NCBI GenBank assembly: GCA_965221695.1
Contig: OZ244905.1
Span: forward strand, 2,189,384-2,253,383
DNA length: 64,000 nt
Source: Gammaproteobacteria bacterium
GTDB taxonomy: Bacteria; Pseudomonadota; Gammaproteobacteria; Eutrophobiales; Eutrophobiaceae
Direction: 5' to 3'
Under the pieces are notes generated by a model. The model saw nothing but the letters and a program-made list of their open reading frames with translations, ran no database searches and had not been told where the DNA came from. A program made the position numbers and the translations under genes. Shown here piece by piece: positions 1-64,000 of this stretch (the first letter of the stretch is position 1; every line of letters begins with the position of its first letter).

Positions 1-2026
1 TATCCGCACCAGGAAGCCCGAAGAGGAATTCTCCGGGAACATCCGGGCCAGTTACGGAAATTATGACCACGCGCAGGTGTCTGGCGCGCTGAGCGGCGGC
101 TTGGCGCCGGGCATAGCCGGCCGCCTGGCTTTTCAGTATTCCGACCGGAATGGCTATGGCGAGAACAGCTTCACCCGGGATGGCAGCGACAGCGATGTGG
201 GCGATTGGGATGACCTTGGCCTGCGCGCAAAGCTGTTTTTTGAGCCGTCCACGGAGCTTGACATTGCCCTGACGGCCGATTACTCCCGGATCAATAATGG
301 CGGTAGTGTGATTGAGGCGCTGTCGGACACGGTGTTGCCGGAATATTTGGGGATTCTGCGCGCGATTCTGTCTCCCACCGATATTCTCACCATGCCCTCC
401 GGCGAACTGCCGGAAACGGTGGATAGCTTTGATAACAATGTCCACCAGGACCACCGGGACGATGCCAAGGATGAGCAATGGGGCATCGCCGGCAATATCG
501 ACTGGCGCCTGGGCAGCCATAGCGTCCGTTCCATAACCGGCTACAGGAAATGGTCCAATGACACACTGGATGAATCTATCCTGCGGCTACCGATGGACTT
601 GATCCGGCGCATCACTTTCTACGATGTGGAGACCGTGTCCCAGGAACTACAGATACTATCACCGACCGGCGGATTCATCGAGTACGTTGCCGGCGCGTAT
701 TTCTACCAGGAAGATTACGAAATCGACCAGTCTTTCGACCAGGGACCGGACTTCTGCACGCCGGTTGTCAGCAACCTGTTCACGAGTAACTTTCTGAGTT
801 TCAACCTCAGTCCCCAGACTGCCCAATTTCTCGCCGCCGGTGTAGGCAGGGACTGTGATGAAGCGGCGCAAACCAATGCTCTGTTTACCCGTTTCAGACA
901 GGAAGTCAGCAACTACGCACTGTATGGCCAGTTGACTGTCAATGTTACGGACCAACTGCGCGTAACCGGGGGGGTTCGCTGGACCGACAGTAACAAGGAT
1001 GGGAGCTTTCTCAGCGTGGTCAACAACCCGATTTCCGCGCCGCCTTCGCCTCAGAATCCCTTCACCATCGACTTGCGCATACCGGAACAGCATCCGGACC
1101 TTAAATATGATGAGGAAGAGCTGACCTGGTTGGCAAATATCAGTTATTCACCCGTCGATGGCGTAATGCTGTTTGCCACCTATGCCACTGGTTTCAGGTC
1201 AGGCGGTTTTAACCCCGAAGGCTTTGATTCCATTGCCGCGGCTACCGGCGCTGACCGGGTGTATGAGACGGAAACGGTGGACAATATCGAAATTGGCGCC
1301 AAGGGAGGGTTGTTTGATAACCGGGTAGTGGTCAACCTGAACTATTTTCATACGGAAATCGATGATCTCCAGGATCGCAAGTTCGACGGCGTAAATTTCC
1401 TTATGCAGAACGTCGAAGAGCTCACCCAGCAAGGTGTTGAGTTGGACATCCAGGCGCGCCCTGTGGAACAGCTTTATGCCGTTCTGGGAGTGAGTTACCT
1501 GGATTCCGATTTCGGCAATTTTCCCGACGCCACCAGCCAGCCGGCCGACATCGCCGCTTACCGGAGATCCGTCCAGGTGAGCCGGTTTCTGGGCACCCCC
1601 GTGGCGGAGTTGGCGCCTCGGGACCTGACCGGAGACAGGAACCACTTCTCGCCGCAGTGGCAATTGTCACTCGTAGCCGAATGGTCTGATCGTCTCCCGA
1701 TTCACGGTCTGGGCTGGTTTGCGCGCGCGGAATACCAGTATGTTTCCGAACAGAATGTCGGTTCGGACACGAACCAGTCGCCGCAGACGATGCAACCGGG
1801 CTACGATATCGTTAACGCTCGCTTGGGATTGCGCGGCGCCGGCGATAAATGGGAAATCTCCGGCTTCGCGCGCAATATATTTGATCAGGATTATTGTCAG
1901 GTGATATTCATCCAGCCCCTGGCCACCTCGCTGAACCTGGTTGACCCGGTAACCGGGGGTGGCATGCAGCGTTGCGTTGTCGGAGCGCCGCGGGTATGGG
2001 GAGTGGAAGTGGCATACCGTTTCTGA
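1..2026 (+). CDS. TonB-dependent outer membrane receptor, C-terminal portion. The 5' end lies upstream of the window.
   Basis: The ORF is open to the window start. The translation is rich in beta-strand motifs and ends in the ...AYRF aromatic terminus typical of TonB-dependent receptor barrels. Confidence 0.8.
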   Translation, partial: IRTRKPEEEFSGNIRASYGNYDHAQVSGALSGGLAPGIAGRLAFQYSDRNGYGENSFTRDGSDSDVGDWDDLGLRAKLFFEPSTELDIALTADYSRINNGGSVIEALSDTVLPEYLGILRAILSPTDILTMPSGELPETVDSFDNNVHQDHRDDAKDEQWGIAGNIDWRLGSHSVRSITGYRKWSNDTLDESILRLPMDLIRRITFYDVETVSQELQILSPTGGFIEYVAGAYFYQEDYEIDQSFDQGPDFCTPVVSNLFTSNFLSFNLSPQTAQFLAAGVGRDCDEAAQTNALFTRFRQEVSNYALYGQLTVNVTDQLRVTGGVRWTDSNKDGSFLSVVNNPISAPPSPQNPFTIDLRIPEQHPDLKYDEEELTWLANISYSPVDGVMLFATYATGFRSGGFNPEGFDSIAAATGADRVYETETVDNIEIGAKGGLFDNRVVVNLNYFHTEIDDLQDRKFDGVNFLMQNVEELTQQGVELDIQARPVEQLYAVLGVSYLDSDFGNFPDATSQPADIAAYRRSVQVSRFLGTPVAELAPRDLTGDRNHFSPQWQLSLVAEWSDRLPIHGLGWFARAEYQYVSEQNVGSDTNQSPQTMQPGYDIVNARLGLRGAGDKWEISGFARNIFDQDYCQVIFIQPLATSLNLVDPVTGGGMQRCVVGAPRVWGVEVAYRF

Positions 2027-2110
2027 TTCCAGGAATTCTTTTTGAAGACTTGAAATTCCGCTAAGCCGACACTATTTTTCCTGCTGTTCTATCAATCAGA
2101 GGGCCGCGCC

Positions 2111-2479
2111 TTGCCAATTTATGAGTACCAATGCCGTAATTGCGGTCATAAGCTCGAGAAATTGCAGAAGATCTCCGATCCGCCGCTGACGGATTGCCCG
2201 GCCTGTGGGCAACACAGCCTGCGCAAACTAGTGTCTCCGGTTGCTTTCCGGCTCAAGGGTGGCGGCTGGTACGAAACGGACTTCAAGGAAGATAAATCCC
2301 GCAGAAATCTGGCCAAGGATGATGACAAAAGCGCAGATTCCGACACCGCCAAGACCGCGGGAGACGAGAGCAAAACCAAGGCGAAAACCACAGAAAAAGT
2401 TACCGGCAGCGCCAGCGAGACAAAGACCGCCGCGCAGCCGTCTGACAAGCGCGCCACGCCGCCCGCTCCCGCTGGCTGA
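2111..2479 (+). CDS. FmdB-family zinc-ribbon regulatory protein
   Basis: The N-terminus reads MPIYEYQCRNCGH...CPACG, with two CxxC pairs and a TTG start. The C-terminal tail is low-complexity and K/D/T-rich. Confidence 0.7.
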   Translation: MPIYEYQCRNCGHKLEKLQKISDPPLTDCPACGQHSLRKLVSPVAFRLKGGGWYETDFKEDKSRRNLAKDDDKSADSDTAKTAGDESKTKAKTTEKVTGSASETKTAAQPSDKRATPPAPAG

Positions 2480-2515
2480 GCAAGTTAAGAATATGGTATC
2501 CTGCACCGGTTTTAT

Positions 2516-2537
2516 GCCGGGGCGCCGGCTTTTGCTT
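2516..2537 (+). terminator. Rho-independent terminator downstream of the zinc-ribbon gene
   Basis: A GCCGG-GGCG-CCGGC hairpin is followed by TTTTGCTT. Confidence 0.5.
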
Positions 2538-2583
2538 AGGAACCTCTGATAAAGTCAGAGTTTCCCTTAATATATACATATAA

Positions 2584-3228
2584 ATGACTGCTTTGCGGAA
2601 ATACATAATAGCTGGTTTGCTGGTTTGGCTGCCTCTGGTCATTACTGTAGCCATCATCAAGTTTGTTATCGACCTCCTGGATGGCACTATTCTGTTGTTG
2701 CCGCCGGAATATCGACCAGAAGCATTGTTGGGTTTCAGCATTCCGGGTGCGGGTATTGTTCTTGCGTTCGGCGTTCTGGTTCTCACTGGAATGTTTGCCG
2801 CCAACCTGCTGGGCCGACGCTTGGTAAAGTTGTGGGAGACGGCGTTGGGAAAGATTCCGCTGGTGCGGAACATCTACAACAGCGTGAAGCAGATAGCTAC
2901 TACCCTGCTGGCCTCCCAGAGCAAGTCATTTCGCAAGGTGGTCCTGGTCGAGTATCCGCGCAAGGACAGTTGGTGTATCGGCTTCCTGGTAAATGAGCAG
3001 CTTGATACCGACCACGCGATCACCGACCTGCAACTGCAGTCCATTTATCTGCCGACAACGCCCAACCCGACCTCCGGTTTCAACCTGCTGCTGCCACAAC
3101 GGGACATCATAGAGCTGGATATGTCGGTGGAAGACGGGTTCAAGTTCATCATCTCCATGGGAGTCATTGTCCCCGACGGCAAGATCAAACGTCTCATGCA
3201 GGAACACGCCGGCGCAGCCGGTTCCTGA
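2584..3228 (+). CDS. DUF502-family inner membrane protein
   Basis: The N-terminal transmembrane helices (IIAGLLVWLPLVITVAIIKFVIDLL) and the conserved core are typical of DUF502. Confidence 0.7.
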   Translation: MTALRKYIIAGLLVWLPLVITVAIIKFVIDLLDGTILLLPPEYRPEALLGFSIPGAGIVLAFGVLVLTGMFAANLLGRRLVKLWETALGKIPLVRNIYNSVKQIATTLLASQSKSFRKVVLVEYPRKDSWCIGFLVNEQLDTDHAITDLQLQSIYLPTTPNPTSGFNLLLPQRDIIELDMSVEDGFKFIISMGVIVPDGKIKRLMQEHAGAAGS

Positions 3229-3258
3229 TCGGCGCGGTTTACCGGGCAGGAGCGACCC

Positions 3259-5034
3259 ATGCGCAGCCATTATTGCGGACAACTGACGGCAGCCATGATC
3301 GGTGAGGAGGTTGCGCTATGCGGCTGGGTACACCGGCGGCGGGATCATGGCGGGGTAATTTTTATCGACTTGCGCGACCGGGAAGGACTGGCCCAGGTGG
3401 TCTATGATCCCGACCGCGCAGAATCCTTTGCCGTGGCCGAATCGCTCAGAAATGAGTACGTGGTGCGCGTGACCGGACGGGTGCGCCGGCGCCCGGAGGG
3501 CACGCTCAACCCGAATATGCCGACCGGCGAGGTGGAAGTGCTGGGGCACACGCTGGAACTGTTGAACAAGGCCAGGACCCCGCCGTTCCAGTTGGACGAT
3601 GAGAACGTGCAGGATGATATACGCCTGCGTTACCGCTACGTGGACTTGCGCCGTGAGACCATGCAGGAAAATATCAAGTTACGCAGCCGGGTCACCCGCG
3701 CCATCCGCGCGTACCTTGACGAGCGCGGTTTTCTTGATATTGAAACCCCGGCGCTGACCCGGGCAACCCCGGAAGGCGCACGCGATTACCTGGTACCGAG
3801 CCGGACCCAGCGCGGCGGCTTCTTCGCGCTGCCGCAATCGCCGCAGTTGTTCAAGCAGCTACTGATGATGTCCGGTATGGATCGTTACTACCAGATCGTC
3901 CGCTGCTTCCGCGACGAAGACCTGCGCGCGGACCGGCAACCGGAATTTACCCAGCTCGATATGGAAATGTCGTTTGTTGATGAGGCCGACATCACCGCAC
4001 TGGTGGAGGGCATGATCCGCGACCTGTTCAGGCAGGTGAGGGGTATTGAACTGGCGGACCCGTTCCCGCGCATGACGTACCATACAGCGATGCAACGCTA
4101 CGGCACGGACCGTCCGGACCTGCGCAACCCACTGGAACTGGTCGAGGTCGGCGACCTGATGCAACAAGTGGAATTCAAGGTGTTTTCCGGCCCGGCAAAC
4201 CAGGCAAACGGCCGTGTGGCCGCGCTGCGCCTGCCCGGCGGAAATAGCCTCACGCGCAAGGAGATCGACGATTATACCGCGTATGTGGCGAAGTTCGGCG
4301 CTCGGGGACTTGCGTATATCAAGGTCAATGACCTGGACAAGGGCAAAGACGGGCTGCAGTCACCCATCCTGAAATTCCTGCCCGGGGAAACGGTCCAGGC
4401 CGTATTGCAGCGTACCGGGGCGCAGACCGGGGACCTCGTGTTCTTCGGCGCCGACAAGGCCCGCATCGTCAACGACTCGCTCGGCGCGCTGCGTACAGCG
4501 CTGGGTGAGGACCTGAAGTTGCTGCAGGGAGACTGGGCGCCACTCTGGGTCGTCGATTTTCCCTTATTCGAATATAACGACGCGGAACAGCGCTGGGATT
4601 CCCTGCACCACCCGTTTACCGCACCGCAGGCGCAAGAGCCGGATGGCGACCTGCATCAGGGCTTGTCGCGCGCCTACGACCTGGTACTTAACGGTATGGA
4701 GCTGGGCGGCGGTTCGATCCGTATCCATGAGCCGAAAATGCAACTGAAGGCGCTGCAACTGCTGGGCATTGATGAGGAGCAGGCGCGGGAGAAGTTCGGT
4801 TTCCTGATTGATGCCCTGTCATATGGCTGCCCGCCCCACGGCGGCATCGCGCTGGGCCTGGATCGTATCGTCATGATCATGGCCGGCGCCAAAGGGATCC
4901 GGGATGTGATCGCGTTTCCCAAGACCCAGACCGCCAGTTGCCTGCTCACGGACGCCCCCGCTGCTGCTTCGCCGGAACAGTTGCGTGAACTGGGGATAAG
5001 ACTGGTCTATAATTCCAAACAAGCATCTGACTAA
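3259..5034 (+). CDS. aspS: Aspartate--tRNA ligase
   Basis: The 591 aa product has class II aaRS motifs ([38 protein letters not shown]) and colinear similarity to bacterial AspS. Confidence 0.95.
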
Positions 5035-5078
5035 GTCAGGGTTTGAAGCCATACTCAGGAGAGAAGCTAAATAAAGTC

Positions 5079-8000
5079 ATGATTCGGCAGTCTGTCATCG
5101 CGTTGTTTCTGCTTGTTTGCGGTCTGCCGAGCCATGCCGAACAGGCGACCAACCAGGCCGAAGAGCAACAACCCCAGGCTGCAGAGAAGCTAGAACAGGA
5201 ACCCGCTCAACAGGATGAAACGCAGCAAACGGAACAGGACGCCGAGCAACCTGGCGGGGACACAGCGACGGCGCCGGATGCAGAAACCGACGAAGAACCC
5301 GCACAGCCTGTTGTCACCGAGGCGCCGGAGGAAATTATCGTCACCGGATCGCGCATTCGCCGCGATGCGTTCACATCGGCGCTACCGGTAACCGTCATCA
5401 CCGAGGAAAGCGCGATCCTCGCGGGCATGGCCAATACCGCAGAGGTTCTGCAATCCAGCGCACTGGCCTCCGGCCCCCAGATCGACAACAGTTTCGGCGG
5501 GTTTGTCGTGTCGGGCGGCCCCGGGGTGAACACCTTTGGCCTGCGCAGTCTGGATCCGGGCCGAACGCTGATGCTGGTGAACGGCAAGCGCTTTACCCCG
5601 GCAGGCACCCGCGGCCAGGTAAACAGCGTCGACCTGAACTCGATCCCGGATGTCGCGATTGACCGCATCGAAATATTGAAGGACGGCGCTTCCTCGATCT
5701 ATGGCGCGGACGCGATCGCCGGGGTGGTGAACATCATCACCAAGCGGCGTTTCGATGACGTCATTGTTGAAGGCTATTACCAGGATGAGTTGGATTACGG
5801 TTCCGTGAGCGGACTGTTCGGCAAGACCTGGGACCGCGGCTATGTTGACGCCGCCATCGAATTTACCACCATGGGGCCGGTAGGCCGGGACGAACAGGCG
5901 TACAGTTTCTGCAATGAACGCCCGCTGACCAACGGCGATATCCATCCATCGCTGTATGCGCCGACCCGTGGCCGGTGTTTCGGCTCAGTGTACGGGTTCG
6001 TGGATGTGTACGGGTTGGGCCCGGTGGTTAGCACGGTACGTGATCCCGGCGCCAACTTTGCCGGGATCGGGATCCCCTGGCGCGAATTTGGCATCATTAA
6101 CGGCGAAGAAACGCCGGAAGAAGGCTACCGGGACGACCGCAACTGGGGCGTGGAACACATGTTGCCGGAGCGCCGGCGCATCCAGGCGTACAGCGACGGG
6201 GGGCTGGATTTCGACTTGGGCGGGTTGCTGGGGACGGTCAGCGCCGGTTATGAATTCTATTTTACCCATCGTGATGACAACAATAACCGCGGCTACCGGC
6301 AGTTCTTCCCTTATGTCCACCCGGCCAATCCAACCAACCCGTTCGGAAGTATCGGCGGAATCGCCCAGCCGGTGCTGATGAGCTACGACTTGCTGAGCCC
6401 GATCACCGAAGTGCGCAACGATGTGGGCGCCCTGCGCCTGGCCCTGGAAGGCGACCTGGGCCAGTTTACCTGGAAGCTGGACGGCGGTTATTCCTGGAGC
6501 CGCGGAGAATGGACCTACGATGTGTTGCTGAAGGACAAGGTGGCGCGCGCCCTGTCCGCTGCCATTGGGCCGGACGGCAACCTGCAGTGTGTGCTGAACC
6601 CGGGCCAACTGCAGTTCGGCGCCAATTTCGATGGGGCGACAGTAGCGCGCGTCCTGGCAGAAGGCCCGGACCCGAACTGTATTCCGCTGGACTTGTTCAG
6701 TGAAGACGCGTTGCAGCGCGGCGCCATTCCCGCAGCCGCCGCGGACTATATCACCGACCGGCAGCAGCTCAAGACCAGTTATGATCTCTGGATCGCAGGG
6801 TTTTCCATGGAAGGGCGGCTGTTTGACCTGCCTGCCGGCGAAGCGCGCGCGGTGGCGGGCATGGACTGGCGCAGCCGCAGCCTGAATGACCGGCCGCCGC
6901 CGGCGTCGATCGAAGACAACCAATGGGGCTTTACTTCTTCCGGGGTCACCAAAGGCAATGACCGTGTCATCGAAGGCTATACGGAAGTGGAACTGCCGCT
7001 GCTATCCGGTTTCAGGGTCGGCGGCGTCAGCCTGGCGGAAGAACTCACGGTGAACGGCTCTTATCGCTATACCCATTACAGCTCCTACGGCAGTGAATCC
7101 ACCTGGCGCTTGCTGTTCAATTACGCGGTCAACCCGGTATTGCGCGTGCGCAGCGCACTCGGCACCTCGTTCCGCGCCCCGGCGCTGTTCCACCTGAAGC
7201 TGGCGCCGGTGACCGGCTTTGTCGCGTCCAGGGCCGACCCTTGCGACCGCTTCCGCGACCCGGCCCAGGACGTGGACCCGAACAGCAACCAGTACCGGAA
7301 TTGTGAAGCGCTGGAGAACCAGGGCGTTATTCCTGCCGATTATTCGCCCACATCAAGCATCCGGGTCACCTCGGGGGGCAATCCCGAACTTGAGGCGGAG
7401 TCCTCGGACTCCTGGTCCCTGGGATTTGTCGTCACACCGGACCTGGCCGGCATGTTTCCGTCCCTGGGCCTGGACCTCAGCGTCGCGTTTGACTACTACG
7501 ACATCGACCTTGAGAACTCGATCTCCCGGCTTAGCGCCAGCGACATCCTGTCGCGTTGTTACAACTCATTGAACTTCAGCGCGGAGGAATGCAGCCTGGT
7601 CGGCGCGCGCCGGGAGAGCGGCGAGCTCGACGGCGTCAATTCCTCGTACATCAATGTCGCGGTGGAACGCTCATCGGGGTATGACATCACGGTGCGCGCC
7701 GATCGCGAGTTCTCGTTCGGCGACCTCAGCGTGGATATCCTGGCCACGCGCCTGCTCGCGTACCAGTACGGCCTGGGCGATGAGAAACCAACCAATTACG
7801 CCGGCCGGCACGCGTATGCAAGCTGGCGCGGCGAGTCCGATGTGCGTTTTCAGTGGCGCGATTTCACCTTCGTCTGGACCACCGACTACATAGGTTCCAC
7901 CGACGAGGAACCGATCTATACGCTGACCGGGGACAGCAACGTTACCAACGTCGTTGACGCGGATGACCGCTTTTTTCACAATTTCTCCATCCGTTACCGC

Positions 8001-8198
8001 GACCCGAACCGCCGGTTCTACGTGGTGGTGGGCGTGCGCAACCTGTTTGACACGTCCCCGCCGGTAGTGGGTTGGGGACCAAACAGCCCGTCCACTGCGA
8101 CGGTTGTCGACTACAATGTCCCGCTTGGCGCCGGTTACAGCTTGCTCGACCGCAGGATCTTCGCTTCGTTCAGTTATGATCTGTCCTCGTTGTTCTGA
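5079..8198 (+). CDS. TonB-dependent receptor with a long acidic Q/E-rich N-terminal extension
   Basis: A signal peptide (MIRQSVIALFLLVCGLPSHA) is followed by a 65 aa low-complexity acidic segment (A/Q/E-rich at first, then D/T/A/P-rich). A TonB box (EEIIVTGSRI) and a plug/barrel follow, ending ...SSLF. An upstream in-frame TTG at 5043 is an alternative start. Confidence 0.85.
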   Translation: MIRQSVIALFLLVCGLPSHAEQATNQAEEQQPQAAEKLEQEPAQQDETQQTEQDAEQPGGDTATAPDAETDEEPAQPVVTEAPEEIIVTGSRIRRDAFTSALPVTVITEESAILAGMANTAEVLQSSALASGPQIDNSFGGFVVSGGPGVNTFGLRSLDPGRTLMLVNGKRFTPAGTRGQVNSVDLNSIPDVAIDRIEILKDGASSIYGADAIAGVVNIITKRRFDDVIVEGYYQDELDYGSVSGLFGKTWDRGYVDAAIEFTTMGPVGRDEQAYSFCNERPLTNGDIHPSLYAPTRGRCFGSVYGFVDVYGLGPVVSTVRDPGANFAGIGIPWREFGIINGEETPEEGYRDDRNWGVEHMLPERRRIQAYSDGGLDFDLGGLLGTVSAGYEFYFTHRDDNNNRGYRQFFPYVHPANPTNPFGSIGGIAQPVLMSYDLLSPITEVRNDVGALRLALEGDLGQFTWKLDGGYSWSRGEWTYDVLLKDKVARALSAAIGPDGNLQCVLNPGQLQFGANFDGATVARVLAEGPDPNCIPLDLFSEDALQRGAIPAAAADYITDRQQLKTSYDLWIAGFSMEGRLFDLPAGEARAVAGMDWRSRSLNDRPPPASIEDNQWGFTSSGVTKGNDRVIEGYTEVELPLLSGFRVGGVSLAEELTVNGSYRYTHYSSYGSESTWRLLFNYAVNPVLRVRSALGTSFRAPALFHLKLAPVTGFVASRADPCDRFRDPAQDVDPNSNQYRNCEALENQGVIPADYSPTSSIRVTSGGNPELEAESSDSWSLGFVVTPDLAGMFPSLGLDLSVAFDYYDIDLENSISRLSASDILSRCYNSLNFSAEECSLVGARRESGELDGVNSSYINVAVERSSGYDITVRADREFSFGDLSVDILATRLLAYQYGLGDEKPTNYAGRHAYASWRGESDVRFQWRDFTFVWTTDYIGSTDEEPIYTLTGDSNVTNVVDADDRFFHNFSIRYRDPNRRFYVVVGVRNLFDTSPPVVGWGPNSPSTATVVDYNVPLGAGYSLLDRRIFASFSYDLSSLF

Positions 8199-8265
8199 GC
8201 GCCGGGGACTTTCGCCAACGGCAGGCATATTGCCGACCGGCGGCCACGGTTCTGACGGCCGGGGG

Positions 8266-10383
8266 TTGCGATGGTTCAGGTCAACGCCGCGCGGAATTGC
8301 CGTACCCGCAGCCGCTCCAACAAATTCTGCGCCGGTTGGCCCGGCAATCAAGTCAGCGCCGCGCGGATTTATCCTGCCCGCGCTGGTAACCCTGCTCCTG
8401 TATGCGGGCGCGTCCAGCGCGTTGGAACCGCCGGCCCTGGAAGAGTTTGCGATGCTGCCGATGGTACGGGATGTGGATTTGTCCCCGTCCGGTGAGCATG
8501 TTGCCGTGATGCGCCTGCCCGGCCCCGGTCAGAACTATGTGGTGGATGTCTACGAGACCGCCCGACTTGATGAAGACCCGTATACCCTGGGCTCGGAACA
8601 CATGGATATCGTCAGGGTCGACTGGGCCAATGACCGGCGCTTGCTAATCATCACGCGCCAGCCGGTGGAGGTGCCGGGACGGCGTGTTGGCTACAACAGG
8701 CACAGCGTCGGCGCGTCCGGCAAGGTAAAGACCTACGCGTGGAAGCTGCTGTCGGTAGGCATCGACGGCGGGCGCTGGGTCGAGTTGCCGAGCAAGTCCA
8801 ATATTACCCGCTTCGCGTTCGAGACCTATGTGCAGCGTCTGTTCAGGCCCAGGATGATTTCGCGTCTTCCCAAGGAAGAGGATTGGGTGTTACTGGAGTG
8901 GGCCAATTCCGAGAAGAGTGGCACAGAGGTGTTTAAGGTGAACGTGAACAACGGCCAGGCGCGCCCGGAGTTCAAACACTCGGCGGACTTCCTCGGTTAC
9001 GTGTTCGACAAAGAAGGAGACGCACGCGTACGCAGCCGCGCCAACCGGAACGACAATACCGTTACCCTGCAATTCCGCACCGGCATAGAAGGCGGCTGGA
9101 GCGATTGGACCGACTGGCTGACTTGGGACGTGGATGCGGATCGCTACGTGGAAGTCCTGGCTTTTGAGTCACCGGACTACAACAGGGCCTATGTACGCTG
9201 GGCCAGGGACCGTGACACGCAAGGTATCTACCTGTTCGACATGAAGAATCCAGACGCGGAACCGGAGCTGCTGTTCGCAATCGACCGTTATGACGCCCAA
9301 GATGTTGTCGTCGCCTGTGTGTCGCAGGAGTGCGTGGATGGAGACGAGGACCCGCCAATAGTCGGGTTTTATTACGTGGGCGATGGCCCCAGCATTTACT
9401 ATGTTGACGAGGCCGCCGCGGCCTTGCAGGCGTCCATTGACGCGGCGCTGCCGGCGGGCAATTTCAATCGCATTCATGACCGGGCGAAAGAGGACAAGTA
9501 CATCATCATCCGCTCCATGGGGCCGCAAGAGCCGGGCCGTTACTACCTGTTGGAGGACCGTTCCCGGCTGCGGTTGCTGGGCCGGGCATCCACGATAGAA
9601 CCCGAACAGTTCGGCGAGCGCAAGGTCATCTGGTACGAGGCCCGCGACGGCATGAAGCTGAACGCGGTGCTGACCTTGCCCACCCACGGCGAACCGCCGT
9701 ATCCGGCCATTGCCCACCCGCACGGCGGCCCGCGCAGCCGCGATTCCCTGCACTGGAACTCGTCTTTCTGGGACGAGTGGCCACAATTGCTGGCGACCCG
9801 CGGCTACGCGGTGCTGCAACCCAACTACCGCGGCTCCACGGGCTTCGGTTTCGACTATTACAGCGCCGGGAACAAGGAGTGGGGTTACAAGATGCAGGAC
9901 GATGTGGACGACGGCATGCATTACCTGGTGGAACAGGGCATCGCCGACCCGGACAGGATGGCGATCTTCGGCTGGAGTTACGGCGGCTACTCGGCGATGG
10001 TAGGCGCGCTACGCGATCCCAATATCTACCGCTGCGCGATCCCGGGCGCCGGGGTCAGCAGCATGGAGTTGATCGAGAAGGAAGCATGGCATTACCGGTT
10101 CCGGGACGTGATCCAGATATGGCGCGGCGGACTGTCTCCGCTCCGCCATATGGACGCGGTGAATGTGCCCGTGCTGCTGGTGCACGGCGATCGCGACCTG
10201 ATTGTGCCTATCAAGCACAGCGACCTGTTTGCCCGGGAACTGGAAAAACGCGGCAAGCCCTACAAGTACCTGAAACTGGTGGACGCCGCACACACGGTCG
10301 ACACCCTGAGCTACCGCCATTACCTGGAGTTCTACCGCACGCTGCTGGATTTTCTGGCCGATGATTGCGGGTTGCAAGGTTGA
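8266..10383 (+). CDS. S9 family serine peptidase (prolyl oligopeptidase/acylaminoacyl-peptidase type)
   Basis: The protein has a beta-propeller-like N-terminal half and a C-terminal alpha/beta hydrolase with GWSYGGY (GxSxGG) and HGDRDLIVP motifs. There is no in-frame ATG upstream of the signal-like segment, so the start is uncertain. TTG at 8266 is the best candidate. The ORF-track start at 8104 overlaps the preceding gene. Confidence 0.75.
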   Translation: MRWFRSTPRGIAVPAAAPTNSAPVGPAIKSAPRGFILPALVTLLLYAGASSALEPPALEEFAMLPMVRDVDLSPSGEHVAVMRLPGPGQNYVVDVYETARLDEDPYTLGSEHMDIVRVDWANDRRLLIITRQPVEVPGRRVGYNRHSVGASGKVKTYAWKLLSVGIDGGRWVELPSKSNITRFAFETYVQRLFRPRMISRLPKEEDWVLLEWANSEKSGTEVFKVNVNNGQARPEFKHSADFLGYVFDKEGDARVRSRANRNDNTVTLQFRTGIEGGWSDWTDWLTWDVDADRYVEVLAFESPDYNRAYVRWARDRDTQGIYLFDMKNPDAEPELLFAIDRYDAQDVVVACVSQECVDGDEDPPIVGFYYVGDGPSIYYVDEAAAALQASIDAALPAGNFNRIHDRAKEDKYIIIRSMGPQEPGRYYLLEDRSRLRLLGRASTIEPEQFGERKVIWYEARDGMKLNAVLTLPTHGEPPYPAIAHPHGGPRSRDSLHWNSSFWDEWPQLLATRGYAVLQPNYRGSTGFGFDYYSAGNKEWGYKMQDDVDDGMHYLVEQGIADPDRMAIFGWSYGGYSAMVGALRDPNIYRCAIPGAGVSSMELIEKEAWHYRFRDVIQIWRGGLSPLRHMDAVNVPVLLVHGDRDLIVPIKHSDLFARELEKRGKPYKYLKLVDAAHTVDTLSYRHYLEFYRTLLDFLADDCGLQG

Positions 10384-10411
10384 CAGTCCAGGCCGCCGCG
10401 ACACCCGGATA

Positions 10412-10467
10412 CCGTGTCGCCCTTCGGGTGCCCCTTTATCCACTGGATACCCGTTTCCACGGGAATG
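10412..10467 (-). repeat. REP-like two-hairpin repeat, copy in inverted orientation
   Basis: ACTGGATACCCGTTTCCACGGGAATGG is the reverse complement of the CCATTCCCGTGGAAACGGGAATCCAGT core seen at 44051 and 44237. It is preceded by a GTCGCCCTTCGGGTGCC hairpin. Confidence 0.5.
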
Positions 10468-10626
10468 GGGCGGGGGCGCGACCCGTTTCATCTGAGAACT
10501 TGGCTGCGACCCGGAACCGCTTGTGTGCTAAACTAGGACTGGAGTGTAAACAGTCCGACAGCTCTTGAGCATGGTATGAGCAGGGAACATCACATGCCGC
10601 CGGCTGGAGGCAGAGGTTCCGAAGAA

Positions 10627-11700
10627 ATGCACAGTGTTGTAACCCCCCCGGATTTTCGGCTGCCGCCGGAACAGGTTCCCGAGACGGTTGTCGAACACCT
10701 CGCGAATGAGGAGCGGGACGCGTGTATGCGTCAGATCAAGCGGCTGCTGCGGGAACAGAATGCCGTATTGGTCGCGCATTACTACACTGACCCGGATCTG
10801 CAACGGCTCGCGGATGAAACCGGCGGCCATGTATCCGATTCCCTGGATATGGCGCGCTTTGGCCACGAATCCGACGCGACCACGCTGGTCGTCTGCGGCG
10901 TGCGTTTCATGGGCGAGACGGCAAAGATACTGAACCCGGAAAAACGGGTGCTGATGCCGGAACTGCAAGCTGATTGCTCCTTGGACCTGGGTTGCCCCGG
11001 TGACGCGTTCAACGCCTTTTGCGACAGCTATCCGGACCGTACCGTCGTGGTCTATGCCAATACCAGCGCCGCAGTGAAAGCGCGCGCCGACTGGATGGTC
11101 ACGTCTGGCAGCGCGGTGGAAGTGGTCAGACACCTGGCGGAACAAGGAGAAAAAATCATCTGGGCGCCGGATAAGTACCTGGGCGAATATGTGCGTGAGC
11201 AATCCGGCGCGGACATGATGTTATGGCAAGGTAGTTGCATCGTCCACGAGGAGTTCAAGGGCAGGGAGCTGGGAGAACTGAGACAAAAACACCCCGCCGC
11301 CAAGGTATTGGCGCACCCGGAATCACCGGCCCCGGTCATTGCCCAGGCCGACGTGGTCAGTTCCACCACGGGCATCATCAAGGCGGCGACCGAACTGGCG
11401 TCCGATACGTTCATTGTCGCAACCGATAAGGGCATCTTCTACAAGATGCAACAGGCCGCGCCGGACAAGACCTTTATCGAAGCGCCCACAGCCGGCCGGG
11501 GAGCCACCTGCAAAAGTTGCGGCCACTGCCCGTGGATGGCGATGAACAGCCTGACAAAGCTGCTGGAAACACTCCGTTCGGGCGCCAACGAGGTATTTGT
11601 CGAAAAGGAGATCATCGAACGCGCCCGCATACCGATAGAGCGGCTGCTGAACTTTGCCGCGCAACGCAAACAGGTCATCTACGGCAACAGCGACGCCTGA
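10627..11700 (+). CDS. nadA: Quinolinate synthase A
   Basis: The product is colinear with E. coli NadA ([52 protein letters not shown]). Starting at MHSVV matches the E. coli N-terminus. A longer ORF from 10576 is possible. Confidence 0.9.
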
Positions 11701-11742
11701 CCCAAGCGTCATAATCGCACCGCCCAGATTTTTTCCGTTTTT

Positions 11743-11758
11743 TGTGAGTTTTATCACA
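11743..11758. promoter_or_regulatory. CRP/Vfr-type binding site candidate
   Basis: TGTGA-GTTTTA-TCACA matches the TGTGA-N6-TCACA consensus exactly. It sits in the nadA-yebC intergenic region. Confidence 0.4.
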
Positions 11759-11816
11759 AAAACGCGAAAGTTTTCTTTGCCGAACAGAACATCTTTTCTC
11801 AGAATGGGCTGATAAA

Positions 11817-11849
11817 AAACCCGTCCCCCTAAGGAGACGGGTTTATTCT
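11817..11849. terminator. Hairpin with flanking A/T tracts, a candidate bidirectional terminator
   Basis: AAACCCGTC...GACGGGTTT is followed by ATTCT on the plus strand and by a T-run on the minus strand. Confidence 0.45.
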
Positions 11850-11947
11850 GCCCAGGTGGTGAAATCGGCAAACACAGGGGACTGCCACTCCCCCGGCCTC
11901 TGTAGCGAAACCTACATGCCTTACGGGTTCGAGCCCCGTCCTGGGCA
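11850..11947 (+). ncRNA. tRNA-shaped structured RNA element, copy 1 (class-II-like long variable arm, anticodon loop CU-GCC-AC)
   Basis: It has a 7 bp acceptor stem (GCCCAGG/CCTGGGC), U8, a D-loop with GG, an anticodon stem GGGGA/TCCCC with a 7 nt loop (U33, A37), a 29 nt variable arm (TGTAG/CTACA stem), a T-arm ACGGG-TTCGAGC-CCCGT and discriminator A. CCA is not encoded directly. Confidence 0.45.
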
Positions 11948-12006
11948 CACCATAGGCGCCAACAGCCATTATCGTGGCCGGCGCAGGACTTGTCAATATG
12001 ATAAAA

Positions 12007-12039
12007 AAACCCGTCCCCCGAAAGGGACGGGTTTATTCT
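12007..12039. terminator. Hairpin with flanking A/T tracts (second copy)
   Basis: The 11 bp perfect stem AAACCCGTCCC / GGGACGGGTTT has loop CCGAAA. Loop changes relative to copy 1 preserve the stem. Confidence 0.45.
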
Positions 12040-12137
12040 GCCCAGGTGGTGAAAACGGTAAACACAGGGGACTGTCACTCCCCCGGCCTCTGTAGTCAGA
12101 CCTACATGCCTTACGGGTTCGAGCCCCGTCCTGGGCA
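12040..12137 (+). ncRNA. tRNA-shaped structured RNA element, copy 2 (anticodon loop CU-GUC-AC)
   Basis: The architecture is the same as copy 1. The six substitutions relative to copy 1 all fall in the D-loop, anticodon loop and variable-arm loop. All stems are identical. Confidence 0.45.
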
Positions 12138-12296
12138 CACCATAGGCGCCAACAGCCATTATCGTAGCCGTACAGGGGGCTGTCAACAACATTTCGCGTA
12201 CAGAAATCCGCGCGCAATATATCAAGATATGCGTCTGCCCTGACTTGAATTATAAAACCATAAATGGGAACATTCCGTTAAAACCCGGAAAGAGAT

Positions 12297-13043
12297 ATGG
12301 CAGGACACAGCAAGTGGGCGAACATCCAGCATCGCAAGGGCCGACAGGACGCCAAGCGAGGTAAATTATTCAGCAGGTTGATCCGCGAGGTCACGGTATC
12401 CGCCCGGCTCGGCGGCCCCGACCCGGACGGTAACCCGAGGTTGCGCGCGGCCATCGACAATGCGCTGGCCGGCAACATGCCCAAGGACACCATCGAACGG
12501 GCTGTGAAGCGCGGCGCGGGCGGCGCGGAAGGCGAAAGCCTGGAAGAAGTGCGCTACGAAGGATACGGACCGGGCGGGGTCGCGGTAATGGTTGATTGCA
12601 TGACTGACAACCGTAACCGCACTGTCGCTGAGGTGCGGCACGCCTTCTCCAAATGTGGCGGCAATCTTGGCACTGACGGTTCCGTCGCATACCTGTTTTC
12701 CAAGGTTGGGCAGCTTTCCTACCCGTCTGGCACCGATGATGACGCCTTGTTGGAGGCTGCGTTGGAAGCGGGCGCGGAGGATATTGCAAACAATGATGAC
12801 GGAACCGTTGACGTCTTGACCACACCGGAAGACTTTCTCGACGTCAGGGACAGCTTGGTTGAGACAGGTTTCCCGCCCGATGCCGCAGAGGTAACGATGC
12901 GCGCGGCAACCGGGCAGACGCTGGACTTGCGTGGCGCGCAGACCATGACGTTGCTACTGGACACGCTGGAAGACCTGAACGATGTGCAGAAAGTGTATTC
13001 CAACGCGGATATTCCCGATGAAATCCTGGCCCAGCTTGATTGA
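12297..13043 (+). CDS. yebC: YebC/PmpR family DNA-binding transcriptional regulator
   Basis: The N-terminus reads [32 protein letters not shown]. The classic yebC-ruvC linkage is present. Confidence 0.95.
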
Positions 13044-13089
13044 CTGTGGAACTGGCGCGCGCCAGGCGGCGCGCAAACGTTGACAACCC

Positions 13090-13635
13090 ATGACTGATAC
13101 CGGCGTCAGGCGCGAAACGATACGAATTCTCGGCATTGACCCCGGGTCTTTGCATACCGGGTACGGTCTCATCGACATGGACGGAAATCGGGCCGTGCAT
13201 GTCGCGCACGGCCAGATAACAACCCAGGCAGGAGAGTTGTCCGATAAACTGCGTCAGATCTTCCGCGGCATCAGCTCGGCAATCAGCGAATTCGAGCCGG
13301 ACGAATGCGCGGTGGAAAAAGTCTTCATGTATCGCAATGCCGATTCGGCGCTGAAACTGGGACAGTCGCGCGGCGCCGCCATCACCGTTTGCGCCGAGCG
13401 TAACCTGCCAGTGTTTGAATATACGGCCAACCAGGTCAAACAGGCCACCGTGGGCAAAGGTCATGCGGAGAAAGCTCAGGTGCAATACATGGTCAAAGTC
13501 CTGTTATGCCTGGCCAGCATTCCCCAGTCGGATGCCGCGGACGCGCTGGCGGTCGCCCTGTGCCATGGGCATTCGCGGGAGAACCTGTTGCGCCTCAAGC
13601 AAGTTTCAACGGCCCGGCCGGGACGCTCCCTGTGA
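13090..13635 (+). CDS. ruvC: Crossover junction endodeoxyribonuclease RuvC
   Basis: The product has ILGIDPGS, EKVFMYRNADSALKLGQSRG and DAADALAVALCH motifs. Confidence 0.9.
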   Translation: MTDTGVRRETIRILGIDPGSLHTGYGLIDMDGNRAVHVAHGQITTQAGELSDKLRQIFRGISSAISEFEPDECAVEKVFMYRNADSALKLGQSRGAAITVCAERNLPVFEYTANQVKQATVGKGHAEKAQVQYMVKVLLCLASIPQSDAADALAVALCHGHSRENLLRLKQVSTARPGRSL

Positions 13636-14246
13636 TCGGTTTTTTGCGCGGCAGGATAGTGACAAAACAACCGCCAGGATTGCTCCTGGATGTGCATGGG
13701 ATTGGCTACGAACTGGAGGCGTCGATGAATACGTTCTACCAGTTGCCGGACCCAGGCGAGGAAGTCGAACTCCTGACTCACCTGTCGGTACGAGAAGATT
13801 CCCATACTCTGTACGGCTTCAGCAGCGAGGATGAGCGCGGCCTGTTCCGCGCGCTGATCAAGGTCAATGGGGTGGGAGCCAAAATGGCGTTGACGATCCT
13901 ATCGGGAATCAGCGCGGCGGAGTTCGGAGATTGTATCGAAATGGGCGATGCGGTCCGGCTTCAGCGTCTGCCGGGCGTGGGAAAAAAGACCGCGCAGCGG
14001 CTCATTGTGGAACTGCGCGACCGTCCGGATGACTGGCGCATCGCCGGCGCGCCTGGTAAGGATGCCGACGGACCCCGTTCCAGGGCTGTTGACCCGGTCA
14101 ACGAGGCGGTAAGCGCCTTGATTACCCTGGGCTACAGGCCCCAGGAGGCCAGTCGCATGGCGCTTCGGGCTGCTGAGGATATGGGCGCCGACGATATGAA
14201 TAGCGAAGCCCTGATCCGCTCTGCCTTGAAGGCCGCGCTGATGTGA
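13632..14246 (+). CDS. ruvA: Holliday junction DNA helicase RuvA
   Basis: A GTG start overlaps the ruvC stop (GTGA). The product reads (V)IGFLRGRIV...[14 protein letters not shown]...[16 protein letters not shown]. Confidence 0.9.
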
Positions 14247-14260
14247 AAGCGGGCGCGAGT

Positions 14261-15313
14261 ATGAGCGAACCCAATCCGGTTATTTCAGCGCGCAGCTCAG
14301 CGGAAGACGTCGCCGCGGAAAATACCTTGCGGCCGCGCCGTCTCAGCGATTATCGCGGCCAGCCCGTGGCGCGCGAACAGATGGAAATTTTCGTCAGCGC
14401 CGCCAGACAACGATCCGAGGCCATGGATCACGTGCTGATTTTCGGTCCTCCCGGCCTTGGAAAAACGACCCTGGCGCATATTATTGCCAATGAACTGGGC
14501 GTGAACTTGCGCCAGACTTCAGGCCCGGTGCTGGAACGCCCCGGCGACCTGGCGGCGCTGCTGACCAACCTGGAACACAGAGATGTGTTGTTTATCGACG
14601 AAATTCACCGATTGAGCCCGGTGGTGGAGGAGATTCTCTACCCGGCGATGGAGGATTACCAGATAGACATCATGATCGGAGAAGGGCCGGCGGCGCGGGC
14701 CATCAAACTGGATGTCCCGCACTTTACGCTGGTCGGCGCCACCACTCGGGCGGGCCTGCTGACGTCCCCCCTGCGCGACCGTTTCGGCATCGTGCAGAGA
14801 CTGGAGTTTTATTCCATTGAAGACCTGGCCGATATCGTGATGCGTTCAGCGAAAATCCTGGGTGTGCCTACGGTCCCGGCGGGCGCCAGCGCTATCGCCG
14901 CCCGCGCCCGCGGGACACCGCGAATTGCCAATCGCCTGTTGCGTCGGGCGCGTGATTACAGCGAAGTCAAGGAGGACGGCAGCATCAGCGAAGCGACCGC
15001 TTCCCGCGCCTTGGATATGCTGAATGTAGACGGCTCCGGGTTTGACATGATGGATCGCAAATTGCTGCTGGCCATCATAGAGAAATTCGACGGCGGGCCG
15101 GTAGGGATAGACAGCATTGCCGCGGCGCTGGGAGAAGTCAAGGATACGATAGAAGACGTCATAGAACCTTATCTGATACAACAGGGCTTCATAATACGCA
15201 CGGCCCGCGGCCGCATGGCAACCCGACATGCCTGGACACATTTCGGCCTGCCCGTGCCGAAAAGTCGAATGGTTGAGGAGGATTTATTTGATCAAATCGA
15301 CACGGATGGATAA
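14261..15313 (+). CDS. ruvB: Holliday junction DNA helicase RuvB
   Basis: The product has a Walker A motif ([11 protein letters not shown]) and is colinear with E. coli RuvB. An upstream GTG at 14243 is an alternative start. Confidence 0.95.
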
Positions 15314-15379
15314 TCTTAACGGCGTTACAACGTTACAGACAAAACCCCATGCCCCAATCAATCATTACGGACTCTAATC

Positions 15380-16054
15380 ATGACTCCTGACATGTCTTTT
15401 TTTCACCTGATTGTCAATGCCAGTATTCCGGTACAGGCAGTCATGCTCATGCTCGTCGTCGCTTCCATCATGTCCTGGACGATGATATTCAAAAAACGCG
15501 TCACGCTGAACCAGGCCAAGCGCGCAGCCGACGCATTCGAGGAGCAATTCTGGTCGCTGGATGAGTTGACCCCCCTGTATGAGCGCATTAATCGGCAGCG
15601 CCATGAAGCCAGCGGTATGGAACTCCTGTTTGAGGCCGGCTTCAGGGAGTTTGTGCGCCTCCAGAAAAACAGCGGCGTGGTCGCGGAGGCGATCATGGAA
15701 GGGTCGCAGCGCGCGATGCGGGTTGCGCTCAACAGAGAACTTGAAGAGTTGGAGGCGCACCTGTCATTTCTTGCCACCGTGGGCTCAACCAGTCCCTATG
15801 TGGGCCTGTTCGGCACGGTATGGGGCATCATGAACAGTTTCCGCGCGCTGGGGAATGTGCAGCAAGCGTCGATTTCAATGGTGGCGCCAGGCATTGCCGA
15901 GGCCTTGATCGCGACGGCAATGGGCTTGTTTGCCGCAATCCCGGCGGTGATAGCCTATAATCGCTTTTCCAATGACGTGGAACGGTTAATCAACCGCTAC
16001 GATACGTTTATTGAAGAGTTTTCTGCGATACTCCATCGCCAGGCGCACGGTTGA
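15380..16054 (+). CDS. tolQ: Tol-Pal system protein TolQ
   Basis: The product is a MotA/TolQ/ExbB family member and lies in tolQRAB-pal order. Confidence 0.9.
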   Translation: MTPDMSFFHLIVNASIPVQAVMLMLVVASIMSWTMIFKKRVTLNQAKRAADAFEEQFWSLDELTPLYERINRQRHEASGMELLFEAGFREFVRLQKNSGVVAEAIMEGSQRAMRVALNRELEELEAHLSFLATVGSTSPYVGLFGTVWGIMNSFRALGNVQQASISMVAPGIAEALIATAMGLFAAIPAVIAYNRFSNDVERLINRYDTFIEEFSAILHRQAHG

Positions 16055-16061
16055 AGCGGCT

Positions 16062-16490
16062 ATGATGCGTTCCCGAATCCGCAAACGCCCCATGTCCGAG
16101 ATCAACGTTGTGCCCTATATCGACGTGATGCTGGTATTGCTGATCATCTTCATGATCACGGCGCCGCTGCTCAGCCAGGGAGTAAAGATAGATCTGCCGC
16201 AAGTCCCCTCGGAACCATTGCCGGCCAGCGACAGCGACCCTGTGATCATCAGTGTGGATGTGGCGGGTAACTTTTTCATCAATTACGGAGAGAATCAGGA
16301 TCAGCCTGTCTCGCCCGAGGTTCTGGTGAACAGAGTTAGCGCGTTGGTTAAATACCGCCCCAAGCTCCCGGTGCTGGTAAAAGGAGATACAGATGTGAAT
16401 TACGGGCGCGTGGTTCAGGCTATGGCGCTGCTGCAAGGCTCTGGCGTGAAAGGCATAGGATTGATCACCGAACCGCCGCCGGAACAATGA
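16062..16490 (+). CDS. tolR: Tol-Pal system protein TolR
   Basis: The product reads SEINVVPYIDVMLVLLIIFMITAPL. The start is ATG at 16062 after the tolQ stop. The ORF-track start at 16011 overlaps tolQ. Confidence 0.9.
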   Translation: MMRSRIRKRPMSEINVVPYIDVMLVLLIIFMITAPLLSQGVKIDLPQVPSEPLPASDSDPVIISVDVAGNFFINYGENQDQPVSPEVLVNRVSALVKYRPKLPVLVKGDTDVNYGRVVQAMALLQGSGVKGIGLITEPPPEQ

Positions 16491-16496
16491 TATGCC

Positions 16497-17381
16497 ATGA
16501 GATTTCTGCCGCTTCGTCCATTTTTATACTCGCTAGCGCTGCATATCTTAGTGATCAGCGCGTTGGTCGTTAATTTTGACACCCGGCGCGCGCCCGTTTT
16601 TAAGCCCAAACCCAGGGAAAACATCGTTGAGGCAGTGACAGTCGATGACCAGGCTGTAGAAAACGAATTGCAACGGCTCAGGGAGCAGGAGCTGGAAAAA
16701 CAGCGAGCCATGGAAAAAAAGCTGAACGAGCTGGAGCAACAAGCCAGCGCCGCGGAAGAGCGACGCAGACAAGAGGAAAAAAAGAAGCAGGCAGCGGAAC
16801 GTAAGCGCAAGGAAGAAGAACAGCGCAAGCGCGAGGCAGAGAAACAGCGTAAGGAAGAAGAACGCAAAACCGCAGCAGAGCGCAAACGCATCGAAGCGGA
16901 CAAACGTAAGGCCGAAGCGGAGCTAAAACGAATAGAAGAAGATAAACGCAAGGCCGAAGCGGAACGCAAACGTATCGAAGAAGAAAAACGCAGGGCCGAG
17001 GCGGAGCGGCAAAAGAGAGCAGAAGAAAAGAAGAAACAAGAGGCGGAAGCTGCGCGGCGCAAACAACTCGCGCAGGAACAGTTGGCGCGGGATAAAATAC
17101 TTCTGCAAAATATCGTCGCGGAAATTTATCAGGCGGTGGTCGGAAACTTTAACAAAACCGGTTTGCCTAAAGGACTGGAATGCGTATTATCAGTGCAAAC
17201 CATACCTGGTGGCGAAGTGATCAACGTGACCATTAATAAACCTAGCGGCAATGAAGTATTTGACAGAAGAGCCGTCACCGCGGTCGAGAAGGCCTCGCCG
17301 TTGCCGTTGCCTTCGGACCCGGCAGTTTTTGAGCGCTTGCGCCTGAGGAAGTTCAATTTCATATTTAAACCCGAGGACTGA
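16497..17381 (+). CDS. tolA: Tol-Pal system protein TolA
   Basis: An N-terminal TM anchor is followed by a K/E/A-rich central domain with about 13 aa tandem repeats (AERKRIEADKRKAEAE x3) and a C-terminal TolA domain. Confidence 0.85.
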   Translation: MRFLPLRPFLYSLALHILVISALVVNFDTRRAPVFKPKPRENIVEAVTVDDQAVENELQRLREQELEKQRAMEKKLNELEQQASAAEERRRQEEKKKQAAERKRKEEEQRKREAEKQRKEEERKTAAERKRIEADKRKAEAELKRIEEDKRKAEAERKRIEEEKRRAEAERQKRAEEKKKQEAEAARRKQLAQEQLARDKILLQNIVAEIYQAVVGNFNKTGLPKGLECVLSVQTIPGGEVINVTINKPSGNEVFDRRAVTAVEKASPLPLPSDPAVFERLRLRKFNFIFKPED

Positions 17382-17385
17382 TAGC

Positions 17386-18690
17386 GTGAGACTCATCGGC
17401 TGCCTGTTCATTCTGTTCCTGTTGCTCTCGATACGGGCGCAGGCCCAGGGTGAACTGGAAATTATTATCGATACCGGCATTGAAAACACCTTACCGGTTG
17501 CGATTATCCCTTTTGGTTGGAACGGGGCGCCCGGCGAACAGCCGATTGATCTGCATACGACCATTGCTAACAACCTGTCAAGAAGTGGACGTTTTGCCAC
17601 TATGAACGTGAACGAAATGCCGCAGCGACCGGTGGAATTCGGACATGTCAGTTTCAGGGACTGGCAATTGCTGCGCATGGAAAACATCGTCATCGGCAAC
17701 CTGACACAGACGCTGTCCGGGGACTACGAGATTGAATTCAGACTGTTGGACGTGTATAAGGCAAGCCAGTTAACCGGATTCCGGCTCAAGTCCACACGCG
17801 CGCAATTGCGCCGGAACGCGCACCGCATCAGCGATATCATCTTTGAAAAACTCACCGGCGTGCGCGGCGCTTTCGATACCCGTATCGCCTACGTAACGGT
17901 GACGCAGGATTCGACCGGACAAGCGCGGCACAGCCTGCAAATCGCTGACGCTGACGGCTTCAATCCGATAACGCTGCTCGAATCGGAGCAGGCGCTGATG
18001 TCGCCGGCCTGGTCGCCGGATGGAAAATATCTCGCCTATGTTTCCTTTGAAGGGAACAACTCCTCGGTCTTCGTACAAAATATCCGCACCGGCCAACGGG
18101 AAGAGGTGGCTGCCCACGCAGGCATCAACAGCGCGCCGGCGTTCTCCCCGGACGGCAGCCGGCTGGCCCTGACCCTGTCAAAAGACGGCAACCCGGAAAT
18201 CTACTTGCTGCGTTTGGCCGATAATACGTTGCAACGCATCACCCGCCACCGCGCCATAGATACCGAACCGAACTGGTCGCCGGACGGCAGCCGGCTTGTT
18301 TTTACCTCCGATCGCGGCGGCACGCCGCAGATCTATGAAATCGACCTGCAAGACGGCGCGCCGAAACGGCTTACTTTCGAGGGATCATATTTCGCACGGC
18401 CGCGTTATTCTCCCTACGGCGCCGGCATTACCATGGTTTACGGGTCTAAAGGAAAGTATCGGATAGCCTATCTCGATCTTGGTAACGGCAGTCTGAGCAT
18501 CCTGACAAATAATCGCTTGGATGAATCCCCCAGTTTTTCCCCCAACGGCAGTATGATCATTTATGCCACCACCGGCCGCTACGGTTCCGAGCTGGCGGCA
18601 GTTTCCGCGGATGGCGAAGTACATCAGCGCCTCGCCCTGCAGGACGGCGAAGTGCGCGAGCCGGCCTGGGGGCCATTTCCATCGGACTGA
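17386..18690 (+). CDS. tolB: Tol-Pal system beta-propeller protein TolB
   Basis: A GTG start and signal peptide are followed by repeated S/W-PDG motifs (WSPDGKYLAYVSF, FSPDGSRLALT, WSPDGSRLVFTSDR). Confidence 0.9.
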   Translation: MRLIGCLFILFLLLSIRAQAQGELEIIIDTGIENTLPVAIIPFGWNGAPGEQPIDLHTTIANNLSRSGRFATMNVNEMPQRPVEFGHVSFRDWQLLRMENIVIGNLTQTLSGDYEIEFRLLDVYKASQLTGFRLKSTRAQLRRNAHRISDIIFEKLTGVRGAFDTRIAYVTVTQDSTGQARHSLQIADADGFNPITLLESEQALMSPAWSPDGKYLAYVSFEGNNSSVFVQNIRTGQREEVAAHAGINSAPAFSPDGSRLALTLSKDGNPEIYLLRLADNTLQRITRHRAIDTEPNWSPDGSRLVFTSDRGGTPQIYEIDLQDGAPKRLTFEGSYFARPRYSPYGAGITMVYGSKGKYRIAYLDLGNGSLSILTNNRLDESPSFSPNGSMIIYATTGRYGSELAAVSADGEVHQRLALQDGEVREPAWGPFPSD

Positions 18691-18954
18691 AATAAGGGCG
18701 TTTTGCGCTCAAATTCGATAAATTACCATAACTCATTGGCAGCAAACATCTATTCGATGCTGACAAGCGAATTGGTAATGAGATATTCGGGTTAATCATA
18801 GGTCTTAATTAAGGAAGCTCTGAACAAGTCCATCCTGGATGTGTCAGAGGCGTGTTATGTTCCTATTGACAATGGATTGTGCTAATCTGTCAGTTATGCC
18901 ATCACTGCCACTGCGCATCAATTGATGAGTAGTTCTGATAATCGGAGATCGCTA

Positions 18955-19503
18955 ATGATAAGACAATTTCTGCTGCTGCTTGTAGTTGGCCTGTTCATCA
19001 CGGCCTGTGCCACCACACCTGAACAGGATCAAGCCCCGGAGGTGGTAGACAAGTCTGACCTGGCCGACAGAACAGATGACGACGCCACTGCAGAAGCCGG
19101 TAGCGAAACACAGACATTCGGCGCGCAAGGAGACCCGGCCACTGCGCTGGAACAACTGGACAATCCGGAAAGCCTGCTGTCTGTGCGCATCATTTATTTT
19201 GACTACGACAGCAGCGCCGTGATCGCGCAATTTGATGAGATCGTCCGCGCCCATGCCGGATTTCTTCAGGCCAATCCTGGAGTGGGTGTCACCCTGGAGG
19301 GACATGCCGATGAGCGCGGGTCACGCGAATACAATCTTGCCTTGGGCGAACGGCGCGCGTTGGCGGTCAAACAGCAGTTGGTTGTGCTGGGCGCCTCCCC
19401 GGGGCAGATCAACACTGTGAGTTACGGAGAAGAGCGACCTGCCGACCCCGGCCACGACGAGCAATCCTGGGGGTTGAACAGACGCGTGGAATTAGTTTAC
19501 TGA
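18955..19503 (+). CDS. pal: Peptidoglycan-associated lipoprotein Pal
   Basis: A lipobox (LFITAC) is followed by an OmpA-like domain (LEGHADERGSREYNLALGERRA). GGAG lies 10 nt upstream of ATG 18955. Confidence 0.9.
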   Translation: MIRQFLLLLVVGLFITACATTPEQDQAPEVVDKSDLADRTDDDATAEAGSETQTFGAQGDPATALEQLDNPESLLSVRIIYFDYDSSAVIAQFDEIVRAHAGFLQANPGVGVTLEGHADERGSREYNLALGERRALAVKQQLVVLGASPGQINTVSYGEERPADPGHDEQSWGLNRRVELVY

Positions 19504-19514
19504 GCCGATAACCG

Positions 19515-20675
19515 ATGCGGGCTGAAGCACAGGCGGTCATCCCGCTCATTGTCGCCCTGGCCGGCGTTAACGGATCGGGCGCGCAGGAGCAGGTCACCGA
19601 CCCCGGGATGAGCGTCGAGCAACGCCTCGATCGTATTGATAGCGCGCTCTCCAACCAGGGCCTGCTGGAAATGGTGCAGCAGCTTCATGCCTTGGAAATG
19701 GAGGTCAATCGCCTGCGCGGCGAGACGGAAACGCTAAACCACGCGCTTGAGCAATTGAAAAAGCGGCAGCGTGATATGTATACGGACATGGACATGCGCA
19801 TACAGCGTTTCGAAGACCCGGATACCACACTCATCGGCGCCGCGCCGGCGAACGACGAGCCGCCGTTGCAAACCCTGTCGCCGTTTGCAGAGGCAGAACC
19901 AACAGGCGCCGCGCAGGCCGAAACGCCATTGACCCTGGAACTGGTCGGGCAGGAATCGGACCGCGCCGGCGCCGGCATACAGCCTTTAGCCACTGTTCCG
20001 GACCAATCGGCGGCGCAGCCGGGTATTGAGACCGCCCCGCCGCCAACTACGGGAACCAGCCGCACGCAAGAAGCAATCGCTCCCTTGACAGCTCCCTCGG
20101 ACGAGCCGCCGCAACAGGCTATTGATCCTGCTTTGGCGCCCGGACCCGCTCCGGCGCAGGAGATGGCGTTGTCTGGACCACGAGAAGACATTTCCGCAGT
20201 AACGCCGACGCAGCAACCGGCAGCGCCAGGAATGTCCGCGAGCATGGCCACGGGAGCGCTAGAGGAAGCGAGTCCGGAACAGATTGCGGCGGAATACCAG
20301 GACGCCTTCAACCTGCTGAAACAGTCCCTGTATGAGCGTTCGGTGACGGCGTTTCGGGAATTTCTGGCGCGCCATCCGAACAGCGAACACGCCGGCAATG
20401 CCCAGTTCTGGCTGGCCGAGGCGCACTACGTGAATGGTTACTTCGAGCAGGCGCTGGTCGAATATAACACACTGGCGCAGCGCTACCCCGATAGCCGCAA
20501 ACTCTCCCAGGCAAAACTGAAGGCCGCGTTCTGCCAGTATGAACTGGGCCGAGTAGACCCTGCCAGGCAGCGATTGGTGGAAATCATTCAGCAATATCCG
20601 GACACGACGGCCGCCAGCCTGGCGCAGAACAAGCTGGCAGAGATCGCAGCGGCGGCTACTCTCCCAGTTGAATAG
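19515..20675 (+). CDS. cpoB: Cell division coordinator CpoB (YbgF), carrying a large Pro/Ala-rich insertion
   Basis: The product has a signal peptide, an N-terminal coiled coil and a C-terminal TPR domain (YQDAFNLLK...AQFWLAEAHY). An insertion of about 150 aa, rich in P/A/T/Q, sits between the two domains. Confidence 0.8.
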   Translation: MRAEAQAVIPLIVALAGVNGSGAQEQVTDPGMSVEQRLDRIDSALSNQGLLEMVQQLHALEMEVNRLRGETETLNHALEQLKKRQRDMYTDMDMRIQRFEDPDTTLIGAAPANDEPPLQTLSPFAEAEPTGAAQAETPLTLELVGQESDRAGAGIQPLATVPDQSAAQPGIETAPPPTTGTSRTQEAIAPLTAPSDEPPQQAIDPALAPGPAPAQEMALSGPREDISAVTPTQQPAAPGMSASMATGALEEASPEQIAAEYQDAFNLLKQSLYERSVTAFREFLARHPNSEHAGNAQFWLAEAHYVNGYFEQALVEYNTLAQRYPDSRKLSQAKLKAAFCQYELGRVDPARQRLVEIIQQYPDTTAASLAQNKLAEIAAAATLPVE

Positions 20676-20827
20676 CTTTCAGGCTGTGACAGACGGGCTA
20701 ACGCCCGCGCTCCCAGTGGTATGAGCAAGCCGCGTGAAGTCGGGCTTGGGTTCGCGGCTGTTGCGCACGCATACGGATGCAAGCACGCCCTACCAGCTAT
20801 GCGCAAAAAACGCTCGCGGCAATTGTA

Positions 20828-21553
20828 TTAAGCTCCAAGATAATCTTCCAGTTGCGCCAGTCGCGCGGGAGTACCGATATCGAGCCAAAGACCCCCATAG
20901 AGCTCTCCGCTGACTTGCTGTGTTTGCATAGCCTGGCGCAGTAACGGCGCTAACGGAAAATGTGTCGCAGAGGCTGCGTCCTGTTGTGCTGATAGCTTGC
21001 CGTTTTTGAGGGAATGGCGGTATAGCGCCGTTTCAACGGACTTGAACAATGAGGGCCGATAAACGCCAATGCCGCTAAAAGTATGTTTGGGCGCGCCGGA
21101 ATCGGACACATTCCCGTTTTGCAAAACGAAATCGCCCTGTGGGTGATGCGCCGGGTTGGCGACCAAAACCAGGTGCGCCTGGTCGGGGCGCGCCGATTTC
21201 AGCGTTTCCAGGGGAAAATCTGTCCAGACATCGCCATTGATGACCAGGAAAGGCTCATTGCCCAGCAAGGGCAGCGCCCGTTTAATGCCGCCTCCGGTGC
21301 CAAGCGGGGAGTCGCCTTCCGGCGAGTAACGAATATTCACGCCAAACGCCGCGCCGTCGTCAAACCAAGCCTCGATACGCTTGCCAAAACAAGAATGATT
21401 AATCACCAGATCTGCAATCCCGGCCCGCGCCAGGGCTTCCACGTGATGTTGTAATAACGGTTTGCCACCCACCGGCAACATCGGCTTGGGCAGGTTATTG
21501 GTCAGAGGACGCATTCTCTCGCCGCGTCCAGCCGCCAGGATCATTGCTTTCAT
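20828..21553 (-). CDS. murU: N-acetylmuramate alpha-1-phosphate uridylyltransferase-like nucleotidyltransferase
   Basis: The product reads MKAMILAAGRGERMRPLTNNLPKPMLPVGGKPLL...VINGDVWTD and is colinear with Pseudomonas MurU. Confidence 0.7.
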   Translation of the reverse strand: MKAMILAAGRGERMRPLTNNLPKPMLPVGGKPLLQHHVEALARAGIADLVINHSCFGKRIEAWFDDGAAFGVNIRYSPEGDSPLGTGGGIKRALPLLGNEPFLVINGDVWTDFPLETLKSARPDQAHLVLVANPAHHPQGDFVLQNGNVSDSGAPKHTFSGIGVYRPSLFKSVETALYRHSLKNGKLSAQQDAASATHFPLAPLLRQAMQTQQVSGELYGGLWLDIGTPARLAQLEDYLGA

Positions 21554-21656
21554 CAGTTGAATCGGAGATATGCGGTCTAATGATGATATTATTAGGGAAC
21601 CTCTGAGATTAAGTCAGAGGCTCCTTGGAATAATACCATCTTCAGGACGTTTGAGT

Positions 21657-22601
21657 ATGTTGATAGCGGTGATAGCGACGCTGGGCGGTCTGGCCCTGCT
21701 GACATTGGGGGCGGACCGATTTGTTGCCGGCGCCGCAAACGCGGCGCGCGCGCTGGGCATATCTCCGCTGATCATCGGCCTGATCGTGGTGGGCGTTGCC
21801 ACCTCCATGCCGGAGGTGTTTGTAGGCGGGGTAGCTGCATGGGACGGAAAAACCCGGATTGCGATAGGGAATGCCTTGGGCTCCAATATTGCCAACATCG
21901 GCCTGGTACTGGGCGCTACCGCGTTGTTTGCGCCGTTGATGGTTCAGTCGCGCACCCTGCGCCGGGAATTTTTTTTCATGCTGGGGGCAATGCTGATTGC
22001 GCTGGCGCTGATGTTTGACCTGCGCTTGACACGGGTTGACGGCCTGCTGCTGCTGGGCGCGTTAAGCGTGATGCTGGCTTGGATTGTAAAACAAGCAAGT
22101 CGCGACGCCGCTGCTGCGCGCGCCGCTGCCGCGCAGGATGGCGCTCTCAGCCTGGGCAAATCCGTCATCTCGATGTTGGTCGGATTGGTGGTGTTACTGG
22201 TAGGCGCTGAACTACTGGTGCGCGGCGCGGTCTATATTGCCAGGGAATTCGGCGTCAGCGACCTGGTCATTGGTTTGACTATCATTGCAGTCGGCACCAG
22301 CTTGCCGGAACTTGCCGCTTCCCTGATGAGCGTTGCCAGGAAAGAAATTGATATCGCTATCGGCAATGTGATCGGCTCCAATATGTTTAATATGCTGATG
22401 GTGTTGGGCATACCATGTATTATCTATCCTGATAGCTTCGGCAAGGAAGTCCTGTTGCGGGACTTCCTCGTTATGTCGGGGTTGACCCTGCTGATGGCGT
22501 GGATGGTGTTTCGCTCGGGTAAAAACAGGCGCAAGCGCGCGCAAGGCTTGCTATTGCTGTTATGCTTTGCCGGCTACCAGTACTGGCTGTTCCATGGGTA
22601 A
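21657..22601 (+). CDS. yrbG: CaCA-family sodium/calcium antiporter (YrbG-like)
   Basis: Two alpha-repeat motifs are present (GNALGSNIANIGLVLG and GNVIGSNMFNMLMVLG). It sits in the position conserved next to kdsD. Confidence 0.8.
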   Translation: MLIAVIATLGGLALLTLGADRFVAGAANAARALGISPLIIGLIVVGVATSMPEVFVGGVAAWDGKTRIAIGNALGSNIANIGLVLGATALFAPLMVQSRTLRREFFFMLGAMLIALALMFDLRLTRVDGLLLLGALSVMLAWIVKQASRDAAAARAAAAQDGALSLGKSVISMLVGLVVLLVGAELLVRGAVYIAREFGVSDLVIGLTIIAVGTSLPELAASLMSVARKEIDIAIGNVIGSNMFNMLMVLGIPCIIYPDSFGKEVLLRDFLVMSGLTLLMAWMVFRSGKNRRKRAQGLLLLLCFAGYQYWLFHG

Positions 22602-22724
22602 TCCCGGCCTGGAGAAAAACATGCCAAACCCTGATGCCATGATTTATGGAAGCTCTGAACAAATCCGCCCAGGACTTGTCACAGACGGCGCATCCCTGTA
22701 CCGTTTGTTAATCAAGGGTTCCTT

Positions 22725-23756
22725 ATGAGAAGCGTTGAAAAAATGTCTCCTGTGGGACCGTCTCTGGCGCCCGGGACAGTCAAACAAGCGGATCCTGAAC
22801 AGCTGATACGAGCTGCCCGCGCGGTCATCGACACGGAAACACAGGCGGTAAGCGCCCTGAAGCAGCGTATAGACAGCCACTTTGTCGGCGCATGCCAATT
22901 GATCCTGGCCTGCGAGGGAAGGGTAGTGGCGCTGGGCATGGGCAAGTCGGGCCACATCGGCCAGAAAATTGCGTCAACGCTTGCCAGCACGGGCACGCCG
23001 TCTTTTTTTGTCCACCCCGCTGAGGCAGGCCATGGCGACCTGGGCATGATCGCCCGGGGCGATGTGGTCATTGCCTTGTCCAACTCCGGCGAAACCGCAG
23101 AGATCAGCGCCTTGTTGCCAGTGATAAAACGTCTGGATATACCACTGATTGCGCTGACCGGCAATTCCGCGTCCACACTGGGAACGGCCGCCACGGTTTG
23201 CCTGGACGTCAGCGTCGCCAGAGAAGCCTGCCCATTGGGTCTGGCGCCGACGGCCAGCACCACCGCGTGCCTGGCGCTTGGCGACGCCCTGGCCATTGCG
23301 CTGCTGCAGGCCCGAGGGTTCAACGCCGAAGATTTTGCCCGCTCTCACCCCAAGGGCTCCCTGGGAAGACGCCTGGCATCGGTGCGCGATATTATGCATA
23401 CCGGGAAGGAAATGCCTAAGGTGAGCGAGCAGACCCTGCTGAGTCGGACATTGCTCGAAATGAGCGCAAAAGGACTGGGTATGACCGCAGTGCTGAATGA
23501 ACAGGGCGAAGTCTCGGGTATATTTACCGATGGCGACCTGCGCAGGGCCCTTGATGCGGGTTTCGATGTTCACACCACCACCACCGCCGAAGTGATGACA
23601 AAAAACCCCAGAACGATTGGTGAAAACTGCCTGGCCGCCGAGGCTTTACAACTGATGGAACATTACCGGATTAATGCCTTGCTGGCGCTGGATAAGGATC
23701 AACGGCTTGCAGGCGTTCTGAACATGCACGATCTGCTGCGCGCGCAAACCCTATAA
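22725..23756 (+). CDS. kdsD: Arabinose-5-phosphate isomerase (KpsF/GutQ family; SIS + CBS domains)
   Basis: The product has MGKSGHIGQKIASTLASTGTPSFFVHPAEAGHGDLGMI and is colinear with E. coli KdsD. Confidence 0.9.
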   Translation: MRSVEKMSPVGPSLAPGTVKQADPEQLIRAARAVIDTETQAVSALKQRIDSHFVGACQLILACEGRVVALGMGKSGHIGQKIASTLASTGTPSFFVHPAEAGHGDLGMIARGDVVIALSNSGETAEISALLPVIKRLDIPLIALTGNSASTLGTAATVCLDVSVAREACPLGLAPTASTTACLALGDALAIALLQARGFNAEDFARSHPKGSLGRRLASVRDIMHTGKEMPKVSEQTLLSRTLLEMSAKGLGMTAVLNEQGEVSGIFTDGDLRRALDAGFDVHTTTTAEVMTKNPRTIGENCLAAEALQLMEHYRINALLALDKDQRLAGVLNMHDLLRAQTL

Positions 23757-23759
23757 GCA

Positions 23760-24356
23760 ATGGTTCAACGACTGCTGATACTGGCATTGCTGATCGGCGC
23801 GGCTGCCGGCAGCGCATGGCTATTGAACTGGTTGTCCGCAGACGCTGATCGTGCGGCGCGAGCCGATGCTCAGGCGCCGGACTATTACATGGAAGATTTC
23901 ACCACACTGACCATGAACCAGGACGGCAAACCGAAAAACAAACTATCGGCGCAACGTCTCGAACATTATCCGTATAACGACGTCACCGAACTTCTCAGGC
24001 CGCGCGTGGAATTTTTCAGAGAGAATGAACTCCCGATCTATATCGATGCCGAAAAAGGACGCCTGATAGGAGATAATGATAACATTCTGTTGTCCGGCAT
24101 TGTCAAAATGTGGGAATACGATGAGACGGGGAGTCCTGTGCTGGAAGTCAGCGCCTCCCAGGTTAAAGTATCGCTTGACGAGGAATATGCGGAAACAGAC
24201 AACTATACGACCATTGTAACCGGCAACGCGGTCATCACCGGAAAGGGTATGCGCGCGTATTTGCCTGAAAGCCGACTGGAAGTAATCAAGCATGAAAAAA
24301 CCATTATTAACCCGGATTCATCGCCAACCGAAGCCAATGTCGCGCCGCGCAGTTGA
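23760..24356 (+). CDS. lptC: LPS export protein LptC
   Basis: The protein is about 198 aa with an N-terminal TM anchor. It sits between kdsD and lptA. kdsC is absent. Confidence 0.8.
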   Translation: MVQRLLILALLIGAAAGSAWLLNWLSADADRAARADAQAPDYYMEDFTTLTMNQDGKPKNKLSAQRLEHYPYNDVTELLRPRVEFFRENELPIYIDAEKGRLIGDNDNILLSGIVKMWEYDETGSPVLEVSASQVKVSLDEEYAETDNYTTIVTGNAVITGKGMRAYLPESRLEVIKHEKTIINPDSSPTEANVAPRS

Positions 24357-24882
24357 CATATTTTTACTCTTGTCCTGCCTGCTCGGGAGCTTGACGGCGT
24401 TTTCCCTGTCTACGGATAAGGATCAGCCCATAGAGGTTGAGGCTGACGAAGCCGAACTCGATGATAAGAATGATGTCAGCATTTACCGTGGTAATGTGAT
24501 TGTGCGCCAAGGTTCCATCCACATGACCGGCGATGTCATGACGGTTTACAGCAAGGGCGGAGATGAACTGGACTATATTATCATCGAAGGCAATCCCGCA
24601 ACCTATAAACAGTTGCCGGACAACAGCAGCGTGCATGATCAGGCAAAAGCAATGCGCATGGAATATCATGAGACGAAGAATCTCGTGGTGCTGATCCGGG
24701 ATGCCTGGGTGAAGCAGGACACTTCGACCCTGGTGGGAGAAAGGATAGAGTACAATACCGAACAAAGCCGGGTAAAGGCGTGGAGCCGTCCCTCTGGCGA
24801 AGAAGCGGCAAGCGCGCCCTCTGCTGAACAAAAGGGTCGGGTGAAACTGATACTGAAAAAGAAAAAGGAACCCGATTCGTGA
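24337..24882 (+). CDS. lptA: LPS transport periplasmic protein LptA
   Basis: A signal peptide ([23 protein letters not shown]) precedes an OstA-like fold ([23 protein letters not shown]). The upstream ATG at 24292 would give an implausibly long n-region. Confidence 0.85.
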
Positions 24883-24898
24883 ATTGGTCTATGCCAGC

Positions 24899-25624
24899 AT
24901 GAGCGTTTTATCCGTACAGGGCATATCCAAGTCATTCCGTTCACGCCAGGTGGTAAACGACATCTGCCTGACTGTGAACAGCAGTGAAATCGTTGGCTTG
25001 TTAGGCCCGAACGGGGCCGGTAAGACAACCAGTTTCCACATGATCGTCGGGCTGATACCCTGTGACAATGGTGAAATTTTCCTGGATGGAAAAGATATCA
25101 GCTTGTTACCCATGGAAAAGCGAGCGCGGCTCGGTTTGGGCTATTTACCCCAAGAGTCATCCATCTTCCGCAAGCTCACCGTAGAAGAAAACATCCTGGC
25201 TGTGCTCGAGTTGCGAAAGAACCTGAGCAAGGCGGAAGCCAAGCGGCGAACCGAAGCGCTGTTACACGAGTTCCACGTATCACACCTGCGCGACAGCCTG
25301 GGCTTGAGCCTGTCTGGCGGCGAGCGGCGGCGCGTGGAGATTGCCCGGGCGCTTGCCACAGAGCCCCAGTTTCTCTTGCTGGACGAACCGTTCGCAGGAA
25401 TTGACCCCATCTCCATCAACGACATTCAACGGATAACAGGCTACCTGCGGGAAAAAGGCATAGGAATCCTGATCACCGATCACAATGTCTGGGAAGCCCT
25501 GGGCGCGTGCGACCGTGTGTATATCGTTAATGAAGGAAAGATCCTGGCAGAGGGAACGCCGGACGAAATCCTGGCCAATGAAACCGTCAGGGATGTGTAC
25601 CTGGGTTTCGACTTCAGACTTTAG
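24899..25624 (+). CDS. lptB: LPS export ABC transporter ATPase LptB
   Basis: The product has a Walker A motif (GPNGAGKTT), the ABC signature LSGGERRR and a Walker B motif (LLLDEP). At 241 aa it matches E. coli LptB exactly in length. An alternative TTG start lies at 24884. Confidence 0.9.
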
Positions 25625-25675
25625 CTCGCCCCGTGTAATTTGGGGAATGATCGGGTTTTAAGCTAAACTTCAGGT

Positions 25676-27133
25676 ATGAAACAATCGCTGGCGCTCAAAT
25701 TCAGTCAGGGCTTGACCATGACGCCGCAACTGCAACAGGCCATCAGGATGTTGCAGTTGTCCAGCCTGGAATTGAACCTGGAAATACAGGGAGCGCTGGA
25801 TTCCAATATGATGCTGGAATTGGACGAGGACAATCCGACCGGCCTGCAGGCCAACGGCGCTGAAACCGGCTCCGCGCAACTCGACGAGTCCGACTACCCG
25901 GAAACCTTCAATCAAGACACCATCCCGGACGACTTGCCGGTTGATACCGTATGGGAAGATATCTATGATGCCGCGACCTATCAGCCACGCAGTGGCTTGG
26001 AGGCGCAGGTCTACGCGGAAGAGTACCGGGATAGCGGAGAGTGTAATCTCCAACGCCAGTTGCTGGCGCAACTTGATCTGGTCACACTGTCCGTCACCGA
26101 CAAGGTTATTGCCATTGCCTTGATCGACGCAATTAATGACGACGGATACCTGACCGCAAGCCTGGAGGAAATCCGCGCCACCCTGTCTGCCGACTTCGAT
26201 GTGGAAGAGGAAGAGGTACAAGCGGCGTTACGCCTGGTTCAAACTTTTGAGCCGGCGGGAGTCGGCGCTCGCGACCTGTCCGAGTGTCTGAGCCTGCAAC
26301 TGGCGCAACTGCCGCCGGACACCCCCTGGCTGGATGCGGCGCGCGTGCTGGCCGAGCAACATTTGCAATTGCTGGCCATGCGCGACTACAAACGTCTGGC
26401 GAAACGTATGAGCCTGGGGCGACAGGAACTCGAACAGGCGGCAGCATTGCTACAATCCCTGCGCCCGCGGCCCGGCAGTCAGGCGCAGGATACCCATGAG
26501 GAGTACGTGACACCAGATGTGCTGGTAAAAAAAGCAGGAGCTTCCTGGAAGGTGGAACTGAATACAGACGCGCTACCACGCGTGCGCATCAACACAAACT
26601 ATGCTGGCATGATCCGGCGCGCGGACAATAGCGCGGATAATGTTTCGCTGAAAAATCATTTGCAGGAGGCGCGCTGGTTCATCAAAAGTCTACAGAGCCG
26701 CAGCGAAACCCTGCTGCGGGTTGCCTCTTGTATTGTTGAGAAGCAACGCGCTTTTCTGGAATATGGCGAAGAAGCGATGAAACCGCTGGTATTGCATGAT
26801 GTGGCTGAAAGTCTGGGCTTGCATGATTCGACCGTTTCAAGGGTGACTGCCAGTAAATACATGCATACGCCTCGAGGTGTATTTGAACTGAAATATTTTT
26901 TTTCCAGTCATGTGAACACAGATCAAGGCGGGACCTGCTCTGCCACGGCTATCCGCGCGCTCATCAAAAAACATATTCAGGCAGAAGATCCTGATAAACC
27001 ATTGAGCGATAACAAAATAGTCAAACTACTGGCGGAGCGCGGCATTCAGGTCGCGCGCAGGACCGTAGCAAAATACCGCGAAGCGCTATCAATACCATCA
27101 TCAAGTGAGCGGAAAAGGACGAACTTATTTTAG
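25676..27133 (+). CDS. rpoN: RNA polymerase sigma-54 factor
   Basis: The N-terminal region I reads MKQSLALKFSQGLTMTPQLQQAIRMLQ. The RpoN box ARRTVAKYRE is at the C-terminus. Confidence 0.95.
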   Translation: MKQSLALKFSQGLTMTPQLQQAIRMLQLSSLELNLEIQGALDSNMMLELDEDNPTGLQANGAETGSAQLDESDYPETFNQDTIPDDLPVDTVWEDIYDAATYQPRSGLEAQVYAEEYRDSGECNLQRQLLAQLDLVTLSVTDKVIAIALIDAINDDGYLTASLEEIRATLSADFDVEEEEVQAALRLVQTFEPAGVGARDLSECLSLQLAQLPPDTPWLDAARVLAEQHLQLLAMRDYKRLAKRMSLGRQELEQAAALLQSLRPRPGSQAQDTHEEYVTPDVLVKKAGASWKVELNTDALPRVRINTNYAGMIRRADNSADNVSLKNHLQEARWFIKSLQSRSETLLRVASCIVEKQRAFLEYGEEAMKPLVLHDVAESLGLHDSTVSRVTASKYMHTPRGVFELKYFFSSHVNTDQGGTCSATAIRALIKKHIQAEDPDKPLSDNKIVKLLAERGIQVARRTVAKYREALSIPSSSERKRTNLF

Positions 27134-27200
27134 CCCGCATTTCCAGTTACTTTTTCCCTGAGTTTTCCAGGGAGTTTTTACCCACATGACGGAGGACATC

Positions 27201-27494
27201 ATGCAAATTAACCTTTCCGGCCATCACTTGGATATCACCCCGGCCTTGCGATCCTATGTGGCGACAAAACTGAAGCGCATAGAGCGCCATTTTGATCACG
27301 TCATTACCGTACACATAATCTTGTCGGTTGAGAAGGAACGAAAAAAGGCCGAGGCAACGATACATGTAAATCGCGGCAACCTGTTTGCCGATGCCGAACA
27401 CAATGACATGTATGCGGCCATTGACAGGTTGATTGACAAGCTCGACCGGCAGGTAAAGAAACACAAGGAAAAATTGTCCGACCACCGTAGTTGA
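27201..27494 (+). CDS. hpf: Ribosome hibernation promoting factor (sigma-54 modulation protein)
   Basis: The product reads MQINLSGHHLDITPALRSYV. GGAGG lies 7 nt upstream of ATG 27201. Confidence 0.9.
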   Translation: MQINLSGHHLDITPALRSYVATKLKRIERHFDHVITVHIILSVEKERKKAEATIHVNRGNLFADAEHNDMYAAIDRLIDKLDRQVKKHKEKLSDHRS

Positions 27495-27516
27495 TCACCT
27501 TCGTTCTGTAGCTTCA

Positions 27517-27978
27517 ATGGAAATATCAGACATTCTGACGCGCGAACACATTCTGTGTAATGCTGAACTGTCCAGCAAGAAGGCTGTGCTGGAGACCCTT
27601 GCGCTCCTGCTGGCTGACGGCGCCGGCAACCGCGCCACCGGGCAACAGGTTTTCAACTGCTTGTTATCCCGAGAACGTCTGGGCGGGACCGGTCTGGGCA
27701 ACGGTATTGCTCTACCTCATGGTCGGTTGAAGAACAACTTTTCCACGACCGCCGCATTTATCAAACTGAAGCAGGGCGTGGATTACGATGCCATTGACCG
27801 CCAGCCGGTTGACCTGGTATTTGCCCTGCTGGCGCCGGAAGACTCGACCGAGGAACATTTACAGATCCTGGCAAAACTTGCTGAGATGTTTGCCAGTCCT
27901 GAATTCTTGACGCGGTTGAGGAGGCAAAAATCTGAAGAAGCGATTTACCAACTGCTTACGGACAGCAAAGTTTGCTGA
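27517..27978 (+). CDS. ptsN: PTS IIA-like nitrogen regulatory protein PtsN (EIIA-Ntr)
   Basis: The protein contains the EIIA-Ntr His motif GIALPHG. Confidence 0.9.
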   Translation: MEISDILTREHILCNAELSSKKAVLETLALLLADGAGNRATGQQVFNCLLSRERLGGTGLGNGIALPHGRLKNNFSTTAAFIKLKQGVDYDAIDRQPVDLVFALLAPEDSTEEHLQILAKLAEMFASPEFLTRLRRQKSEEAIYQLLTDSKVC

Positions 27979-28241
27979 AAAAAAACCTCATCATTATTAA
28001 TAAGTTGGGATTGCATGCCCGCGCCGCAGCCCGGTTTGTGGAAACTGCGGCCGGGTATGAATCAGACATCAGGGTTAAATCGGGAGCGAAAACCGTCGAT
28101 GGAAAAAGTATTATGGGACTGATGATGCTGGCCGCAGCAAAAGGGGCGGAATTGGAATTGACCGTTTATGGCAAAGATGAGGAGGCGGCGCTCGGAGCGC
28201 TGGCGAGACTGATCGAAAACCGCTTCGAGGAAGAGATATGA
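27972..28241 (+). CDS. ptsO: HPr-family phosphocarrier NPr
   Basis: The product reads LIIINKLGLHARAAARF with the active-site His. A TTG start overlaps the ptsN end. No rapZ lies between ptsN and ptsO. Confidence 0.85.
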   Translation: MLKKNLIIINKLGLHARAAARFVETAAGYESDIRVKSGAKTVDGKSIMGLMMLAAAKGAELELTVYGKDEEAALGALARLIENRFEEEI

Positions 28242-29968
28242 CCCTGTCACTGCACGGTATGGGGGTTTCCAGGGGGATTGCCATAGGGCGCGCGCACATC
28301 ATTGAGCGCGGCCGGCTAGACATTCCAGAATACCATATTGCAACAGATCAGACAGAAATGGAAACCCGGCGTCTAGTTGACGCAGTATCCCTCGCCAAAC
28401 AGCAGTTGCGGGCAATCCGGGATCATATCCCTGCAGCCACTTCCCCGGATATTGCCCCCTTCATAGACACGCACTTGTTGATGCTTGATGATGCAGTCCT
28501 GACCCAAGAACCGTTGCGCCTGATCAGATCCGCTGGGCATAACGCAGAGTGGGCGCTGCAATTACAGCGTGACGCGTTGGCGCGTGTATTTGATGAAATG
28601 GAAGATCCTTATCTACGCACTCGCAAAAACGATATCGACCACGTGGTAAATCGAATTCAGAGGATACTGCTGAAACAAAAACCGTTGCGCCACGAAGAAC
28701 CTGACAACCGCATGGGCGGGTATGTGTTGATCGCCGATGACCTGACGCCCGCCGATACAGTGCTGATGCAACATCACGGCATTCTCGCATTTGTGACGGA
28801 ATTCGGCGGTCCGACATCCCATACCGCGATCCTGGCCAGAAGTCTGAACATTCCCGCCATCGTCGGCCTGCGTAACGGTGGGCGACTGGCTCGAGAAGAT
28901 GACATCGTCGTCGTAGATGGCAATGCCGGCGTTATGCTGATTGACCCGGATGAACGCGGCCTTCGGCATTACCGGAAGCGGCAACAGCAAGACAGGGAAT
29001 ACTACGCCGGGCTGATCCGGTTGAAAGAGGCGCCGGCGAAGACCCTGGACAAGGTCCTGATCCGATTACAGGCAAATGTCGAATTGCCTCAGGATTTTGA
29101 GATCGTCAGGCAGGTGGGAGCCAGCGGAATTGGATTGTACCGCACCGAATTCCTGTATATGAACAGGGAAGGCCCTCCTGAAGAGGAAGAACACTACGAG
29201 ACCTACCTGTCGGCGCTTGGCGCCGTGGAAGGATTACCGCTGACGATACGCACTGTGGACCTCGGCGCAGACAAACAGGTGGATGGCGGCAGGCAGGGAG
29301 GCGTCAATCAGGCGAATCCAGCCTTGGGATTGCGTGCAGTGCGATTGTGCCTGAAGGAGCCGGCCTTATTCCGACCGCAATTGCGCGCGATCCTGCGGGC
29401 CTCCGCCCACGGCAGGATCCGTTTGATGATCCCGATGCTTTCCAACATACAGGAAACCCGGCAAGTCCTGCAGATGATTGATGAGATCAAGACCGAGTTA
29501 CTCAACCAGGGCGAAGAGTTTGACGAGGCGATTCCTGTAGGCGCCATGATCGAAGTGCCGGCAGCCGCCATTTGCGCGGACATCTTTTCCGGGCAACTGG
29601 ATTTTCTGTCCATTGGCACGAACGACCTGATCCAGTACACCATCGCCATCGATCGCGTGGACGATGAAGTAAGTTATCTCTACGAACCCCTGCATCCGGC
29701 GGTGCTGCGGCTGATACGGATGACTATTGACGCCGGCGCCAAGGCGAACATCCCGGTCGCCATGTGTGGAGAAATGGCGGGGGATATCAAGTTTACCCAG
29801 TTGCTGCTTGGCCTGGGCTTGCGAGAGTTCAGTGTGCACCCGGCTTCTCTGCTGGAAGTTAAAAAAAATATTCTGGAGAGCAACTTGGCCACACTCGACA
29901 GCGTCGCAGAGCGCGCTTTACAGGCCAGCACAGCCGCAGACGTAGAAAAGCTACTGGAACAAATGTGA
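28238..29968 (+). CDS. ptsI: Phosphoenolpyruvate-protein phosphotransferase (enzyme I), PtsI-type without GAF domain
   Basis: The 576 aa product has the EI catalytic His region (TEFGGPTSHTAILARSLNIPAIVG) and a PEP-utilizer C-terminal domain. An ATGA overlap couples it to ptsO. Confidence 0.85.
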   Translation: MTLSLHGMGVSRGIAIGRAHIIERGRLDIPEYHIATDQTEMETRRLVDAVSLAKQQLRAIRDHIPAATSPDIAPFIDTHLLMLDDAVLTQEPLRLIRSAGHNAEWALQLQRDALARVFDEMEDPYLRTRKNDIDHVVNRIQRILLKQKPLRHEEPDNRMGGYVLIADDLTPADTVLMQHHGILAFVTEFGGPTSHTAILARSLNIPAIVGLRNGGRLAREDDIVVVDGNAGVMLIDPDERGLRHYRKRQQQDREYYAGLIRLKEAPAKTLDKVLIRLQANVELPQDFEIVRQVGASGIGLYRTEFLYMNREGPPEEEEHYETYLSALGAVEGLPLTIRTVDLGADKQVDGGRQGGVNQANPALGLRAVRLCLKEPALFRPQLRAILRASAHGRIRLMIPMLSNIQETRQVLQMIDEIKTELLNQGEEFDEAIPVGAMIEVPAAAICADIFSGQLDFLSIGTNDLIQYTIAIDRVDDEVSYLYEPLHPAVLRLIRMTIDAGAKANIPVAMCGEMAGDIKFTQLLLGLGLREFSVHPASLLEVKKNILESNLATLDSVAERALQASTAADVEKLLEQM

Positions 29969-29999
29969 GTTTAATCCGTCTGGTGTAATATCGGGAACC

Positions 30000-31334
30000 A
30001 TGCGAGAGTTAACCCAAGAAGAAGCGCTGTTTCAGTGTCTGGAGGAAGGAAATTTTGACCAAGTCAGGTCAATGCTGGAACCTTTCCATCCCTCCGAGAT
30101 AGCCGACCTGCTGGAGAGTCTGCCCGGGCGCCACCGGAAAACGCTTTGGGAACTCATTGATCCGGAAGTCGAAGGCGATGTGCTGACTGAGGTCCAGGAT
30201 GTGGTGCGTGCCGGTCTGCTGGAACGGATGCAGCCCCGGGAAGTGGCGGAGGTGACCCAGGGACTGGATACGGATGACGCCGCGGACATATTGCAGGACC
30301 TGCCTGAGGAATTGGTGGACAGCGTCCTGTTGTCCATGGATGCGCAGAACCGCGAACGGATCGCTTCGCTGCTATCCTACCCGGAAGATACCGCGGGCGG
30401 TCTGATGGATACGGATGTGGTATGGGTGCGCGCGGACGTGTCCCTGGATGTGGTCGCCCGTTATCTTCGGCAACTGGGCGAGCTCCCGGATCATACCGAT
30501 AGTCTGATTGTCGTGGATCGGGAAAACTGTTACCTGGGCGCGCTGCTGTTGGCGGATGTGCTGGTAAACAACTCGGAAGACAGTGTCGGCGAACACATGT
30601 CTGAAGCTGTCGGTATTCCCGCGGACATGCCGGCGGAAGACGTCGCTCGGCTGTTCGAGCAACGCGACCTGATCTCCGCGGCAGTGCTGGATGAAAACGG
30701 GAAATTGCTCGGCAGGATTACTGTTGATGACGTCCTGGATGTGATCCAGGAACAGGCGGAACAAACCATGCGCAACATGGCCGGCCTGGGCGAAGACGAC
30801 CTGTTTGCCTCGGTCCTGCTCAGCGCCCGCCGCCGCGCTGTCTGGTTGGGCATCAGCCTGCTCAGCGTGTTTCTCGCTGCCTGGGTGATCGGCCGTTTCG
30901 AGGCCACCATCCACGAGCTGGTGGCGCTGGCCATACTCATGCCCATCGTTGCCGGCATGGGCGGCAGCGCCGGCAGCCAGGCGCTGACCGTCTCGGTGCG
31001 CGGCCTGGCGCTGGGCCAGATTTCCAGGCAGAACGCCCGATCACTGATTGTCAAGGAATGCGCAGTCGGGTTATTCAACGGCGCGCTATGGGCCTTGGTG
31101 GTCGGATTGGTCGCCACATTCTGGTTCAGCAACCAGGGCCTGGGGCTGATCATAGGGCTGGCGATGATCATCAACCTGATCTGCGCGGCGCTGGCAGGCT
31201 CGATGATTCCGCTGGTGCTGAAAAAATTCGGGGTCGACCCGGCCATCGCCGGCGGGGTGATGCTGAGTACCGTGACCGACGTGGTAGGTTTCATGACCTT
31301 CCTGGGTCTGGCCACTATCTTTCTGTTGCCCTAA
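30000..31334 (+). CDS. mgtE: Magnesium transporter MgtE
   Basis: An N-terminal MgtE_N domain and tandem CBS domains are followed by a C-terminal TM domain (GGSAGSQALTVSVRGLALG). Confidence 0.9.
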   Translation: MRELTQEEALFQCLEEGNFDQVRSMLEPFHPSEIADLLESLPGRHRKTLWELIDPEVEGDVLTEVQDVVRAGLLERMQPREVAEVTQGLDTDDAADILQDLPEELVDSVLLSMDAQNRERIASLLSYPEDTAGGLMDTDVVWVRADVSLDVVARYLRQLGELPDHTDSLIVVDRENCYLGALLLADVLVNNSEDSVGEHMSEAVGIPADMPAEDVARLFEQRDLISAAVLDENGKLLGRITVDDVLDVIQEQAEQTMRNMAGLGEDDLFASVLLSARRRAVWLGISLLSVFLAAWVIGRFEATIHELVALAILMPIVAGMGGSAGSQALTVSVRGLALGQISRQNARSLIVKECAVGLFNGALWALVVGLVATFWFSNQGLGLIIGLAMIINLICAALAGSMIPLVLKKFGVDPAIAGGVMLSTVTDVVGFMTFLGLATIFLLP

Positions 31335-31451
31335 TCCTTTGTAAAAAATTCCGGGTATTGCTTTGTTGTGGGCAATCGTGGCAGTATTCATCGTGAATGC
31401 CTGTGATCAGGACCGCCTGCAGCGCGGTCCAAACAACCCTGGTGAACCCGA

Positions 31452-32372
31452 ATGAAACATATCCCACTCTCGCGGCGCCAATTCATCACCCATACCTGTG
31501 CCGCGCCCGTTGCGCTCGCTGTTATGCCCCGAATGTTGTCTGCGAACAGCGGTGACGTGATCAAGCGCGTTATCCCGTCCAGCGGCGAGGGACTCTCGAT
31601 CATGGGAATGGGCACTTACAGTACTTTTTCCGAGGCCACGCCGATGCAGCAGCTTGGCGAGGTGTTGCAGGTGTTTTTCGACCAGGGCGGTCAAATGATC
31701 GATTCGTCGCCGATGTACGGCCCGGCGGAGGGTATCGTCGGCGAACTGCTGAAAACCACGCAAAATACCACGGGGCTGTTTGCGGCCACAAAAGTCTGGA
31801 CCGACGGATGCCAAGCGGGCATCGACCAGATGAACGAGTCCATGGAGCTGATGGGGGCGCCGACCATGGACCTGATGCAGATCCACAACCTGCGCGACTG
31901 GAAAGTCCACCTCAAGACCCTGAAGGAGTGGAAGGAGCAGGGGCGCGTCCGTTACCTGGGCATTACCACCTCGCACGGCCGTTTTCACGAGGAACTGGAA
32001 GCCATTATGAAAACGGAGCCGCTGGATTTCGTCCAACTGACTTACAACGCCGCCAACAGGGCCACGGATGCGCGCTTGCTGCCGTTGGCCCGGGACAGGG
32101 GCATCGCCACGATCATCAATCGCCCCTACCAGGGGGGGAGCCTGTTCAGAAAGGTCAAGGGAAAACCCCTACCGGACTGGGCGGGTGAGATCGATTGCGC
32201 AAGCTGGGGGCAGTTCTTCCTCAAATTCATTGCCGGCCATCCGGCCGTGACCTGCATCATTCCGGCCACCTCCAAGGTCAAACACATGCGGGACAATATG
32301 GCCGCCGGCAAGGGCCGGACACCGGATGCGGCGCAACGCCGGCGCATGATCGACTATTTGGAGGCGTTGTAA
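31452..32372 (+). CDS. Aldo/keto reductase with twin-arginine (Tat) signal peptide
   Basis: The N-terminus reads SRRQFITHTCAAPVALAV. An AKR fold follows (RYLGITTSHGRF, INRPYQGGSL). Confidence 0.8.
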   Translation: MKHIPLSRRQFITHTCAAPVALAVMPRMLSANSGDVIKRVIPSSGEGLSIMGMGTYSTFSEATPMQQLGEVLQVFFDQGGQMIDSSPMYGPAEGIVGELLKTTQNTTGLFAATKVWTDGCQAGIDQMNESMELMGAPTMDLMQIHNLRDWKVHLKTLKEWKEQGRVRYLGITTSHGRFHEELEAIMKTEPLDFVQLTYNAANRATDARLLPLARDRGIATIINRPYQGGSLFRKVKGKPLPDWAGEIDCASWGQFFLKFIAGHPAVTCIIPATSKVKHMRDNMAAGKGRTPDAAQRRRMIDYLEAL

Positions 32373-32523
32373 TCCTTCAACCCGGCTGACCCTCGTGCGG
32401 TCTGGCGGCGGAAGGACTTTCCAAAATAAACGTGCTTGAAGCGCCGGATGCGGCGTTTCGGGCGCGATTCAGTGCCAGTAAAAACGAACAAATCATGTTT
32501 AATCAATATGTTACAATTTATTG

Positions 32524-32550
32524 TTGACAATATTTCTCATGTTGTAGTAT
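32524..32550 (+). promoter_or_regulatory. Sigma-70-like promoter candidate upstream of the autotransporter gene
   Basis: TTGACA at 32524-32529 is followed by a 15 nt spacer and TAGTAT at 32545-32550. It lies within an AT-rich 200 bp leader. Confidence 0.35.
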
Positions 32551-32587
32551 GCTTATATGACTATCATTGGCGTGGTGTGTGTAAATT

Positions 32588-35500
32588 ATGTTGCCAAAAG
32601 CGCTTTCCTCGAAAAGTGTGGCGACTCGGTTTTCGGCTAAGAGCAGCCATACCGAGCGCAACGCCGGACAGACTGAAGGCCCGATGCCGCATCAGGCAGC
32701 GTTGGCGCCGTTGGGTCAACGGCACGAATCTTTCAATCGCTGCCGGAATGCGGGCTTTCAAATCGAGTACGCGCGCGGTTCGTCTCGGCGCGGGATCAAG
32801 CGCCTCCTGATTCTTGTGATTTGCCTGGCAGTCGGTCTGCCGTCACCGGCGCGGGCGGCGGCGCCGGTAGTGGCTGATGCTATCGCGGACCAGACGCTGG
32901 CCCAGGGCGCCAGCATGGCGGTGGATATTTCCTCGGTGTTCAACGACCCGGACGGCGACACGCTGACTTATACGGTGTCTACGAGCGCGGCAAACACGGC
33001 CAAGGTGTCGCTGTCGGGGACGACGTTGACAGTGGAGGCGCAGGGTGTCACGGCGACGGCGACCGTGACGGTGGCGGCGGCGGATCCGGGCGGGCAGTCG
33101 GTTTCGGATTCGTTCAACGTCACGGTCGTCCGCAGAACCCGGACAACTGCGCCGTCGAATGTGCGCCTCACGGCCGGTGATGACCTGCCCCAACTCACGG
33201 TATCCTGGGACTGGGTTGACGACACCGGCGGGATATGCCTGCTCACCGGAAGCCGATCGGCTTTCGAGGTTGAGTACAAGAAATCGACGGAACCGGAATT
33301 TCTGCAAGCCTATAGAGGGCTTCAGAACAACGCTGATCGTGGCACGTTCGAGCTGTGGGGCAACGGCGCGCTGAGACAGTTCGTCATCAAGGAGGGAGCC
33401 ATAGGAAACAGGAGCGAGCAGACCGGGGTCGCGCTAGACCGCGTCTTATACGATGTTCGGGTTCAGGCCTATAGCGAGCCTTGTGAAAACGGCCGGTTAC
33501 TCGAACCCAATAGTGTCTATAGCGAAACGGTAAGCGCGACACTCAACCGTGCGCCGGCGGTGGCCAACGGCATCGCCGATCAGACGGTGAGCATGGGGTC
33601 GGCGGTGACGGTGGAGTTGGAAGCGACCGGCAGCGACGTGTTTGCGGATGCCGATGGCGATGCGCTGTCATATGAAGCAAGTTCGGACGACCTGTCGAAG
33701 GTGACTGTGTCGCTGTCGGGCTCAACCGTGACCTTGACGGGGGTTACGGTGGGGACCGCGACGGTGACGGTGACGGCTGCCGACGGTAAGGACGGCCAGG
33801 TCTCCGACGAGTTTACCGTCACGGTGACGCCACCCCCACCGTTGCCAAACAGGCTGCCGTTCCTGCTCACACCGGTCGGCGATCAGACGCTGGAGGTGAA
33901 TGAGAGTCGGACACTGGCGTTTTCGGATATATTTGACGATCCGGACCAGGATGTGCTGATCTACTCGGCGGCAACAGATGAATCCTCTGTTGTCGCAGTG
34001 AGTATGGACGATGCGGCAGCTCGCTTGACCTTGACCGGTATGTCGGTTGGCGCGGCAGATGTGACTGTGACCGCGTCTGACGGGCGCGGTGGCACGGCAA
34101 GCGACCAGTTCACGGTAACGGTAGAGCAGCCGAACGAGACGCCGACCGAGACGCCGAAAGAGGCGTTGAATCATGCGCCGGAAGTGGCGGCGCCGCTGTC
34201 TGACCAGACACTTGACGTGGCGCAGACCCGGCAGCTTGATCTGAGCGCTGTGTTCACCGATGCGGACGGTGATGAGTTGACATGTACGGTTGAGTCCGCC
34301 GATACCTCCGTTGTCACGGTGGCGTTGGCAGGCGCTACCCTGACACTGTCCGGCGCGTCAGCCGGCGCAACGGCTGTGACGGTGACCGCGTCTGACGGAC
34401 ATGGGGCCACGGCGGATGACACCTTCAGAGTGACGGTGGTGGCGTTGAATCATGCGCCGGCAGTGGCGACGCCGTTGTCTGACCAGGCGCTTGAGTTAGC
34501 GCAGACCCGGCAGGTTGATATTAGCGCCGCGTTCACCGATGCGGATGATGATGCGTTGAACTATACAGCTACGTTGGGTGATGAGTCTATCGCCACCGCG
34601 ACGCTGGTGAATGCCGCCCTGACCCTGACCGGCGCCGGAGTCGGAGAGACAATGGTGACCGTGACCGCAACCGATGGAACAGGCGGCGCAGCAAGCGATG
34701 ACTTCATGTTGGTCGTCACCGCGCCGGCTATTGCGATTGATACCCCGCAGGTGGCCGGGGTACATGAGGCGTTGCTGCCGCAGCTTACATTGGCCATCGC
34801 CGGTCGCACGACACAAGCGCTTGGCGACCGCATCCGATCGGCGCGCGCCGCCGCATATTCTGGACCTGCCAACGCATCGGCGCGCGGAAGCGCGACTGAT
34901 TCACGGCCGGCCGAACCTGAGCTGTTGTCGATTAATTCAGCATTTTCGTCATTGCCCGACAGCGTTGCGCCAGGGCGCGACCCGCGGACTTTCACGCTGC
35001 CGTTGATAGGCCTGATGCCAGGAGCTGGCCAGGCTGGCGGAGAGGTTTTGTTGTCTGCGGCTGGCGTGCAGTTGGTACAGGCAGATGCTGCGCTCGGGCG
35101 CGCCCCGGGGACTGTTATGCTGCCGTTGTTGCGCGTGATGCAGGAGCCTGGCCAGGTTGGCGCAAAAGGTTTGCAGCCGGCGCCCGGCCGGCAGTTGCTC
35201 GCTGCAGCAGAGCAAGACGGCATTGGATATGCTTCGCTGCCGGTTGCCGGCTTTGAGGTCTTCGATGCGCCGCGCGGCTGGGACGCCCAGCAGTTGCTGA
35301 CGCTACGGCAGTTGCTGAGACGGGGTCTGAATGATCTGTCGTTTGCGTTGCCGCTGAGTAGCCTGGCCGGGTCGGAGGGCGGCTCCGTGGGGCAGACGTT
35401 GACCCTGTGGGGTGAAGGCGGGTACACCGACTTGTCGGCTCGGGGCGACCGTTTGGTGGACTGGGACGGCGAGATGGCAAGCGCGCACCTGGGGATAGAC

Positions 35501-36529
35501 GGATGGTTGCGCGAGGGACTGTTGCTGGGAGCAGCGTTGTCGAGGACGGAGGGCTGGTTTGACTATGTTGACCGGAGCGCCGGCGGCCGGCCACTCGCGG
35601 GCGAGTACGAGATCAGTCTGACAGGTGTTCACCCCTATGCGGACTGGGCGGTCGCGGACGGACTGAATGCCTGGGGGGCATTGAGTTATGGGCTGGGGGA
35701 CGTGACCCTGAAGGTGGATGAGGAAGAGTACCGGGAGGAGAAGGATGTGGACTTGTATGGGTTCTCAGCGGGGATGGTCGGTTCTTTGTATCGCGGGGAC
35801 GCATGGTCGACCGCGGTAAAGGCGGAGGTCACGTACGCAGGGTTGTCTGTAGAAGAATTTTCGGATGCGGAGGTATACCGCCTGCGCGCGATTCTGGAAG
35901 GCGTTCACCGCGTGCGCGGCGCCGCGGGTGAATTTGAACAGTTTGTTGAGTTGGGGGCGCGGGTAGACGGTGGCGATGTGGTATCCGGGGCGGGGCTGGA
36001 TGTTGCCGGCGGCCTGGGCTGGTCAAACGAGACCGGATGGCGTGTGCAGTTACGCGGGTCCGGGCTGGTGGCGAATGAGGATTACCGGGAATGGCAGGTA
36101 GGCGGAATGTTGGAGAAAACATACCGTGCGGACGGAACGGGGTGGATGTTGAAGTTGAGTCCGAATTACCGGCCGGCGAGGAGTTTTGGCGGTATGGAGG
36201 AGGGTACGCGGCGGTTATGGGAGGCAAACGTGGCGGGGTTGGCGCGTGACGCGAACGGCGACGAACTGGGCGGTTACCGCTTGAGCGCCGAGGCGGAGTT
36301 GGGGTATGGGCTGATTGTCGGGAACCAGTTGTGGACCTTGTACACCCAGGGCACGGGCCTGGGCGAGGGGGCAGGTCGTTTTGCGGTGGGCGCGGAGACG
36401 ACCGGCCGGCTGGGAGAAGAGACGTTGTTGAAGGTGGGTTTTGAGGGGGCGCGCGAGTCGTCCAAGCATCTGTCAGCAGAGCACATGCTGTGGATGTACC
36501 TGGAGCTGGGTTATTGGGGATATTGGTAG
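32588..36529 (+). CDS. Autotransporter-like outer membrane adhesin with cadherin-like (putative Ig) passenger repeats
   Basis: The 1313 aa product has five repeats of about 100 aa (ADQTL...FxDPDGDxLxY...LTV...ATVTVTAxDGxGG) and one FN3-like insert. The C-terminal roughly 300 aa are beta-strand-rich and end in an aromatic terminus (LELGYWGYW). The long N-terminal leader may be an extended signal peptide. An alternative start lies at 32684. Confidence 0.75.
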   Translation: MLPKALSSKSVATRFSAKSSHTERNAGQTEGPMPHQAALAPLGQRHESFNRCRNAGFQIEYARGSSRRGIKRLLILVICLAVGLPSPARAAAPVVADAIADQTLAQGASMAVDISSVFNDPDGDTLTYTVSTSAANTAKVSLSGTTLTVEAQGVTATATVTVAAADPGGQSVSDSFNVTVVRRTRTTAPSNVRLTAGDDLPQLTVSWDWVDDTGGICLLTGSRSAFEVEYKKSTEPEFLQAYRGLQNNADRGTFELWGNGALRQFVIKEGAIGNRSEQTGVALDRVLYDVRVQAYSEPCENGRLLEPNSVYSETVSATLNRAPAVANGIADQTVSMGSAVTVELEATGSDVFADADGDALSYEASSDDLSKVTVSLSGSTVTLTGVTVGTATVTVTAADGKDGQVSDEFTVTVTPPPPLPNRLPFLLTPVGDQTLEVNESRTLAFSDIFDDPDQDVLIYSAATDESSVVAVSMDDAAARLTLTGMSVGAADVTVTASDGRGGTASDQFTVTVEQPNETPTETPKEALNHAPEVAAPLSDQTLDVAQTRQLDLSAVFTDADGDELTCTVESADTSVVTVALAGATLTLSGASAGATAVTVTASDGHGATADDTFRVTVVALNHAPAVATPLSDQALELAQTRQVDISAAFTDADDDALNYTATLGDESIATATLVNAALTLTGAGVGETMVTVTATDGTGGAASDDFMLVVTAPAIAIDTPQVAGVHEALLPQLTLAIAGRTTQALGDRIRSARAAAYSGPANASARGSATDSRPAEPELLSINSAFSSLPDSVAPGRDPRTFTLPLIGLMPGAGQAGGEVLLSAAGVQLVQADAALGRAPGTVMLPLLRVMQEPGQVGAKGLQPAPGRQLLAAAEQDGIGYASLPVAGFEVFDAPRGWDAQQLLTLRQLLRRGLNDLSFALPLSSLAGSEGGSVGQTLTLWGEGGYTDLSARGDRLVDWDGEMASAHLGIDGWLREGLLLGAALSRTEGWFDYVDRSAGGRPLAGEYEISLTGVHPYADWAVADGLNAWGALSYGLGDVTLKVDEEEYREEKDVDLYGFSAGMVGSLYRGDAWSTAVKAEVTYAGLSVEEFSDAEVYRLRAILEGVHRVRGAAGEFEQFVELGARVDGGDVVSGAGLDVAGGLGWSNETGWRVQLRGSGLVANEDYREWQVGGMLEKTYRADGTGWMLKLSPNYRPARSFGGMEEGTRRLWEANVAGLARDANGDELGGYRLSAEAELGYGLIVGNQLWTLYTQGTGLGEGAGRFAVGAETTGRLGEETLLKVGFEGARESSKHLSAEHMLWMYLELGYWGYW

Positions 36530-36552
36530 AAGCCGGCTGCTGAAGAGACCGC

Positions 36553-36897
36553 TCACCAACTGAACAAGACCCACTGCGGGACCACAAAATCATCGTAGAT
36601 TTCGCTCATCCGCGTTTCCATCTGACCGTCACCGTCACGATCCACCAGGTAATACGCAGGGCCTGCTGCAGGCGTGATTTTGGTCATGTAAAGCCGCCCA
36701 TCAAGGCGGTACTCTTCAATGATAGCGTCATCCTTACGGATGATGGTCACCTGCGGTTCGATTGCCTGGCCGCTCTTTAACGGGTCCGGTATGGTCGGTG
36801 GTTCAGGCACCGGCGCAAGATCCTCTTCCGTATACTCCTCTTGGGCAGAAACGGCGATCAAGCTCGCGCAGAATAATAAAGAGATAAGATATTTCAT
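36553..36897 (-). CDS. DUF2782-like small secreted protein (typical polA neighbour)
   Basis: The 114 aa product has a signal peptide (MKYLISLLFCASLIAVSA). The gene diverges from polA. Confidence 0.65.
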   Translation of the reverse strand: MKYLISLLFCASLIAVSAQEEYTEEDLAPVPEPPTIPDPLKSGQAIEPQVTIIRKDDAIIEEYRLDGRLYMTKITPAAGPAYYLVDRDGDGQMETRMSEIYDDFVVPQWVLFSW

Positions 36898-37044
36898 CGG
36901 TAGTATTCGTTTTGTTCCCTCAAATCATAGCCCAAGATGAAAAAAAGTACAGCGAATATTGGCAAGGTTCAATCTGTGTTTCATAATATGGCTTGAAGGA
37001 ACCGCTGACCCTGTCAGGGTTTTCCGATATTATTTTGCTCGCCT

Positions 37045-39792
37045 ATGCCAAAAAAATTATTGACCCTGGTGGACGGGTCCTATTACCTGTTCCGCGCCTA
37101 CCATGCGATGCCGGGCCTGACGAACTCTGAGAAAGAGCCGACCGGGGCCATATACGGTGTTATCAATATGTTGCGCAAACTCCACAAGGAAGAGCAGCCG
37201 GATTACTTTGCGGTCGTCTTTGATGCCAAGGGAAAGAGTTTCCGCAACGACCTGTATCCCGAGTATAAAGCCAACCGCCCGCCGGCCCCGCTCGACCTGG
37301 TGGCGCAGATTGAACCCCTGCATGAAATTATCCGCGCGCTGGGTGTTCCCCTGTTGCTCATTGACAACGTGGAAGCGGATGACGTGATCGCCACGCTGGC
37401 GGCCCGGGCTGCGGGCGCAGGCTTGCAGACGCTGGTATCCACCGGCGACAAGGACCTCGCGCAGATCGTCAATGACGATATTCACTTGATCAATACCATG
37501 AACAATACCCGCTTTGACAGGGCCGGCGTGATCGAAAAATACGGGGTGCCGCCGGAGCGCATCGTGGATTACCTTGCGTTGATCGGCGACACATCGGACA
37601 ACGTGCCGGGGATTCCCAAGGTGGGGCCGAAGACCGCAGTCAAGTGGTTGGCGGAACATGGGAGCCTGGACGAGATCGTGGCCAGGGCGAGCAGTTTTAC
37701 CGGTAAGGTCGGAGAATACTTGCGGGAACACCTGGACCAGATTCCGTTGAGCAAGGAACTGGTGACCCTGAAAACCGACCTGGAACTGCCCGTCGAACCG
37801 CAGCAGTTGCTGATCACCGAACAGGATAAAATGGCGCTGAGGGAACACTACAAACGTTGGGGTTTTCGCAGTTGGCTGCCGGACATAAACGGCGGCGTGC
37901 GCGCCGCGCCCGGAACAACCGTGCCCGCGCAGGAACCGGAACCCACCGCCGGGTTGCAGAATGAGGAGGATGTGGAACCGGCGGAGGAACAATATGAAAC
38001 GGTACTCACCGTCGAGCGCCTCGAGCGCTGGATAGACAAGCTGGCCACCGCAGAGCTGTTTGCCTTTGATACGGAAACCACGAGCTTGGATTATATGCGG
38101 GCGGAACTGGTTGGCGTGTCCTTTTCGGTGCGGCCCGGCGAGGCAGCTTATGTGCCTGTCGCCCATGATTACGACGGCGCGCCGAAGCAGATCTCGCGCC
38201 GCAAGGTCCTGGAGAAACTGCGCCCGTTGCTGGAATCGGAGCAGCCGCGTATTGTCGGCCAGAACCTGAAATACGATCGCAACGTCCTGGCCAACTACCG
38301 CATTGAACTGAATGGAACAGCCCATGATTCCATGCTGCAGTCCTACGTGCTGGACAGCGTGGCCACCCGCCATGATATGACCAGCCTGGCAGGAAAATAC
38401 CTGGGCAGGACCGTCACCAGCTATGAAGATGTGGCCGGCAAAGGCGCCAAACAGGTTCCATTCAACCAGGTGCCGATCGAACAGGCGTCCGCCTACGCCG
38501 CAGAGGACGCCGACATTACCCTGCGTTTGCACCGTGCACTGTGGCCGAAGCTGGCCGCAGAGCCGGGCTTGCGGGAATTGTACACGCGTATCGAAATGCC
38601 GTTGGTCGGCGTTATTGCACGCATGGAACGCAATGGGGTTCTGATCGACAAGGAAATGCTGAAACGGCAAAGTGACGAACTGAAGGAACAGATGCAGGAG
38701 GTCGAACAGCACGCGCACCGGCTCGCGGGCCAGGCATTCAATATCGGCTCTCCCAAGCAGATCCAGGAGATACTCTACGAAAAAATGCAATTGCCGGTCA
38801 CGGCCAAGACCCCGACGGGGCAGCCATCCACTGCAGAATCCGTGTTGCAGGAGTTGGCCGCAGACCACGAACTGCCGGCATTGATCCTGAAACACAGGGA
38901 GTTCAGCAAGCTCAAATCCACTTACACCGACCGGTTGCCCGAACAGGTCAACCCGGCCAGCGGTCGGGTACACACTTCCTACCACCAGGCCGTTGCCGCA
39001 ACGGGCAGGTTTTCCTCATCGGACCCGAACCTGCAGAACATTCCGATCCGCACTGAGGAGGGCAGGAAAATACGCCGGGCATTCATTGCGCCTCCCGGAC
39101 ACGTGCTGCTGGCGGCGGATTATTCCCAGATAGAACTGCGCATTATGGCGCACCTCTCCGGCGACGCTGCGCTGCTGGCCGCGTTTGCCGCCGGCAGCGA
39201 CATTCACCGGGCCACTGCGGCCGAGGTGTTCGGGGTAAGCATGGCTGAGGTCAGTACCGAGCAGCGCAGGGCGGCCAAAGCCATCAACTTTGGCCTGATT
39301 TACGGGATGTCGCCATTCGGTCTCGCCCGGCAACTGGGAATAGACAGGGGTTCTGCGCGCCGCTACGTGGACAGGTATTTTGAACGGTATCCTGCGGTCA
39401 AGGAATATATGGATGCGACCCGCGTGCAAGCCAGGGAAACCGGTTACGTGGAAACGGTGTTCAAACGCCGCCTGTACCTGCCTGATATTGCGGCCGGTAA
39501 CGCCGCCAGACGCCAGTATGCGGAACGTACCGCCATCAACGCGCCGATGCAGGGAACGGCAGCCGACATCATCAAACGGGCGATGATCGAGATCGACAAA
39601 AAACTGTTGCGTTCGGAAAAAAATATCAGGATGATCATGCAGGTTCACGACGAACTGGTATTTGAGGTTGCACAAGCTGAGGCGGCTGACTATGCGCGGG
39701 AAATCAGCAGCTTGATGTCCGCCGCGGCGGTACTGAGCGTGCCCTTAATCGTTGACGTCGGTAACGGCGCCAACTGGGATCAGGCGCATTAA
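37045..39792 (+). CDS. polA: DNA polymerase I
   Basis: The 915 aa product has a 5'-3' exonuclease domain, a 3'-5' exonuclease domain and a polymerase domain (RRAAKAINFGLIYGMS, QVHDELVFE). Confidence 0.95.
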   Translation: MPKKLLTLVDGSYYLFRAYHAMPGLTNSEKEPTGAIYGVINMLRKLHKEEQPDYFAVVFDAKGKSFRNDLYPEYKANRPPAPLDLVAQIEPLHEIIRALGVPLLLIDNVEADDVIATLAARAAGAGLQTLVSTGDKDLAQIVNDDIHLINTMNNTRFDRAGVIEKYGVPPERIVDYLALIGDTSDNVPGIPKVGPKTAVKWLAEHGSLDEIVARASSFTGKVGEYLREHLDQIPLSKELVTLKTDLELPVEPQQLLITEQDKMALREHYKRWGFRSWLPDINGGVRAAPGTTVPAQEPEPTAGLQNEEDVEPAEEQYETVLTVERLERWIDKLATAELFAFDTETTSLDYMRAELVGVSFSVRPGEAAYVPVAHDYDGAPKQISRRKVLEKLRPLLESEQPRIVGQNLKYDRNVLANYRIELNGTAHDSMLQSYVLDSVATRHDMTSLAGKYLGRTVTSYEDVAGKGAKQVPFNQVPIEQASAYAAEDADITLRLHRALWPKLAAEPGLRELYTRIEMPLVGVIARMERNGVLIDKEMLKRQSDELKEQMQEVEQHAHRLAGQAFNIGSPKQIQEILYEKMQLPVTAKTPTGQPSTAESVLQELAADHELPALILKHREFSKLKSTYTDRLPEQVNPASGRVHTSYHQAVAATGRFSSSDPNLQNIPIRTEEGRKIRRAFIAPPGHVLLAADYSQIELRIMAHLSGDAALLAAFAAGSDIHRATAAEVFGVSMAEVSTEQRRAAKAINFGLIYGMSPFGLARQLGIDRGSARRYVDRYFERYPAVKEYMDATRVQARETGYVETVFKRRLYLPDIAAGNAARRQYAERTAINAPMQGTAADIIKRAMIEIDKKLLRSEKNIRMIMQVHDELVFEVAQAEAADYAREISSLMSAAAVLSVPLIVDVGNGANWDQAH

Positions 39793-39933
39793 AACATGGC
39801 GCGCAACTTTTCCGGCATTGCTGAAATACTGTGCTAACATTAACAACAAATGTGTACGTTTCTTACAGGCATTTCCTTGGTTCTTGTACACGAGAATCAG
39901 GGTATTTGAATTAGATTTATCTGCAAACGCGCA

Positions 39934-40692
39934 ATGCTGTTAATTCCTGCGATTGATATAAAAAACGGCAAGTGCGTCCGCTTACGCCAGGGAGATATGG
40001 ACGAGGAAACCATTTACAACAACGACCCTGTTGAGATGGCGAGCAAGTGGGTCGAAACCGGCGCAAAACGGCTGCACATCATCGATCTCGACGGCGCGGT
40101 GTCAGGCCGCCCCGTGAATGCTGACATCATCCACGATATAGCCGAAGCGCATCCCGATATTGAAATCCAGGCCGGTGGGGGAATTCGGGATGAAGACACG
40201 ATCCAGACCTACCTGGACGTGGGGGTGAACTACGTGATCATCGGGACCCGCGCAGTGACGACCCCCCACTTTGTTTCCGATATCTGCCTCGAATTCCCGG
40301 GGCATGTTATTGTCGGCCTCGATGCAAAAAATGGCAAACTGGCGACCAACGGTTGGTCAAAACTGTCTCATCACGACGTTATCGATATCGCCCAGCGGTT
40401 CGAACAGGACGGCGTATCCGCAATCATCTTCACAGATATCGGCCGGGACGGCATGATGAACCGGGTTAATATTGAAACCAGTGTGCAACTCGCGCGGTCT
40501 GTGACGATACCGGTTATTGCCTCAGGCGGGATCAAGGACCTGGAAGACATCAAGGCATTGTGTTCCGTGGCCGGCGAAGGCATTGCCGGCGCCATCACCG
40601 GGCGCGCGATCTACGAGGGCAGTCTCGATCTGAAAAAAGCCCTGGACCTGGTCGATAAACTTTGCAGTGTCCAGGGTGGCGATGGCGCCTGA
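39934..40692 (+). CDS. hisA: 1-(5-phosphoribosyl)-5-[(5-phosphoribosylamino)methylideneamino]imidazole-4-carboxamide isomerase
   Basis: The product reads [17 protein letters not shown]...HIIDLDGA and ends with a glycine-rich C-terminus. Confidence 0.9.
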
Positions 40693-40759
40693 TCCGCTCC
40701 CGGGCCAGCATACCCCGACCGAAAACTCGTTAATATCTCCCCCGAATTTTTGAATAGTC

Positions 40760-41533
40760 ATGGGACTGGCAAAACGAATTATTCCCTGCTTGGATGTGGA
40801 CGCCGGACGCGTGGTCAAGGGGGTGAAATTCGTCGATATCAGGGATGCCGGCGATCCGCTGCAGGTGGCCCGTTGTTATGACGAACAAGGCGCCGATGAA
40901 CTCGCGTTCTTAGACATTACCGCCAGCAACGAGGGAAGGGATACGATGTTGCACGTGATGGAGGCGGTGGCCGGCCAGGTTTTCATTCCGCTTACCGTGG
41001 GTGGCGGCATACGCACCCTGGATGACATTCGCCGGCTGTTGAATGCAGGGGCGGACAAGATCAGCATCAATACCGCAGCGGTACATGACCCCGGGTTTGT
41101 GCGCGAGGCCACCCGGGAGTTCGGTTCACAATGTATCGTGGTGGCCATTGACGCAAAGCAGGCCAGCGCTGACGGCACAGCGTCAAAATGGGAGGTCTTT
41201 ACCCATGGCGGACGCCGGGGAACCGGAATAGACGCGGTTCTGTGGGCGGAACAAATGGCAGCGTGCGGCGCCGGGGAAATTTTACTCACCAGCATGGACA
41301 GGGACGGCACCAGGGACGGCTTTGACCTGCCCCTGACCTGCGCGGTCAGCGCCGCCGTCAGCATTCCTGTAATTGCTTCCGGCGGTGTGGGCAATCTGGA
41401 CCACCTGGTAGAAGGTGTTATCCAGGGGAAAGCCGATGCGGTACTGGCGGCCAGCATTTTCCATTTCGGCGAATATACAGTGGCCCAGGCAAAACAGAAG
41501 ATGGCGCAACACGGTATAGAGGTAAGAAATTAG
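40760..41533 (+). CDS. hisF: Imidazole glycerol phosphate synthase cyclase subunit
   Basis: The product reads [24 protein letters not shown]...[11 protein letters not shown]. Confidence 0.9.
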
Positions 41534-41729
41534 TCATGTCCGGCTTGAACGATCTGATTTGGTTGGAGCAGGTTAACTGGAACGCGGACGGGCTGCTTCC
41601 GGTGGTTACGCAGGACCACGCTATAGAGGTAAGGGGTTAAACATGTCCGGCTTGAACGATCTGAATTGGTTGGAGCAGGTTAACTGGAACGCGGACGGGC
41701 TGGTTCCGGTGATTACCCAGGACCACGCT
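41515..41729 (+). repeat. Tandem 108 bp duplication spanning the hisF stop / hisI start
   Basis: The two units at 41515-41622 and 41623-41729 are about 95% identical. Each begins ATAGAGGTAAG-N9-ATGTCCGGCTTGAAC. Confidence 0.85.
41536..41640 (+). pseudogene. Truncated hisI' fragment (34 codons) created by the duplication
   Basis: The translation is [29 protein letters not shown], followed by IEVRG read from the duplicated hisF tail, and then a stop. Confidence 0.6.
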
Positions 41730-42044
41730 TCCGGCAAGGCGCTGATGCTTGCCTGGATGAACCGGGAGGCCCTGGAGCTCACCTGCACAGAGCGCTGCGC
41801 GGTTTATTGGTCCAGGTCAAAACAACGTCTCTGGCGCAAGGGCGAGCAATCGGGTCATGAGCAGCAAGTCAGGGAGGTCCGGTTGGACTGCGACCGGGAC
41901 GCGTTACTGCTGCGGGTTGACCAGCAAGGAGGAATTGCCTGCCATACCGGTCGGGAAAGTTGTTTTTACCTTCGCAAAACGGAAACAGGTTGGGAGGCAG
42001 CCGACCCGGTCCTGAAAGATCCGAAGGAGATTTACCACAAGTAA
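41643..42044 (+). CDS. hisI: Phosphoribosyl-AMP cyclohydrolase
   Basis: The product reads [27 protein letters not shown]...[24 protein letters not shown]. Confidence 0.85.
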
Positions 42045-42060
42045 TGGGGGAGAAATCGAA

Positions 42061-42384
42061 ATGAACATCATTCATGAGTTGGCGGAAGTGTTGATCGAGC
42101 GCAAGGGAGGCGACCCTGCTTCATCCTATGTCGCCGACCTGTATGCAAAAGGAAGAGCCGGCATCCTGGAAAAAATAGAAGAAGAATCCTGGGAACTGGT
42201 CGAGGCGGCAACAACCGGCGAGCCCAAGGCGGTGATACACGAAACCGCGGATTTATGGTTTCACACACTGGTGCTGCTGTCCCACCTCAATGTTCATCCC
42301 GCCGAAGTTTTCTCCGAACTAGAACGCCGCTTCGGCACCCCCGGCCACGAGGAAAAGGCTAACAGAAATGCGGACAGCCAGTGA
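42061..42384 (+). CDS. hisE: Phosphoribosyl-ATP pyrophosphatase
   Basis: The product reads [23 protein letters not shown]...ELVEAA...[13 protein letters not shown]. Confidence 0.85.
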
Positions 42385-42558
42385 TCAATAGACCCACAGG
42401 ACGTGGGAAAACAGTATCCGCAGATAACGCAGATTACAGCGCGTCTCCGCAACAATACCATTCCCGCAGATGCAGATTAGGCGCCGCTCCACAACAAAAC
42501 CACTCCCGCTTACGCGGGAATGGGACAGGGGGCCGCTCCCATGAAGACCGCCACCAAA

Positions 42559-42647
42559 ACCACTCCCGCCCCCGATCAACGCCATATTGGGGCAGGCTGA
42601 GAAGCGGGAGTCCAGTCAGATACTACGTCGCCTGAATGGCGACCCAT
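42559..42647 (+). repeat. Divergent REP-like repeat copy preceded by degenerate AACAAnACCAyTCCCGC tandem motifs
   Basis: GCGGGAGTCCAGT...CGTCGCC-TGAAT-GGCGAC parallels the 44051 and 44237 copies. Three CCAyTCCCGC motifs lie upstream at 42455-42570. Confidence 0.4.
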
Positions 42648-42712
42648 TAATTTACTGGATTCCCACTCTGTGCCATAATGATCCAAAGTAATCATTCTGC
42701 AGGAGATCAACT

Positions 42713-42937
42713 ATGAGTTTTGGTATCTGGGAACTGGGGATCATCATGGTGATCGTCGCCCTGTTGTTTGGAACCAAAAAGCTGGGTAGCATGGGCGGCG
42801 ACCTGGGCAATGCGATCAAAGGGTTCCGTAATGCAATAAAGGACGATGAGCCTGCGAAGGAAAAAGATACAGCGGACGGCAAGGTCATTGAGGGCGAAGT
42901 AGAAGACGGCCAGAAAGGGAAACCGGCCAAATCCTGA
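42713..42937 (+). CDS. tatA: Sec-independent translocase TatA
   Basis: The product reads [24 protein letters not shown]. Confidence 0.9.
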
Positions 42938-42957
42938 TCGCGCAGACCTGACCCCCC

Positions 42958-43224
42958 ATGTTCGACATCGGTTTCTGGGAACTGCTGGTCATTGCCGTGG
43001 TTTCGTTGTTGGTGGCCGGCCCGGAGAGGCTGCCGGGACTGGTAAGGGACGCCGGCAGGTGGGCGGCAAAACTGCGCCGTTATGCGCTGCAGGCCAAGTA
43101 TGAATTCGAACAGCAGATGCGTGTCGATGAAGTAAAAGAATTTACGGAACAAGTGGAGCAAATGGACAAGCTGATGGATGTGGCGCCGGACAAACACGGC
43201 AAGATCAAGATCTCCGACGACTGA
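42958..43224 (+). CDS. tatB: Sec-independent translocase TatB
   Basis: The product reads MFDIGFWELLVIAVVSLLVAGPERLP. Confidence 0.85.
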   Translation: MFDIGFWELLVIAVVSLLVAGPERLPGLVRDAGRWAAKLRRYALQAKYEFEQQMRVDEVKEFTEQVEQMDKLMDVAPDKHGKIKISDD

Positions 43225-43229
43225 ATCCC

Positions 43230-44009
43230 ATGGCGGACGACTCCCAACGTCCCGATTCTGATACGGAACAGCCTCTCATCGCACACCTCGCCGAACTGCG
43301 CAACCGGCTGTTGCGCAGCCTCGCATGTGTGTTCATCGTGTTTCTGGCTCTTAGCGTCTTTGCCGACGATATTTACTCCCTGGTGGCCGGTCCGCTACTG
43401 GCGCAATTACCGGAACAGAGCAGCATGATTGCAACCGAGGTGGCGGCGCCGTTCCTGGTGCCGTTCAAACTCGTTTTCTTTGCCGCGGTGTTCGTGTCCG
43501 TGCCGTACCTGCTGTACCAGGCCTGGGCATTCATTGCGCCGGGCCTGTACCAGAATGAACGGCGCCTGGTACTGCCGCTGATTTCCAGCAGCGTGTTGTT
43601 GTTCTACCTCGGTTGCGCGTTCGCATTCTTTATCGTGTTTCCCCTGCTGTTCGCGTTCCTGACGTCCACCGCACCGGCCGGGGTGACGGTAATGACCGAT
43701 ATCAGCCATTACCTGAATTTCATCCTGAAGATGTTCTTTGCATTCGGGGTTGCGTTTGAGGTTCCCATAGCCATTATCCTGCTCGTGTGGACGGGGCTTG
43801 CCTCTGTAGAGTCACTGGCTCGCAAACGGGCTTATATCATTGTCGGCGCCTTCACCGTCGGCATGTTGCTGACCCCGCCGGACATCATATCCCAGGTGCT
43901 GCTGGCAGTGCCGGTCTGGTTATTGTTTGAACTGGGCCTGGTACTGGGCCGATTTGTCCGCCGACAATCCGAAGATGAAGAGACAAACGAGGAACCGGCA
44001 AGCCAATGA
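43230..44009 (+). CDS. tatC: Sec-independent translocase TatC
   Basis: The product has six TM helices and the LIAHLAELRNRLL N-terminal motif. Confidence 0.9.
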   Translation: MADDSQRPDSDTEQPLIAHLAELRNRLLRSLACVFIVFLALSVFADDIYSLVAGPLLAQLPEQSSMIATEVAAPFLVPFKLVFFAAVFVSVPYLLYQAWAFIAPGLYQNERRLVLPLISSSVLLFYLGCAFAFFIVFPLLFAFLTSTAPAGVTVMTDISHYLNFILKMFFAFGVAFEVPIAIILLVWTGLASVESLARKRAYIIVGAFTVGMLLTPPDIISQVLLAVPVWLLFELGLVLGRFVRRQSEDEETNEEPASQ

Positions 44010-44050
44010 ATCGCCGCCGCCCCGCCTGCGATGCCAGAGCAGATACCATA

Positions 44051-44112
44051 CCATTCCCGTGGAAACGGGAATCCAGTTGACAGACCGTCGCCGGTGGCGA
44101 GACTAACATATG
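44051..44112 (+). repeat. REP-like two-hairpin repeat copy
   Basis: The sequence is CCATTCCCGTGGAAACGGGAATCCAGTTGACAGACCGTCGCCGGTGGCGAGACTAACATATG. Confidence 0.6.
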
Positions 44113-44236
44113 CACTTTTCAGCCTGTCCGTGTATGGTGTTGAGCGGAGCAGGAGTAGCACAGAGGTTGGGTTAATTGTTGTATTCTTCCTGGGATTGCT
44201 GGGCTTCTGCCCGCACTGCTGGAGAACATCCCATAA

Positions 44237-44298
44237 CCATTCCCGTGGAAACGGGAATCCAGTTGATAAACCGTCGCCGAAGGCGACACTAACATATG
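44237..44298 (+). repeat. REP-like two-hairpin repeat copy whose terminal ATG is the sulfatase start codon
   Basis: It is about 90% identical to the 44051 copy. The second hairpin loop (GAAG vs GGTG) and closing pair differ in a compensatory way. Confidence 0.6.
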
Positions 44299-45597
44299 TC
44301 TTTCGCGATAATTTCAAGATGCCGTAAACAGGTTGTCGCAAGCTTAATCCTGTTATGCGGCATCGCATACCCGGGCGCCGTCAGTCTTGCCGATACTGCG
44401 TCGCCAACACCGCCGAATATTGTGCTGGTTCTCGCTGATGACCTCGGTTATGGCGATGTCGGTGTGTACGGCGCCCGTCTTATCGAAACACCGCATTTGG
44501 ATGGATTGGCGGCGCAGGGCATCCGGCTTACGAATTTTTATGCCAGTGGCAATGTCTGCACGCCTTCGCGCGCCGGGCTGCTTACCGGTCGCTACGCGAT
44601 CCGAAACGGCCTGGCCGATAAAACCATTACCGTCAATGACTTCCGCGGATTACCGGCCGGTACGACGACCATAGCCGGACTGCTGCAACAGCATGGCTAT
44701 CGCACCGCATTGATCGGCAAGTGGCACCTGGGTCACCACAAGCCTTCCCAACGACCGAATGCGCTGGGCTTCGACCTCTTTTATGGCCTGTTGCACCCCA
44801 ATGATGTTGAACAACCGTTATATCGGGATACACAGGCGACGGCTGAGCCGTTCGACCAGGGCGCGTTGACGCGCCGTTTCACTGAGGAAGCGCTCCGCTT
44901 TATTGAAAACGATACGCGCCAGCCATTTTTTCTGCTTTTGTCTCACACTGCGCCGCATATTCCCCTGGTTCCTTCCGCCGCCTTCGCGAATACTTCCCGC
45001 GCCGGCGCCTATGGCGATGTGGTGCAAGAACTTGACTGGAGTGTCGGCCAATTGCTGGCAGCGTTGCAGCGCAATGGTCTCGCCGACAACACAGTTGTGA
45101 TATTTACCAGCGACAACGGCCCTTTTCCCGAAGGCAGTACCGGCGGTTTGCGCGGCGGTAAAGGCACCGCCTGGGACGGCGGTTACCGCGTCCCGTTCAT
45201 TGCGCGCTGGCCGGGGCGGATCCCTGCTGCCACCAGCGCCGGCGCGATAGCGATGAATATCGACTTGCTACCGACTTTCGCGGCGTTGGCCGGCGCGCCA
45301 TCACCACGCGCACAACTTGACGGTCGGAATATCCTCCCGGTCCTGCTGGGCAACAACGACGCATCGCCGCACCAGGCGCTGTATTTCTTCAACAATGAGC
45401 ATATCGCCGCGCTGCGCACGCAAAATTGGAGAATGGTGGTCAGGGCCGGCTACCGCGACATCCAGCGCCGCCTCCCGGAACACGAGGTTTACCTGTTATT
45501 CGACATGCGCACAGACCCGGAAGAACGCTACAGCCAGGCACAGCGCCACCCCGACAAATGGCAGGAATTACAAACCTTGCTCAAACGCGGCCCGTAG
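44296..45597 (+). CDS. Sulfatase (formylglycine-dependent arylsulfatase family)
   Basis: The product has a signal peptide, LADDLGYGDVGVYG and the C-T-P-S-R active-site motif (CTPSRAGLLTGRY). Confidence 0.85.
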   Translation: MSFAIISRCRKQVVASLILLCGIAYPGAVSLADTASPTPPNIVLVLADDLGYGDVGVYGARLIETPHLDGLAAQGIRLTNFYASGNVCTPSRAGLLTGRYAIRNGLADKTITVNDFRGLPAGTTTIAGLLQQHGYRTALIGKWHLGHHKPSQRPNALGFDLFYGLLHPNDVEQPLYRDTQATAEPFDQGALTRRFTEEALRFIENDTRQPFFLLLSHTAPHIPLVPSAAFANTSRAGAYGDVVQELDWSVGQLLAALQRNGLADNTVVIFTSDNGPFPEGSTGGLRGGKGTAWDGGYRVPFIARWPGRIPAATSAGAIAMNIDLLPTFAALAGAPSPRAQLDGRNILPVLLGNNDASPHQALYFFNNEHIAALRTQNWRMVVRAGYRDIQRRLPEHEVYLLFDMRTDPEERYSQAQRHPDKWQELQTLLKRGP

Positions 45598-45745
45598 AAA
45601 CAGAGAAACAGGGTCGGGCCTGCCTAATTGTGCCCAACTCTTTGTTTCCATTGAGTTGGTTTGTTGCAGGTGTCTGTTATGCTCCCTTAAACCCCACTTT
45701 TTGCCGCCAAAACCGAGGTTTTAAGATTCTTTTCCCTGTTTAACG
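45598..45745 (+). mobile_element. Truncated copy of the MITE-like element (left TIR plus internal part)
   Basis: CAGAGAAACAGGGTCGGGCCTGCCTAA followed by ...CTCTTTGTTTCCATTGAGTTGG...AAACCGAGGTTTTAAGATTCTTTTCCCT is about 90% identical to 48036-48180. The right TIR is missing. Confidence 0.45.
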
Positions 45746-45928
45746 GTATGACTCTATACCATCCACACGCGCCAATACGACCTGTTGGGGTCGCACGACC
45801 CTAGAGACCGACCTGGCCCGGACTTCTGGGACCAGTGGGCCCGGATAGTGTTTCAGGTAATCTGAAACAGCGCGGTCACGATGCGGCGGCCTTCCGCGGA
45901 CAGGAAGTTAAATGCCCTGCAGGCTGTG

Positions 45929-46321
45929 TTATCCAGGCAATAGAAACAGCTTGAAAGCGGTGAACAGCGAACCCGTGAACGCAGCTTGAATCAGGACAAT
46001 TTTTACCATCAGACGCAATTCCAGATTCTTGAGCCGGTGGTCCATCGATATTTCCTGCTTCTCCATCTCGTGGCGTAGCGATGTTTCCATCTTCTCCATA
46101 TCGCCCCGCAGATTCTCGATGTCACCACGAAGCGATGTTTCCATTTTCTCCATATCACCACGAAGCGTATTCTCCGTCTTAGCCAGATCAGCCTTGGTCG
46201 CTACTCGCTCATTAATCGCATCTTGCACCAGTATCACCACCGATTCCGCTTGTTTGGCCTCCATGCCGGAGTCCTTCAAGCCTTGTGCCATCTTCAGTGT
46301 ATCAAAAGCTATATCAGTCAT
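45929..46321 (-). CDS. DUF1640-like coiled-coil protein with tandem 18 aa repeats
   Basis: The N-terminus reads MTDIAFDTLKMAQGLKDSGMEAKQAESV. It has LRGDMEKMETSLRGDIEN repeats and a C-terminal hydrophobic helix. A GGAGAGG SD lies 6 nt upstream. Confidence 0.6.
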   Translation of the reverse strand: MTDIAFDTLKMAQGLKDSGMEAKQAESVVILVQDAINERVATKADLAKTENTLRGDMEKMETSLRGDIENLRGDMEKMETSLRHEMEKQEISMDHRLKNLELRLMVKIVLIQAAFTGSLFTAFKLFLLPG

Positions 46322-46679
46322 TTATTCCTCTCCCATCTCGTTGTTCATTTCACTTGGCCGGAAAACCGACCCTTGCCCCGCGGGGCATAAACCTCACGGG
46401 AGGCAGCCCGGATTATTGTTCCCTCTGCATTACTGCCGCATCCGGCGACAGTTCGGGACTGCTCTCAGGAGTTACTTTATATGGAAGTCTTCGAGGTTGT
46501 CAAATACTTACATAGCAACCGAATAGATCAGCAAATTATCGCAAAGGGAACAGTACGAGGATTATCTCATTACGGGAAGTGGTGAGTAATAATTTACCCG
46601 ATTTGGTACAAAACTCAGTGATGAATAAATTTAGTCATTTTATATTGACTATATTTATTCATTATGCCAGGCTAGTGAT

Positions 46680-48062
46680 ATGGACCCGAGATTTCTACCC
46701 CATAACACCCACCTGGAAAACCCTGCCGGGTTTACTGAACAGGACCCTCAACTGCGCCTGCTAAGCCGTCAAACATATCAATATCGTTCAGATGTGTTAG
46801 ATGATTTAGTTGTTGCAAAGCCGGGTATTTACACTCTGGGAGGAGGGCGGCAAATCGGCAAATCGACCTTGTTGAAACAGTGGATAAGTGAATTGCTGGC
46901 ACAGGGTGTCGCACCCGTATCGATCAGTTTTTTTACAGGCGAACTTATCGATGACCACCATAGCCTCCTGAGGTTGATGCAGGCTCAACTGGGCGATTCG
47001 CATACGGATTCCATCAACTACCTGATTATAGACGAAGTAACCTATATTCAGCAGTGGGATAAAGCAGTTAAATTCGCCGCAGACGCGGGCATGCTGGAGC
47101 GTACCGTCCTGGCGCTGACCGGTTCGGACCTGGGTTTAATCAGGGATGCGCGCATGCGCTTTCCCGGACGGCGCGGCGGGGCTGAGGTGGTTGATTTCCA
47201 CATGTATCCGCTTTCATTCAGGGAATGCCTGAAGCTGAAAAACCCGGACATCAATATCGATGATATCGTCTGCCGACCCGGGCAGCCTGAAGCAGACATT
47301 CTCGATACAATTTATGGGGAATTCGATCAGTACTTGATGCATGGCGGTTATTTGACAGCAATAAATGACCTGGCCGGGACCGGGCAGATAAATCAAACCA
47401 CCTTGAATACGTACTCCGACTGGATAAGAGGCGATGTGCTGAAACGCGGCAAGCACGAAAATTACCTGCGTGAAATCATGACTGCTATTATCAAACGCTA
47501 CAATTCACAGGTCACATGGAACGCCCTGGCTCGTGACCTGTCCATTGATCATCCCAAAACGGTGGCTGATTATATTGATGTGCTGGTGAATATGGACGCG
47601 GTCTTTGTACAGTCCGCCCTGCTGGAAGACAAACTGGTTGCCGCGCCCAAGAAAGCCAGAAAACTGATGTTCTGCGACCCCTTTATATTCCATGCCGTGC
47701 ACGGCTGGGTGAATCCGTCCGGTGATCCTTACCATTCGCAGATCCTGCCGCTAGTTCGTGATCCGGAATGGGCCTCCCGCCTGGTTGAGGCTGCCGTGGT
47801 CACTCATCACCGCCGTTTTTTCCCCACATATTACATCAAGGCCCGGGGTGAAGTGGATCTTGCCTATGTCAATAACGGGCAATGCTATCCTGTTGAGATT
47901 AAATGGACCAACCAGTTACGACCCAAGGACATCAAACAGGTCAACCAATATCCACGGGGTGAAATCTGGACTAAAACCAGATCCTGGGGCGACATAAACT
48001 CGACTAAAACCTATCCATTACCGCTGAAATTGCTTCAGATAAACAGGGTCGGACCTGCTTAA
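46680..48062 (+). CDS. AAA-family ATPase with DUF4143-like C-terminal domain (paralog 1)
   Basis: The product has Walker A GGGRQIGKSTLL and Walker B YLIIDEVTYI. The 3' end is encoded inside the MITE-like left TIR. Confidence 0.7.
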   Translation: MDPRFLPHNTHLENPAGFTEQDPQLRLLSRQTYQYRSDVLDDLVVAKPGIYTLGGGRQIGKSTLLKQWISELLAQGVAPVSISFFTGELIDDHHSLLRLMQAQLGDSHTDSINYLIIDEVTYIQQWDKAVKFAADAGMLERTVLALTGSDLGLIRDARMRFPGRRGGAEVVDFHMYPLSFRECLKLKNPDINIDDIVCRPGQPEADILDTIYGEFDQYLMHGGYLTAINDLAGTGQINQTTLNTYSDWIRGDVLKRGKHENYLREIMTAIIKRYNSQVTWNALARDLSIDHPKTVADYIDVLVNMDAVFVQSALLEDKLVAAPKKARKLMFCDPFIFHAVHGWVNPSGDPYHSQILPLVRDPEWASRLVEAAVVTHHRRFFPTYYIKARGEVDLAYVNNGQCYPVEIKWTNQLRPKDIKQVNQYPRGEIWTKTRSWGDINSTKTYPLPLKLLQINRVGPA

Positions 48063-48242
48063 CCCTACCTATCTCTTTGTTTCCATTGAGTTGATTTGTT
48101 GCAGGGGTCTGCTTTGCTCCCTTAAACCCCATTTTTTGTCGTCGAAACCGAGGTTTTAAGATTCTTTTCCCTATACAGCTTACTCCATTAACCCAGAGAC
48201 AATGGAAACACATAGTTAGGCAGGTCCGGCCCTATTTCTCTG
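48036..48242. mobile_element. MITE-like element with about 28 bp imperfect terminal inverted repeats
   Basis: The left end is CAGATAAACAGGGTCGGACCTGCTTAAC. The right end is GTTAGGCAGGTCCGGCCCTATTTCTCTG (24/28 complementary). Subterminal inverted repeats GTTTCCATTG/CAATGGAAAC are also present. Confidence 0.5.
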
Positions 48243-48298
48243 CATGAAAAAACGCTGTAGTCCCTCCTTAAGGAGATGAGAGTTTACGTCATAAAGAA

Positions 48299-48991
48299 CT
48301 ACGTGCCGTTGCGTTGGAACCTCCCGTGTCGGAGGTAATGGATGACCTGGGCAATTACTGCGTTGTTTCTCATAATGAAGGGGTGGGTGGCAGGTATTTG
48401 AATGTGGTCCCGCATCCCTGTCAGTTTCGTATGCTCGACGGAGACCTTGCCGTCATCAGCGCCGGGTATCAGCATGGATAATAGCAGGTTGATGCTGCGG
48501 GTGCCGGCTATTATGCCCAAGTCGAAATCGGCTGGACCAAGACGGATGGGGACGCTTGCGCTATCCGTGCCGAGTTGCAGACCCGCAGCGCCGTTGATCA
48601 GGCGGAAACCGGGGACGTTTCCCAATTTATCCACCACTTCGCTGCCCTGATTAGGCGGCGCCAGCATCACGACCCGTTGCAGGCCAGGAATGTCATTATC
48701 CTCAAGATAGTGCCGGAGCAGGATGCCGCCCATGGAATGGGTGACAAAATGAATATTCTCTCCGTCACATTTCTCCAGCGCCGGCTCAATGGCGAGACCC
48801 GCCAACTTTTCTATCGGGAATTGTCTTGAGGGATAACCCTGGTTGATGGGTGTAAAACCCTGTTCCTCAAGTTCACGCGCCAGCTTGTTCATGGAGCGCT
48901 CGGTCCTGGCCAGACCATGCAGCAGGATGACACATGAGGAAGTGGCCTCCAATGAGAACAGAACCAGCAATATGAACGTGACTGTTTTCAA
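48299..48991 (-). CDS. Secreted alpha/beta-fold hydrolase (esterase/lipase-like)
   Basis: A signal peptide is followed by a VILLHGL oxyanion region and a GHSMGG nucleophile elbow. Confidence 0.7.
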   Translation of the reverse strand: MKTVTFILLVLFSLEATSSCVILLHGLARTERSMNKLARELEEQGFTPINQGYPSRQFPIEKLAGLAIEPALEKCDGENIHFVTHSMGGILLRHYLEDNDIPGLQRVVMLAPPNQGSEVVDKLGNVPGFRLINGAAGLQLGTDSASVPIRLGPADFDLGIIAGTRSINLLLSMLIPGADDGKVSVEHTKLTGMRDHIQIPATHPFIMRNNAVIAQVIHYLRHGRFQRNGT

Positions 48992-49122
48992 AGCACAGAG
49001 CCCGACGCGTAAAAGTACATGATTATCTGGGTGAGATCATACTTTTGTTTCTGGCCCCTGTCACGTCGTTGACTTGCGTCTCACTACTTCTATATTTTAC
49101 TTTTTTACCACCTCGGTATAAA

Positions 49123-50310
49123 ATGGTAAATATGAAAATTAAACGTACTGTTTTCAAAGGGTTAAATGATCACTTAACCAGGCCGGAAGTCCTGATTCTG
49201 CTCGGCGCCAGGCAGGTTGGGAAAACCACCCTGATGAATGATCTGGCAACGACTGCAGCGGAGAAGTTTCAGCATATCCGGTTTTTCAATGCTGAGTTCC
49301 CTGATGACCTGCTGTTTTTCTCCAGGCCGGAACGGGAATTATTTTATGATCTGACGAAAACACCCGATACGATCATTTTTATCGATGAGTTTCACTATAT
49401 CAAAAACATCTCGAAAATCTTCAAGGGCATATACGACGCTCAAAAGAGAATTAAAATTGTGGCCAGCGGGTCGTCATCACTGGAAATTCATAAGCACCTC
49501 CGGGAGAGTCTGGCCGGAAGAAGGAGTATATTCAAAGTTTACCCATTATCTTGGGAGGAATGGAGGCAGACCGGCGGTTCAATTGAAGAGTTTACCGTAT
49601 TTGGCGGCATGCCCGGGCTTGTTCACCTTGCAAGCAAAACTGAGAAAATGGAATATCTCTCACAAATCGTTCAAGCATATATTCTCAATGATATCAAGGG
49701 CTTGCTCAGGGAAGAGAACATTGCGGCATTTAATCACCTGCTGTATTATCTGGCAGAAAACCAGGGACAGATCACCCCCACCGCCAATCTTGCAAGAGAG
49801 ATCAGGTTATCAAATATGACGGTGGTGAATTACCTTGATATCCTTGAACAAACCTATGTTGTGTTTGGGCTTCACAGTTTTTCCAGAAGGCTGTCCAACG
49901 AATTAAAGAAATCAAGAAAATATTATTTTTTTGATAATGGCATCAGGAATGCCATCATCAAAAATTTTGCCGCGCCCCAAGAAAGAAGCAATACTGGTTT
50001 TCTGTATGAATCCCATGTTTTCCTTGAACTTCATAAAAGATTGCGCGCCAACACAGAATTACAGTTTTGGCGCAACAGGCAAGGCGATGAGGTTGATTTC
50101 ATCTGGTCTGAAAATCAGGTTCCTGTCCCCATTGAAGTTAAACAGAGTTGGTCAGGACGAAACCTACCGCAAGGCCTGCGTAAGTTCCTGAAAAACTACC
50201 CTGAAGCCCCATGTGGAATATTGGTCAATGCGGACACAAGCGCGGAGCGGCAATTAAATGGGCGAACGATCAAATTGAAGAAATTTGATGAAGCAATCTT
50301 GTGTACATAG
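49123..50310 (+). CDS. AAA-family ATPase with DUF4143-like C-terminal domain (paralog 2, AT-richer)
   Basis: The product has Walker A GARQVGKTTLM and Walker B IIFIDEFHYI. It is colinear with paralog 1. Local GC is noticeably lower than in flanking DNA. Confidence 0.7.
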   Translation: MVNMKIKRTVFKGLNDHLTRPEVLILLGARQVGKTTLMNDLATTAAEKFQHIRFFNAEFPDDLLFFSRPERELFYDLTKTPDTIIFIDEFHYIKNISKIFKGIYDAQKRIKIVASGSSSLEIHKHLRESLAGRRSIFKVYPLSWEEWRQTGGSIEEFTVFGGMPGLVHLASKTEKMEYLSQIVQAYILNDIKGLLREENIAAFNHLLYYLAENQGQITPTANLAREIRLSNMTVVNYLDILEQTYVVFGLHSFSRRLSNELKKSRKYYFFDNGIRNAIIKNFAAPQERSNTGFLYESHVFLELHKRLRANTELQFWRNRQGDEVDFIWSENQVPVPIEVKQSWSGRNLPQGLRKFLKNYPEAPCGILVNADTSAERQLNGRTIKLKKFDEAILCT

Positions 50311-50660
50311 TTGCCTGATTTACCGGATATTTGTGCACTATGGTTGCATTTTTGCTGCCGGCTTGCCGCAGCCACAAGCTTCAGGGCCTTCAATCACAAC
50401 ACCTCCGGCAGCAGCAAGTCGCTGTCTCAACTTCGTGATAGTGATGCGTGGTAGATAAGCAATAAAGTTATGATATTACGAGGGTTTATTGTTATTAACG
50501 GCATAATTGTAACGTATACAGGGGCAGAAATGTAACTATTGGGCAGGTTCGGTTTTGCGTGTAACAATGGTGAGAACGCCGGATGCAATAGCTGGCATGC
50601 ATTATGGGGAGCGGAGTGACCGCACGCGGGCGGGGCGCCCGCACTCCCAGGATGGTCTTG

Positions 50661-51059
50661 TCAGGTCTGCTCCCAGGGCAGTTTGTGAAAGCGCCAGCCG
50701 TTCCGGTTGCTGCGGTGGCGGTTTTCGTCCAGGTCGCCTTCAAAGCCTTCGGCAATGTTTACCGTGTGCCGGTAGCCATGCTGTTCCAGCAGTTGCGCCG
50801 CGAGCATTGAACGTTTGCCGCTGCGGCAGAGGGTCAGGATGGTGGTGTTCTTGCTGCCCGCGCCCAATCGTTCGATCACCTTTTGAGCAAAGTCCGGGTC
50901 GGTAGTCCAATCGGGCGCTTCCTGCAAGGGTATGTGGACGGCCCCGACGGGGTGCCCCACGTAATCAAACTCGACCTTTGAGCGTACATCAAGCAGGATT
51001 GCGTCGGGGTTTTCCTGGAGCATCAGCCAGGCCTGTTTGGGGTCAACTTCGGCAACCAT
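50661..51059 (-). CDS. Rhodanese-domain sulfurtransferase
   Basis: The product has the active-site loop CRSGKRS. It abuts pyrF with a 1 nt gap. Confidence 0.8.
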   Translation of the reverse strand: MVAEVDPKQAWLMLQENPDAILLDVRSKVEFDYVGHPVGAVHIPLQEAPDWTTDPDFAQKVIERLGAGSKNTTILTLCRSGKRSMLAAQLLEQHGYRHTVNIAEGFEGDLDENRHRSNRNGWRFHKLPWEQT

Positions 51060-51060
51060 G

Positions 51061-51828
51061 TTATGGTCCTCCTGTTGGTACTATATCGTTTGTGGTTTGA
51101 ATGTCGGCGATGATGGATTGCGCCGCGCGCAGTGGATCAGGTGCTTGTGTAATCGGGCGGCCTACCACCAGGTAGTCTGCGCCGTCAGCAATCGCCTGGC
51201 GTGGTGTCAGTGTGCGTTTGTGATCGTGATGTCCGACCTCGGCAGGGCGGATGCCCGGGGTAACGATCAGGAAATCCCGGTCGCGAAATTCCCGGCGCAA
51301 GGCGCGCACGGACGAACCGGATGCAATCAAGCCTTCACAGCCGGCATCCAGGGCTTGCCGCGCCCGGCGCAGGACGATGTTGTCGGTGTTTGGCTTGGCG
51401 CCGTCCGGGGATAGCTCCTTCAGGTCAGCGGCGTCCATGCTGGACAGTACGGTGAGCATCAGCAGGCTGGGTTTGCTGTTCTCGCCGCGCCCGCGTTTCG
51501 CGGCCGTAACCGTGGAACTGCCGCCATGGATGGTCAGCAACTCCAGCCTGCCGTTGAATTCATTGGGCATGTTGGCCAATGCAGCTTGCACGGTGCGGTC
51601 GATATCATTGATTTTCAGGTCCAGAAAAACCTTGTTGCCGGCCTCTAGCAACGCGCTGATGAACGGCCAGCCTTCTCCAAGGAACAGTTGCCAGCCTACT
51701 TTATAGAAATTGACCGTGCTGCCGAGCTGTTCGATCAGGTTTTCAGCTTCGGCCGCACGATCGAAGTCCAAAGCGATGATCAGCCGATCAGCGGGCGCGA
51801 GCTTTGTTGGTGGAAATTCAGTTGCCAT
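51061..51828 (-). CDS. pyrF: Orotidine 5'-phosphate decarboxylase
   Basis: The product has LIIALDF, FLDLKINDI and LVTPGIRP...GADYLVVGRPITQAPDP. Confidence 0.85.
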   Translation of the reverse strand: MATEFPPTKLAPADRLIIALDFDRAAEAENLIEQLGSTVNFYKVGWQLFLGEGWPFISALLEAGNKVFLDLKINDIDRTVQAALANMPNEFNGRLELLTIHGGSSTVTAAKRGRGENSKPSLLMLTVLSSMDAADLKELSPDGAKPNTDNIVLRRARQALDAGCEGLIASGSSVRALRREFRDRDFLIVTPGIRPAEVGHHDHKRTLTPRQAIADGADYLVVGRPITQAPDPLRAAQSIIADIQTTNDIVPTGGP

Positions 51829-51942
51829 ATATTACGTTTCTCGTAGTTATTCTAAGGAACCTCTGAAGATTAAGATTGTTGGTTCACTGCCATTTCCTCC
51901 GTACTATTCCCGCGAAATAAGAAATCTCTGGCGCTCATTGTC

Positions 51943-52899
51943 TTACAGAAGCCCGTCGTGTTCCAGCCGTCGGAGTACCTGCGCAGGTTGCAGCTCGGCC
52001 AGGGGGGTTGTCCTGAATACGGCCTCATCCCTGTTCAAGGATAGTACGCGCTCGCGCTGGCCGACTGCGTGGTTGCGGCGCCAATCAGTGGGGCCGAATA
52101 AGCCGTAGACCGGGATGGGGCCGCAGGCGAGCAGGTGCATGGGACCTGAATCATTGGTAACGGCAATCCTGGCCTGGCCGGCCAGCGCGACCAGTTGCAG
52201 AAATGAAAACGCCGCATTGGCATTCACGCCGGTGATACGGGCCAGGTCAGCATTTGTATGCCGGTCTTGCTCACCGCCTGCCCAGACCGTGACATAGCCT
52301 TGTTGCGCCAGGGACAGGGCCAATTCCCCGAAGTAAGGCCAGCGTTTTTCCTGGCGCCGGGCGCTGGCGCCCGCATGCATGATGACGAGTTTTCGGTCCG
52401 GCAGGTCCCGCTCCTGCAACCATTCGCTGACTTTGTGCTGGTCCGCTGCGGAAGGGCGCAGGCAGGGAACGACGCCGTCGGTGGAAATCCCGGCGGCCTC
52501 CAATATTTCCAGCATCCTGTCATGGATATGGCGCTGCCCGGTATAGCGATCTTGCGGGTGCAGGTTATAGGGAAAGCGCGGGTGGTTGCCGGCCTGCTCC
52601 GGGATTCCCGAGAGGCCGCACAGCGCGCCGGTACGGTCGTTGGACTGCAAGTCGTACACCCGCAGAAAACCTTGTTTTCGCACCCACAGGGCGGTTGCCA
52701 GGGTGGAACGCAAGCTGCTGCGGTCAAACGTCTTCAACTCCAGGTTGGGCCAGGTCTCAAACAATTTGATATAAGAAGGACTGGTGAGAAGAACGCAGCG
52801 GCGCGGTGCGTGGTGTTGTAAAATCCGATCAATCAGACCGGTGGCCATGACCACATCGCCCAATGCCCCGAGCTTGATGATCAGTATATCCTTACGCAT
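51943..52899 (-). CDS. Glycosyltransferase family 9 (LPS heptosyltransferase family)
   Basis: The N-terminus reads MRKDILIIKLGALGDVVMATGLIDRI. A C-terminal GT-B domain carries NDSGPMHLLA. Confidence 0.75.
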   Translation of the reverse strand: MRKDILIIKLGALGDVVMATGLIDRILQHHAPRRCVLLTSPSYIKLFETWPNLELKTFDRSSLRSTLATALWVRKQGFLRVYDLQSNDRTGALCGLSGIPEQAGNHPRFPYNLHPQDRYTGQRHIHDRMLEILEAAGISTDGVVPCLRPSAADQHKVSEWLQERDLPDRKLVIMHAGASARRQEKRWPYFGELALSLAQQGYVTVWAGGEQDRHTNADLARITGVNANAAFSFLQLVALAGQARIAVTNDSGPMHLLACGPIPVYGLFGPTDWRRNHAVGQRERVLSLNRDEAVFRTTPLAELQPAQVLRRLEHDGLL

Positions 52900-52984
52900 C
52901 GGCCAGGGGATTGTGATATTCCTCTAGAAACACTGGCAGGCTAGCGGAAAACAGGGCTTTGTACAGGCCGCTGAAACGAGTGTT

Positions 52985-53330
52985 TAACTGGCGCGCCTGT
53001 TCGTACAAGGTGAGGGTCGGGTTCAGCATTCGTTCCAGGGTAAAGCTGCAAAACGTGGCGATAGGTGGCCGGATGTTCAGGTTGTTGAAAGAAGTGTTCA
53101 TCCGGCGAGCCAGTGCATACAAGGCCAAGGTCTGGTCCAGCATTTGTCTCAAGGTAAAGCTGCGATTCGATGCGATAGGCGGTTGCGCGTACAGGTTGCT
53201 GAAAGGAGCCATCATCCGGCGTGCGCCTGTTCGTACAAAGCCAGGGTCTGGTCCAGCATTCGTTCCAGGGTAAAGCTGCGGTTCGGCGCGATAGTTGGCC
53301 TGGCGTTCAGAAAGTCCTGAACCTTTTCCG
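52985..53330 (-). repeat. Three tandem copies (about 115 bp period) of the 3'-terminal module of the GT4 gene
   Basis: The anchor TTCCAGGGTAAAGCTGC recurs at 53033, 53147 and 53263. The overlapping 107 aa ORF at 52892-53215 translates as degenerate copies of the GT4 C-terminal peptide (...NRSFTLERMLDQTLALYEQ). Confidence 0.8.
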
Positions 53331-54321
53331 CGATGGCAGCCCTGTTACCCGGTTCCACCAGGCCGTCAGGCTGCAGTTCTTCCAGCACTTCGCGGGCGCC
53401 CCCGTGGGCGTAGGCGACTACCGGACGCCCCAGCGAGAGCGCTTCCAGCGCAGTCCTGCCGAAGGCTTCGGGGATGTTTGCCAGCGACATGACGACATCG
53501 GAGATACTCAGCAGTTCGCGCAGGTCGTGACGCTGACCCAGGAAGCTGATGTCGTTTCCCAGACCGTGCCGGTTAACCATCCGGGTTAACTCCTTGAGGA
53601 ACCTTTCACGGCGCGGTTCCGCGCCGCCCGCAACCAGGCCGTGGACATGGGTTCCGGCCTGATTCAGACGCCCGATGATATCGATAAAATCCAGGTGGCC
53701 TTTCCAGCGGGTGATGCGGCCGGGCAGGGTAACCAGTGTCTTGCCCTGCAGTTGCGGCTGGTCAGCGCGCCAGCGCGCCAGCCACGTCGCGGAAGGTCGG
53801 TAGCCCTCGGGGAAAGAATCGGGATCCACGCCACGGTGAATGATCGATATCTTACCGGGATCTACGCGGGGGTAATTTGCGATGATGTAGTCATGGATAA
53901 ACTTCGAAATGGCTATCACCTTCTGTCCTCGGGTCATGACAGCGCTGTAATGGCCGACGCGGTAGGGGCCGTGTACCGTGGTGATGAACACGGGCCGTCT
54001 GGCCTCGGGCATGTTTTTCCAGGCAAGGTAACAGACCCAGGCCGGCAGGCGCGAGCGCGCATGCAAGATATCCACCTTTTCTTCCAGCAGGAAACGTCGC
54101 AGGCGAAATGCCAGCAGCAGTGTGAATGGGGACTTTTTGCCGACAGGCCAGGTATAGTGCCGGGAACCGCCGGCGGTGAGTTCAGCCGTCAGTGACCCAC
54201 CGGCGGACATGACCAGTGAACGATGGCCGCGGCGCGCCAGTTCAGCGGCCACATCAAGAGTCCCGCGTTCCACCCCGCCCGTTTCCAGGGCCGGCAGCGT
54301 TTGCAGTACGGTCAAGGACAT
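53212..54321 (-). CDS. Glycosyltransferase family 4 (LPS core / WaaG-like)
   Basis: The N-terminus reads MSLTVLQTLPALETGGVERGTLDVAAEL. A GT-B C-terminal domain follows (E-x7-E region). The ORF-track start at 54378 adds 19 aa. Confidence 0.8.
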   Translation of the reverse strand: MSLTVLQTLPALETGGVERGTLDVAAELARRGHRSLVMSAGGSLTAELTAGGSRHYTWPVGKKSPFTLLLAFRLRRFLLEEKVDILHARSRLPAWVCYLAWKNMPEARRPVFITTVHGPYRVGHYSAVMTRGQKVIAISKFIHDYIIANYPRVDPGKISIIHRGVDPDSFPEGYRPSATWLARWRADQPQLQGKTLVTLPGRITRWKGHLDFIDIIGRLNQAGTHVHGLVAGGAEPRRERFLKELTRMVNRHGLGNDISFLGQRHDLRELLSISDVVMSLANIPEAFGRTALEALSLGRPVVAYAHGGAREVLEELQPDGLVEPGNRAAIAEKVQDFLNARPTIAPNRSFTLERMLDQTLALYEQAHAG

Positions 54322-55277
54322 GTTGCGATACCGGCTGTTTGCGCCAGCAATCCTTTCTCCAGCAGCAGGTCGGCGCAACGATCGGCTTCAGCGAGTGTCC
54401 GCGGTGAAACAGGCAGCTCTGCCACAACATCGTTGCCGCCGTGGGCGCCGACGAAGCCGTCCTTGAGCAATTGGTCGACTGCGCGATGCAGGCGGCTTGC
54501 GGACTTTCTTTGCAGCGGCAGCAGGCCTACGCGACAGCTGGAAGAGAGCGCCTCGCAAATCATCGAAACACTGTCTTCGGTTACCCATACATCGCGGGCG
54601 CGAGCCAGCGCCTGCGCCAGCCAGTCACGCCCACAGTCGTCCCAGAACACGACGTCCACGCGGTCATTTTTAAGTCCGGCAAGATCATGCGCGAGTTGCA
54701 CGGGGGTACGCGGAGAATTGGCCACGGTCCAGTTACGGGGCGACGGGCGCGCCAGCAATTGCCTGATGCGCGCCAGCAACGCGTCAGGGTCCATGCGGTA
54801 ATGCCGGGAAGGTCCGCCAATCAGTATCAGGCCCTGTTCCGCATCGTGGTTGTGCGTTGGCTGTATGGGGTTAAGTGCGCCTGCCGTTACGATGACATTA
54901 TCTCTCGCCGGCGGGTCGTCATGGGCCGGGACCAGGCAGTAATCGAACCAGCCCAGCGGTAGGCTGGGACGCATGAGCACGACGGTCCTGGCCCGGTGTG
55001 CCCGGCGCACAGCGAGCAAGGCGGCATGAGTTGCGTGGCCGGCGCCGATCGCCACCAGCGGCGCCGGCAGAGCGCCTGTCCAAGGCGTTTTTCCGCTGAC
55101 GCAGGATGCCAGGGAGCGGCTCAACGGTGGCGCCGTTACCTGGTATGTTATCAGCGGTACGCGCCGGCGCAGGGCATCAATTAACCCGGTCGACTGGCTC
55201 AGGTGGCCGCGTTTACCGTCACAGATCTGCCAGAGGATGACAGGGTCGCATGAGACTTGACGGGATGTGAGGTTCAA
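54312..55277 (-). CDS. ELM1/GtrOC1-like family protein (DUF1022), putative LPS-associated glycosyltransferase
   Basis: The product has ...ILWQICDGKRGHLSQSTGLIDAL... and lies within a glycosyltransferase cluster. Confidence 0.55.
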   Translation of the reverse strand: MNLTSRQVSCDPVILWQICDGKRGHLSQSTGLIDALRRRVPLITYQVTAPPLSRSLASCVSGKTPWTGALPAPLVAIGAGHATHAALLAVRRAHRARTVVLMRPSLPLGWFDYCLVPAHDDPPARDNVIVTAGALNPIQPTHNHDAEQGLILIGGPSRHYRMDPDALLARIRQLLARPSPRNWTVANSPRTPVQLAHDLAGLKNDRVDVVFWDDCGRDWLAQALARARDVWVTEDSVSMICEALSSSCRVGLLPLQRKSASRLHRAVDQLLKDGFVGAHGGNDVVAELPVSPRTLAEADRCADLLLEKGLLAQTAGIATCP

Positions 55278-55283
55278 ACCGGT

Positions 55284-55481
55284 TCAGGCAATAGCTTCCA
55301 GCGTGAACTCGGCTCCACAATAAGGGCATTTTGCCGTGCCCGTTTCCTCTATCGGCAGGTACACCCGCGGGTGCGAATTCCACAGGCTCATGCTCGGCAG
55401 TGGGCAAGACAGGGGCAGATCCCGCCGGCTGATGACATAATGTTGCCGATCATTCGGCGTGTTGGCTCCGATCGCATTCAT
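55284..55481 (-). CDS. zf-CHCC-type small zinc-finger protein
   Basis: The product has HPRVYLPIE...CPYCGAEF. Its start abuts the ilvE stop. A longer alternative start lies at 55526. Confidence 0.5.
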   Translation of the reverse strand: MNAIGANTPNDRQHYVISRRDLPLSCPLPSMSLWNSHPRVYLPIEETGTAKCPYCGAEFTLEAIA

Positions 55482-56428
55482 ACTGCCTGCGCAACCTCGC
55501 GGGATTCTTCCACATAGGTCAGCCATTCCGGGCGCCGGACCTTGCGACCATTAACCTGGTCGAAAAACATGTTCTGGAGTTTCCTGGTGACCGGGCCGCG
55601 CCGGCCGGTCCCGATTGCCCGGTTGTCCAGTTCCACTACGGGGGTGACTTCCGCCGCAGTGCCGGTAAAAAATGCCTCGTCGGCAATATAAACCTCGTCC
55701 CGGGTCAGTCGTTTCTCAATTACCTCCATGCCCAGGTCGCGGGCGAATACCATGATGGTATCCCGGGTTACGCCTTCTAACGCGGAGGTCAGGTCCGGGG
55801 TGTAAATAATACCGTCGCGTACAATGAAGATGTTCTCGCCGCTGCCCTCGGCGACATAGCCCTCGTTGTCCAGCAGCAATGCCTCGTCGTAGCCGCATTC
55901 CAGGGCTTCGTGCAACGCAAGTATGGAGTTGATGTAATGACCGACGGCCTTAGCCTTGCACATGGAGATGTTGACATGGTGGCGGGTGAAAGAAGATGTT
56001 CGGATACGGATGCCTTTTTCCAGCCCCTCATCGCCGAGGTAGGCGCCCCATTCCCAGGCCGCAACTGCTACGTGAACGCTGAGATTGTTCGCACGCAGAC
56101 CCAGCGCCTCGGACCCGTAAAAACAGATCGGCCGAAGATAGGCCGCCGACAGGCCGTTCTCCAGCACCACCGTGGCGCAGGCGTCATTAATTTCGTCGAG
56201 GGTGTGGGGTACGCGCATTCCCAGGATATGCGCAGATTGGAACATGCGCCGAGTATGGTCGTGTAACCTGAAGATAGCCGCGCCGCGCGACGTTTCATAG
56301 GCGCGCATGCCTTCGAACACCCCCACGCCGTAATGCAGGGTGTGTGTAAGTACGTGAACTTTCGCATCCCTCCAAGGAACCAGTTCCCCGTTGAACCAGA
56401 TTACGCCGTCGCGATCAGCCATTGACAT
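55478..56428 (-). CDS. ilvE: Branched-chain amino acid aminotransferase
   Basis: The 316 aa product has a PLP fold type IV (catalytic Lys in SMCKAKAVGHYINSILA; class-IV signature EGSGENIFIV...GIIYTPD). Confidence 0.9.
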   Translation of the reverse strand: MSMADRDGVIWFNGELVPWRDAKVHVLTHTLHYGVGVFEGMRAYETSRGAAIFRLHDHTRRMFQSAHILGMRVPHTLDEINDACATVVLENGLSAAYLRPICFYGSEALGLRANNLSVHVAVAAWEWGAYLGDEGLEKGIRIRTSSFTRHHVNISMCKAKAVGHYINSILALHEALECGYDEALLLDNEGYVAEGSGENIFIVRDGIIYTPDLTSALEGVTRDTIMVFARDLGMEVIEKRLTRDEVYIADEAFFTGTAAEVTPVVELDNRAIGTGRRGPVTRKLQNMFFDQVNGRKVRRPEWLTYVEESREVAQAV

Positions 56429-56597
56429 CTTGTGTTTCCTTTAACATTTGGACATTATGATAATTTAACCTGTCATTCTATCATCAAACTGCAGAAACCG
56501 CGCATCCGGGCGCCAGCCCGCCAATCTGACGCGGGCGAGACGCCCGCGCTCCCAGGAAAAACGGTGAAACACAAAGTATGCTCATGCCCTGGACAGG

Positions 56598-57500
56598 TCA
56601 GGAAAATCGGGCCAGGTGTTCCCTGACTTTTTCCGTAACGGTATTCACGGCGATGGTATCGATGTTCCGATTCGGGGCCGTATGCCAGGCCGCTAGAGGT
56701 CCCCAGGGGTGGTAGCGTTCCGGGTTGCCGGGTCCAAACAGGGTAAACGAACAGGTGTTGACCGCGGCGGCAATGTGGCCGAGGCCGGAGTCATTACCGA
56801 GAAACAGGGTCATGCGTTCCATCACTGCGGCGGTCTGCAACAGTGTCGCGCGACCGCACAGGTTGATACAGGGCAGGCGCACGTGTTCGGCAATGAGTTC
56901 CGCCTGCCGGTTATCAGCTTCGTTGCCCAGCAGCGCCAGCGCGTCGAACTCGTCGCTGAGTTCATTGGCCGCCAGCGCGTAGTTTTCCGCCGGCCAGATC
57001 TTTTTTTCCCAGTTAGCGCCGGGACCGATGCACAACCACCTGTTGCCGCGCAGTTGCCGGCAGACTGTTGCGGCATAATCCTTGTCCGCCGGTCCCAGCC
57101 ACAATCCGACAGGCGGTATTTCCCGGCTTCCGATTAGTGGCGAAAGAGTGGCAAAATGTTGCTCCACCGCGTGGGGTTGCCCGCCCCTGCCTGGCTTGGT
57201 GAGCCGTTTTTCTGCCCTGACCAGGCGGGCGAGGACATCCGTGCGCAAATCAACCACGATCTCATAGCGTTTGCGGCGCAATTCCCACAGCAGAGCCGGC
57301 GCCCCGCGTAACCACCGTTGCTTTTGTTTATGATAAATCTCGCCCCGGTACGGACAATGCAGGAACAGCATGGACGAACGCGCATCACCCACGATATCAA
57401 TGGTCGCGGTCTCATCATACCGATGCAAGGACTCCAATACCGGAGTCGTCAGCAACGCATCGCCGATATTGCTCAGCGTGATGAACAGGAAGTTGCTCAT
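56598..57500 (-). CDS. Glycosyltransferase family 9 (heptosyltransferase family)
   Basis: The product reads MSNFLFITLSNIGDALLTTPVLESL. An AGGGAA SD lies 5 nt upstream. An alternative TTG start lies at 57515. Confidence 0.75.
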   Translation of the reverse strand: MSNFLFITLSNIGDALLTTPVLESLHRYDETATIDIVGDARSSMLFLHCPYRGEIYHKQKQRWLRGAPALLWELRRKRYEIVVDLRTDVLARLVRAEKRLTKPGRGGQPHAVEQHFATLSPLIGSREIPPVGLWLGPADKDYAATVCRQLRGNRWLCIGPGANWEKKIWPAENYALAANELSDEFDALALLGNEADNRQAELIAEHVRLPCINLCGRATLLQTAAVMERMTLFLGNDSGLGHIAAAVNTCSFTLFGPGNPERYHPWGPLAAWHTAPNRNIDTIAVNTVTEKVREHLARFS

Positions 57501-58861
57501 TATTTCCCTATACAAAAGCGGGAGAAGATTTCCCCGAGCAGGTCGTCAGCGCTATACTCGCCGGTGAGTTCGCCGAGTTTGCGTTGTGCCCGGGACAGGT
57601 CTTCGGCAAACAGTTCGGGTGCGCGCGTGTGCTGGTACTGCTGTGCGGCCTGTTCCAGCGCTTCTTCGACTGCGTGCAGGATGTTGAGGTGGCGGGTATG
57701 GGCAATGAAGCTGTTCTCCGATACGTCCGCGCCGGCCACCATGGTCGTTATTTCCTGTTTGAGCGCGTCCACGCCCGCGCCCGTCATGGCGGAGATATAC
57801 AGTTCACGCGTGTCGTTTGCCGATGAGGGTTTGCCGGCGTCATGGCCGGTGAGGTCGATCTTGTTAAACACGTACAACAGTTTTTCCGCGCCCAGGTCTG
57901 CGGCGATGCTCTTGAGTTCACCGATATCTTCCAGGGTCGCATCGGCGATGAGAATGACCACGTCCGCGTTGTTTGCCGCTGACCTGGCGCGCCGGATGCC
58001 TTCCTGCTCGACCTGGTTGCCGGTTGTTCTTATCCCTGCGGTGTCGGTGATGCGGACCGGTATGCCGCCAATCAGGATCTGTTGCTCGATGGTATCCCGG
58101 GTGGTGCCGGGCAACGGCGATACAATCGCCCGCTCAATTTCGGCGAGGCGGTTCAGCAGGCTGGATTTCCCTGCATTGGGTTTGCCGATGATCGCAATGT
58201 TCAAGCCTTCCGCCAGCAGCCTGCCGGTTTCGGCGCCGGCGCAAATTTCGGCCAGGCAGCGCCGGCAAGCCGATAACCGGTCTTGCAGTTCAGCCTGTTC
58301 CGTAGAGCCAACCTCCTCCTCCGGAAAGTCCAGCGTCGCCTCGACGAACATGCGCAACTCGATAAGCCTGTTTGCCAACTCATCCAGTCGGGAGGAAAAC
58401 GCGCCCTGCATTGAGCGGGCCGCGCTGGATGCAGCCTGTTCCGAGGCGCTGCTGATCAGGTCCGCGACGGCCTCTGCCTGCAACAGATCGATCTTGTTGT
58501 TAAGAAAGGCCCGTTCGCTGAATTCGCCGGGGCGCGCATAACGGGCGCCCAGCGACAGGACGCGTTGCAACAGCAGGTTCATTACCACCGGCCCGCCGTG
58601 GCCGTGCAGTTCGGCGATGTCCTCGCCGGTATGTGAATCCGGCCCCTGGAAAAACAGCGCCAGGCCGCGATCCAGGACTTGTCCTTGCGCGTCGAGAAAG
58701 GTTGTCGGCCGGGCTTCCCGGTGTCCGGGCTTGGCCCCGCATATTGCCTTGACGATGTTGCCGCTGTCCGGCCCGGAGAGCTTTACGATCCCCACCGCTG
58801 CCTGTCCCGGCGCCGTGGCTATGGCCGCAATGGTATCTGTCTGTTCCGGCTTGCCGACCAT
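57500..58861 (-). CDS. mnmE: tRNA modification GTPase MnmE
   Basis: The N-terminus reads TDTIAAIATAPG. The G-domain has GKPNAGKSSLLN, and the C-terminus ends ...CIGK. The start is ATG at 58861 with GAGG 6 nt upstream. The ORF-track start at 58933 adds 24 aa. Confidence 0.9.
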   Translation of the reverse strand: MVGKPEQTDTIAAIATAPGQAAVGIVKLSGPDSGNIVKAICGAKPGHREARPTTFLDAQGQVLDRGLALFFQGPDSHTGEDIAELHGHGGPVVMNLLLQRVLSLGARYARPGEFSERAFLNNKIDLLQAEAVADLISSASEQAASSAARSMQGAFSSRLDELANRLIELRMFVEATLDFPEEEVGSTEQAELQDRLSACRRCLAEICAGAETGRLLAEGLNIAIIGKPNAGKSSLLNRLAEIERAIVSPLPGTTRDTIEQQILIGGIPVRITDTAGIRTTGNQVEQEGIRRARSAANNADVVILIADATLEDIGELKSIAADLGAEKLLYVFNKIDLTGHDAGKPSSANDTRELYISAMTGAGVDALKQEITTMVAGADVSENSFIAHTRHLNILHAVEEALEQAAQQYQHTRAPELFAEDLSRAQRKLGELTGEYSADDLLGEIFSRFCIGK

Positions 58862-58871
58862 TGCTGCCTCC

Positions 58872-60512
58872 TCACTTGGAAGCGGAAAGGCCCTCTTTTT
58901 CCAGGTTTTTTGTGATGAACCACTGCTGGGCAATGGACAGGATGTTGTTGGTTACCCAGTACAACACCAGCCCGGATGGGAAAAAAGCGAAGAACACCGT
59001 GAAGATGAACGGCAGGGCCTTCATCACTTTTTCCTGCAACGGGTCCATGGGGGCGGGGTTGAGTCTCTGCTGGATCAGCATGGTGGCCCCCATGATGATC
59101 GGCAGGACGAAAAACGGGTCCTTGCTGGAGAGGTCCTTGAGCCAGAAAATAAAGTCAGCCTGGCGCAATTCAACGCTTTCCAGCAGCACCCAGTACAGGG
59201 CCAGGAACACGGGAATCTGCACCAGGATCGGAAAACAACCGCCGAACGGATTGATTTTCTCCTCCTTGTATATCTGCATCATCGCCTGATTGAGGCGGGC
59301 CCGGTCTTCCTTGTAGCGGTCGCGCAGCGCGACTATCCGCGGTTGCACCCGGCGCATGTTCGCCATGGACCGGTAGCCCGCGGCAGACAGGTGGTAGAAC
59401 AGCAGCTTGAGCAGGACGGTCACCAGGATGATGGCCCAGCCCCAGTTGCCGGTCAGGCCGTGCAAGCGTTCCAGGCACCAGAACAGCGGTTTGGCCAGGA
59501 ACCACAGCACGCCGTAGTCAACGGTCAATTCCAGTCCTTCCGCCAGGGTTTCCAGCACGGATTGCTGCTTGGGGCCGATGTAAAGATGGCCTGTCAATTC
59601 TCCCTTTTGCCCGGGAGGGATAGTCAGGGTCGGGGAAACGCTGCCTATCGAATAATACCGGGAAGAGAACGAGCGGGTATAGTAACGATACGTGGCCTCC
59701 GTGTCCGAAGGCAGAACGGCGGTCAGGAAATAATGCTGTATCATCGCTACCCAGCCATTATTGACTTGCACGTCCGCATCCTTGTCTTCCATATCGCCGA
59801 AACTGATTTTTTCGTAGCGGTTGTCAGGAGTGGAGAGCACCGCGCCGGTGTACGTGTATAGCAGTCTTCTGCCTTCCCTGGACGGATCATCCCGTTTTAT
59901 CTGGGTGTACTGGCGGCCTTCCCAATCGCCGCCGGAAGCGTTATCGATGATGTACTTGATCTGAACCCGGTAGGAACCGCGTTCGAACACGAATACCTTG
60001 GTTACCGCTATGCCCTCTGCGGAAGACCACTTCAACGGCACCTCCAGCCGCTCCCTGCCGGCGTCCAGGGTGTAGGTCTGCCGTTCCGTCGTGAACGTGT
60101 CCTTGTGAGTCGGCGCCACTTCGCCGACGATACCGCTTTGTATCACGTGGTACAGGGACGCGGAGTCATCCAGCAGTACGAAAGGCTGATCTTTTCTGTC
60201 CAACGATACCGGATAATCAGGCAACTCGGCATAGACGATGGTTCCGCCTTCGTCGATTTTAATGCGCAGCACGTCCGTCTCAACTGTCACGACAGCGCTG
60301 CCGGCGCCGTCCGATCTCTCCTTGGTCGGGAAATCGGGCGTAGACGGCTCGTCGGGTTTTATCTGTGGAATTCCCGGATCTTCATCAACAGGCGCCGATG
60401 CCTGCCCGGCAGCGCCGGACTGCGCGGCGCCATAGTCCCGCTGCCATGCTTCCCACAACATGATGGAGACCAGCGACAGCGCCAGGATGAGAATAAACCG
60501 CGGTGTATCCAT
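58872..60512 (-). CDS. yidC: Membrane protein insertase YidC
   Basis: The 546 aa product has an N-terminal TM, a large periplasmic domain and a conserved C-terminal 5-TM core. Confidence 0.9.
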   Translation of the reverse strand: MDTPRFILILALSLVSIMLWEAWQRDYGAAQSGAAGQASAPVDEDPGIPQIKPDEPSTPDFPTKERSDGAGSAVVTVETDVLRIKIDEGGTIVYAELPDYPVSLDRKDQPFVLLDDSASLYHVIQSGIVGEVAPTHKDTFTTERQTYTLDAGRERLEVPLKWSSAEGIAVTKVFVFERGSYRVQIKYIIDNASGGDWEGRQYTQIKRDDPSREGRRLLYTYTGAVLSTPDNRYEKISFGDMEDKDADVQVNNGWVAMIQHYFLTAVLPSDTEATYRYYTRSFSSRYYSIGSVSPTLTIPPGQKGELTGHLYIGPKQQSVLETLAEGLELTVDYGVLWFLAKPLFWCLERLHGLTGNWGWAIILVTVLLKLLFYHLSAAGYRSMANMRRVQPRIVALRDRYKEDRARLNQAMMQIYKEEKINPFGGCFPILVQIPVFLALYWVLLESVELRQADFIFWLKDLSSKDPFFVLPIIMGATMLIQQRLNPAPMDPLQEKVMKALPFIFTVFFAFFPSGLVLYWVTNNILSIAQQWFITKNLEKEGLSASK

Positions 60513-60524
60513 AATATGATCGGA

Positions 60525-60764
60525 CTAGGGAACGGGGTCTACGCCGCCCGGGTGAAACGGATGGCAACGGCATATGCGTTGAATGCTGAGCCGCAAGCCG
60601 CGCAAGGTCCCATGTTTTTCAATGGCTTCACAGGCAAAGTTCGAGCAAGACGGGTAAAAGCGGCAGTTCATGCCCAGGAAAGGGCTGACAAAGCGCTGAT
60701 AACAGCGGATTGCTCCGGAGATTGTCCTGGAGATTATTGCGCGCATCGCAGAATCCTTTGCCAA
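60525..60764 (-). CDS. yidD: Membrane protein insertion efficiency factor YidD
   Basis: The product reads [34 protein letters not shown]. Confidence 0.8.
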
Positions 60765-61081
60765 TGGGCCCTGAGAGACTGGTTCATTATCCTGCTTTCA
60801 TCCGGCTTTATCTGTTGCTGCGCCAGGACCACGATGTCAAGGCCTGACAATATATCAGTGTGTGCGCGGAAACTTTCCCGTATGGTGCGTTTAACTTTGT
60901 TTCTGGTTACCGCGCCCTTCACCGCTTTCCTGGAAATCGCCAGACCGAGCCGCGCACAACCCTTATCGTTTCTGCGCGCCAGGACAACAAACTGCGAATC
61001 CCGGGAGCGGCAGGATGTCTTAAATACGTTATTGTAATCCGCTGCGCTGTTAAGTCTTTGTTTTCGCAGGAAACGGCTCAA
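60734..61081 (-). CDS. rnpA: Ribonuclease P protein component
   Basis: The 115 aa product is basic. A TTG start overlaps the rpmH stop. Confidence 0.85.
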
Positions 61082-61212
61082 GCGGACAAGCGCTTCCTGC
61101 CTTTGGCTCTGCGGGACTTCAGTATTTGTCGCCCGGCTTTGGTACGCATGCGAATGCGAAAGCCATGGCGGCGTTTTCGCTTGATATTGCTGGGCTGGTA
61201 TGTACGTTTCAT
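61078..61212 (-). CDS. rpmH: 50S ribosomal protein L34
   Basis: The 44 aa product reads [44 protein letters not shown]. It is absent from the ORF track because it is shorter than 60 aa. Confidence 0.9.
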
Positions 61213-61390
61213 TGGCTATCTTTGCAGTTTCCGAAAATCGCAGGCATTTTACTTATATGGACGCCGGGTTGTCAACGAGGGCAGACCCTGCTTCCGGTTC
61301 TGTAATGATATTGTATTGGATATGTCCGTCCAACGGGTATAAACTTGAATGTCCCGTTCCCGTTTTATTCCGATGAGGCGCAGTTCGTAG

Positions 61391-62707
61391 ATGTCAGCTT
61401 GGAAATTATGTCTTGACCGGCTTGCCGGAGAACTGCCTCCGGAGCAGTTCAATACCTGGATTCGTCCGCTGCAGGCGATAGAAGACAAAAACAAGTTGCG
61501 CCTGCTCGCGCCGAACCGGTTTGTACTCGACTGGGTCAATGAGAGATACCTGCAGCGCATCGATGAATTACTGCGTTCGGAAAACCGGGGCGGCAAGCTG
61601 GCCTTGTCTCTCGAGGTCGGCAGCCAGAAAACAGGGACCAGACAGCCGAAGAACAGGAAAGAGGCGAGTTCCGGCCGCAACTACCTGCCGGAGAACCTTA
61701 ACCGCAGCTACAGGTTTACATCCTTCGTGGAAGGCAAGTCGAACCAGTTGGCGCGGGCCGCGGCGATACAGGTCGCGGAAAACCCGGGCACTGCGTATAA
61801 CCCGCTGTTCATGTGCGGCGGCGTAGGTCTTGGAAAAACCCATCTTATGCATGCAATAGGCAATTCGATCCTGGAACACCGGCCGGGGATGAATGTTGCC
61901 TACCTGCACTCCGAGCGGTTCGTCGCCGACATGGTCAAGGCATTACGCCACAATACTATTGATGAGTTCAAACGAAATTACCGGTCTCTGGACGTGCTGC
62001 TGATCGATGACATCCAGTTCTTTGCCGGCAAGGACCGGTCGCAGGAAGAGTTTTTCTATACATTCAATACCTTGCTGGAAAGCAAAAACCAGGTAGTGCT
62101 GACCTGCGACCGTTATCCGAAAGAAGTTGACGGCATCGAAGGCCGCTTGCGATCCCGTTTCAGTATGGGACTGACTGTTGCGATAGAACCGCCGGAATAC
62201 GAAACCCGGGTTGCCATCGTCAAATCCAAGGCGGAAGACACGGAGGTTGACCTGCCGGACAATGTCGCGTTTTTCATTGCCAAGCGCTTCGTGTCGAACG
62301 TGCGCGAACTGGAGGGCGCGCTGAACCGGGTCATCGCCAATTCCCGGCTGACCGGAGAACCCATAGACATTGAGTTCTGCCAGCATGCGTTGCGCGATTT
62401 GTTGCTGTTGCAGGAACGCCAGGTTACCCTGGAAAACATCCAGAAGGTCACTGCGGGGTATTACAAGATCAAGGTCGCGGATTTGCTGTCAAAGCGGAAA
62501 AGCCGCTCTATCGCGCGCCCGCGGCAACTGGCGATGGCCTTGGCGAAGGAATTGACCAACCACAGCTTGCCTGAAATCGGCGACGCCTTCGGGGGGCGCG
62601 ACCATACCACGGTTTTGCACGCCCACAGGAAAGTGGCGGAACTGCGGCAAGACGATAACAGGGTTGAGGAAGACTACAAAAACCTGCTCAGCATCCTGAC
62701 GATGTAG
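61391..62707 (+). CDS. dnaA: Chromosomal replication initiator protein DnaA
   Basis: The product has an AAA+ Walker A motif ([15 protein letters not shown]) and a C-terminal DNA-binding domain ([20 protein letters not shown]). Confidence 0.95.
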
Positions 62708-63049
62708 CATCAGTCCCGTGATACGAATAGCAAGAGAAACCGGGGGCGGTGGCCTGCGTTTGCGCTCAGGGTTTGGAAATTGCCGGCCAATTGGCGGTTC
62801 TGCCCCATACCCGGATACCGGTCCTGCTCTATCAGCGCGGGCATTCGGCATCACATTGTAGCCGGAATGTCACATAAACATCGCCGTATTGTCATATAAA
62901 CCTTTCAGAATAATTCCCAGAGTTGACCTGACCCGGATTTCTCGCCAGGCGATGTGATCATCGCACCGGATGTTATCCGTCTACGGTACTACTGAACCCA
63001 TACACCAGAAATCAGCATAACGCTTTAAGGAGAAATAACATGTTTAAAG

Positions 63050-64000
63050 CCATCAACAGGTATGCCTGTGCCATATTGGTGATCAGCACAATGGCCATGT
63101 TGACCATGCCGGCCCATGCAGCCAATGACGCATTGTTGGAGCTGTTGAAAATCCTCAGGGACAAGGGGGGCATCACCCAGCAGGAATACGAGTTGCTCAG
63201 GGATACTGCCCAGACGGACACAGGACCGGCTACCGTCGCGGAAACCTCCGCGCCAACTTCTGCCGAACCGACGCCGCAGGTGGTCGCCGCGGTCAAGCCG
63301 GCGCCGGAAATCACGACCAAGGGAAAATTGGAAATCAGCACAGATGAACACAAGTTCCGCATCGGCGGGCGCGCCCAGCACGACTTCACCCTGGTCGGCA
63401 ATGACGGCGACGGCAACGTGGGGAGCAGTGAGCAGCAGTTTCGCCGGGCGCGTATCTTCCTGTCCGGCACGGCCTGGGAACACTGGGACTGGAAGTTCCA
63501 GTTCGACTTTGAGGACGCCGATGACAGCAGCATGTCAATCGAAGATGCGTACATAAAGTACAAAGGTTGGAGCCCGGCTGCCGTGACCGTCGGCCAGCGC
63601 AAGGCGCCGTTCTCCCTGGGCACGCTGACCAGTTCCAAGTACATCACGTTTATCGAACGCTCAGCGCCTACCGACCTGTTCTCCTCGGAGTCCATCGGTA
63701 TCGGTGGTCGCTTACCCGGCATCACACTGGAGAACAGGGGCAAGAATCACTCACTTGCGGGTGGTTTCTACCTGATGCGGCAGCGCGGCGATGCCGCCGA
63801 TATCGATACATTCACCGACAGCGCCGGGGATATCGTGGAGGTGGAACTGGGCACGGACTCTATCAGCGAGCGCAAGATTGACGATGGCTGGGGGGTCACC
63901 GCGCGAGCCACCTGGCTACCGGTCAACCGTGCCGGCAACCAACTGGTTCATGCCGGCGCCGCCCTCGGCTATAAACATTATCCGAACAAGAAGGTGAACC
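63050..64000 (+). CDS. Phosphate-selective porin O/P family outer membrane protein. The 3' end runs past the window end.
   Basis: A perfect AAGGAG SD lies 8 nt upstream of the ATG. A signal peptide is followed by KGKLEISTDEHKFRIGGRAQHDF... and is open to the window end. It is not in the supplied ORF track because no stop codon falls inside the window. Confidence 0.7.

What the first reader, a model, noticed from the sequence alone, without database searches (positions are those of the whole stretch)
11814..12190. Tandem pair of tRNA-shaped RNAs with a long variable arm and Gly/Asp-type anticodon loops between nadA and yebC
Two units of about 186 bp each contain three parts. First is a strong hairpin flanked by A- and T-tracts. 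Second is a 98 nt element that folds as a complete tRNA. The fold has a 7 bp acceptor stem, U8, a GG D-loop, a 5 bp anticodon stem with a 7 nt loop (U33, A37), a T-arm ACGGG-TTCGAGC-CCCGT and discriminator A. It also carries a 29 nt extra arm, as in class II (Ser/Leu/Tyr/Sec-like) tRNAs. Third is a conserved 26 nt tail.

The anticodon loops read CUGCCAC (GCC, Gly) in copy 1 and CUGUCAC (GUC, Asp) in copy 2. Class II architecture is never combined with these anticodons in canonical tRNAs. All six substitutions between the copies fall in the D-loop, anticodon loop and extra-arm loop. Every stem is identical. The preceding hairpin shows compensatory loop changes too. This is the signature of selection on RNA structure.

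Candidate identities are a non-canonical 'allo-tRNA'-like family, tRNA-derived regulatory RNAs, or a tRNA-like mobile or attachment module.
Basis: seen in the sequence. Interest (0 to 1): 0.75.

Follow-up and report, generated by a model that had tools for sequence, protein, structure and literature searches.

The report
Antisense-paired leucine-type tRNA with Gly/Asp anticodons
Two tandem copies of an unusual tRNA gene (a leucine-tRNA body with an over-long extra arm and glycine or aspartate anticodons) each come with their own strong promoter and terminator on the opposite strand, so each tRNA appears to be paired with a full-length antisense RNA, an arrangement I did not find described in the literature searched.

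Summary
Window 11850-11947 and 12040-12137 (+) score 52-53 bits against Rfam tRNA (cut-off 29). They fold as 7/5 cloverleaves with a 29-nt extra arm, A73, and anticodons GCC and GUC.

Each 190-bp unit carries a near-consensus promoter (TTGACA-17-GATAAT) just 3' of the tRNA. It also carries an intrinsic terminator abutting the tRNA 5' end. Together these predict a ~150-nt RNA fully antisense to the tRNA.

I found about 35 relatives in uncultured gammaproteobacterial MAGs. The cloverleaf covaries, and its loop variation follows tRNA rules, so the + strand is under selection. The hairpin pairs better on the minus strand. The antisense promoter hexamers are kept while the spacers drift.

The body matches a genuine tRNA-Leu(UAA). 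The extra-arm loop and anticodon-loop positions 32/35/38 are hypervariable. Orthologous units differ at 4 of 6 loop bases and at 0 of 178 bases elsewhere.

Units are present or absent among close relatives. Elsewhere they usually sit beside RTX genes, whose codons are one-third GGY+GAY.

Best reading: an antisense-gated, Leu-type tRNA that reads Gly/Asp codons. The anatomy is well supported. The function is inferred.

The parts
11743..11758 (.). TGTGA-N6-TCACA palindrome (CRP-type site), centred about 61 bp upstream of the predicted + strand start
   Evidence: It is the only perfect match in the 64-kb window; 0.08 are expected by chance. It is conserved upstream of units in L010, L018, L020 (x7), L021, L023, L024, L026 and L050. 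CRP binding was not tested.
11777..11805 (+). Putative weak sense promoter TTGCCG-17-CAGAAT (8 of 12); the predicted start near 11812 lies just before the hairpin
   Evidence: Read from the sequence; it falls below the scan threshold. Relatives have TATATAAAAT/TAAAAT at the same place. The -10 region is poorly conserved between the window and L010 (55-69% identity). Inferred.
11814..11847 (-). Intrinsic terminator of antisense RNA 1: hairpin followed by U6 on the minus strand, 2 nt from the tRNA 5' end
   Evidence: Fold energy is -23.0 kcal/mol on the minus strand against -19.3 on the + strand, and a G.U pair is possible only on the minus strand. A terminal hairpin plus UUUUUU appears in the 148-nt minus-strand fold, z -3.55.
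11850..11947 (+). tRNA-like gene 1: class II, 7/5, A73, anticodon GCC at 11884-11886, extra-arm loop CGAAAC at 11906-11911
   Evidence: Rfam tRNA 52.1 bits; parse; covariation.
11948..11967 (-). Tail: the 5' leader of antisense RNA 1 (predicted start about 11961), which is also the 3' trailer of the tRNA (CA-CCA, out of register)
   Evidence: Position relative to the -10 box. The CCAWAGGC motif is conserved in group A.
11968..11996 (-). Antisense promoter 1: TTGACA-17-GATAAT (11 of 12)
   Evidence: 0.00 expected by chance in the window. The hexamers are kept while the spacers differ across relatives.
12004..12037 (-). Intrinsic terminator of antisense RNA 2
   Evidence: Scored as a minus-strand terminator with 12 pairs and a T-rich tail; fold.
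12040..12137 (+). tRNA-like gene 2: anticodon GUC at 12074-12076, extra-arm loop UCAGAC at 12096-12101
   Evidence: Rfam tRNA 53.3 bits; parse.
12158..12186 (-). Antisense promoter 2: TTGACA-17-GATAAT (11 of 12). Repeat homology ends at its -35 box.

Best explanation
Each 190-bp unit is a compact convergent sense/antisense RNA module built on a tRNA-Leu-derived gene.

Shown from sequence and comparison:
- The + strand encodes a class II, 7/5 tRNA with A73 and a 29-30-nt extra arm. Its anticodon is GCC (Gly) or GUC (Asp), and its fold is under selection.
- The minus strand carries a near-consensus sigma-70 promoter 20 nt beyond the tRNA 3' end.
- The minus strand also carries an intrinsic terminator 2 nt before the tRNA 5' end. 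This predicts a ~150-nt RNA complementary to the whole tRNA.
- The two loops that stay exposed in a folded tRNA are the variable ones: the extra-arm loop and the anticodon loop.
- The module comes and goes between close relatives and occurs in arrays.

Inferred:
- The constitutive antisense RNA pairs with the tRNA precursor, starting at the exposed loops, and blocks its maturation or triggers its cleavage.
- The sense strand is driven by a weak CRP-type promoter, present in the window only ahead of unit 1.
- The tRNA therefore accumulates only when the sense strand is induced or the antisense RNA is lost.
- The body and A73 match tRNA-Leu, and LeuRS does not read the anticodon. The mature RNA would therefore most likely carry leucine to GGY/GAY codons, or at least compete there.
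- Because both partners are encoded by the same DNA, a loop mutation changes both at once. This lets paralogous pairs become mutually specific, as in cis-antisense plasmid and type I toxin-antitoxin systems.
For: tRNA on the + strand:
- Rfam gives 52-53 bits on the + strand and nothing on the minus strand at E<=1 apart from terminator-like noise.
- RNAalifold recovers the five-arm cloverleaf on its own.
- 98.6% of cells are paired, 7 pairs change on both sides, and slid controls give 31-48%.
- All six single-side changes are G.U on the + strand. The only two C.A cells are in the most degenerate copy, L019.
- In group A, every variable D- and T-loop column is a canonically variable tRNA position (16, 17, 20, 57, 59, 60). 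U8, A14, G18G19, A21 and T54-A58 never change.
- A73 is present in all 32 parsed members.
- The acceptor stem, D arm, anticodon stem and T arm nearly equal those of a genuine tRNA-Leu(UAA), L025.

Antisense unit:
- TTGACA-17-GATAAT occurs twice in the window against 0.00 expected.
- The same hexamers and spacing, with different spacers, occur in L018, L020 (x8), L022, L023, L024, L026 and L050.
- Group B keeps TTGACC-17-(TGg)CATGGT with two different spacers.
- The hairpin is more stable on the minus strand in nearly every member. In group B it is -35 against -27.6 kcal/mol, with three G.U pairs possible only on the minus strand.
- Terminators are scored on that strand.

Hypervariable loops:
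- Orthologous last units of the window and L010 differ at 4 positions, all in the 6-nt extra-arm loop, and at 0 of 178 elsewhere. The background identity of the tract is 95-100%.
- In the L020 array, diversity peaks in the extra-arm loop and at anticodon-loop positions 32, 35 and 38.
- Extra-arm loops are all distinct within each genome but recur between genomes.

Sense promoter:
- The single perfect CRP-type palindrome in the window lies about -61 from a predicted start.
- The palindrome plus a TAAAAT-type box are conserved in relatives.

Not coding:
- 7-nt extra-arm loops break any reading frame.
Against: - There are no expression data for either strand. All promoters, starts and terminators are predictions.
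- In the window the sense -10 box is weak (CAGAAT) and diverged from L010. Unit 2 has no sense promoter of its own.
- The hairpin with its U-rich tract lies in the sense leader and could terminate sense transcripts.
- CCA is out of register in the window units (A73-CA-CCA). Ordinary tRNA genes of this clade encode CCA in register, so 3' maturation would need RNase Z/BN plus the CCA-adding enzyme.
- Leu charging is inferred from resemblance only.
- The anticodon loops resemble those of real tRNA-Asp and tRNA-Gly, so some cognate charging is not excluded.
- Some copies elsewhere are disrupted or deleted, as expected for dispensable or selfish elements.
- The G.U strand test for the cloverleaf rests on few events (6 against 2).
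- The invariance of the anticodon stem is an artefact of the search pattern.
Confidence: 0.5

Rival explanations
1. Only the minus-strand ~150-nt RNA is functional, as a trans-acting small RNA whose variable hexaloop is a seed. The tRNA likeness of the + strand is ancestry, kept because both strands share the same helices.
For: - The best-defined signals are on the minus strand: an 11/12 promoter and a terminator in every unit.
- The hairpin is selected on the minus strand.
- CCA is out of register, and the sense promoter is weak in the window.
- The full minus-strand RNA folds with z -3.55.
Against: - Loop variation obeys tRNA tertiary-interaction rules.
- Wobble pairs are on the + strand.
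- Groups A, B and C share about 75% identity, yet keep U8, A14, G18G19, U33, A37, TΨC and A73.
- CCA is in register in groups B and C and in L020.
- A conserved CRP box and TATA-like box lie upstream on the + strand.
Confidence: 0.17
2. They are genuine supplementary tRNA-Gly(GCC) and tRNA-Asp(GUC), charged with the cognate amino acids, that support translation of Gly/Asp-rich RTX proteins. The long arm and the antisense RNA tune their supply.
For: - Outside the nadA-yebC site, group A units lie next to RTX or type I secretion genes in L018, L020, L021, L022, L023, L026 and L050/L052.
- In those RTX genes, 32-37% of codons are GGY+GAY, against 10-14% in window housekeeping genes.
- CUGUCAC is the loop of E. 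coli tRNA-Asp, and UUGCCAA is that of tRNA-Gly(GCC) (from memory).
- G10, G34, U35, C36 and C38 are AspRS determinants (established knowledge).
Against: - All members have A73, whereas bacterial GlyRS needs U73 and AspRS needs G73 (established knowledge).
- The body is that of tRNA-Leu.
- The window has no ORF with an RTX motif in 64 kb.
- Groups B and C carry Ala and Ser anticodons with no matching composition in their neighbours.
Confidence: 0.13
3. It is a selfish or decaying tRNA-derived repeat (mobile module) with no cellular function, carried along by recombination.
For: - Units are absent from the same nadA-yebC site in L027, L032 and L033. L010, L034 and L035 have 3 copies and the window has 2.
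- A recombination tract spans the site.
- L022 and L052 carry an inserted element; L047-L051 carry deletion remnants.
Against: - There are 0 differences in 178 nt outside the extra-arm loop between orthologues, where about 6 are expected.
- Compensatory changes occur in every helix that varies.
- Promoter hexamers are maintained over drifting spacers.
- No transposase, terminal repeats or target duplication were found.
Confidence: 0.12
4. The element is a DNA site for the neighbouring tyrosine recombinase. The extra arm (inverted arms TGTAG/CTACA around a variable 6-bp spacer) would be the crossover core.
For: - A ~322-aa Phage_integrase-family gene lies near units in L018 and L023.
- That gene is always paired with an RTX gene, which shows rearranged contexts within one sample.
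- The inverted-arm-plus-spacer layout resembles recombinase cores (inference).
Against: - No recombinase is seen near the units in the window, and the window has no RTX-motif ORF.
- Most recombinase loci fetched have no unit within 4 kb.
- The loop keeps an A/C-rich strand bias, which argues for RNA-level selection.
- This model does not explain the promoters, the terminator or the tRNA rules.
Confidence: 0.05

Closest known systems
Bacterial tRNA-Leu (class II, A73)
   Same: It shares the 7/5 cloverleaf, a 3-bp D stem with a 13.22 mismatch, A14 A15 and G18G19 spacing, U48, A73 and a long extra arm. The acceptor stem, D arm, anticodon stem and T arm are nearly identical to a genuine tRNA-Leu(UAA), L025.
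   Different: The anticodons are GCC/GUC (and GGC, CGC, GGA in groups B and C) instead of NAG/YAA. The extra arm is 29-33 nt with an internal loop, about twice the usual length. A dedicated antisense promoter and terminator are present. CCA is out of register in the window.
Nematode nev-tRNAs (PMC3333845, PMC4300185)
   Same: They are class II Leu-type bodies carrying Gly (CCC) or Ile (UAU) anticodons. They are leucylated in vitro, so they are potential missense decoders.
   Different: They are eukaryotic and Pol III-transcribed, with no antisense partner and no hypervariable extra-arm loop. There is no common descent. Here the anticodons are GCC/GUC, and charging is untested.
allo-tRNAs (Mukai et al. 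2016, PMC5389517)
   Same: They are bacterial tRNAs with a long extra arm and many non-cognate anticodons. They are often found in accessory regions near toxin-antitoxin genes, and were proposed to be missense suppressors or regulatory RNAs.
   Different: allo-tRNAs are defined by 8/4 or 9/3 acceptor/T stems and a tRNA-Sec-like D arm, and SerRS charges them. Here the stems are 7/5, the D arm is Leu-type, and the discriminator is A73.
tRNA-ProX of Streptomyces/Kitasatospora (PMC10404621, PMC11415595)
   Same: It is a naturally occurring bacterial tRNA family whose body identity and anticodon disagree, which causes regulated mistranslation.
   Different: It has a class I Pro body and A33, often with a dedicated ProRSx. 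No antisense RNA has been reported for it.
Cis-antisense pairs of type I toxin-antitoxin loci (e.g. Ibs/Sib) and plasmid copy-control RNAs (own knowledge)
   Same: A strong constitutive promoter makes a fully complementary small RNA with its own terminator. There are several paralogous copies per genome. Specificity lies in a few variable loop nucleotides, which change in both partners at once.
   Different: The 'toxin' partner here would be a tRNA, not an mRNA for a small hydrophobic peptide. No ORF is present.

Membership tests
tRNA (Rfam RF00005) | Covariance-model score above the gathering threshold (29 bits) over the full model | tested here: met
   52.1 and 53.3 bits, model positions 1-71/71. 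Relatives score 45-55 bits.
tRNA (gene-finder definition) | Called by ARAGORN | tested here: not met
   ARAGORN finds 0 genes in the window and none at any group A, B or C copy. The cause is probably the 29-33-nt extra arm, because L008, with a shorter arm, is called.
Class II tRNA-Leu | Discriminator A73 | tested here: met
   A is present in all 32 parsed members.
Class II tRNA-Leu | Leu anticodon (NAG or YAA) | tested here: not met
   The window has GCC and GUC. Relatives have GGC, CGC, GCC and GGA.
Class II tRNA-Leu | Aminoacylation by LeuRS | not testable with these tools
   Only body similarity to tRNA-Leu(UAA) L025 is available.
allo-tRNA | 12-bp acceptor branch split 8/4 or 9/3 | tested here: not met
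   The acceptor stem is 7 bp and the T stem is 5 bp, both supported by covariation. The definition is from PMC5389517.
tRNA-Gly / tRNA-Asp | Class I variable loop (4-5 nt), with discriminator U73 (Gly) or G73 (Asp) | tested here: not met
   The variable region is 29 nt and the discriminator is A73. Only the anticodon loops match.
Canonical tRNA gene of this clade | CCA encoded directly after position 73 | tested here: not met
   The window has A-CA-CCA. tRNA-Met (L018) and tRNA-Arg (L047) have CCA in register. CCA is in register in L020 and in groups B and C.
Cis-antisense RNA pair (type I TA-like) | Own promoter and terminator on the opposite strand, spanning the partner RNA | tested here: met
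   This is predicted from sequence and conserved in relatives. Transcription itself was not tested.
Type I toxin-antitoxin | Small toxic-peptide ORF on the sense RNA | tested here: not met
   There is no conserved start codon. Extra-arm loops of 6 or 7 nt shift any reading frame.
CRP-dependent class I promoter | TGTGA-N6-TCACA centred near -61.5 from the start site | tested here: inconclusive
   The motif is present, unique in the window and conserved. The start site and CRP binding are unknown.

The most novel reading that the evidence does not exclude
This would be an RNA-only toxin/antitoxin-like switch. A leucine-accepting tRNA that reads Gly (GGY) or Asp (GAY) codons would be kept silent by a constitutively made, full-length antisense RNA. 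It would be released on cAMP-CRP induction or on loss of the antisense RNA.

Release would cause proteome-wide Gly/Asp-to-Leu missense. RTX proteins would be hit hardest, because a third of their codons are targets. The hypervariable extra-arm and anticodon loops would act as kissing-loop 'addresses' that keep many paralogous pairs orthogonal within one cell.
Probability: 0.2. Interest if true: 0.9.

Novelty: new variant of a known kind. Interest (0 to 1): 0.72.

Why it matters
Natural tRNAs whose body identity and anticodon disagree are rare. The examples are nev-tRNA, allo-tRNA and tRNA-ProX, and they are central to the question of whether cells use regulated mistranslation.

This family would add a Leu-type example in Gammaproteobacteria. 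It would be the first, as far as I could find, with a built-in antisense control element and a hypervariable extra-arm loop.

It also gives concrete predictions:
- two small RNAs of defined ends;
- LeuRS charging;
- Gly/Asp-to-Leu peptides;
- loop-specific sense/antisense pairing.

In addition, standard tRNA finders miss these genes, and gene callers place spurious 200-aa ORFs over the arrays.

Tried and rejected
- **ARAGORN:** it calls none of these elements.
- **Exact-protein look-ups:** nadA and RuvB of the window are not on record, so the source genome was not identified beyond 'uncultured Gammaproteobacteria MAG clade'.
- **Mobile-element databases:** BLAST of the unit against plasmids and phages gave no match. 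The viral-contig pattern scan gave 0.
- **Literature:** searches for a bacterial 7/5 class II family with such anticodons, or for antisense-paired tRNAs, found nothing specific.
- **Coding hypothesis:** rejected. 7-nt extra-arm loops shift the frame, and there is no conserved AUG or Shine-Dalgarno sequence on either strand.
- **Diversity-generating retroelement mutagenesis of the loop:** rejected. Loop positions 1 and 6 are almost never A, and I saw no reverse-transcriptase gene in the ORFs I examined near the units.
- **Loop inversion by template switching:** rejected. The loops stay A/C-rich on the + strand.
- **Target-site duplication at the insertion:** it could not be assessed, because filled and empty nadA-yebC intergenic regions do not align.
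- **Composition link for groups B and C:** no Ala/Ser/Gly enrichment in their neighbouring ORFs.
- **RTX genes in the window:** none.
- **Antisense promoter in group C:** none recognisable, although a terminator is present.
- **Weak Rfam matches on the minus strand** (ncr1175, Betaproteobacteria toxic sRNA, anti-hemB): these are terminator look-alikes far below threshold.
Full report
**1. The observation**

The region between nadA (10576-11700, Pfam NadA) and yebC (12297-13043) holds a direct repeat, 11814-11980 / 12004-12170. It is 94% identical with 190-bp spacing.

Rfam's tRNA model matches 11850-11947 at 52.1 bits and 12040-12137 at 53.3 bits. Both matches are on the + strand, cover the full model and exceed the 29-bit gathering score.

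The parse is a 7-bp acceptor stem, U8, a 3-bp D stem with A13.A22, and a D loop with G18G19. It continues with anticodon stem GGGGA/UCCCC, loops CUGCCAC (GCC) and CUGUCAC (GUC), a 29-nt variable region, T arm ACGGG-UUCGAGC-CCCGU, and A73.

The cores differ at six positions, all in loops. ARAGORN finds no tRNA in the whole window.

**2.

Each unit has TTGACA-17-GATAAT on the minus strand, at 11996..11968 and 12186..12158, matching 11 of 12 positions. These are the only two such matches in 64 kb, where 0.00 are expected.

Between the two copies the hexamers are identical. About half of the 17-nt spacer differs, and repeat homology stops at the -35 box.

The hairpin two nucleotides upstream of each tRNA 5' end is followed by U6-7 on the minus strand. 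It is scored as a minus-strand terminator. In copy 1 a C.A mismatch on the + strand becomes a G.U pair on the minus strand.

The predicted minus-strand RNAs run roughly 11961->11814 and 12151->12004. They fold into a mirror cloverleaf plus terminator, with z = -3.55.

**3. Upstream on the + strand**

Position 11743-11758 holds the only perfect TGTGA-N6-TCACA in the window, where 0.08 are expected. It lies about 61 bp before a start site predicted from TTGCCG-17-CAGAAT (11777-11805). That promoter is my own reading and falls below the scan threshold.

Only unit 1 has this sense promoter. Unit 2 is preceded by the antisense promoter of unit 1.

**4. Relatives**

A pattern scan of one genome per species gave 22 loci. 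A metagenome scan gave four more. Viral contigs gave none. After parsing there are three groups.

- **Group A.** Members are the window, L010, L018, L020, L021, L022, L023, L024, L026 and later L034, L035, L050, L052. All come from one clade of uncultured gammaproteobacterial MAGs. They share the same hairpin, tRNA body and antisense promoter, and carry only GCC or GUC anticodons.
- **Groups B and C.** These come from sponge/coral-type gammaproteobacterial or Pseudomonadales MAGs. They share about 75% identity with group A, have a textbook tRNA-Leu D arm and a different GC-rich hairpin, encode CCA in register, and carry anticodons GGC, CGC, GCC or GGA.
- **Ordinary genes hit by the pattern.** The same pattern also hit ordinary tRNA-Leu(UAA) genes. 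One of them, L025, is called Leu by ARAGORN. It has the same acceptor stem as the window and nearly the same D arm, anticodon stem and T arm.

The family is therefore tRNA-Leu-derived. A73 is present in all 32 parsed members.

**5. Which strand is selected?**

Both strands are.

For the cloverleaf:
- 29 distinct sequences give 98.6% paired cells, 7 pairs changed on both sides, and slid controls of 31-48%.
- RNAalifold finds the same five-arm structure unaided.
- All six single-side changes are G.U on the + strand. The two C.A cells are in the most degenerate copy, L019.
- Within group A, the variable D/T-loop columns are exactly the canonically variable tRNA positions (16, 17, 20, 57, 59, 60). 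The tertiary-interaction nucleotides never change.

For the hairpin the opposite holds. It is more stable on the minus strand in nearly every member. In group B it is -35 against -27.6 kcal/mol, with three G.U pairs that would be mismatches on the + strand.

The antisense promoter is kept with 17-nt spacing over unrelated spacers in group A. Group B keeps TTGACC-17-(TGg)CATGGT with two different spacers, and conservation ends at that -35 box. Group C shows the terminator but no recognisable promoter.

**6. Hypervariable loops**

L010 is syntenic with the window and has three units instead of two.

- The orthologous last units differ at four positions, all inside the 6-nt extra-arm loop, and at 0 of 178 elsewhere.
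- The first units differ at three loop positions, at anticodon-loop position 32, and at three hairpin positions.
- The surrounding tract is 95-100% identical, so about six changes were expected outside the loop and about 0.2 inside it.

In the eight-copy array of L020, diversity peaks in the extra-arm loop and at anticodon-loop positions 32, 35 and 38.

Loops are all different within a genome. Several recur between genomes: CGAAAC, UAAUAG, UAAGAG and UCAGAC. Loops of 6 and 7 nt exclude a coding frame.

The two variable loops are the two that remain exposed in a folded tRNA. This point is an inference from general tRNA structure.

**7. Dynamics and context**

Close relatives L027, L032 and L033 (RuvB about 91% identical) have only 124-134 nt between nadA and yebC, and no unit. 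L034 and L035 have the three-unit array.

Identity between the window and L010 drops from 95-100% to about 80% some 190 nt into yebC. This marks a recombination tract.

Elsewhere, group A units lie:
- just downstream of RTX genes (L018, L021, L022, L050/L052);
- among RTX fragments (L020);
- near type I secretion genes (L026);
- near a tyrosine recombinase (L018, L023);
- near defence-type genes, namely AAA_15/21 + DUF3226, NYN and Fic.

In those RTX genes, 32-37% of codons are GGY+GAY, the codons read by GCC and GUC. Window housekeeping genes have 10-14%. The window itself has no ORF with an RTX motif.

Some copies are damaged. A 162-nt element with 20-bp terminal inverted repeats sits in the D loop in L022 and L052. 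Deletion remnants keep both promoters but lack the tRNA body.

**8. Mechanism**

Shown by sequence and comparison:
- a selected tRNA fold on the + strand;
- a selected promoter and terminator on the minus strand that bracket exactly that tRNA;
- hypervariable exposed loops;
- a Leu-type body with A73.

Inferred:
- The antisense RNA is made constitutively and pairs with the precursor tRNA, starting at the exposed loops. This blocks processing or invites duplex cleavage.
- The sense strand depends on an activator, and its transcripts must read through the leaky + orientation of the hairpin.
- The mature RNA is charged by LeuRS, which ignores the anticodon (established knowledge). It would then decode or compete at GGY/GAY codons.
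- Loop mutations alter both partners together and create pair-specific recognition.

The main weaknesses are these:
- there are no expression data;
- the sense promoter is weak and poorly conserved in this lineage;
- CCA is out of register in the window units, unlike ordinary tRNA genes of the clade;
- the charging identity is untested.

**9. Rivals**

- A minus-strand-only small RNA.
- Cognately charged Gly/Asp tRNAs serving RTX translation.
- A selfish or decaying repeat.
- A recombinase site.

Each explains part of the data but not the combination of tRNA-rule conservation with a conserved antisense promoter and terminator.

**10. Comparison with known families**

- It passes Rfam's tRNA test and fails ARAGORN.
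- It is Leu-like in every tested body feature except the anticodon.
- It is not an allo-tRNA, which has 8/4 or 9/3 stems (PMC5389517).
- In concept it works like the nematode nev-tRNAs (PMC3333845) and tRNA-ProX (PMC10404621).
- Its control layout resembles cis-antisense type I toxin-antitoxin pairs, but there is no peptide ORF.
- I found no description of this family, or of an antisense-paired tRNA module, in the searched literature.

**11. Verdict**

This is a real, conserved, non-canonical tRNA family with a built-in antisense partner. I rate it a new variant of a known kind. Interest is 0.72. The anatomy is solid and the function is inferred.

Noticed in passing
L047-L052 (sample ERZ25070917), also L036-L040: A ~322-aa tyrosine recombinase is always divergently paired with an RTX gene. 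Within one sample, six contigs share the recombinase/dxs side. Their RTX genes (1143-1214 aa) nevertheless run into two different downstream contexts: type I secretion genes, or hpnH/glycosyltransferase/MlaC/MlaA. This looks like recombinase-driven shuffling or large inversions of RTX genes.
   Followed up: partly
L052 5660-5821 and L022 1149-1310: A 162-nt element with perfect 20-bp terminal inverted repeats (AGCCCGGATTTCTCGCCAGG) is inserted at the same D-loop position of the tRNA-like gene in two genomes. It could be a MITE with site preference, or an inherited insertion.
   Followed up: partly
L047-L051, about 20414-20614: These are solo remnants of the module. The CRP-type site, TATA-like box and hairpin are followed by the first 13 nt of the tRNA, joined directly to the antisense promoter. 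The tRNA body has been deleted between short GGTGA repeats.
   Followed up: partly
L020 1-8000: This 8-kb, almost ORF-free region holds eight tRNA-like units. It also holds other repeat families (a 90-nt unit x11, a 74-nt unit x14 with a variable hairpin loop, and others) and two RTX-repeat ORF fragments, within a ~4.36-kb duplication. The other repeat modules were not analysed.
   Followed up: no
window 10576-12486 versus L010: Identity to the related genome is 95-100% from nadA to about 190 nt into yebC, then falls abruptly to about 80%. This marks a recent recombination tract that carries the tRNA-like array.
   Followed up: yes
L008 1601-1693 (Xanthobacteraceae MAG): This is another class II-shaped tRNA with a non-class II anticodon (UGG, Pro). 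It scores 59 bits in Rfam and ARAGORN calls it tRNA-Pro.
   Followed up: no
L003, L005, L015 (group B loci): VapC-like (PIN-type) and antitoxin-like ORFs, judged from sequence only and not confirmed by Pfam, together with large ORFs that vary between loci, lie within 1-2 kb of group B tRNA-like genes. Conservation stops about 110 nt after the tRNA, which suggests a variable-island junction.
   Followed up: no
L034/L035 2381-2983; L010 5778-6380; window 11323-12225: Gene callers, or simple ORF listing, place a spurious ~200-300-aa ORF across the tRNA-like arrays. These loci are therefore likely to be mis-annotated as hypothetical proteins.
   Followed up: yes
window 57500-62707: By their N-terminal sequences these look like mnmE, yidC and dnaA (no family search was run on them), so the window probably lies close to the chromosomal replication origin.
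   Followed up: no

Follow-up and report, generated by a model that had tools for sequence, protein, structure and literature searches.

The window analyzed here, a stretch of 64,000 nucleotides of gammaproteobacterial DNA, contains between tatC and the rhodanese-pyrF genes a segment of lineage-specific hotspot content, which we judge, with a probability of about three in four, to be a mosaic of independently acquired or exchanged units. These units would be a sulfatase, a DUF1640 cassette, an ATPase 1 cassette, an element with terminal inverted repeats (TIRs), a hydrolase and a low-GC ATPase 2, and the DUF1640, ATPase 1, hydrolase and ATPase 2 genes would form no single system. Such a patchwork of separately acquired single-gene cassettes amounts to a real islet, yet not to a new multi-gene system. 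The four genes lie where the initial annotation had placed them, as seen from ORFs and Pfam matches, which are weak for the hydrolase.

A variable hotspot between tatC and rhodanese-pyrF

Synteny across 14 related sponge-symbiont Gammaproteobacteria MAGs identifies the interval from tatC to rhodanese-pyrF as a variable hotspot, with a hisIE-tatABC block as the core flank on one side and a rhodanese-pyrF-glycosyltransferase block on the other. In the relatives, tatC is followed by an amidohydrolase gene and then by rhodanese, the amidohydrolase standing alone or with further cargo. The gap between tatC and rhodanese is 1.3 kb and contains the amidohydrolase only in three relatives (L003, L004 and L014), and 2.4-4.4 kb in five others, where the extra DNA is low-GC cargo (a BglII-type endonuclease with an N6_N4 methylase, UPF0175/PIN and other genes). 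In relatives whose tatC is no longer adjacent, Xre/RES, an Eco57I-like methylase with a PLD nuclease (L008) or type III restriction-modification genes (L012) are found beyond rhodanese or pyrF. Defense genes at the equivalent site in relatives include type II (BglII-like) and type III restriction-modification, UPF0175-PIN and Xre-RES toxin-antitoxin pairs, and the Eco57I-like methylase with its PLD nuclease, a repertoire that suits the "defense or mobile islet" flavor initially attributed to the site.

All four islet genes are missing at this site in 13 more distant relatives (75-84% pyrF identity), which carry different cargo, and are common only to the near-identical strains L001/L031 and L022. 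This bears out the proposal of an accessory islet that interrupts conserved synteny, and it already refutes the reading of native genes with a locally lower GC content, which is hardly credible even though the native rpoN-ptsN DNA also reaches a GC of 0.49 and both the hydrolase (0.548) and the sulfatase (0.589) are native-like. Over 1-kb windows across the 64 kb, GC has a mean of 0.571 (SD 0.041) and its minimum, 0.43, falls at 49-50 kb, so the dip that had been reported there is genuine. Values of ~0.49-0.50, however, also occur in the native rpoN-ptsN region, and a clear deviation is confined to ATPase 2 and the spacers (0.434 for ATPase 2 vs. 0.505 for ATPase 1).

The variable segment runs over ~6 kb, from ~44318 to 50660, and includes the sulfatase, which had been taken for the conserved left flank. 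On the left, the alignment to L006/L002 ends in a breakpoint zone (44236-44317, plus strand) that contains a REP-like 63-nt repeat of family D4; it runs through ATATGTC.T.CGC.ATAATTTC and diverges thereafter. The first copy of this repeat lies at 44050-44112, and the second, in the breakpoint zone, supplies the ATG at 44296 of the Cys-type sulfatase (44296-45597, plus strand; CTPSR motif; PF00884, E=1e-70). The sulfatase ORF and the relatives' amidohydrolase gene have about the first 7 codons in common (MSFAIIS in the window, MSSAIIS in L006). The sulfatase stands where the relatives have an Amidohydro_2 gene (~400 aa), no Amidohydro_2 is present in the window, and no sulfatase lies within the tatC-rhodanese gaps of the relatives. 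Asking whether a sulfatase directly precedes rhodanese-pyrF elsewhere, as had been suggested, was thus the wrong null, and the sulfatase would have replaced the ancestral amidohydrolase. On the right, homology to all relatives except the near-identical strains stops exactly at the rhodanese stop codon, at 50661. The 350 nt abutting this codon (50311-50660) are 99.4% identical in L001 and absent from the other relatives, and neither here nor in 46322-46679 did we find a convincing ORF, an Rfam match or a tRNA, in line with the non-coding status initially assigned to both stretches. A GC-rich hairpin at 50626-50642 recurs at 56531-56547.

Variable and defense hotspots between core genes have been described for E. 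coli and Pseudomonas pan-genomes. The present site resembles them in its fixed core flanks, in cargo that varies among relatives and includes restriction-modification and toxin-antitoxin genes, and in its lower GC. It differs in having no integrase, tRNA or prophage remnant, in mixing metabolic or symbiosis-type cargo (the sulfatase, an FGE-domain protein and the hydrolase) with defense-type genes, and in belonging to the lineage of an uncultured sponge symbiont. The 64-kb window contains no tRNA, and none of the islet genes has a Pfam match to an integrase or transposase domain. Exchange would most likely have proceeded through recombination at the repeats and within the core genes on either side.

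The DUF1640 and ATPase 1 cassettes

After a 189-nt spacer (45738-45926) that matches only the near-identical L022 and L031 and contains no ORF or Rfam match, the DUF1640 cassette (45927-46505, minus strand) comprises a gene, a ~145-nt leader and a promoter-like site (TTGACA-18-TAAAGT, 46503-46474, from a promoter scan). The DUF1640/CCDC90-like gene itself (45929-46321, minus strand) matches PF07798 with E=1e-10 and 42.2 bits, above the Pfam gathering cut-off of 33.5, and its ATG is preceded by the good Shine-Dalgarno sequence that had been noticed, GGAGAGG. The internal repeats reported as 54 bp are real, but have a period of 33 nt (11 aa, LRGDMEKMETS) together with a 21-nt variant, 54 nt being the sum of the two; TRF makes no call on them. 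With these 11-residue repeats and a hydrophobic tail, MVKIVLIQAAFTGSLFTAFKLFLLPG, the product is predicted from its sequence to be a tail-anchored coiled-coil protein. It resembles the DUF1640/CCDC90-like family (eukaryotic MCUR1 and CCDC90B, and small membrane-anchored coiled coils of bacteria) in its Pfam match above the gathering score and in a putative layout that would run from a helical head at the N terminus through a coiled coil to a hydrophobic anchor at the C terminus. What sets the present subfamily apart is its variable number of LRGDMEKMETS repeats, its multiple copies per genome and the conservation of their promoter and leader. Paralogs are 101-153 aa long, and their leader is nearly invariant. 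The unit (580-645 nt) is present twice in L023/L024, with 83-84% identity over its whole length and 88-93% over longer sub-segments; elsewhere there are often several units per locus, and those in L023-L026, L029 and L030 are found without these ATPases.

An AT-rich junction (46506-46620) separates this cassette from the next, with DUF1640 homology ending at 46505 and ATPase 1 homology beginning at 46620/46621. At its 5' edge, the ATPase 1 cassette has a 42-bp palindrome (46621-46662; inverted repeat I12, 17-nt arms that are 94% complementary, 8-nt spacer), which is nearly invariant in L001, L018, L019 and L020 whereas the flanks upstream of it are unrelated; this palindrome is a candidate operator or recognition site. 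ATPase 1 (46680-48062, plus strand, 460 aa) combines AAA_14 (1e-19, 71.1 bits) with DUF4143 (6e-11, 42.8 bits). The cassette (46621-48039) recurs in L018-L021, and as a 1.44-kb unit from palindrome to stop codon it is found in three unrelated contexts among the relatives. Orthologs are 83-93% identical in related symbionts, and those of L018, L019 and L020 (83-87% at the amino acid level) stand alone among metabolic genes.

The TIR element and the hydrolase

A repeat search revealed a non-coding element of 207 nt (48036-48242) with 28-nt terminal inverted repeats that are 86% complementary. As had been recognized, the last eight codons of ATPase 1 (QINRVGPA) are supplied by this element, which also contains the stop codon; we did not find the native 3' end of ATPase 1 beyond the element. 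A left-half copy of 137 nt (45601-45737, plus strand; 88% identical to 48036-48172, blastn E=5e-45) begins 3 nt past the sulfatase stop codon and is present also in L031 and L022. The repeats that led the islet to be called MITE-bounded are thus real, but bound only its left 2.6 kb, that is, DUF1640 and ATPase 1. Like MITEs, the element is short (207 nt), has 28-nt imperfect TIRs, lacks coding capacity and lies at gene ends. Unlike MITEs, it has no target-site duplication, the 1.7 copies known from the sequences searched are all at this locus, there is no transposase partner, and the cargo between the same ends in a sister strain is 5.1 kb long and codes for no transposase. The flanks TTGCTT/CAGA and CTCTG/CATGAAAA share no duplication. 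In the 542 kb searched, these TIRs were seen at this locus alone, and there were no matches in JGI metagenomes or IMG/VR.

Whereas the TIR ends enclose 207 bp in the window, they enclose 5.1 kb in L001/L031; in L001 this longer version codes for a protein with an FGE-sulfatase domain and for five others that match nothing in Pfam, and no transposase is present in it or in the element here. L031 (28x coverage) and L022 (2.7x) are co-occurring strains from one sample, and besides one REP copy near tatC their sole difference at the locus is 5.1 kb vs. 236 bp between alike TIR-type ends. The ends at 48036-48242 might also delimit a slot in which cargo is swapped with no need of a transposase, an idea that accompanies the mobile-cassette proposal for ATPase 1 given below and is weaker than it. 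The direct 137-nt repeats flank exactly DUF1640 and ATPase 1, and 45601-45632, at one outer end, is 84% complementary over 32 nt to 48211-48242 at the other, as would be expected if the two direct TIR copies made 45601-48242 a composite transposon-like unit that brought both genes in jointly. We consider this improbable: no transposase or target-site duplication accompanies the repeats, the TIRs occur nowhere else in the sequences searched, the two copies are only 88% alike, and within the segment the homology of the DUF1640 unit and that of the ATPase 1 unit have separate limits.

Downstream of the element lies a small alpha/beta hydrolase gene (48299-48991, minus strand) with weak Pfam alpha/beta-hydrolase matches and a GxSxG motif, HSMGG. 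Its product is an ordinary member of the alpha/beta-hydrolase family and has 45-55% identity with the products of genes named "alpha/beta hydrolase" that lie on chromids of Photobacterium, Paracoccus and Rhizobium; its hydrophobic N terminus could be a signal peptide.

Two distant members of one ATPase family

ATPase 2 (49123-50310, plus strand), preceded by a promoter-like site (TTGACT-16-TATATT, 49069-49096, plus strand; 10 of 12 consensus matches), likewise combines AAA_14 (3e-28, 98.8 bits) and DUF4143 (2e-34, 119.1 bits). Both ATPases are above both Pfam gathering cut-offs (27 bits for AAA_14 and 28.1 bits for DUF4143). The start that yields a protein of 395 aa is backed by P0241, and the nearest non-self homolog is 73% identical. 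As initially described, the two ATPases are of the same family, but at 24% identity they are distant members of it that did not arise by recent duplication. Homologs of ATPase 2 are singletons, without a neighboring hydrolase in L027 and L028.

Profile matches place both proteins in COG1373 (AAA_14 + DUF4143), which corresponds to the PADLOC phage-defense candidate PDC-S01. ATPase 2 matches PDLC04789 over nearly its full length (E=1.5e-89), while ATPase 1 matches PDLC04787 (E=1.4e-28, residues 33-305) and PDLC04789 (E=4.8e-23, residues 50-426). The earlier statement that no described system matches therefore stands for the combination of genes but not for each ATPase taken singly; as anticipated, no HMM places either in a housekeeping family. 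PDC-S01 is an ATPase fused to a PD-(D/E)XK domain (PMC12988326), DUF4143 having been placed in the PD-(D/E)XK superfamily (PMC3424549), and is a "guilt-by-embedding" candidate, found embedded in restriction-modification, BREX and DISARM loci (bioRxiv 10.1101/2024.01.29.577857). Besides matching its HMMs, the ATPases have the two-domain architecture and the length of PDC-S01 (they are 395 and 460 aa long), their Walker and PD-(D/E)XK residues are intact, and there is no structural difference. They differ in lying outside restriction-modification, BREX and DISARM loci, which are the basis of the candidate call and not a requirement for membership (ORFs and Pfam revealed no type I restriction-modification, BREX or DISARM genes within 44-51 kb), and in forming a pair of divergent members 1 kb apart, one of which has had its 3' end rewritten by the TIR element.

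Invariant residues in ATPase 1 are G55-K61-T63, D118, R164/R165, E391, D393, E406 and K408, which leaves Walker A, Walker B and the E-D...E-K nuclease motif intact; in ATPase 2 they are D88, E89, E323, D325 and K340, with E338 nearly invariant. The AF2 model of ATPase 2 (pLDDT 91) has its best PDB matches in Orc1/Cdc6, NLR/Apaf-1/Avs STAND proteins, RuvB and RFC, with MuB also among the fold matches. When modeled alone (pLDDT 90.7), the C-terminal domain matches the nucleases McrC (best), Bax1, Can2, R.BspD6I, DdmD and Hjc, with E from 1e-4 and TM-scores of 0.5-0.6. These models suggest an architecture consisting of an Orc1/STAND-like AAA+ module, a helical region and a predicted PD-(D/E)XK nuclease with its catalytic residues intact; by analogy to Orc1/Cdc6, the helical region may be a wHTH. 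As in Orc1/Cdc6 and STAND NTPases (Apaf-1, NLRs, Avs and MalT), the top Foldseek matches, an AAA+ module and helical lid are followed by a region that aligns with the Orc1/Cdc6 winged helix, and there are weak Pfam nSTAND matches. However, TM-scores are only 0.3-0.44, sensor repeats are missing, and the nuclease effector is C-terminal here. The pairing of an NTP-driven AAA+ module with a PD-(D/E)XK nuclease is reminiscent of McrBC, in which the AAA+ motor McrB partners with McrC, the nuclease whose structure the C-terminal domain matches best. In contrast to McrBC, the ATPases are single fused polypeptides with an AAA+ module nearer to Orc1/Cdc6 and STAND than to McrB, they have no sequence similarity to it, and there is no sign of modified-DNA dependence.

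Independent units or a joint system

The initial annotation had presented the four genes as a functional combination, a view that does not hold, since homologs of ATPase 1, ATPase 2 and DUF1640 are found without the others. The genes are adjacent, in a hotspot where relatives carry defense genes, and occur together in both alleles, as one would expect if all four, or the ATPase pair with the coiled-coil protein, made up one new multi-gene defense system. That system is nevertheless very improbable. None of the sampled homologs of ATPase 1, ATPase 2 or DUF1640 neighbors the other genes, although in this sample (8 of 12 neighborhoods away from this locus; 3 ATPase 1, 2 ATPase 2 and 5 DUF1640) a rare conserved pairing could be missed. 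Moreover, the units are read from separate promoters and in mixed orientations, they differ in GC, and the homology of each ends sharply and independently of the others, and the hydrolase comes from a general enzyme family. On a smaller scale, the joint presence of DUF1640 and ATPase 1 in both alleles seen makes a local functional link possible, and the two PDC-S01 genes, being 1 kb apart, might cooperate.

Under the preferred reading of a mosaic, each ATPase would be a separate, self-sufficient one-gene ATP-dependent nuclease acting against foreign or specific DNA. From the domains present, the helical/wHTH region would bind DNA, the Orc1/STAND-like AAA+ module would couple ATP binding to assembly or switching, and the C-terminal PD-(D/E)XK domain would cut nucleic acid.

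Alternatively, AAA_14-DUF4143 genes may be primarily selfish mobile cassettes whose nuclease-ATPase recognizes a site, such as the 42-bp palindrome, and aids its own spread or retention, the PADLOC "defense" label then being guilt by association. Several observations point in this direction: the identical 1.44-kb unit recurs in at least three unrelated contexts with no other mobility gene, the COG1373/PDC-S01 family is often met on plasmids (534 records) but seldom in phages (21), and MuB is among the fold matches. In addition, one PDC-S01 representative was among eight candidates assayed against T4, T5 and T7 in E. coli, and was not among the four reported as protective. Even so, we hold this explanation to be unlikely. 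The ATPase 1 unit has neither a target-site duplication nor a second palindrome at its 3' end, the palindrome may be a mere operator or promoter element, ATPase 2 has no palindrome like it, and embedding in restriction-modification, BREX and DISARM loci fits defense equally well. Slightly more doubtful still is the specific proposal that ATPase 1 constitutes an autonomous one-gene mobile cassette, in which the nuclease-ATPase would bring about insertion or retention by recognizing the palindrome or a site related to it. If this were true, COG1373/PDC-S01, which is among the commonest prokaryotic "defense" calls, would consist largely of selfish nuclease elements.

The tatC-Rhodanese Region Is a Variable Hotspot

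The islet is flanked on the left by tatC (43230-44009, + strand), taken from the ORF listing and homologous to TatC-annotated genes (PF00902) in the near-identical strain loci L022 and L031, and on the right by the rhodanese (50661-51059, -) and pyrF (51061-51828, -) genes, both assigned by Pfam. In between lie a sulfatase (44296-45597, +; PF00884, 1e-70), a DUF1640/CCDC90-like gene (45929-46321, -; PF07798, 1e-10, over the gathering score), ATPase 1 (46680-48062, +; AAA_14 1e-19, DUF4143 6e-11), an alpha/beta hydrolase (48299-48991, -) and ATPase 2 (49123-50310, +; DUF4143 2e-34, AAA_14 3e-28). The last four, which the initial annotation had listed as the islet genes, were all recovered by ORF listing and Pfam, the hydrolase with weak matches only. 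The start codon that gives ATPase 2 a length of 395 aa is matched by an identical database protein (P0241), and the hydrolase is 45-55% identical to "alpha/beta hydrolase" genes on Photobacterium, Paracoccus and Rhizobium chromids. NCBIfam and PHROGs provided no useful name for either ATPase or for the hydrolase, and PDB sequence searches returned no match with ATPase 1 and ATPase 2, and matches only at E>0.04 with the hydrolase. An Rfam scan of 43.0-53.5 kb (E<=0.1) detected no RNA gene, no tRNA or tmRNA is present across the 64-kb window, and a candidate coding remnant in 50311-50660 is only an open stretch of ~40 codons without identifiable relative.

The GC drop originally noticed in the islet is confirmed, since the 1-kb window at 49 kb is the minimum of the 64 kb (0.428, >3 sd under the mean); the GC of the window as a whole is 0.571, that of 45598-50660 0.484 and that of ATPase 2 0.434. 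For DUF1640 and ATPase 1, a GC of 0.49-0.50 is not diagnostic alone because the native rpoN-ptsN genes also dip to 0.49. A second islet suspected at 26500-28000 from a GC of 0.49 corresponds to the housekeeping lptB-rpoN-ptsN-ptsP region.

For synteny, a pyrF-based scan with one genome per species yielded 14 related loci, all from "Gammaproteobacteria bacterium" MAGs; prefixes like APA_bin and SB06xx_bin in the names identify sponge symbionts (hosts Aplysina aerophoba and Ircinia ramosa). The order GT-heptosyltransferase-pyrF is kept in all 14, and rhodanese is directly next in 12 of these; in locus L013 a ~4-kb insertion pushes it further away, and none was detected in L012. On the opposite side, hisI-hisE-tatABC is found in eight relatives, that is, seven species-level relatives and the sister strain L001/L031. 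The tatC-rhodanese gap measures 1.3 kb in L003, L004 and L014, where a high-GC Amidohydro_2 gene stands alone, adjoining tatC, and 2.4-4.4 kb in five other relatives, in which the extra DNA is low-GC. The cargo differs from one locus to the next: a BglII-family endonuclease with an N6_N4 methylase and a UPF0175 antitoxin-type gene in L007; ORFs or remnants sequence-similar to these BglII-family/N6_N4 methylase genes in L011 and L006/L002; an ORF closely similar to the UPF0175 gene, paired with a PIN/DUF3368 gene, in L017; an Xre-RES pair, an Eco57I-like methylase and a PLD-family nuclease in L008; a UvrD-like helicase and a 2OG-Fe(II) oxygenase protein in L009; a type III methylase and endonuclease in L012; and a type II methylase and an MBL-fold protein in L013. 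The nucleotide homology of every relative breaks off exactly at the rhodanese stop codon (50661). The tatC-rhodanese region is a variable hotspot, often with defence and addiction genes, which in relatives holds restriction-modification and toxin-antitoxin genes. In relatives with less than 90% identity, the sulfatase, DUF1640, both ATPases and the hydrolase are all missing from this site, which bears out the reading of an accessory islet; the first observation was largely right.

Boundaries and Small Repeats

The left edge of the islet lies further left than the 45598 initially proposed. The amidohydrolase is absent from the window, and the sulfatase sits there in the same position and orientation. 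A REP-like repeat, the ATG and the first seven sulfatase codons (MSFAIIS) can be aligned to where the amidohydrolase begins in L006/L002 (MSSAIIS), with 14 of 17 nt identical past the repeat, and beyond this the sequences diverge. The alignment suggests, with moderate support, that the sulfatase replaced the amidohydrolase with a left breakpoint near 44318, so that the variable segment would already begin there and span ~6.3 kb, sulfatase included. The REP-like repeat, which is 63 nt long with an internal hairpin (CCCGTGGAAACGGG), occurs between tatC and sulfatase at 44050-44112 and 44236-44298, the second copy providing the sulfatase start codon, and has a counterpart at the corresponding position of L002 and L006.

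An 18-nt inverted repeat on either side of the islet (44013-44030/50625-50642) was discounted as marking its boundary, being weak and having as right arm a hairpin found also at 56531. This GC-rich hairpin (GCGGGCG-GGG-CGCCCGC) lies just downstream of rhodanese at 50626-50642 and again 6 kb off at 56531-56547, with two matches vs. 0.12 expected by chance.

Other small repeats are scattered around the islet. At 52960-53303 lie three ~114-nt units in tandem, of which the second matches the first at 72% and the third matches it at 65% identity. They duplicate the 3' terminus of a glycosyltransferase gene (53212-54378, -), and the peptide ...RSFTLERMLDQTLALYEQA is found again in an ORF at 52892-53215. 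By BLAST, L031 5116-5228 aligns to both 41510-41622 and 41617-41729 of the window, which points to a ~107-nt tandem duplication at the hisF/hisI junction of the window allele, also visible as off-diagonal matches against L022. A further small dispersed repeat links the hisE-tatA gap, where two adjoining ~66-nt segments lie at 42504-42667, with the pyrF-heptosyltransferase gap of L031, where two overlapping segments at 20166-20290 are 80-82% similar to them.

An Inverted-Repeat Element Delimits a Slot That Varies Between Co-occurring Strains

The end of ATPase 1 lies within an element of 207 nt (48036-48242) that has inverted ends of 28 nt; its left half is present in a second copy (137 nt, 88% identical, E=5e-45) at 45601-45737, 3 nt past the sulfatase stop. 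As originally claimed, the last eight codons of ATPase 1 come from this MITE-like repeat: the ORF extends 27 nt inside the element, from which QINRVGPA and the stop derive. ATPase 1 orthologues end instead in ...LLQTVGNNEAHG, and the conserved PLPLxLL motif is located upstream of the element. Since nucleotide homology to the orthologues ends at 48039, the element rewrote only the non-conserved C-terminal tail. The description of the islet as MITE-bounded holds in part, the two copies bracketing DUF1640 and ATPase 1 and leaving the hydrolase and ATPase 2 outside. "MITE" here names a shape rather than an established family. No target-site duplication was found around the element or around the ATPase 1 cassette, and the inverted end had no occurrence elsewhere in 542 kb of related DNA or in motif scans of JGI metagenomes and IMG/VR.

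Two alleles come from a single ENA sample. Locus L022 (2.7x coverage) is 98% identical to the window, and L001/L031, the sample's major strain, from a 640-kb contig with 28x coverage, is 97% identical. L031 is collinear with the window over 36.4-52.9 kb with two exceptions: one REP-like copy fewer near tatC, and 5,090 bp in place of 48067-48302. On its left, this insert (L031 11388-16477, L001 13544-18647; GC 0.37-0.50) carries the same inverted end of 31 nt, joined to ATPase 1, and its right end is an inverted left-type end adjoining the hydrolase. The same inverted ends enclose other content, and therefore delimit a slot varying between co-occurring strains. The L031/L001 insert contains no transposase. 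One of its genes encodes a protein with an FGE-sulfatase domain (3.7e-58), which may have a bearing on the Cys-type sulfatase located 3 kb from it; the other five products are small, lack Pfam matches and in several cases have a hydrophobic N-terminus.

The Islet Is Composed of Independent Cassettes

The proposal that the islet genes form a novel combination or system is not supported by the homologues examined. ATPase 1 has 1,852 homologues at E<=1e-10, among them 83-93% identical orthologues in related symbionts and ~60% identical relatives across phyla, all 450-470 aa long. Its orthologues lie between Ribonuc_L-PSP genes and CO-dehydrogenase subunits in L018/L019 and between a flavin monooxygenase and an acyl-CoA ligase in L020, with McrBC and HipA a few kb off; near the orthologues in L018, L019 and L020 there is no DUF1640, hydrolase or second COG1373 gene. 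Nucleotide homology between ATPase 1 copies runs from exactly a 42-bp palindrome (46621-46662), which is almost invariant, to just before the stop codon, and the DNA upstream is unrelated. ATPase 2, only 24% identical to ATPase 1, has about 5,000 homologues, the nearest non-self relatives at 73-66% identity, and those examined are solitary, beside Fic, ankyrin, NADAR or unknown genes.

The DUF1640 unit (45927-46505), consisting of the gene and 184 nt upstream, likewise recurs elsewhere. It is found twice in L023/L024, with 83-84% nucleotide identity over the full length and 88-93% in longer sub-segments, where two direct cassettes flank a three-gene cluster with a HipA_2-domain protein (6001-9577), in a region adjoining a methyltransferase-HNH protein and an SNase-like nuclease. 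In other lineages, two to four paralogues occur within a few kb of accessory DNA, as in L029, where PIN_3, AAA_25 and unknown genes lie among four paralogues in 5 kb. DUF1640 cassettes may mark, or mediate, accessory-DNA exchange. The proteins from sponge-associated genomes (P0121-P0140, P0169) contain one to six copies of an 11-residue RGD-containing repeat, LRGDMEKMETS, not called by TRF, and paralogue lengths run from 101 to 153 aa. Gemmatimonadetes-annotated matches (P0169) also contain the repeat, and the family has further matches annotated as Spirochaetaceae MAGs, which suggests that it is shared across phyla.

Among the paralogues compared (L023 5817-6000 and 9047-9229, L025 4834-5000, and upstream of each L029/L030 gene), the promoter and ~145-nt leader (46322-46505, -) are more conserved than the coding sequence, and paralogues of a high-GC lineage have a different, equally conserved ~120-nt leader. 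As a candidate structured RNA, the leader has a fold z-score of only -1.7 and weak covariation, RNAalifold on two sets of five leaders giving one compensatory pair each with a positive (unfavourable) covariation term; there was no match in Rfam or, for the leader motif, in a JGI metagenome scan. In L026 (4871-5001), the leader of one DUF1640 copy carries a ~40-nt palindromic insertion and the ORF is split (88 + 84 aa), because of which this copy is probably decaying.

Altogether, the islet is a hotspot with independent cassettes, and nothing supports a four-gene system.

Both ATPases Belong to a Common Candidate Nuclease Family

Models of the PADLOC phage-defence candidate PDC-S01 match both ATPases (1.5e-89 and 1.4e-28), which are ordinary members of the known and very common PDC-S01/COG1373 candidate family. 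PDCs are candidates defined by embedding in restriction-modification, BREX or DISARM loci (bioRxiv 10.1101/2024.01.29.577857). PDC-S01, an ATPase fused to a PD-(D/E)XK domain, is the reported fourth most common "defence" call across prokaryotes (PMC12988326), and DUF4143/COG1373 was assigned to the PD-(D/E)XK superfamily in 2012 with function "unknown" (PMC3424549). When eight candidates, one PDC-S01 representative included, were exposed to T4, T5 and T7, four were reported to be protective, and the PDC-S01 representative is not one of these.

The AlphaFold model of ATPase 2 (pLDDT 91.4, pTM 0.90) is closest to Orc1/Cdc6, STAND proteins (NRC3, Apaf-1, RPP1, Avs5, MalT), RuvB, RFC, DnaA and MuB, with TM 0.3-0.44. 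When modelled alone (pLDDT 90.7), its last 113 residues are closest to McrC, Bax1, Can2, R.BspD6I, DdmD and Hjc (E from 1e-4, TM 0.5-0.6), all PD-(D/E)XK nucleases. Both ATPase subfamilies have invariant Walker A, Walker B and E-x-D...E-x-K residues, all of them intact in the two window proteins. Each ATPase would be a self-contained ATP-controlled nuclease, in which the helical/wHTH part would read DNA and the AAA+ part would gate the nuclease, and the palindrome before ATPase 1 could be its autoregulatory operator or its recognition site. The genes move independently and sit in a hotspot that in relatives holds restriction-modification and toxin-antitoxin genes. The family is common among plasmids (534 of 72,556 records) and rare among phages (21 of 50,697 records). 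The benefit might go to the host, as defence, or to the gene, as selfish retention or spread; that they are selfish cassettes we consider unlikely.

For annotation, each ATPase should be labelled a COG1373/PDC-S01 candidate nuclease-ATPase, not part of a new system. The locus offers a natural contrast for integrase-free cargo exchange in uncultured symbionts, with two alleles in a single sponge sample and one cassette in three contexts, and the sharply bounded palindrome-plus-gene unit is a concrete handle on whether the protein binds or cuts its own upstream palindrome.
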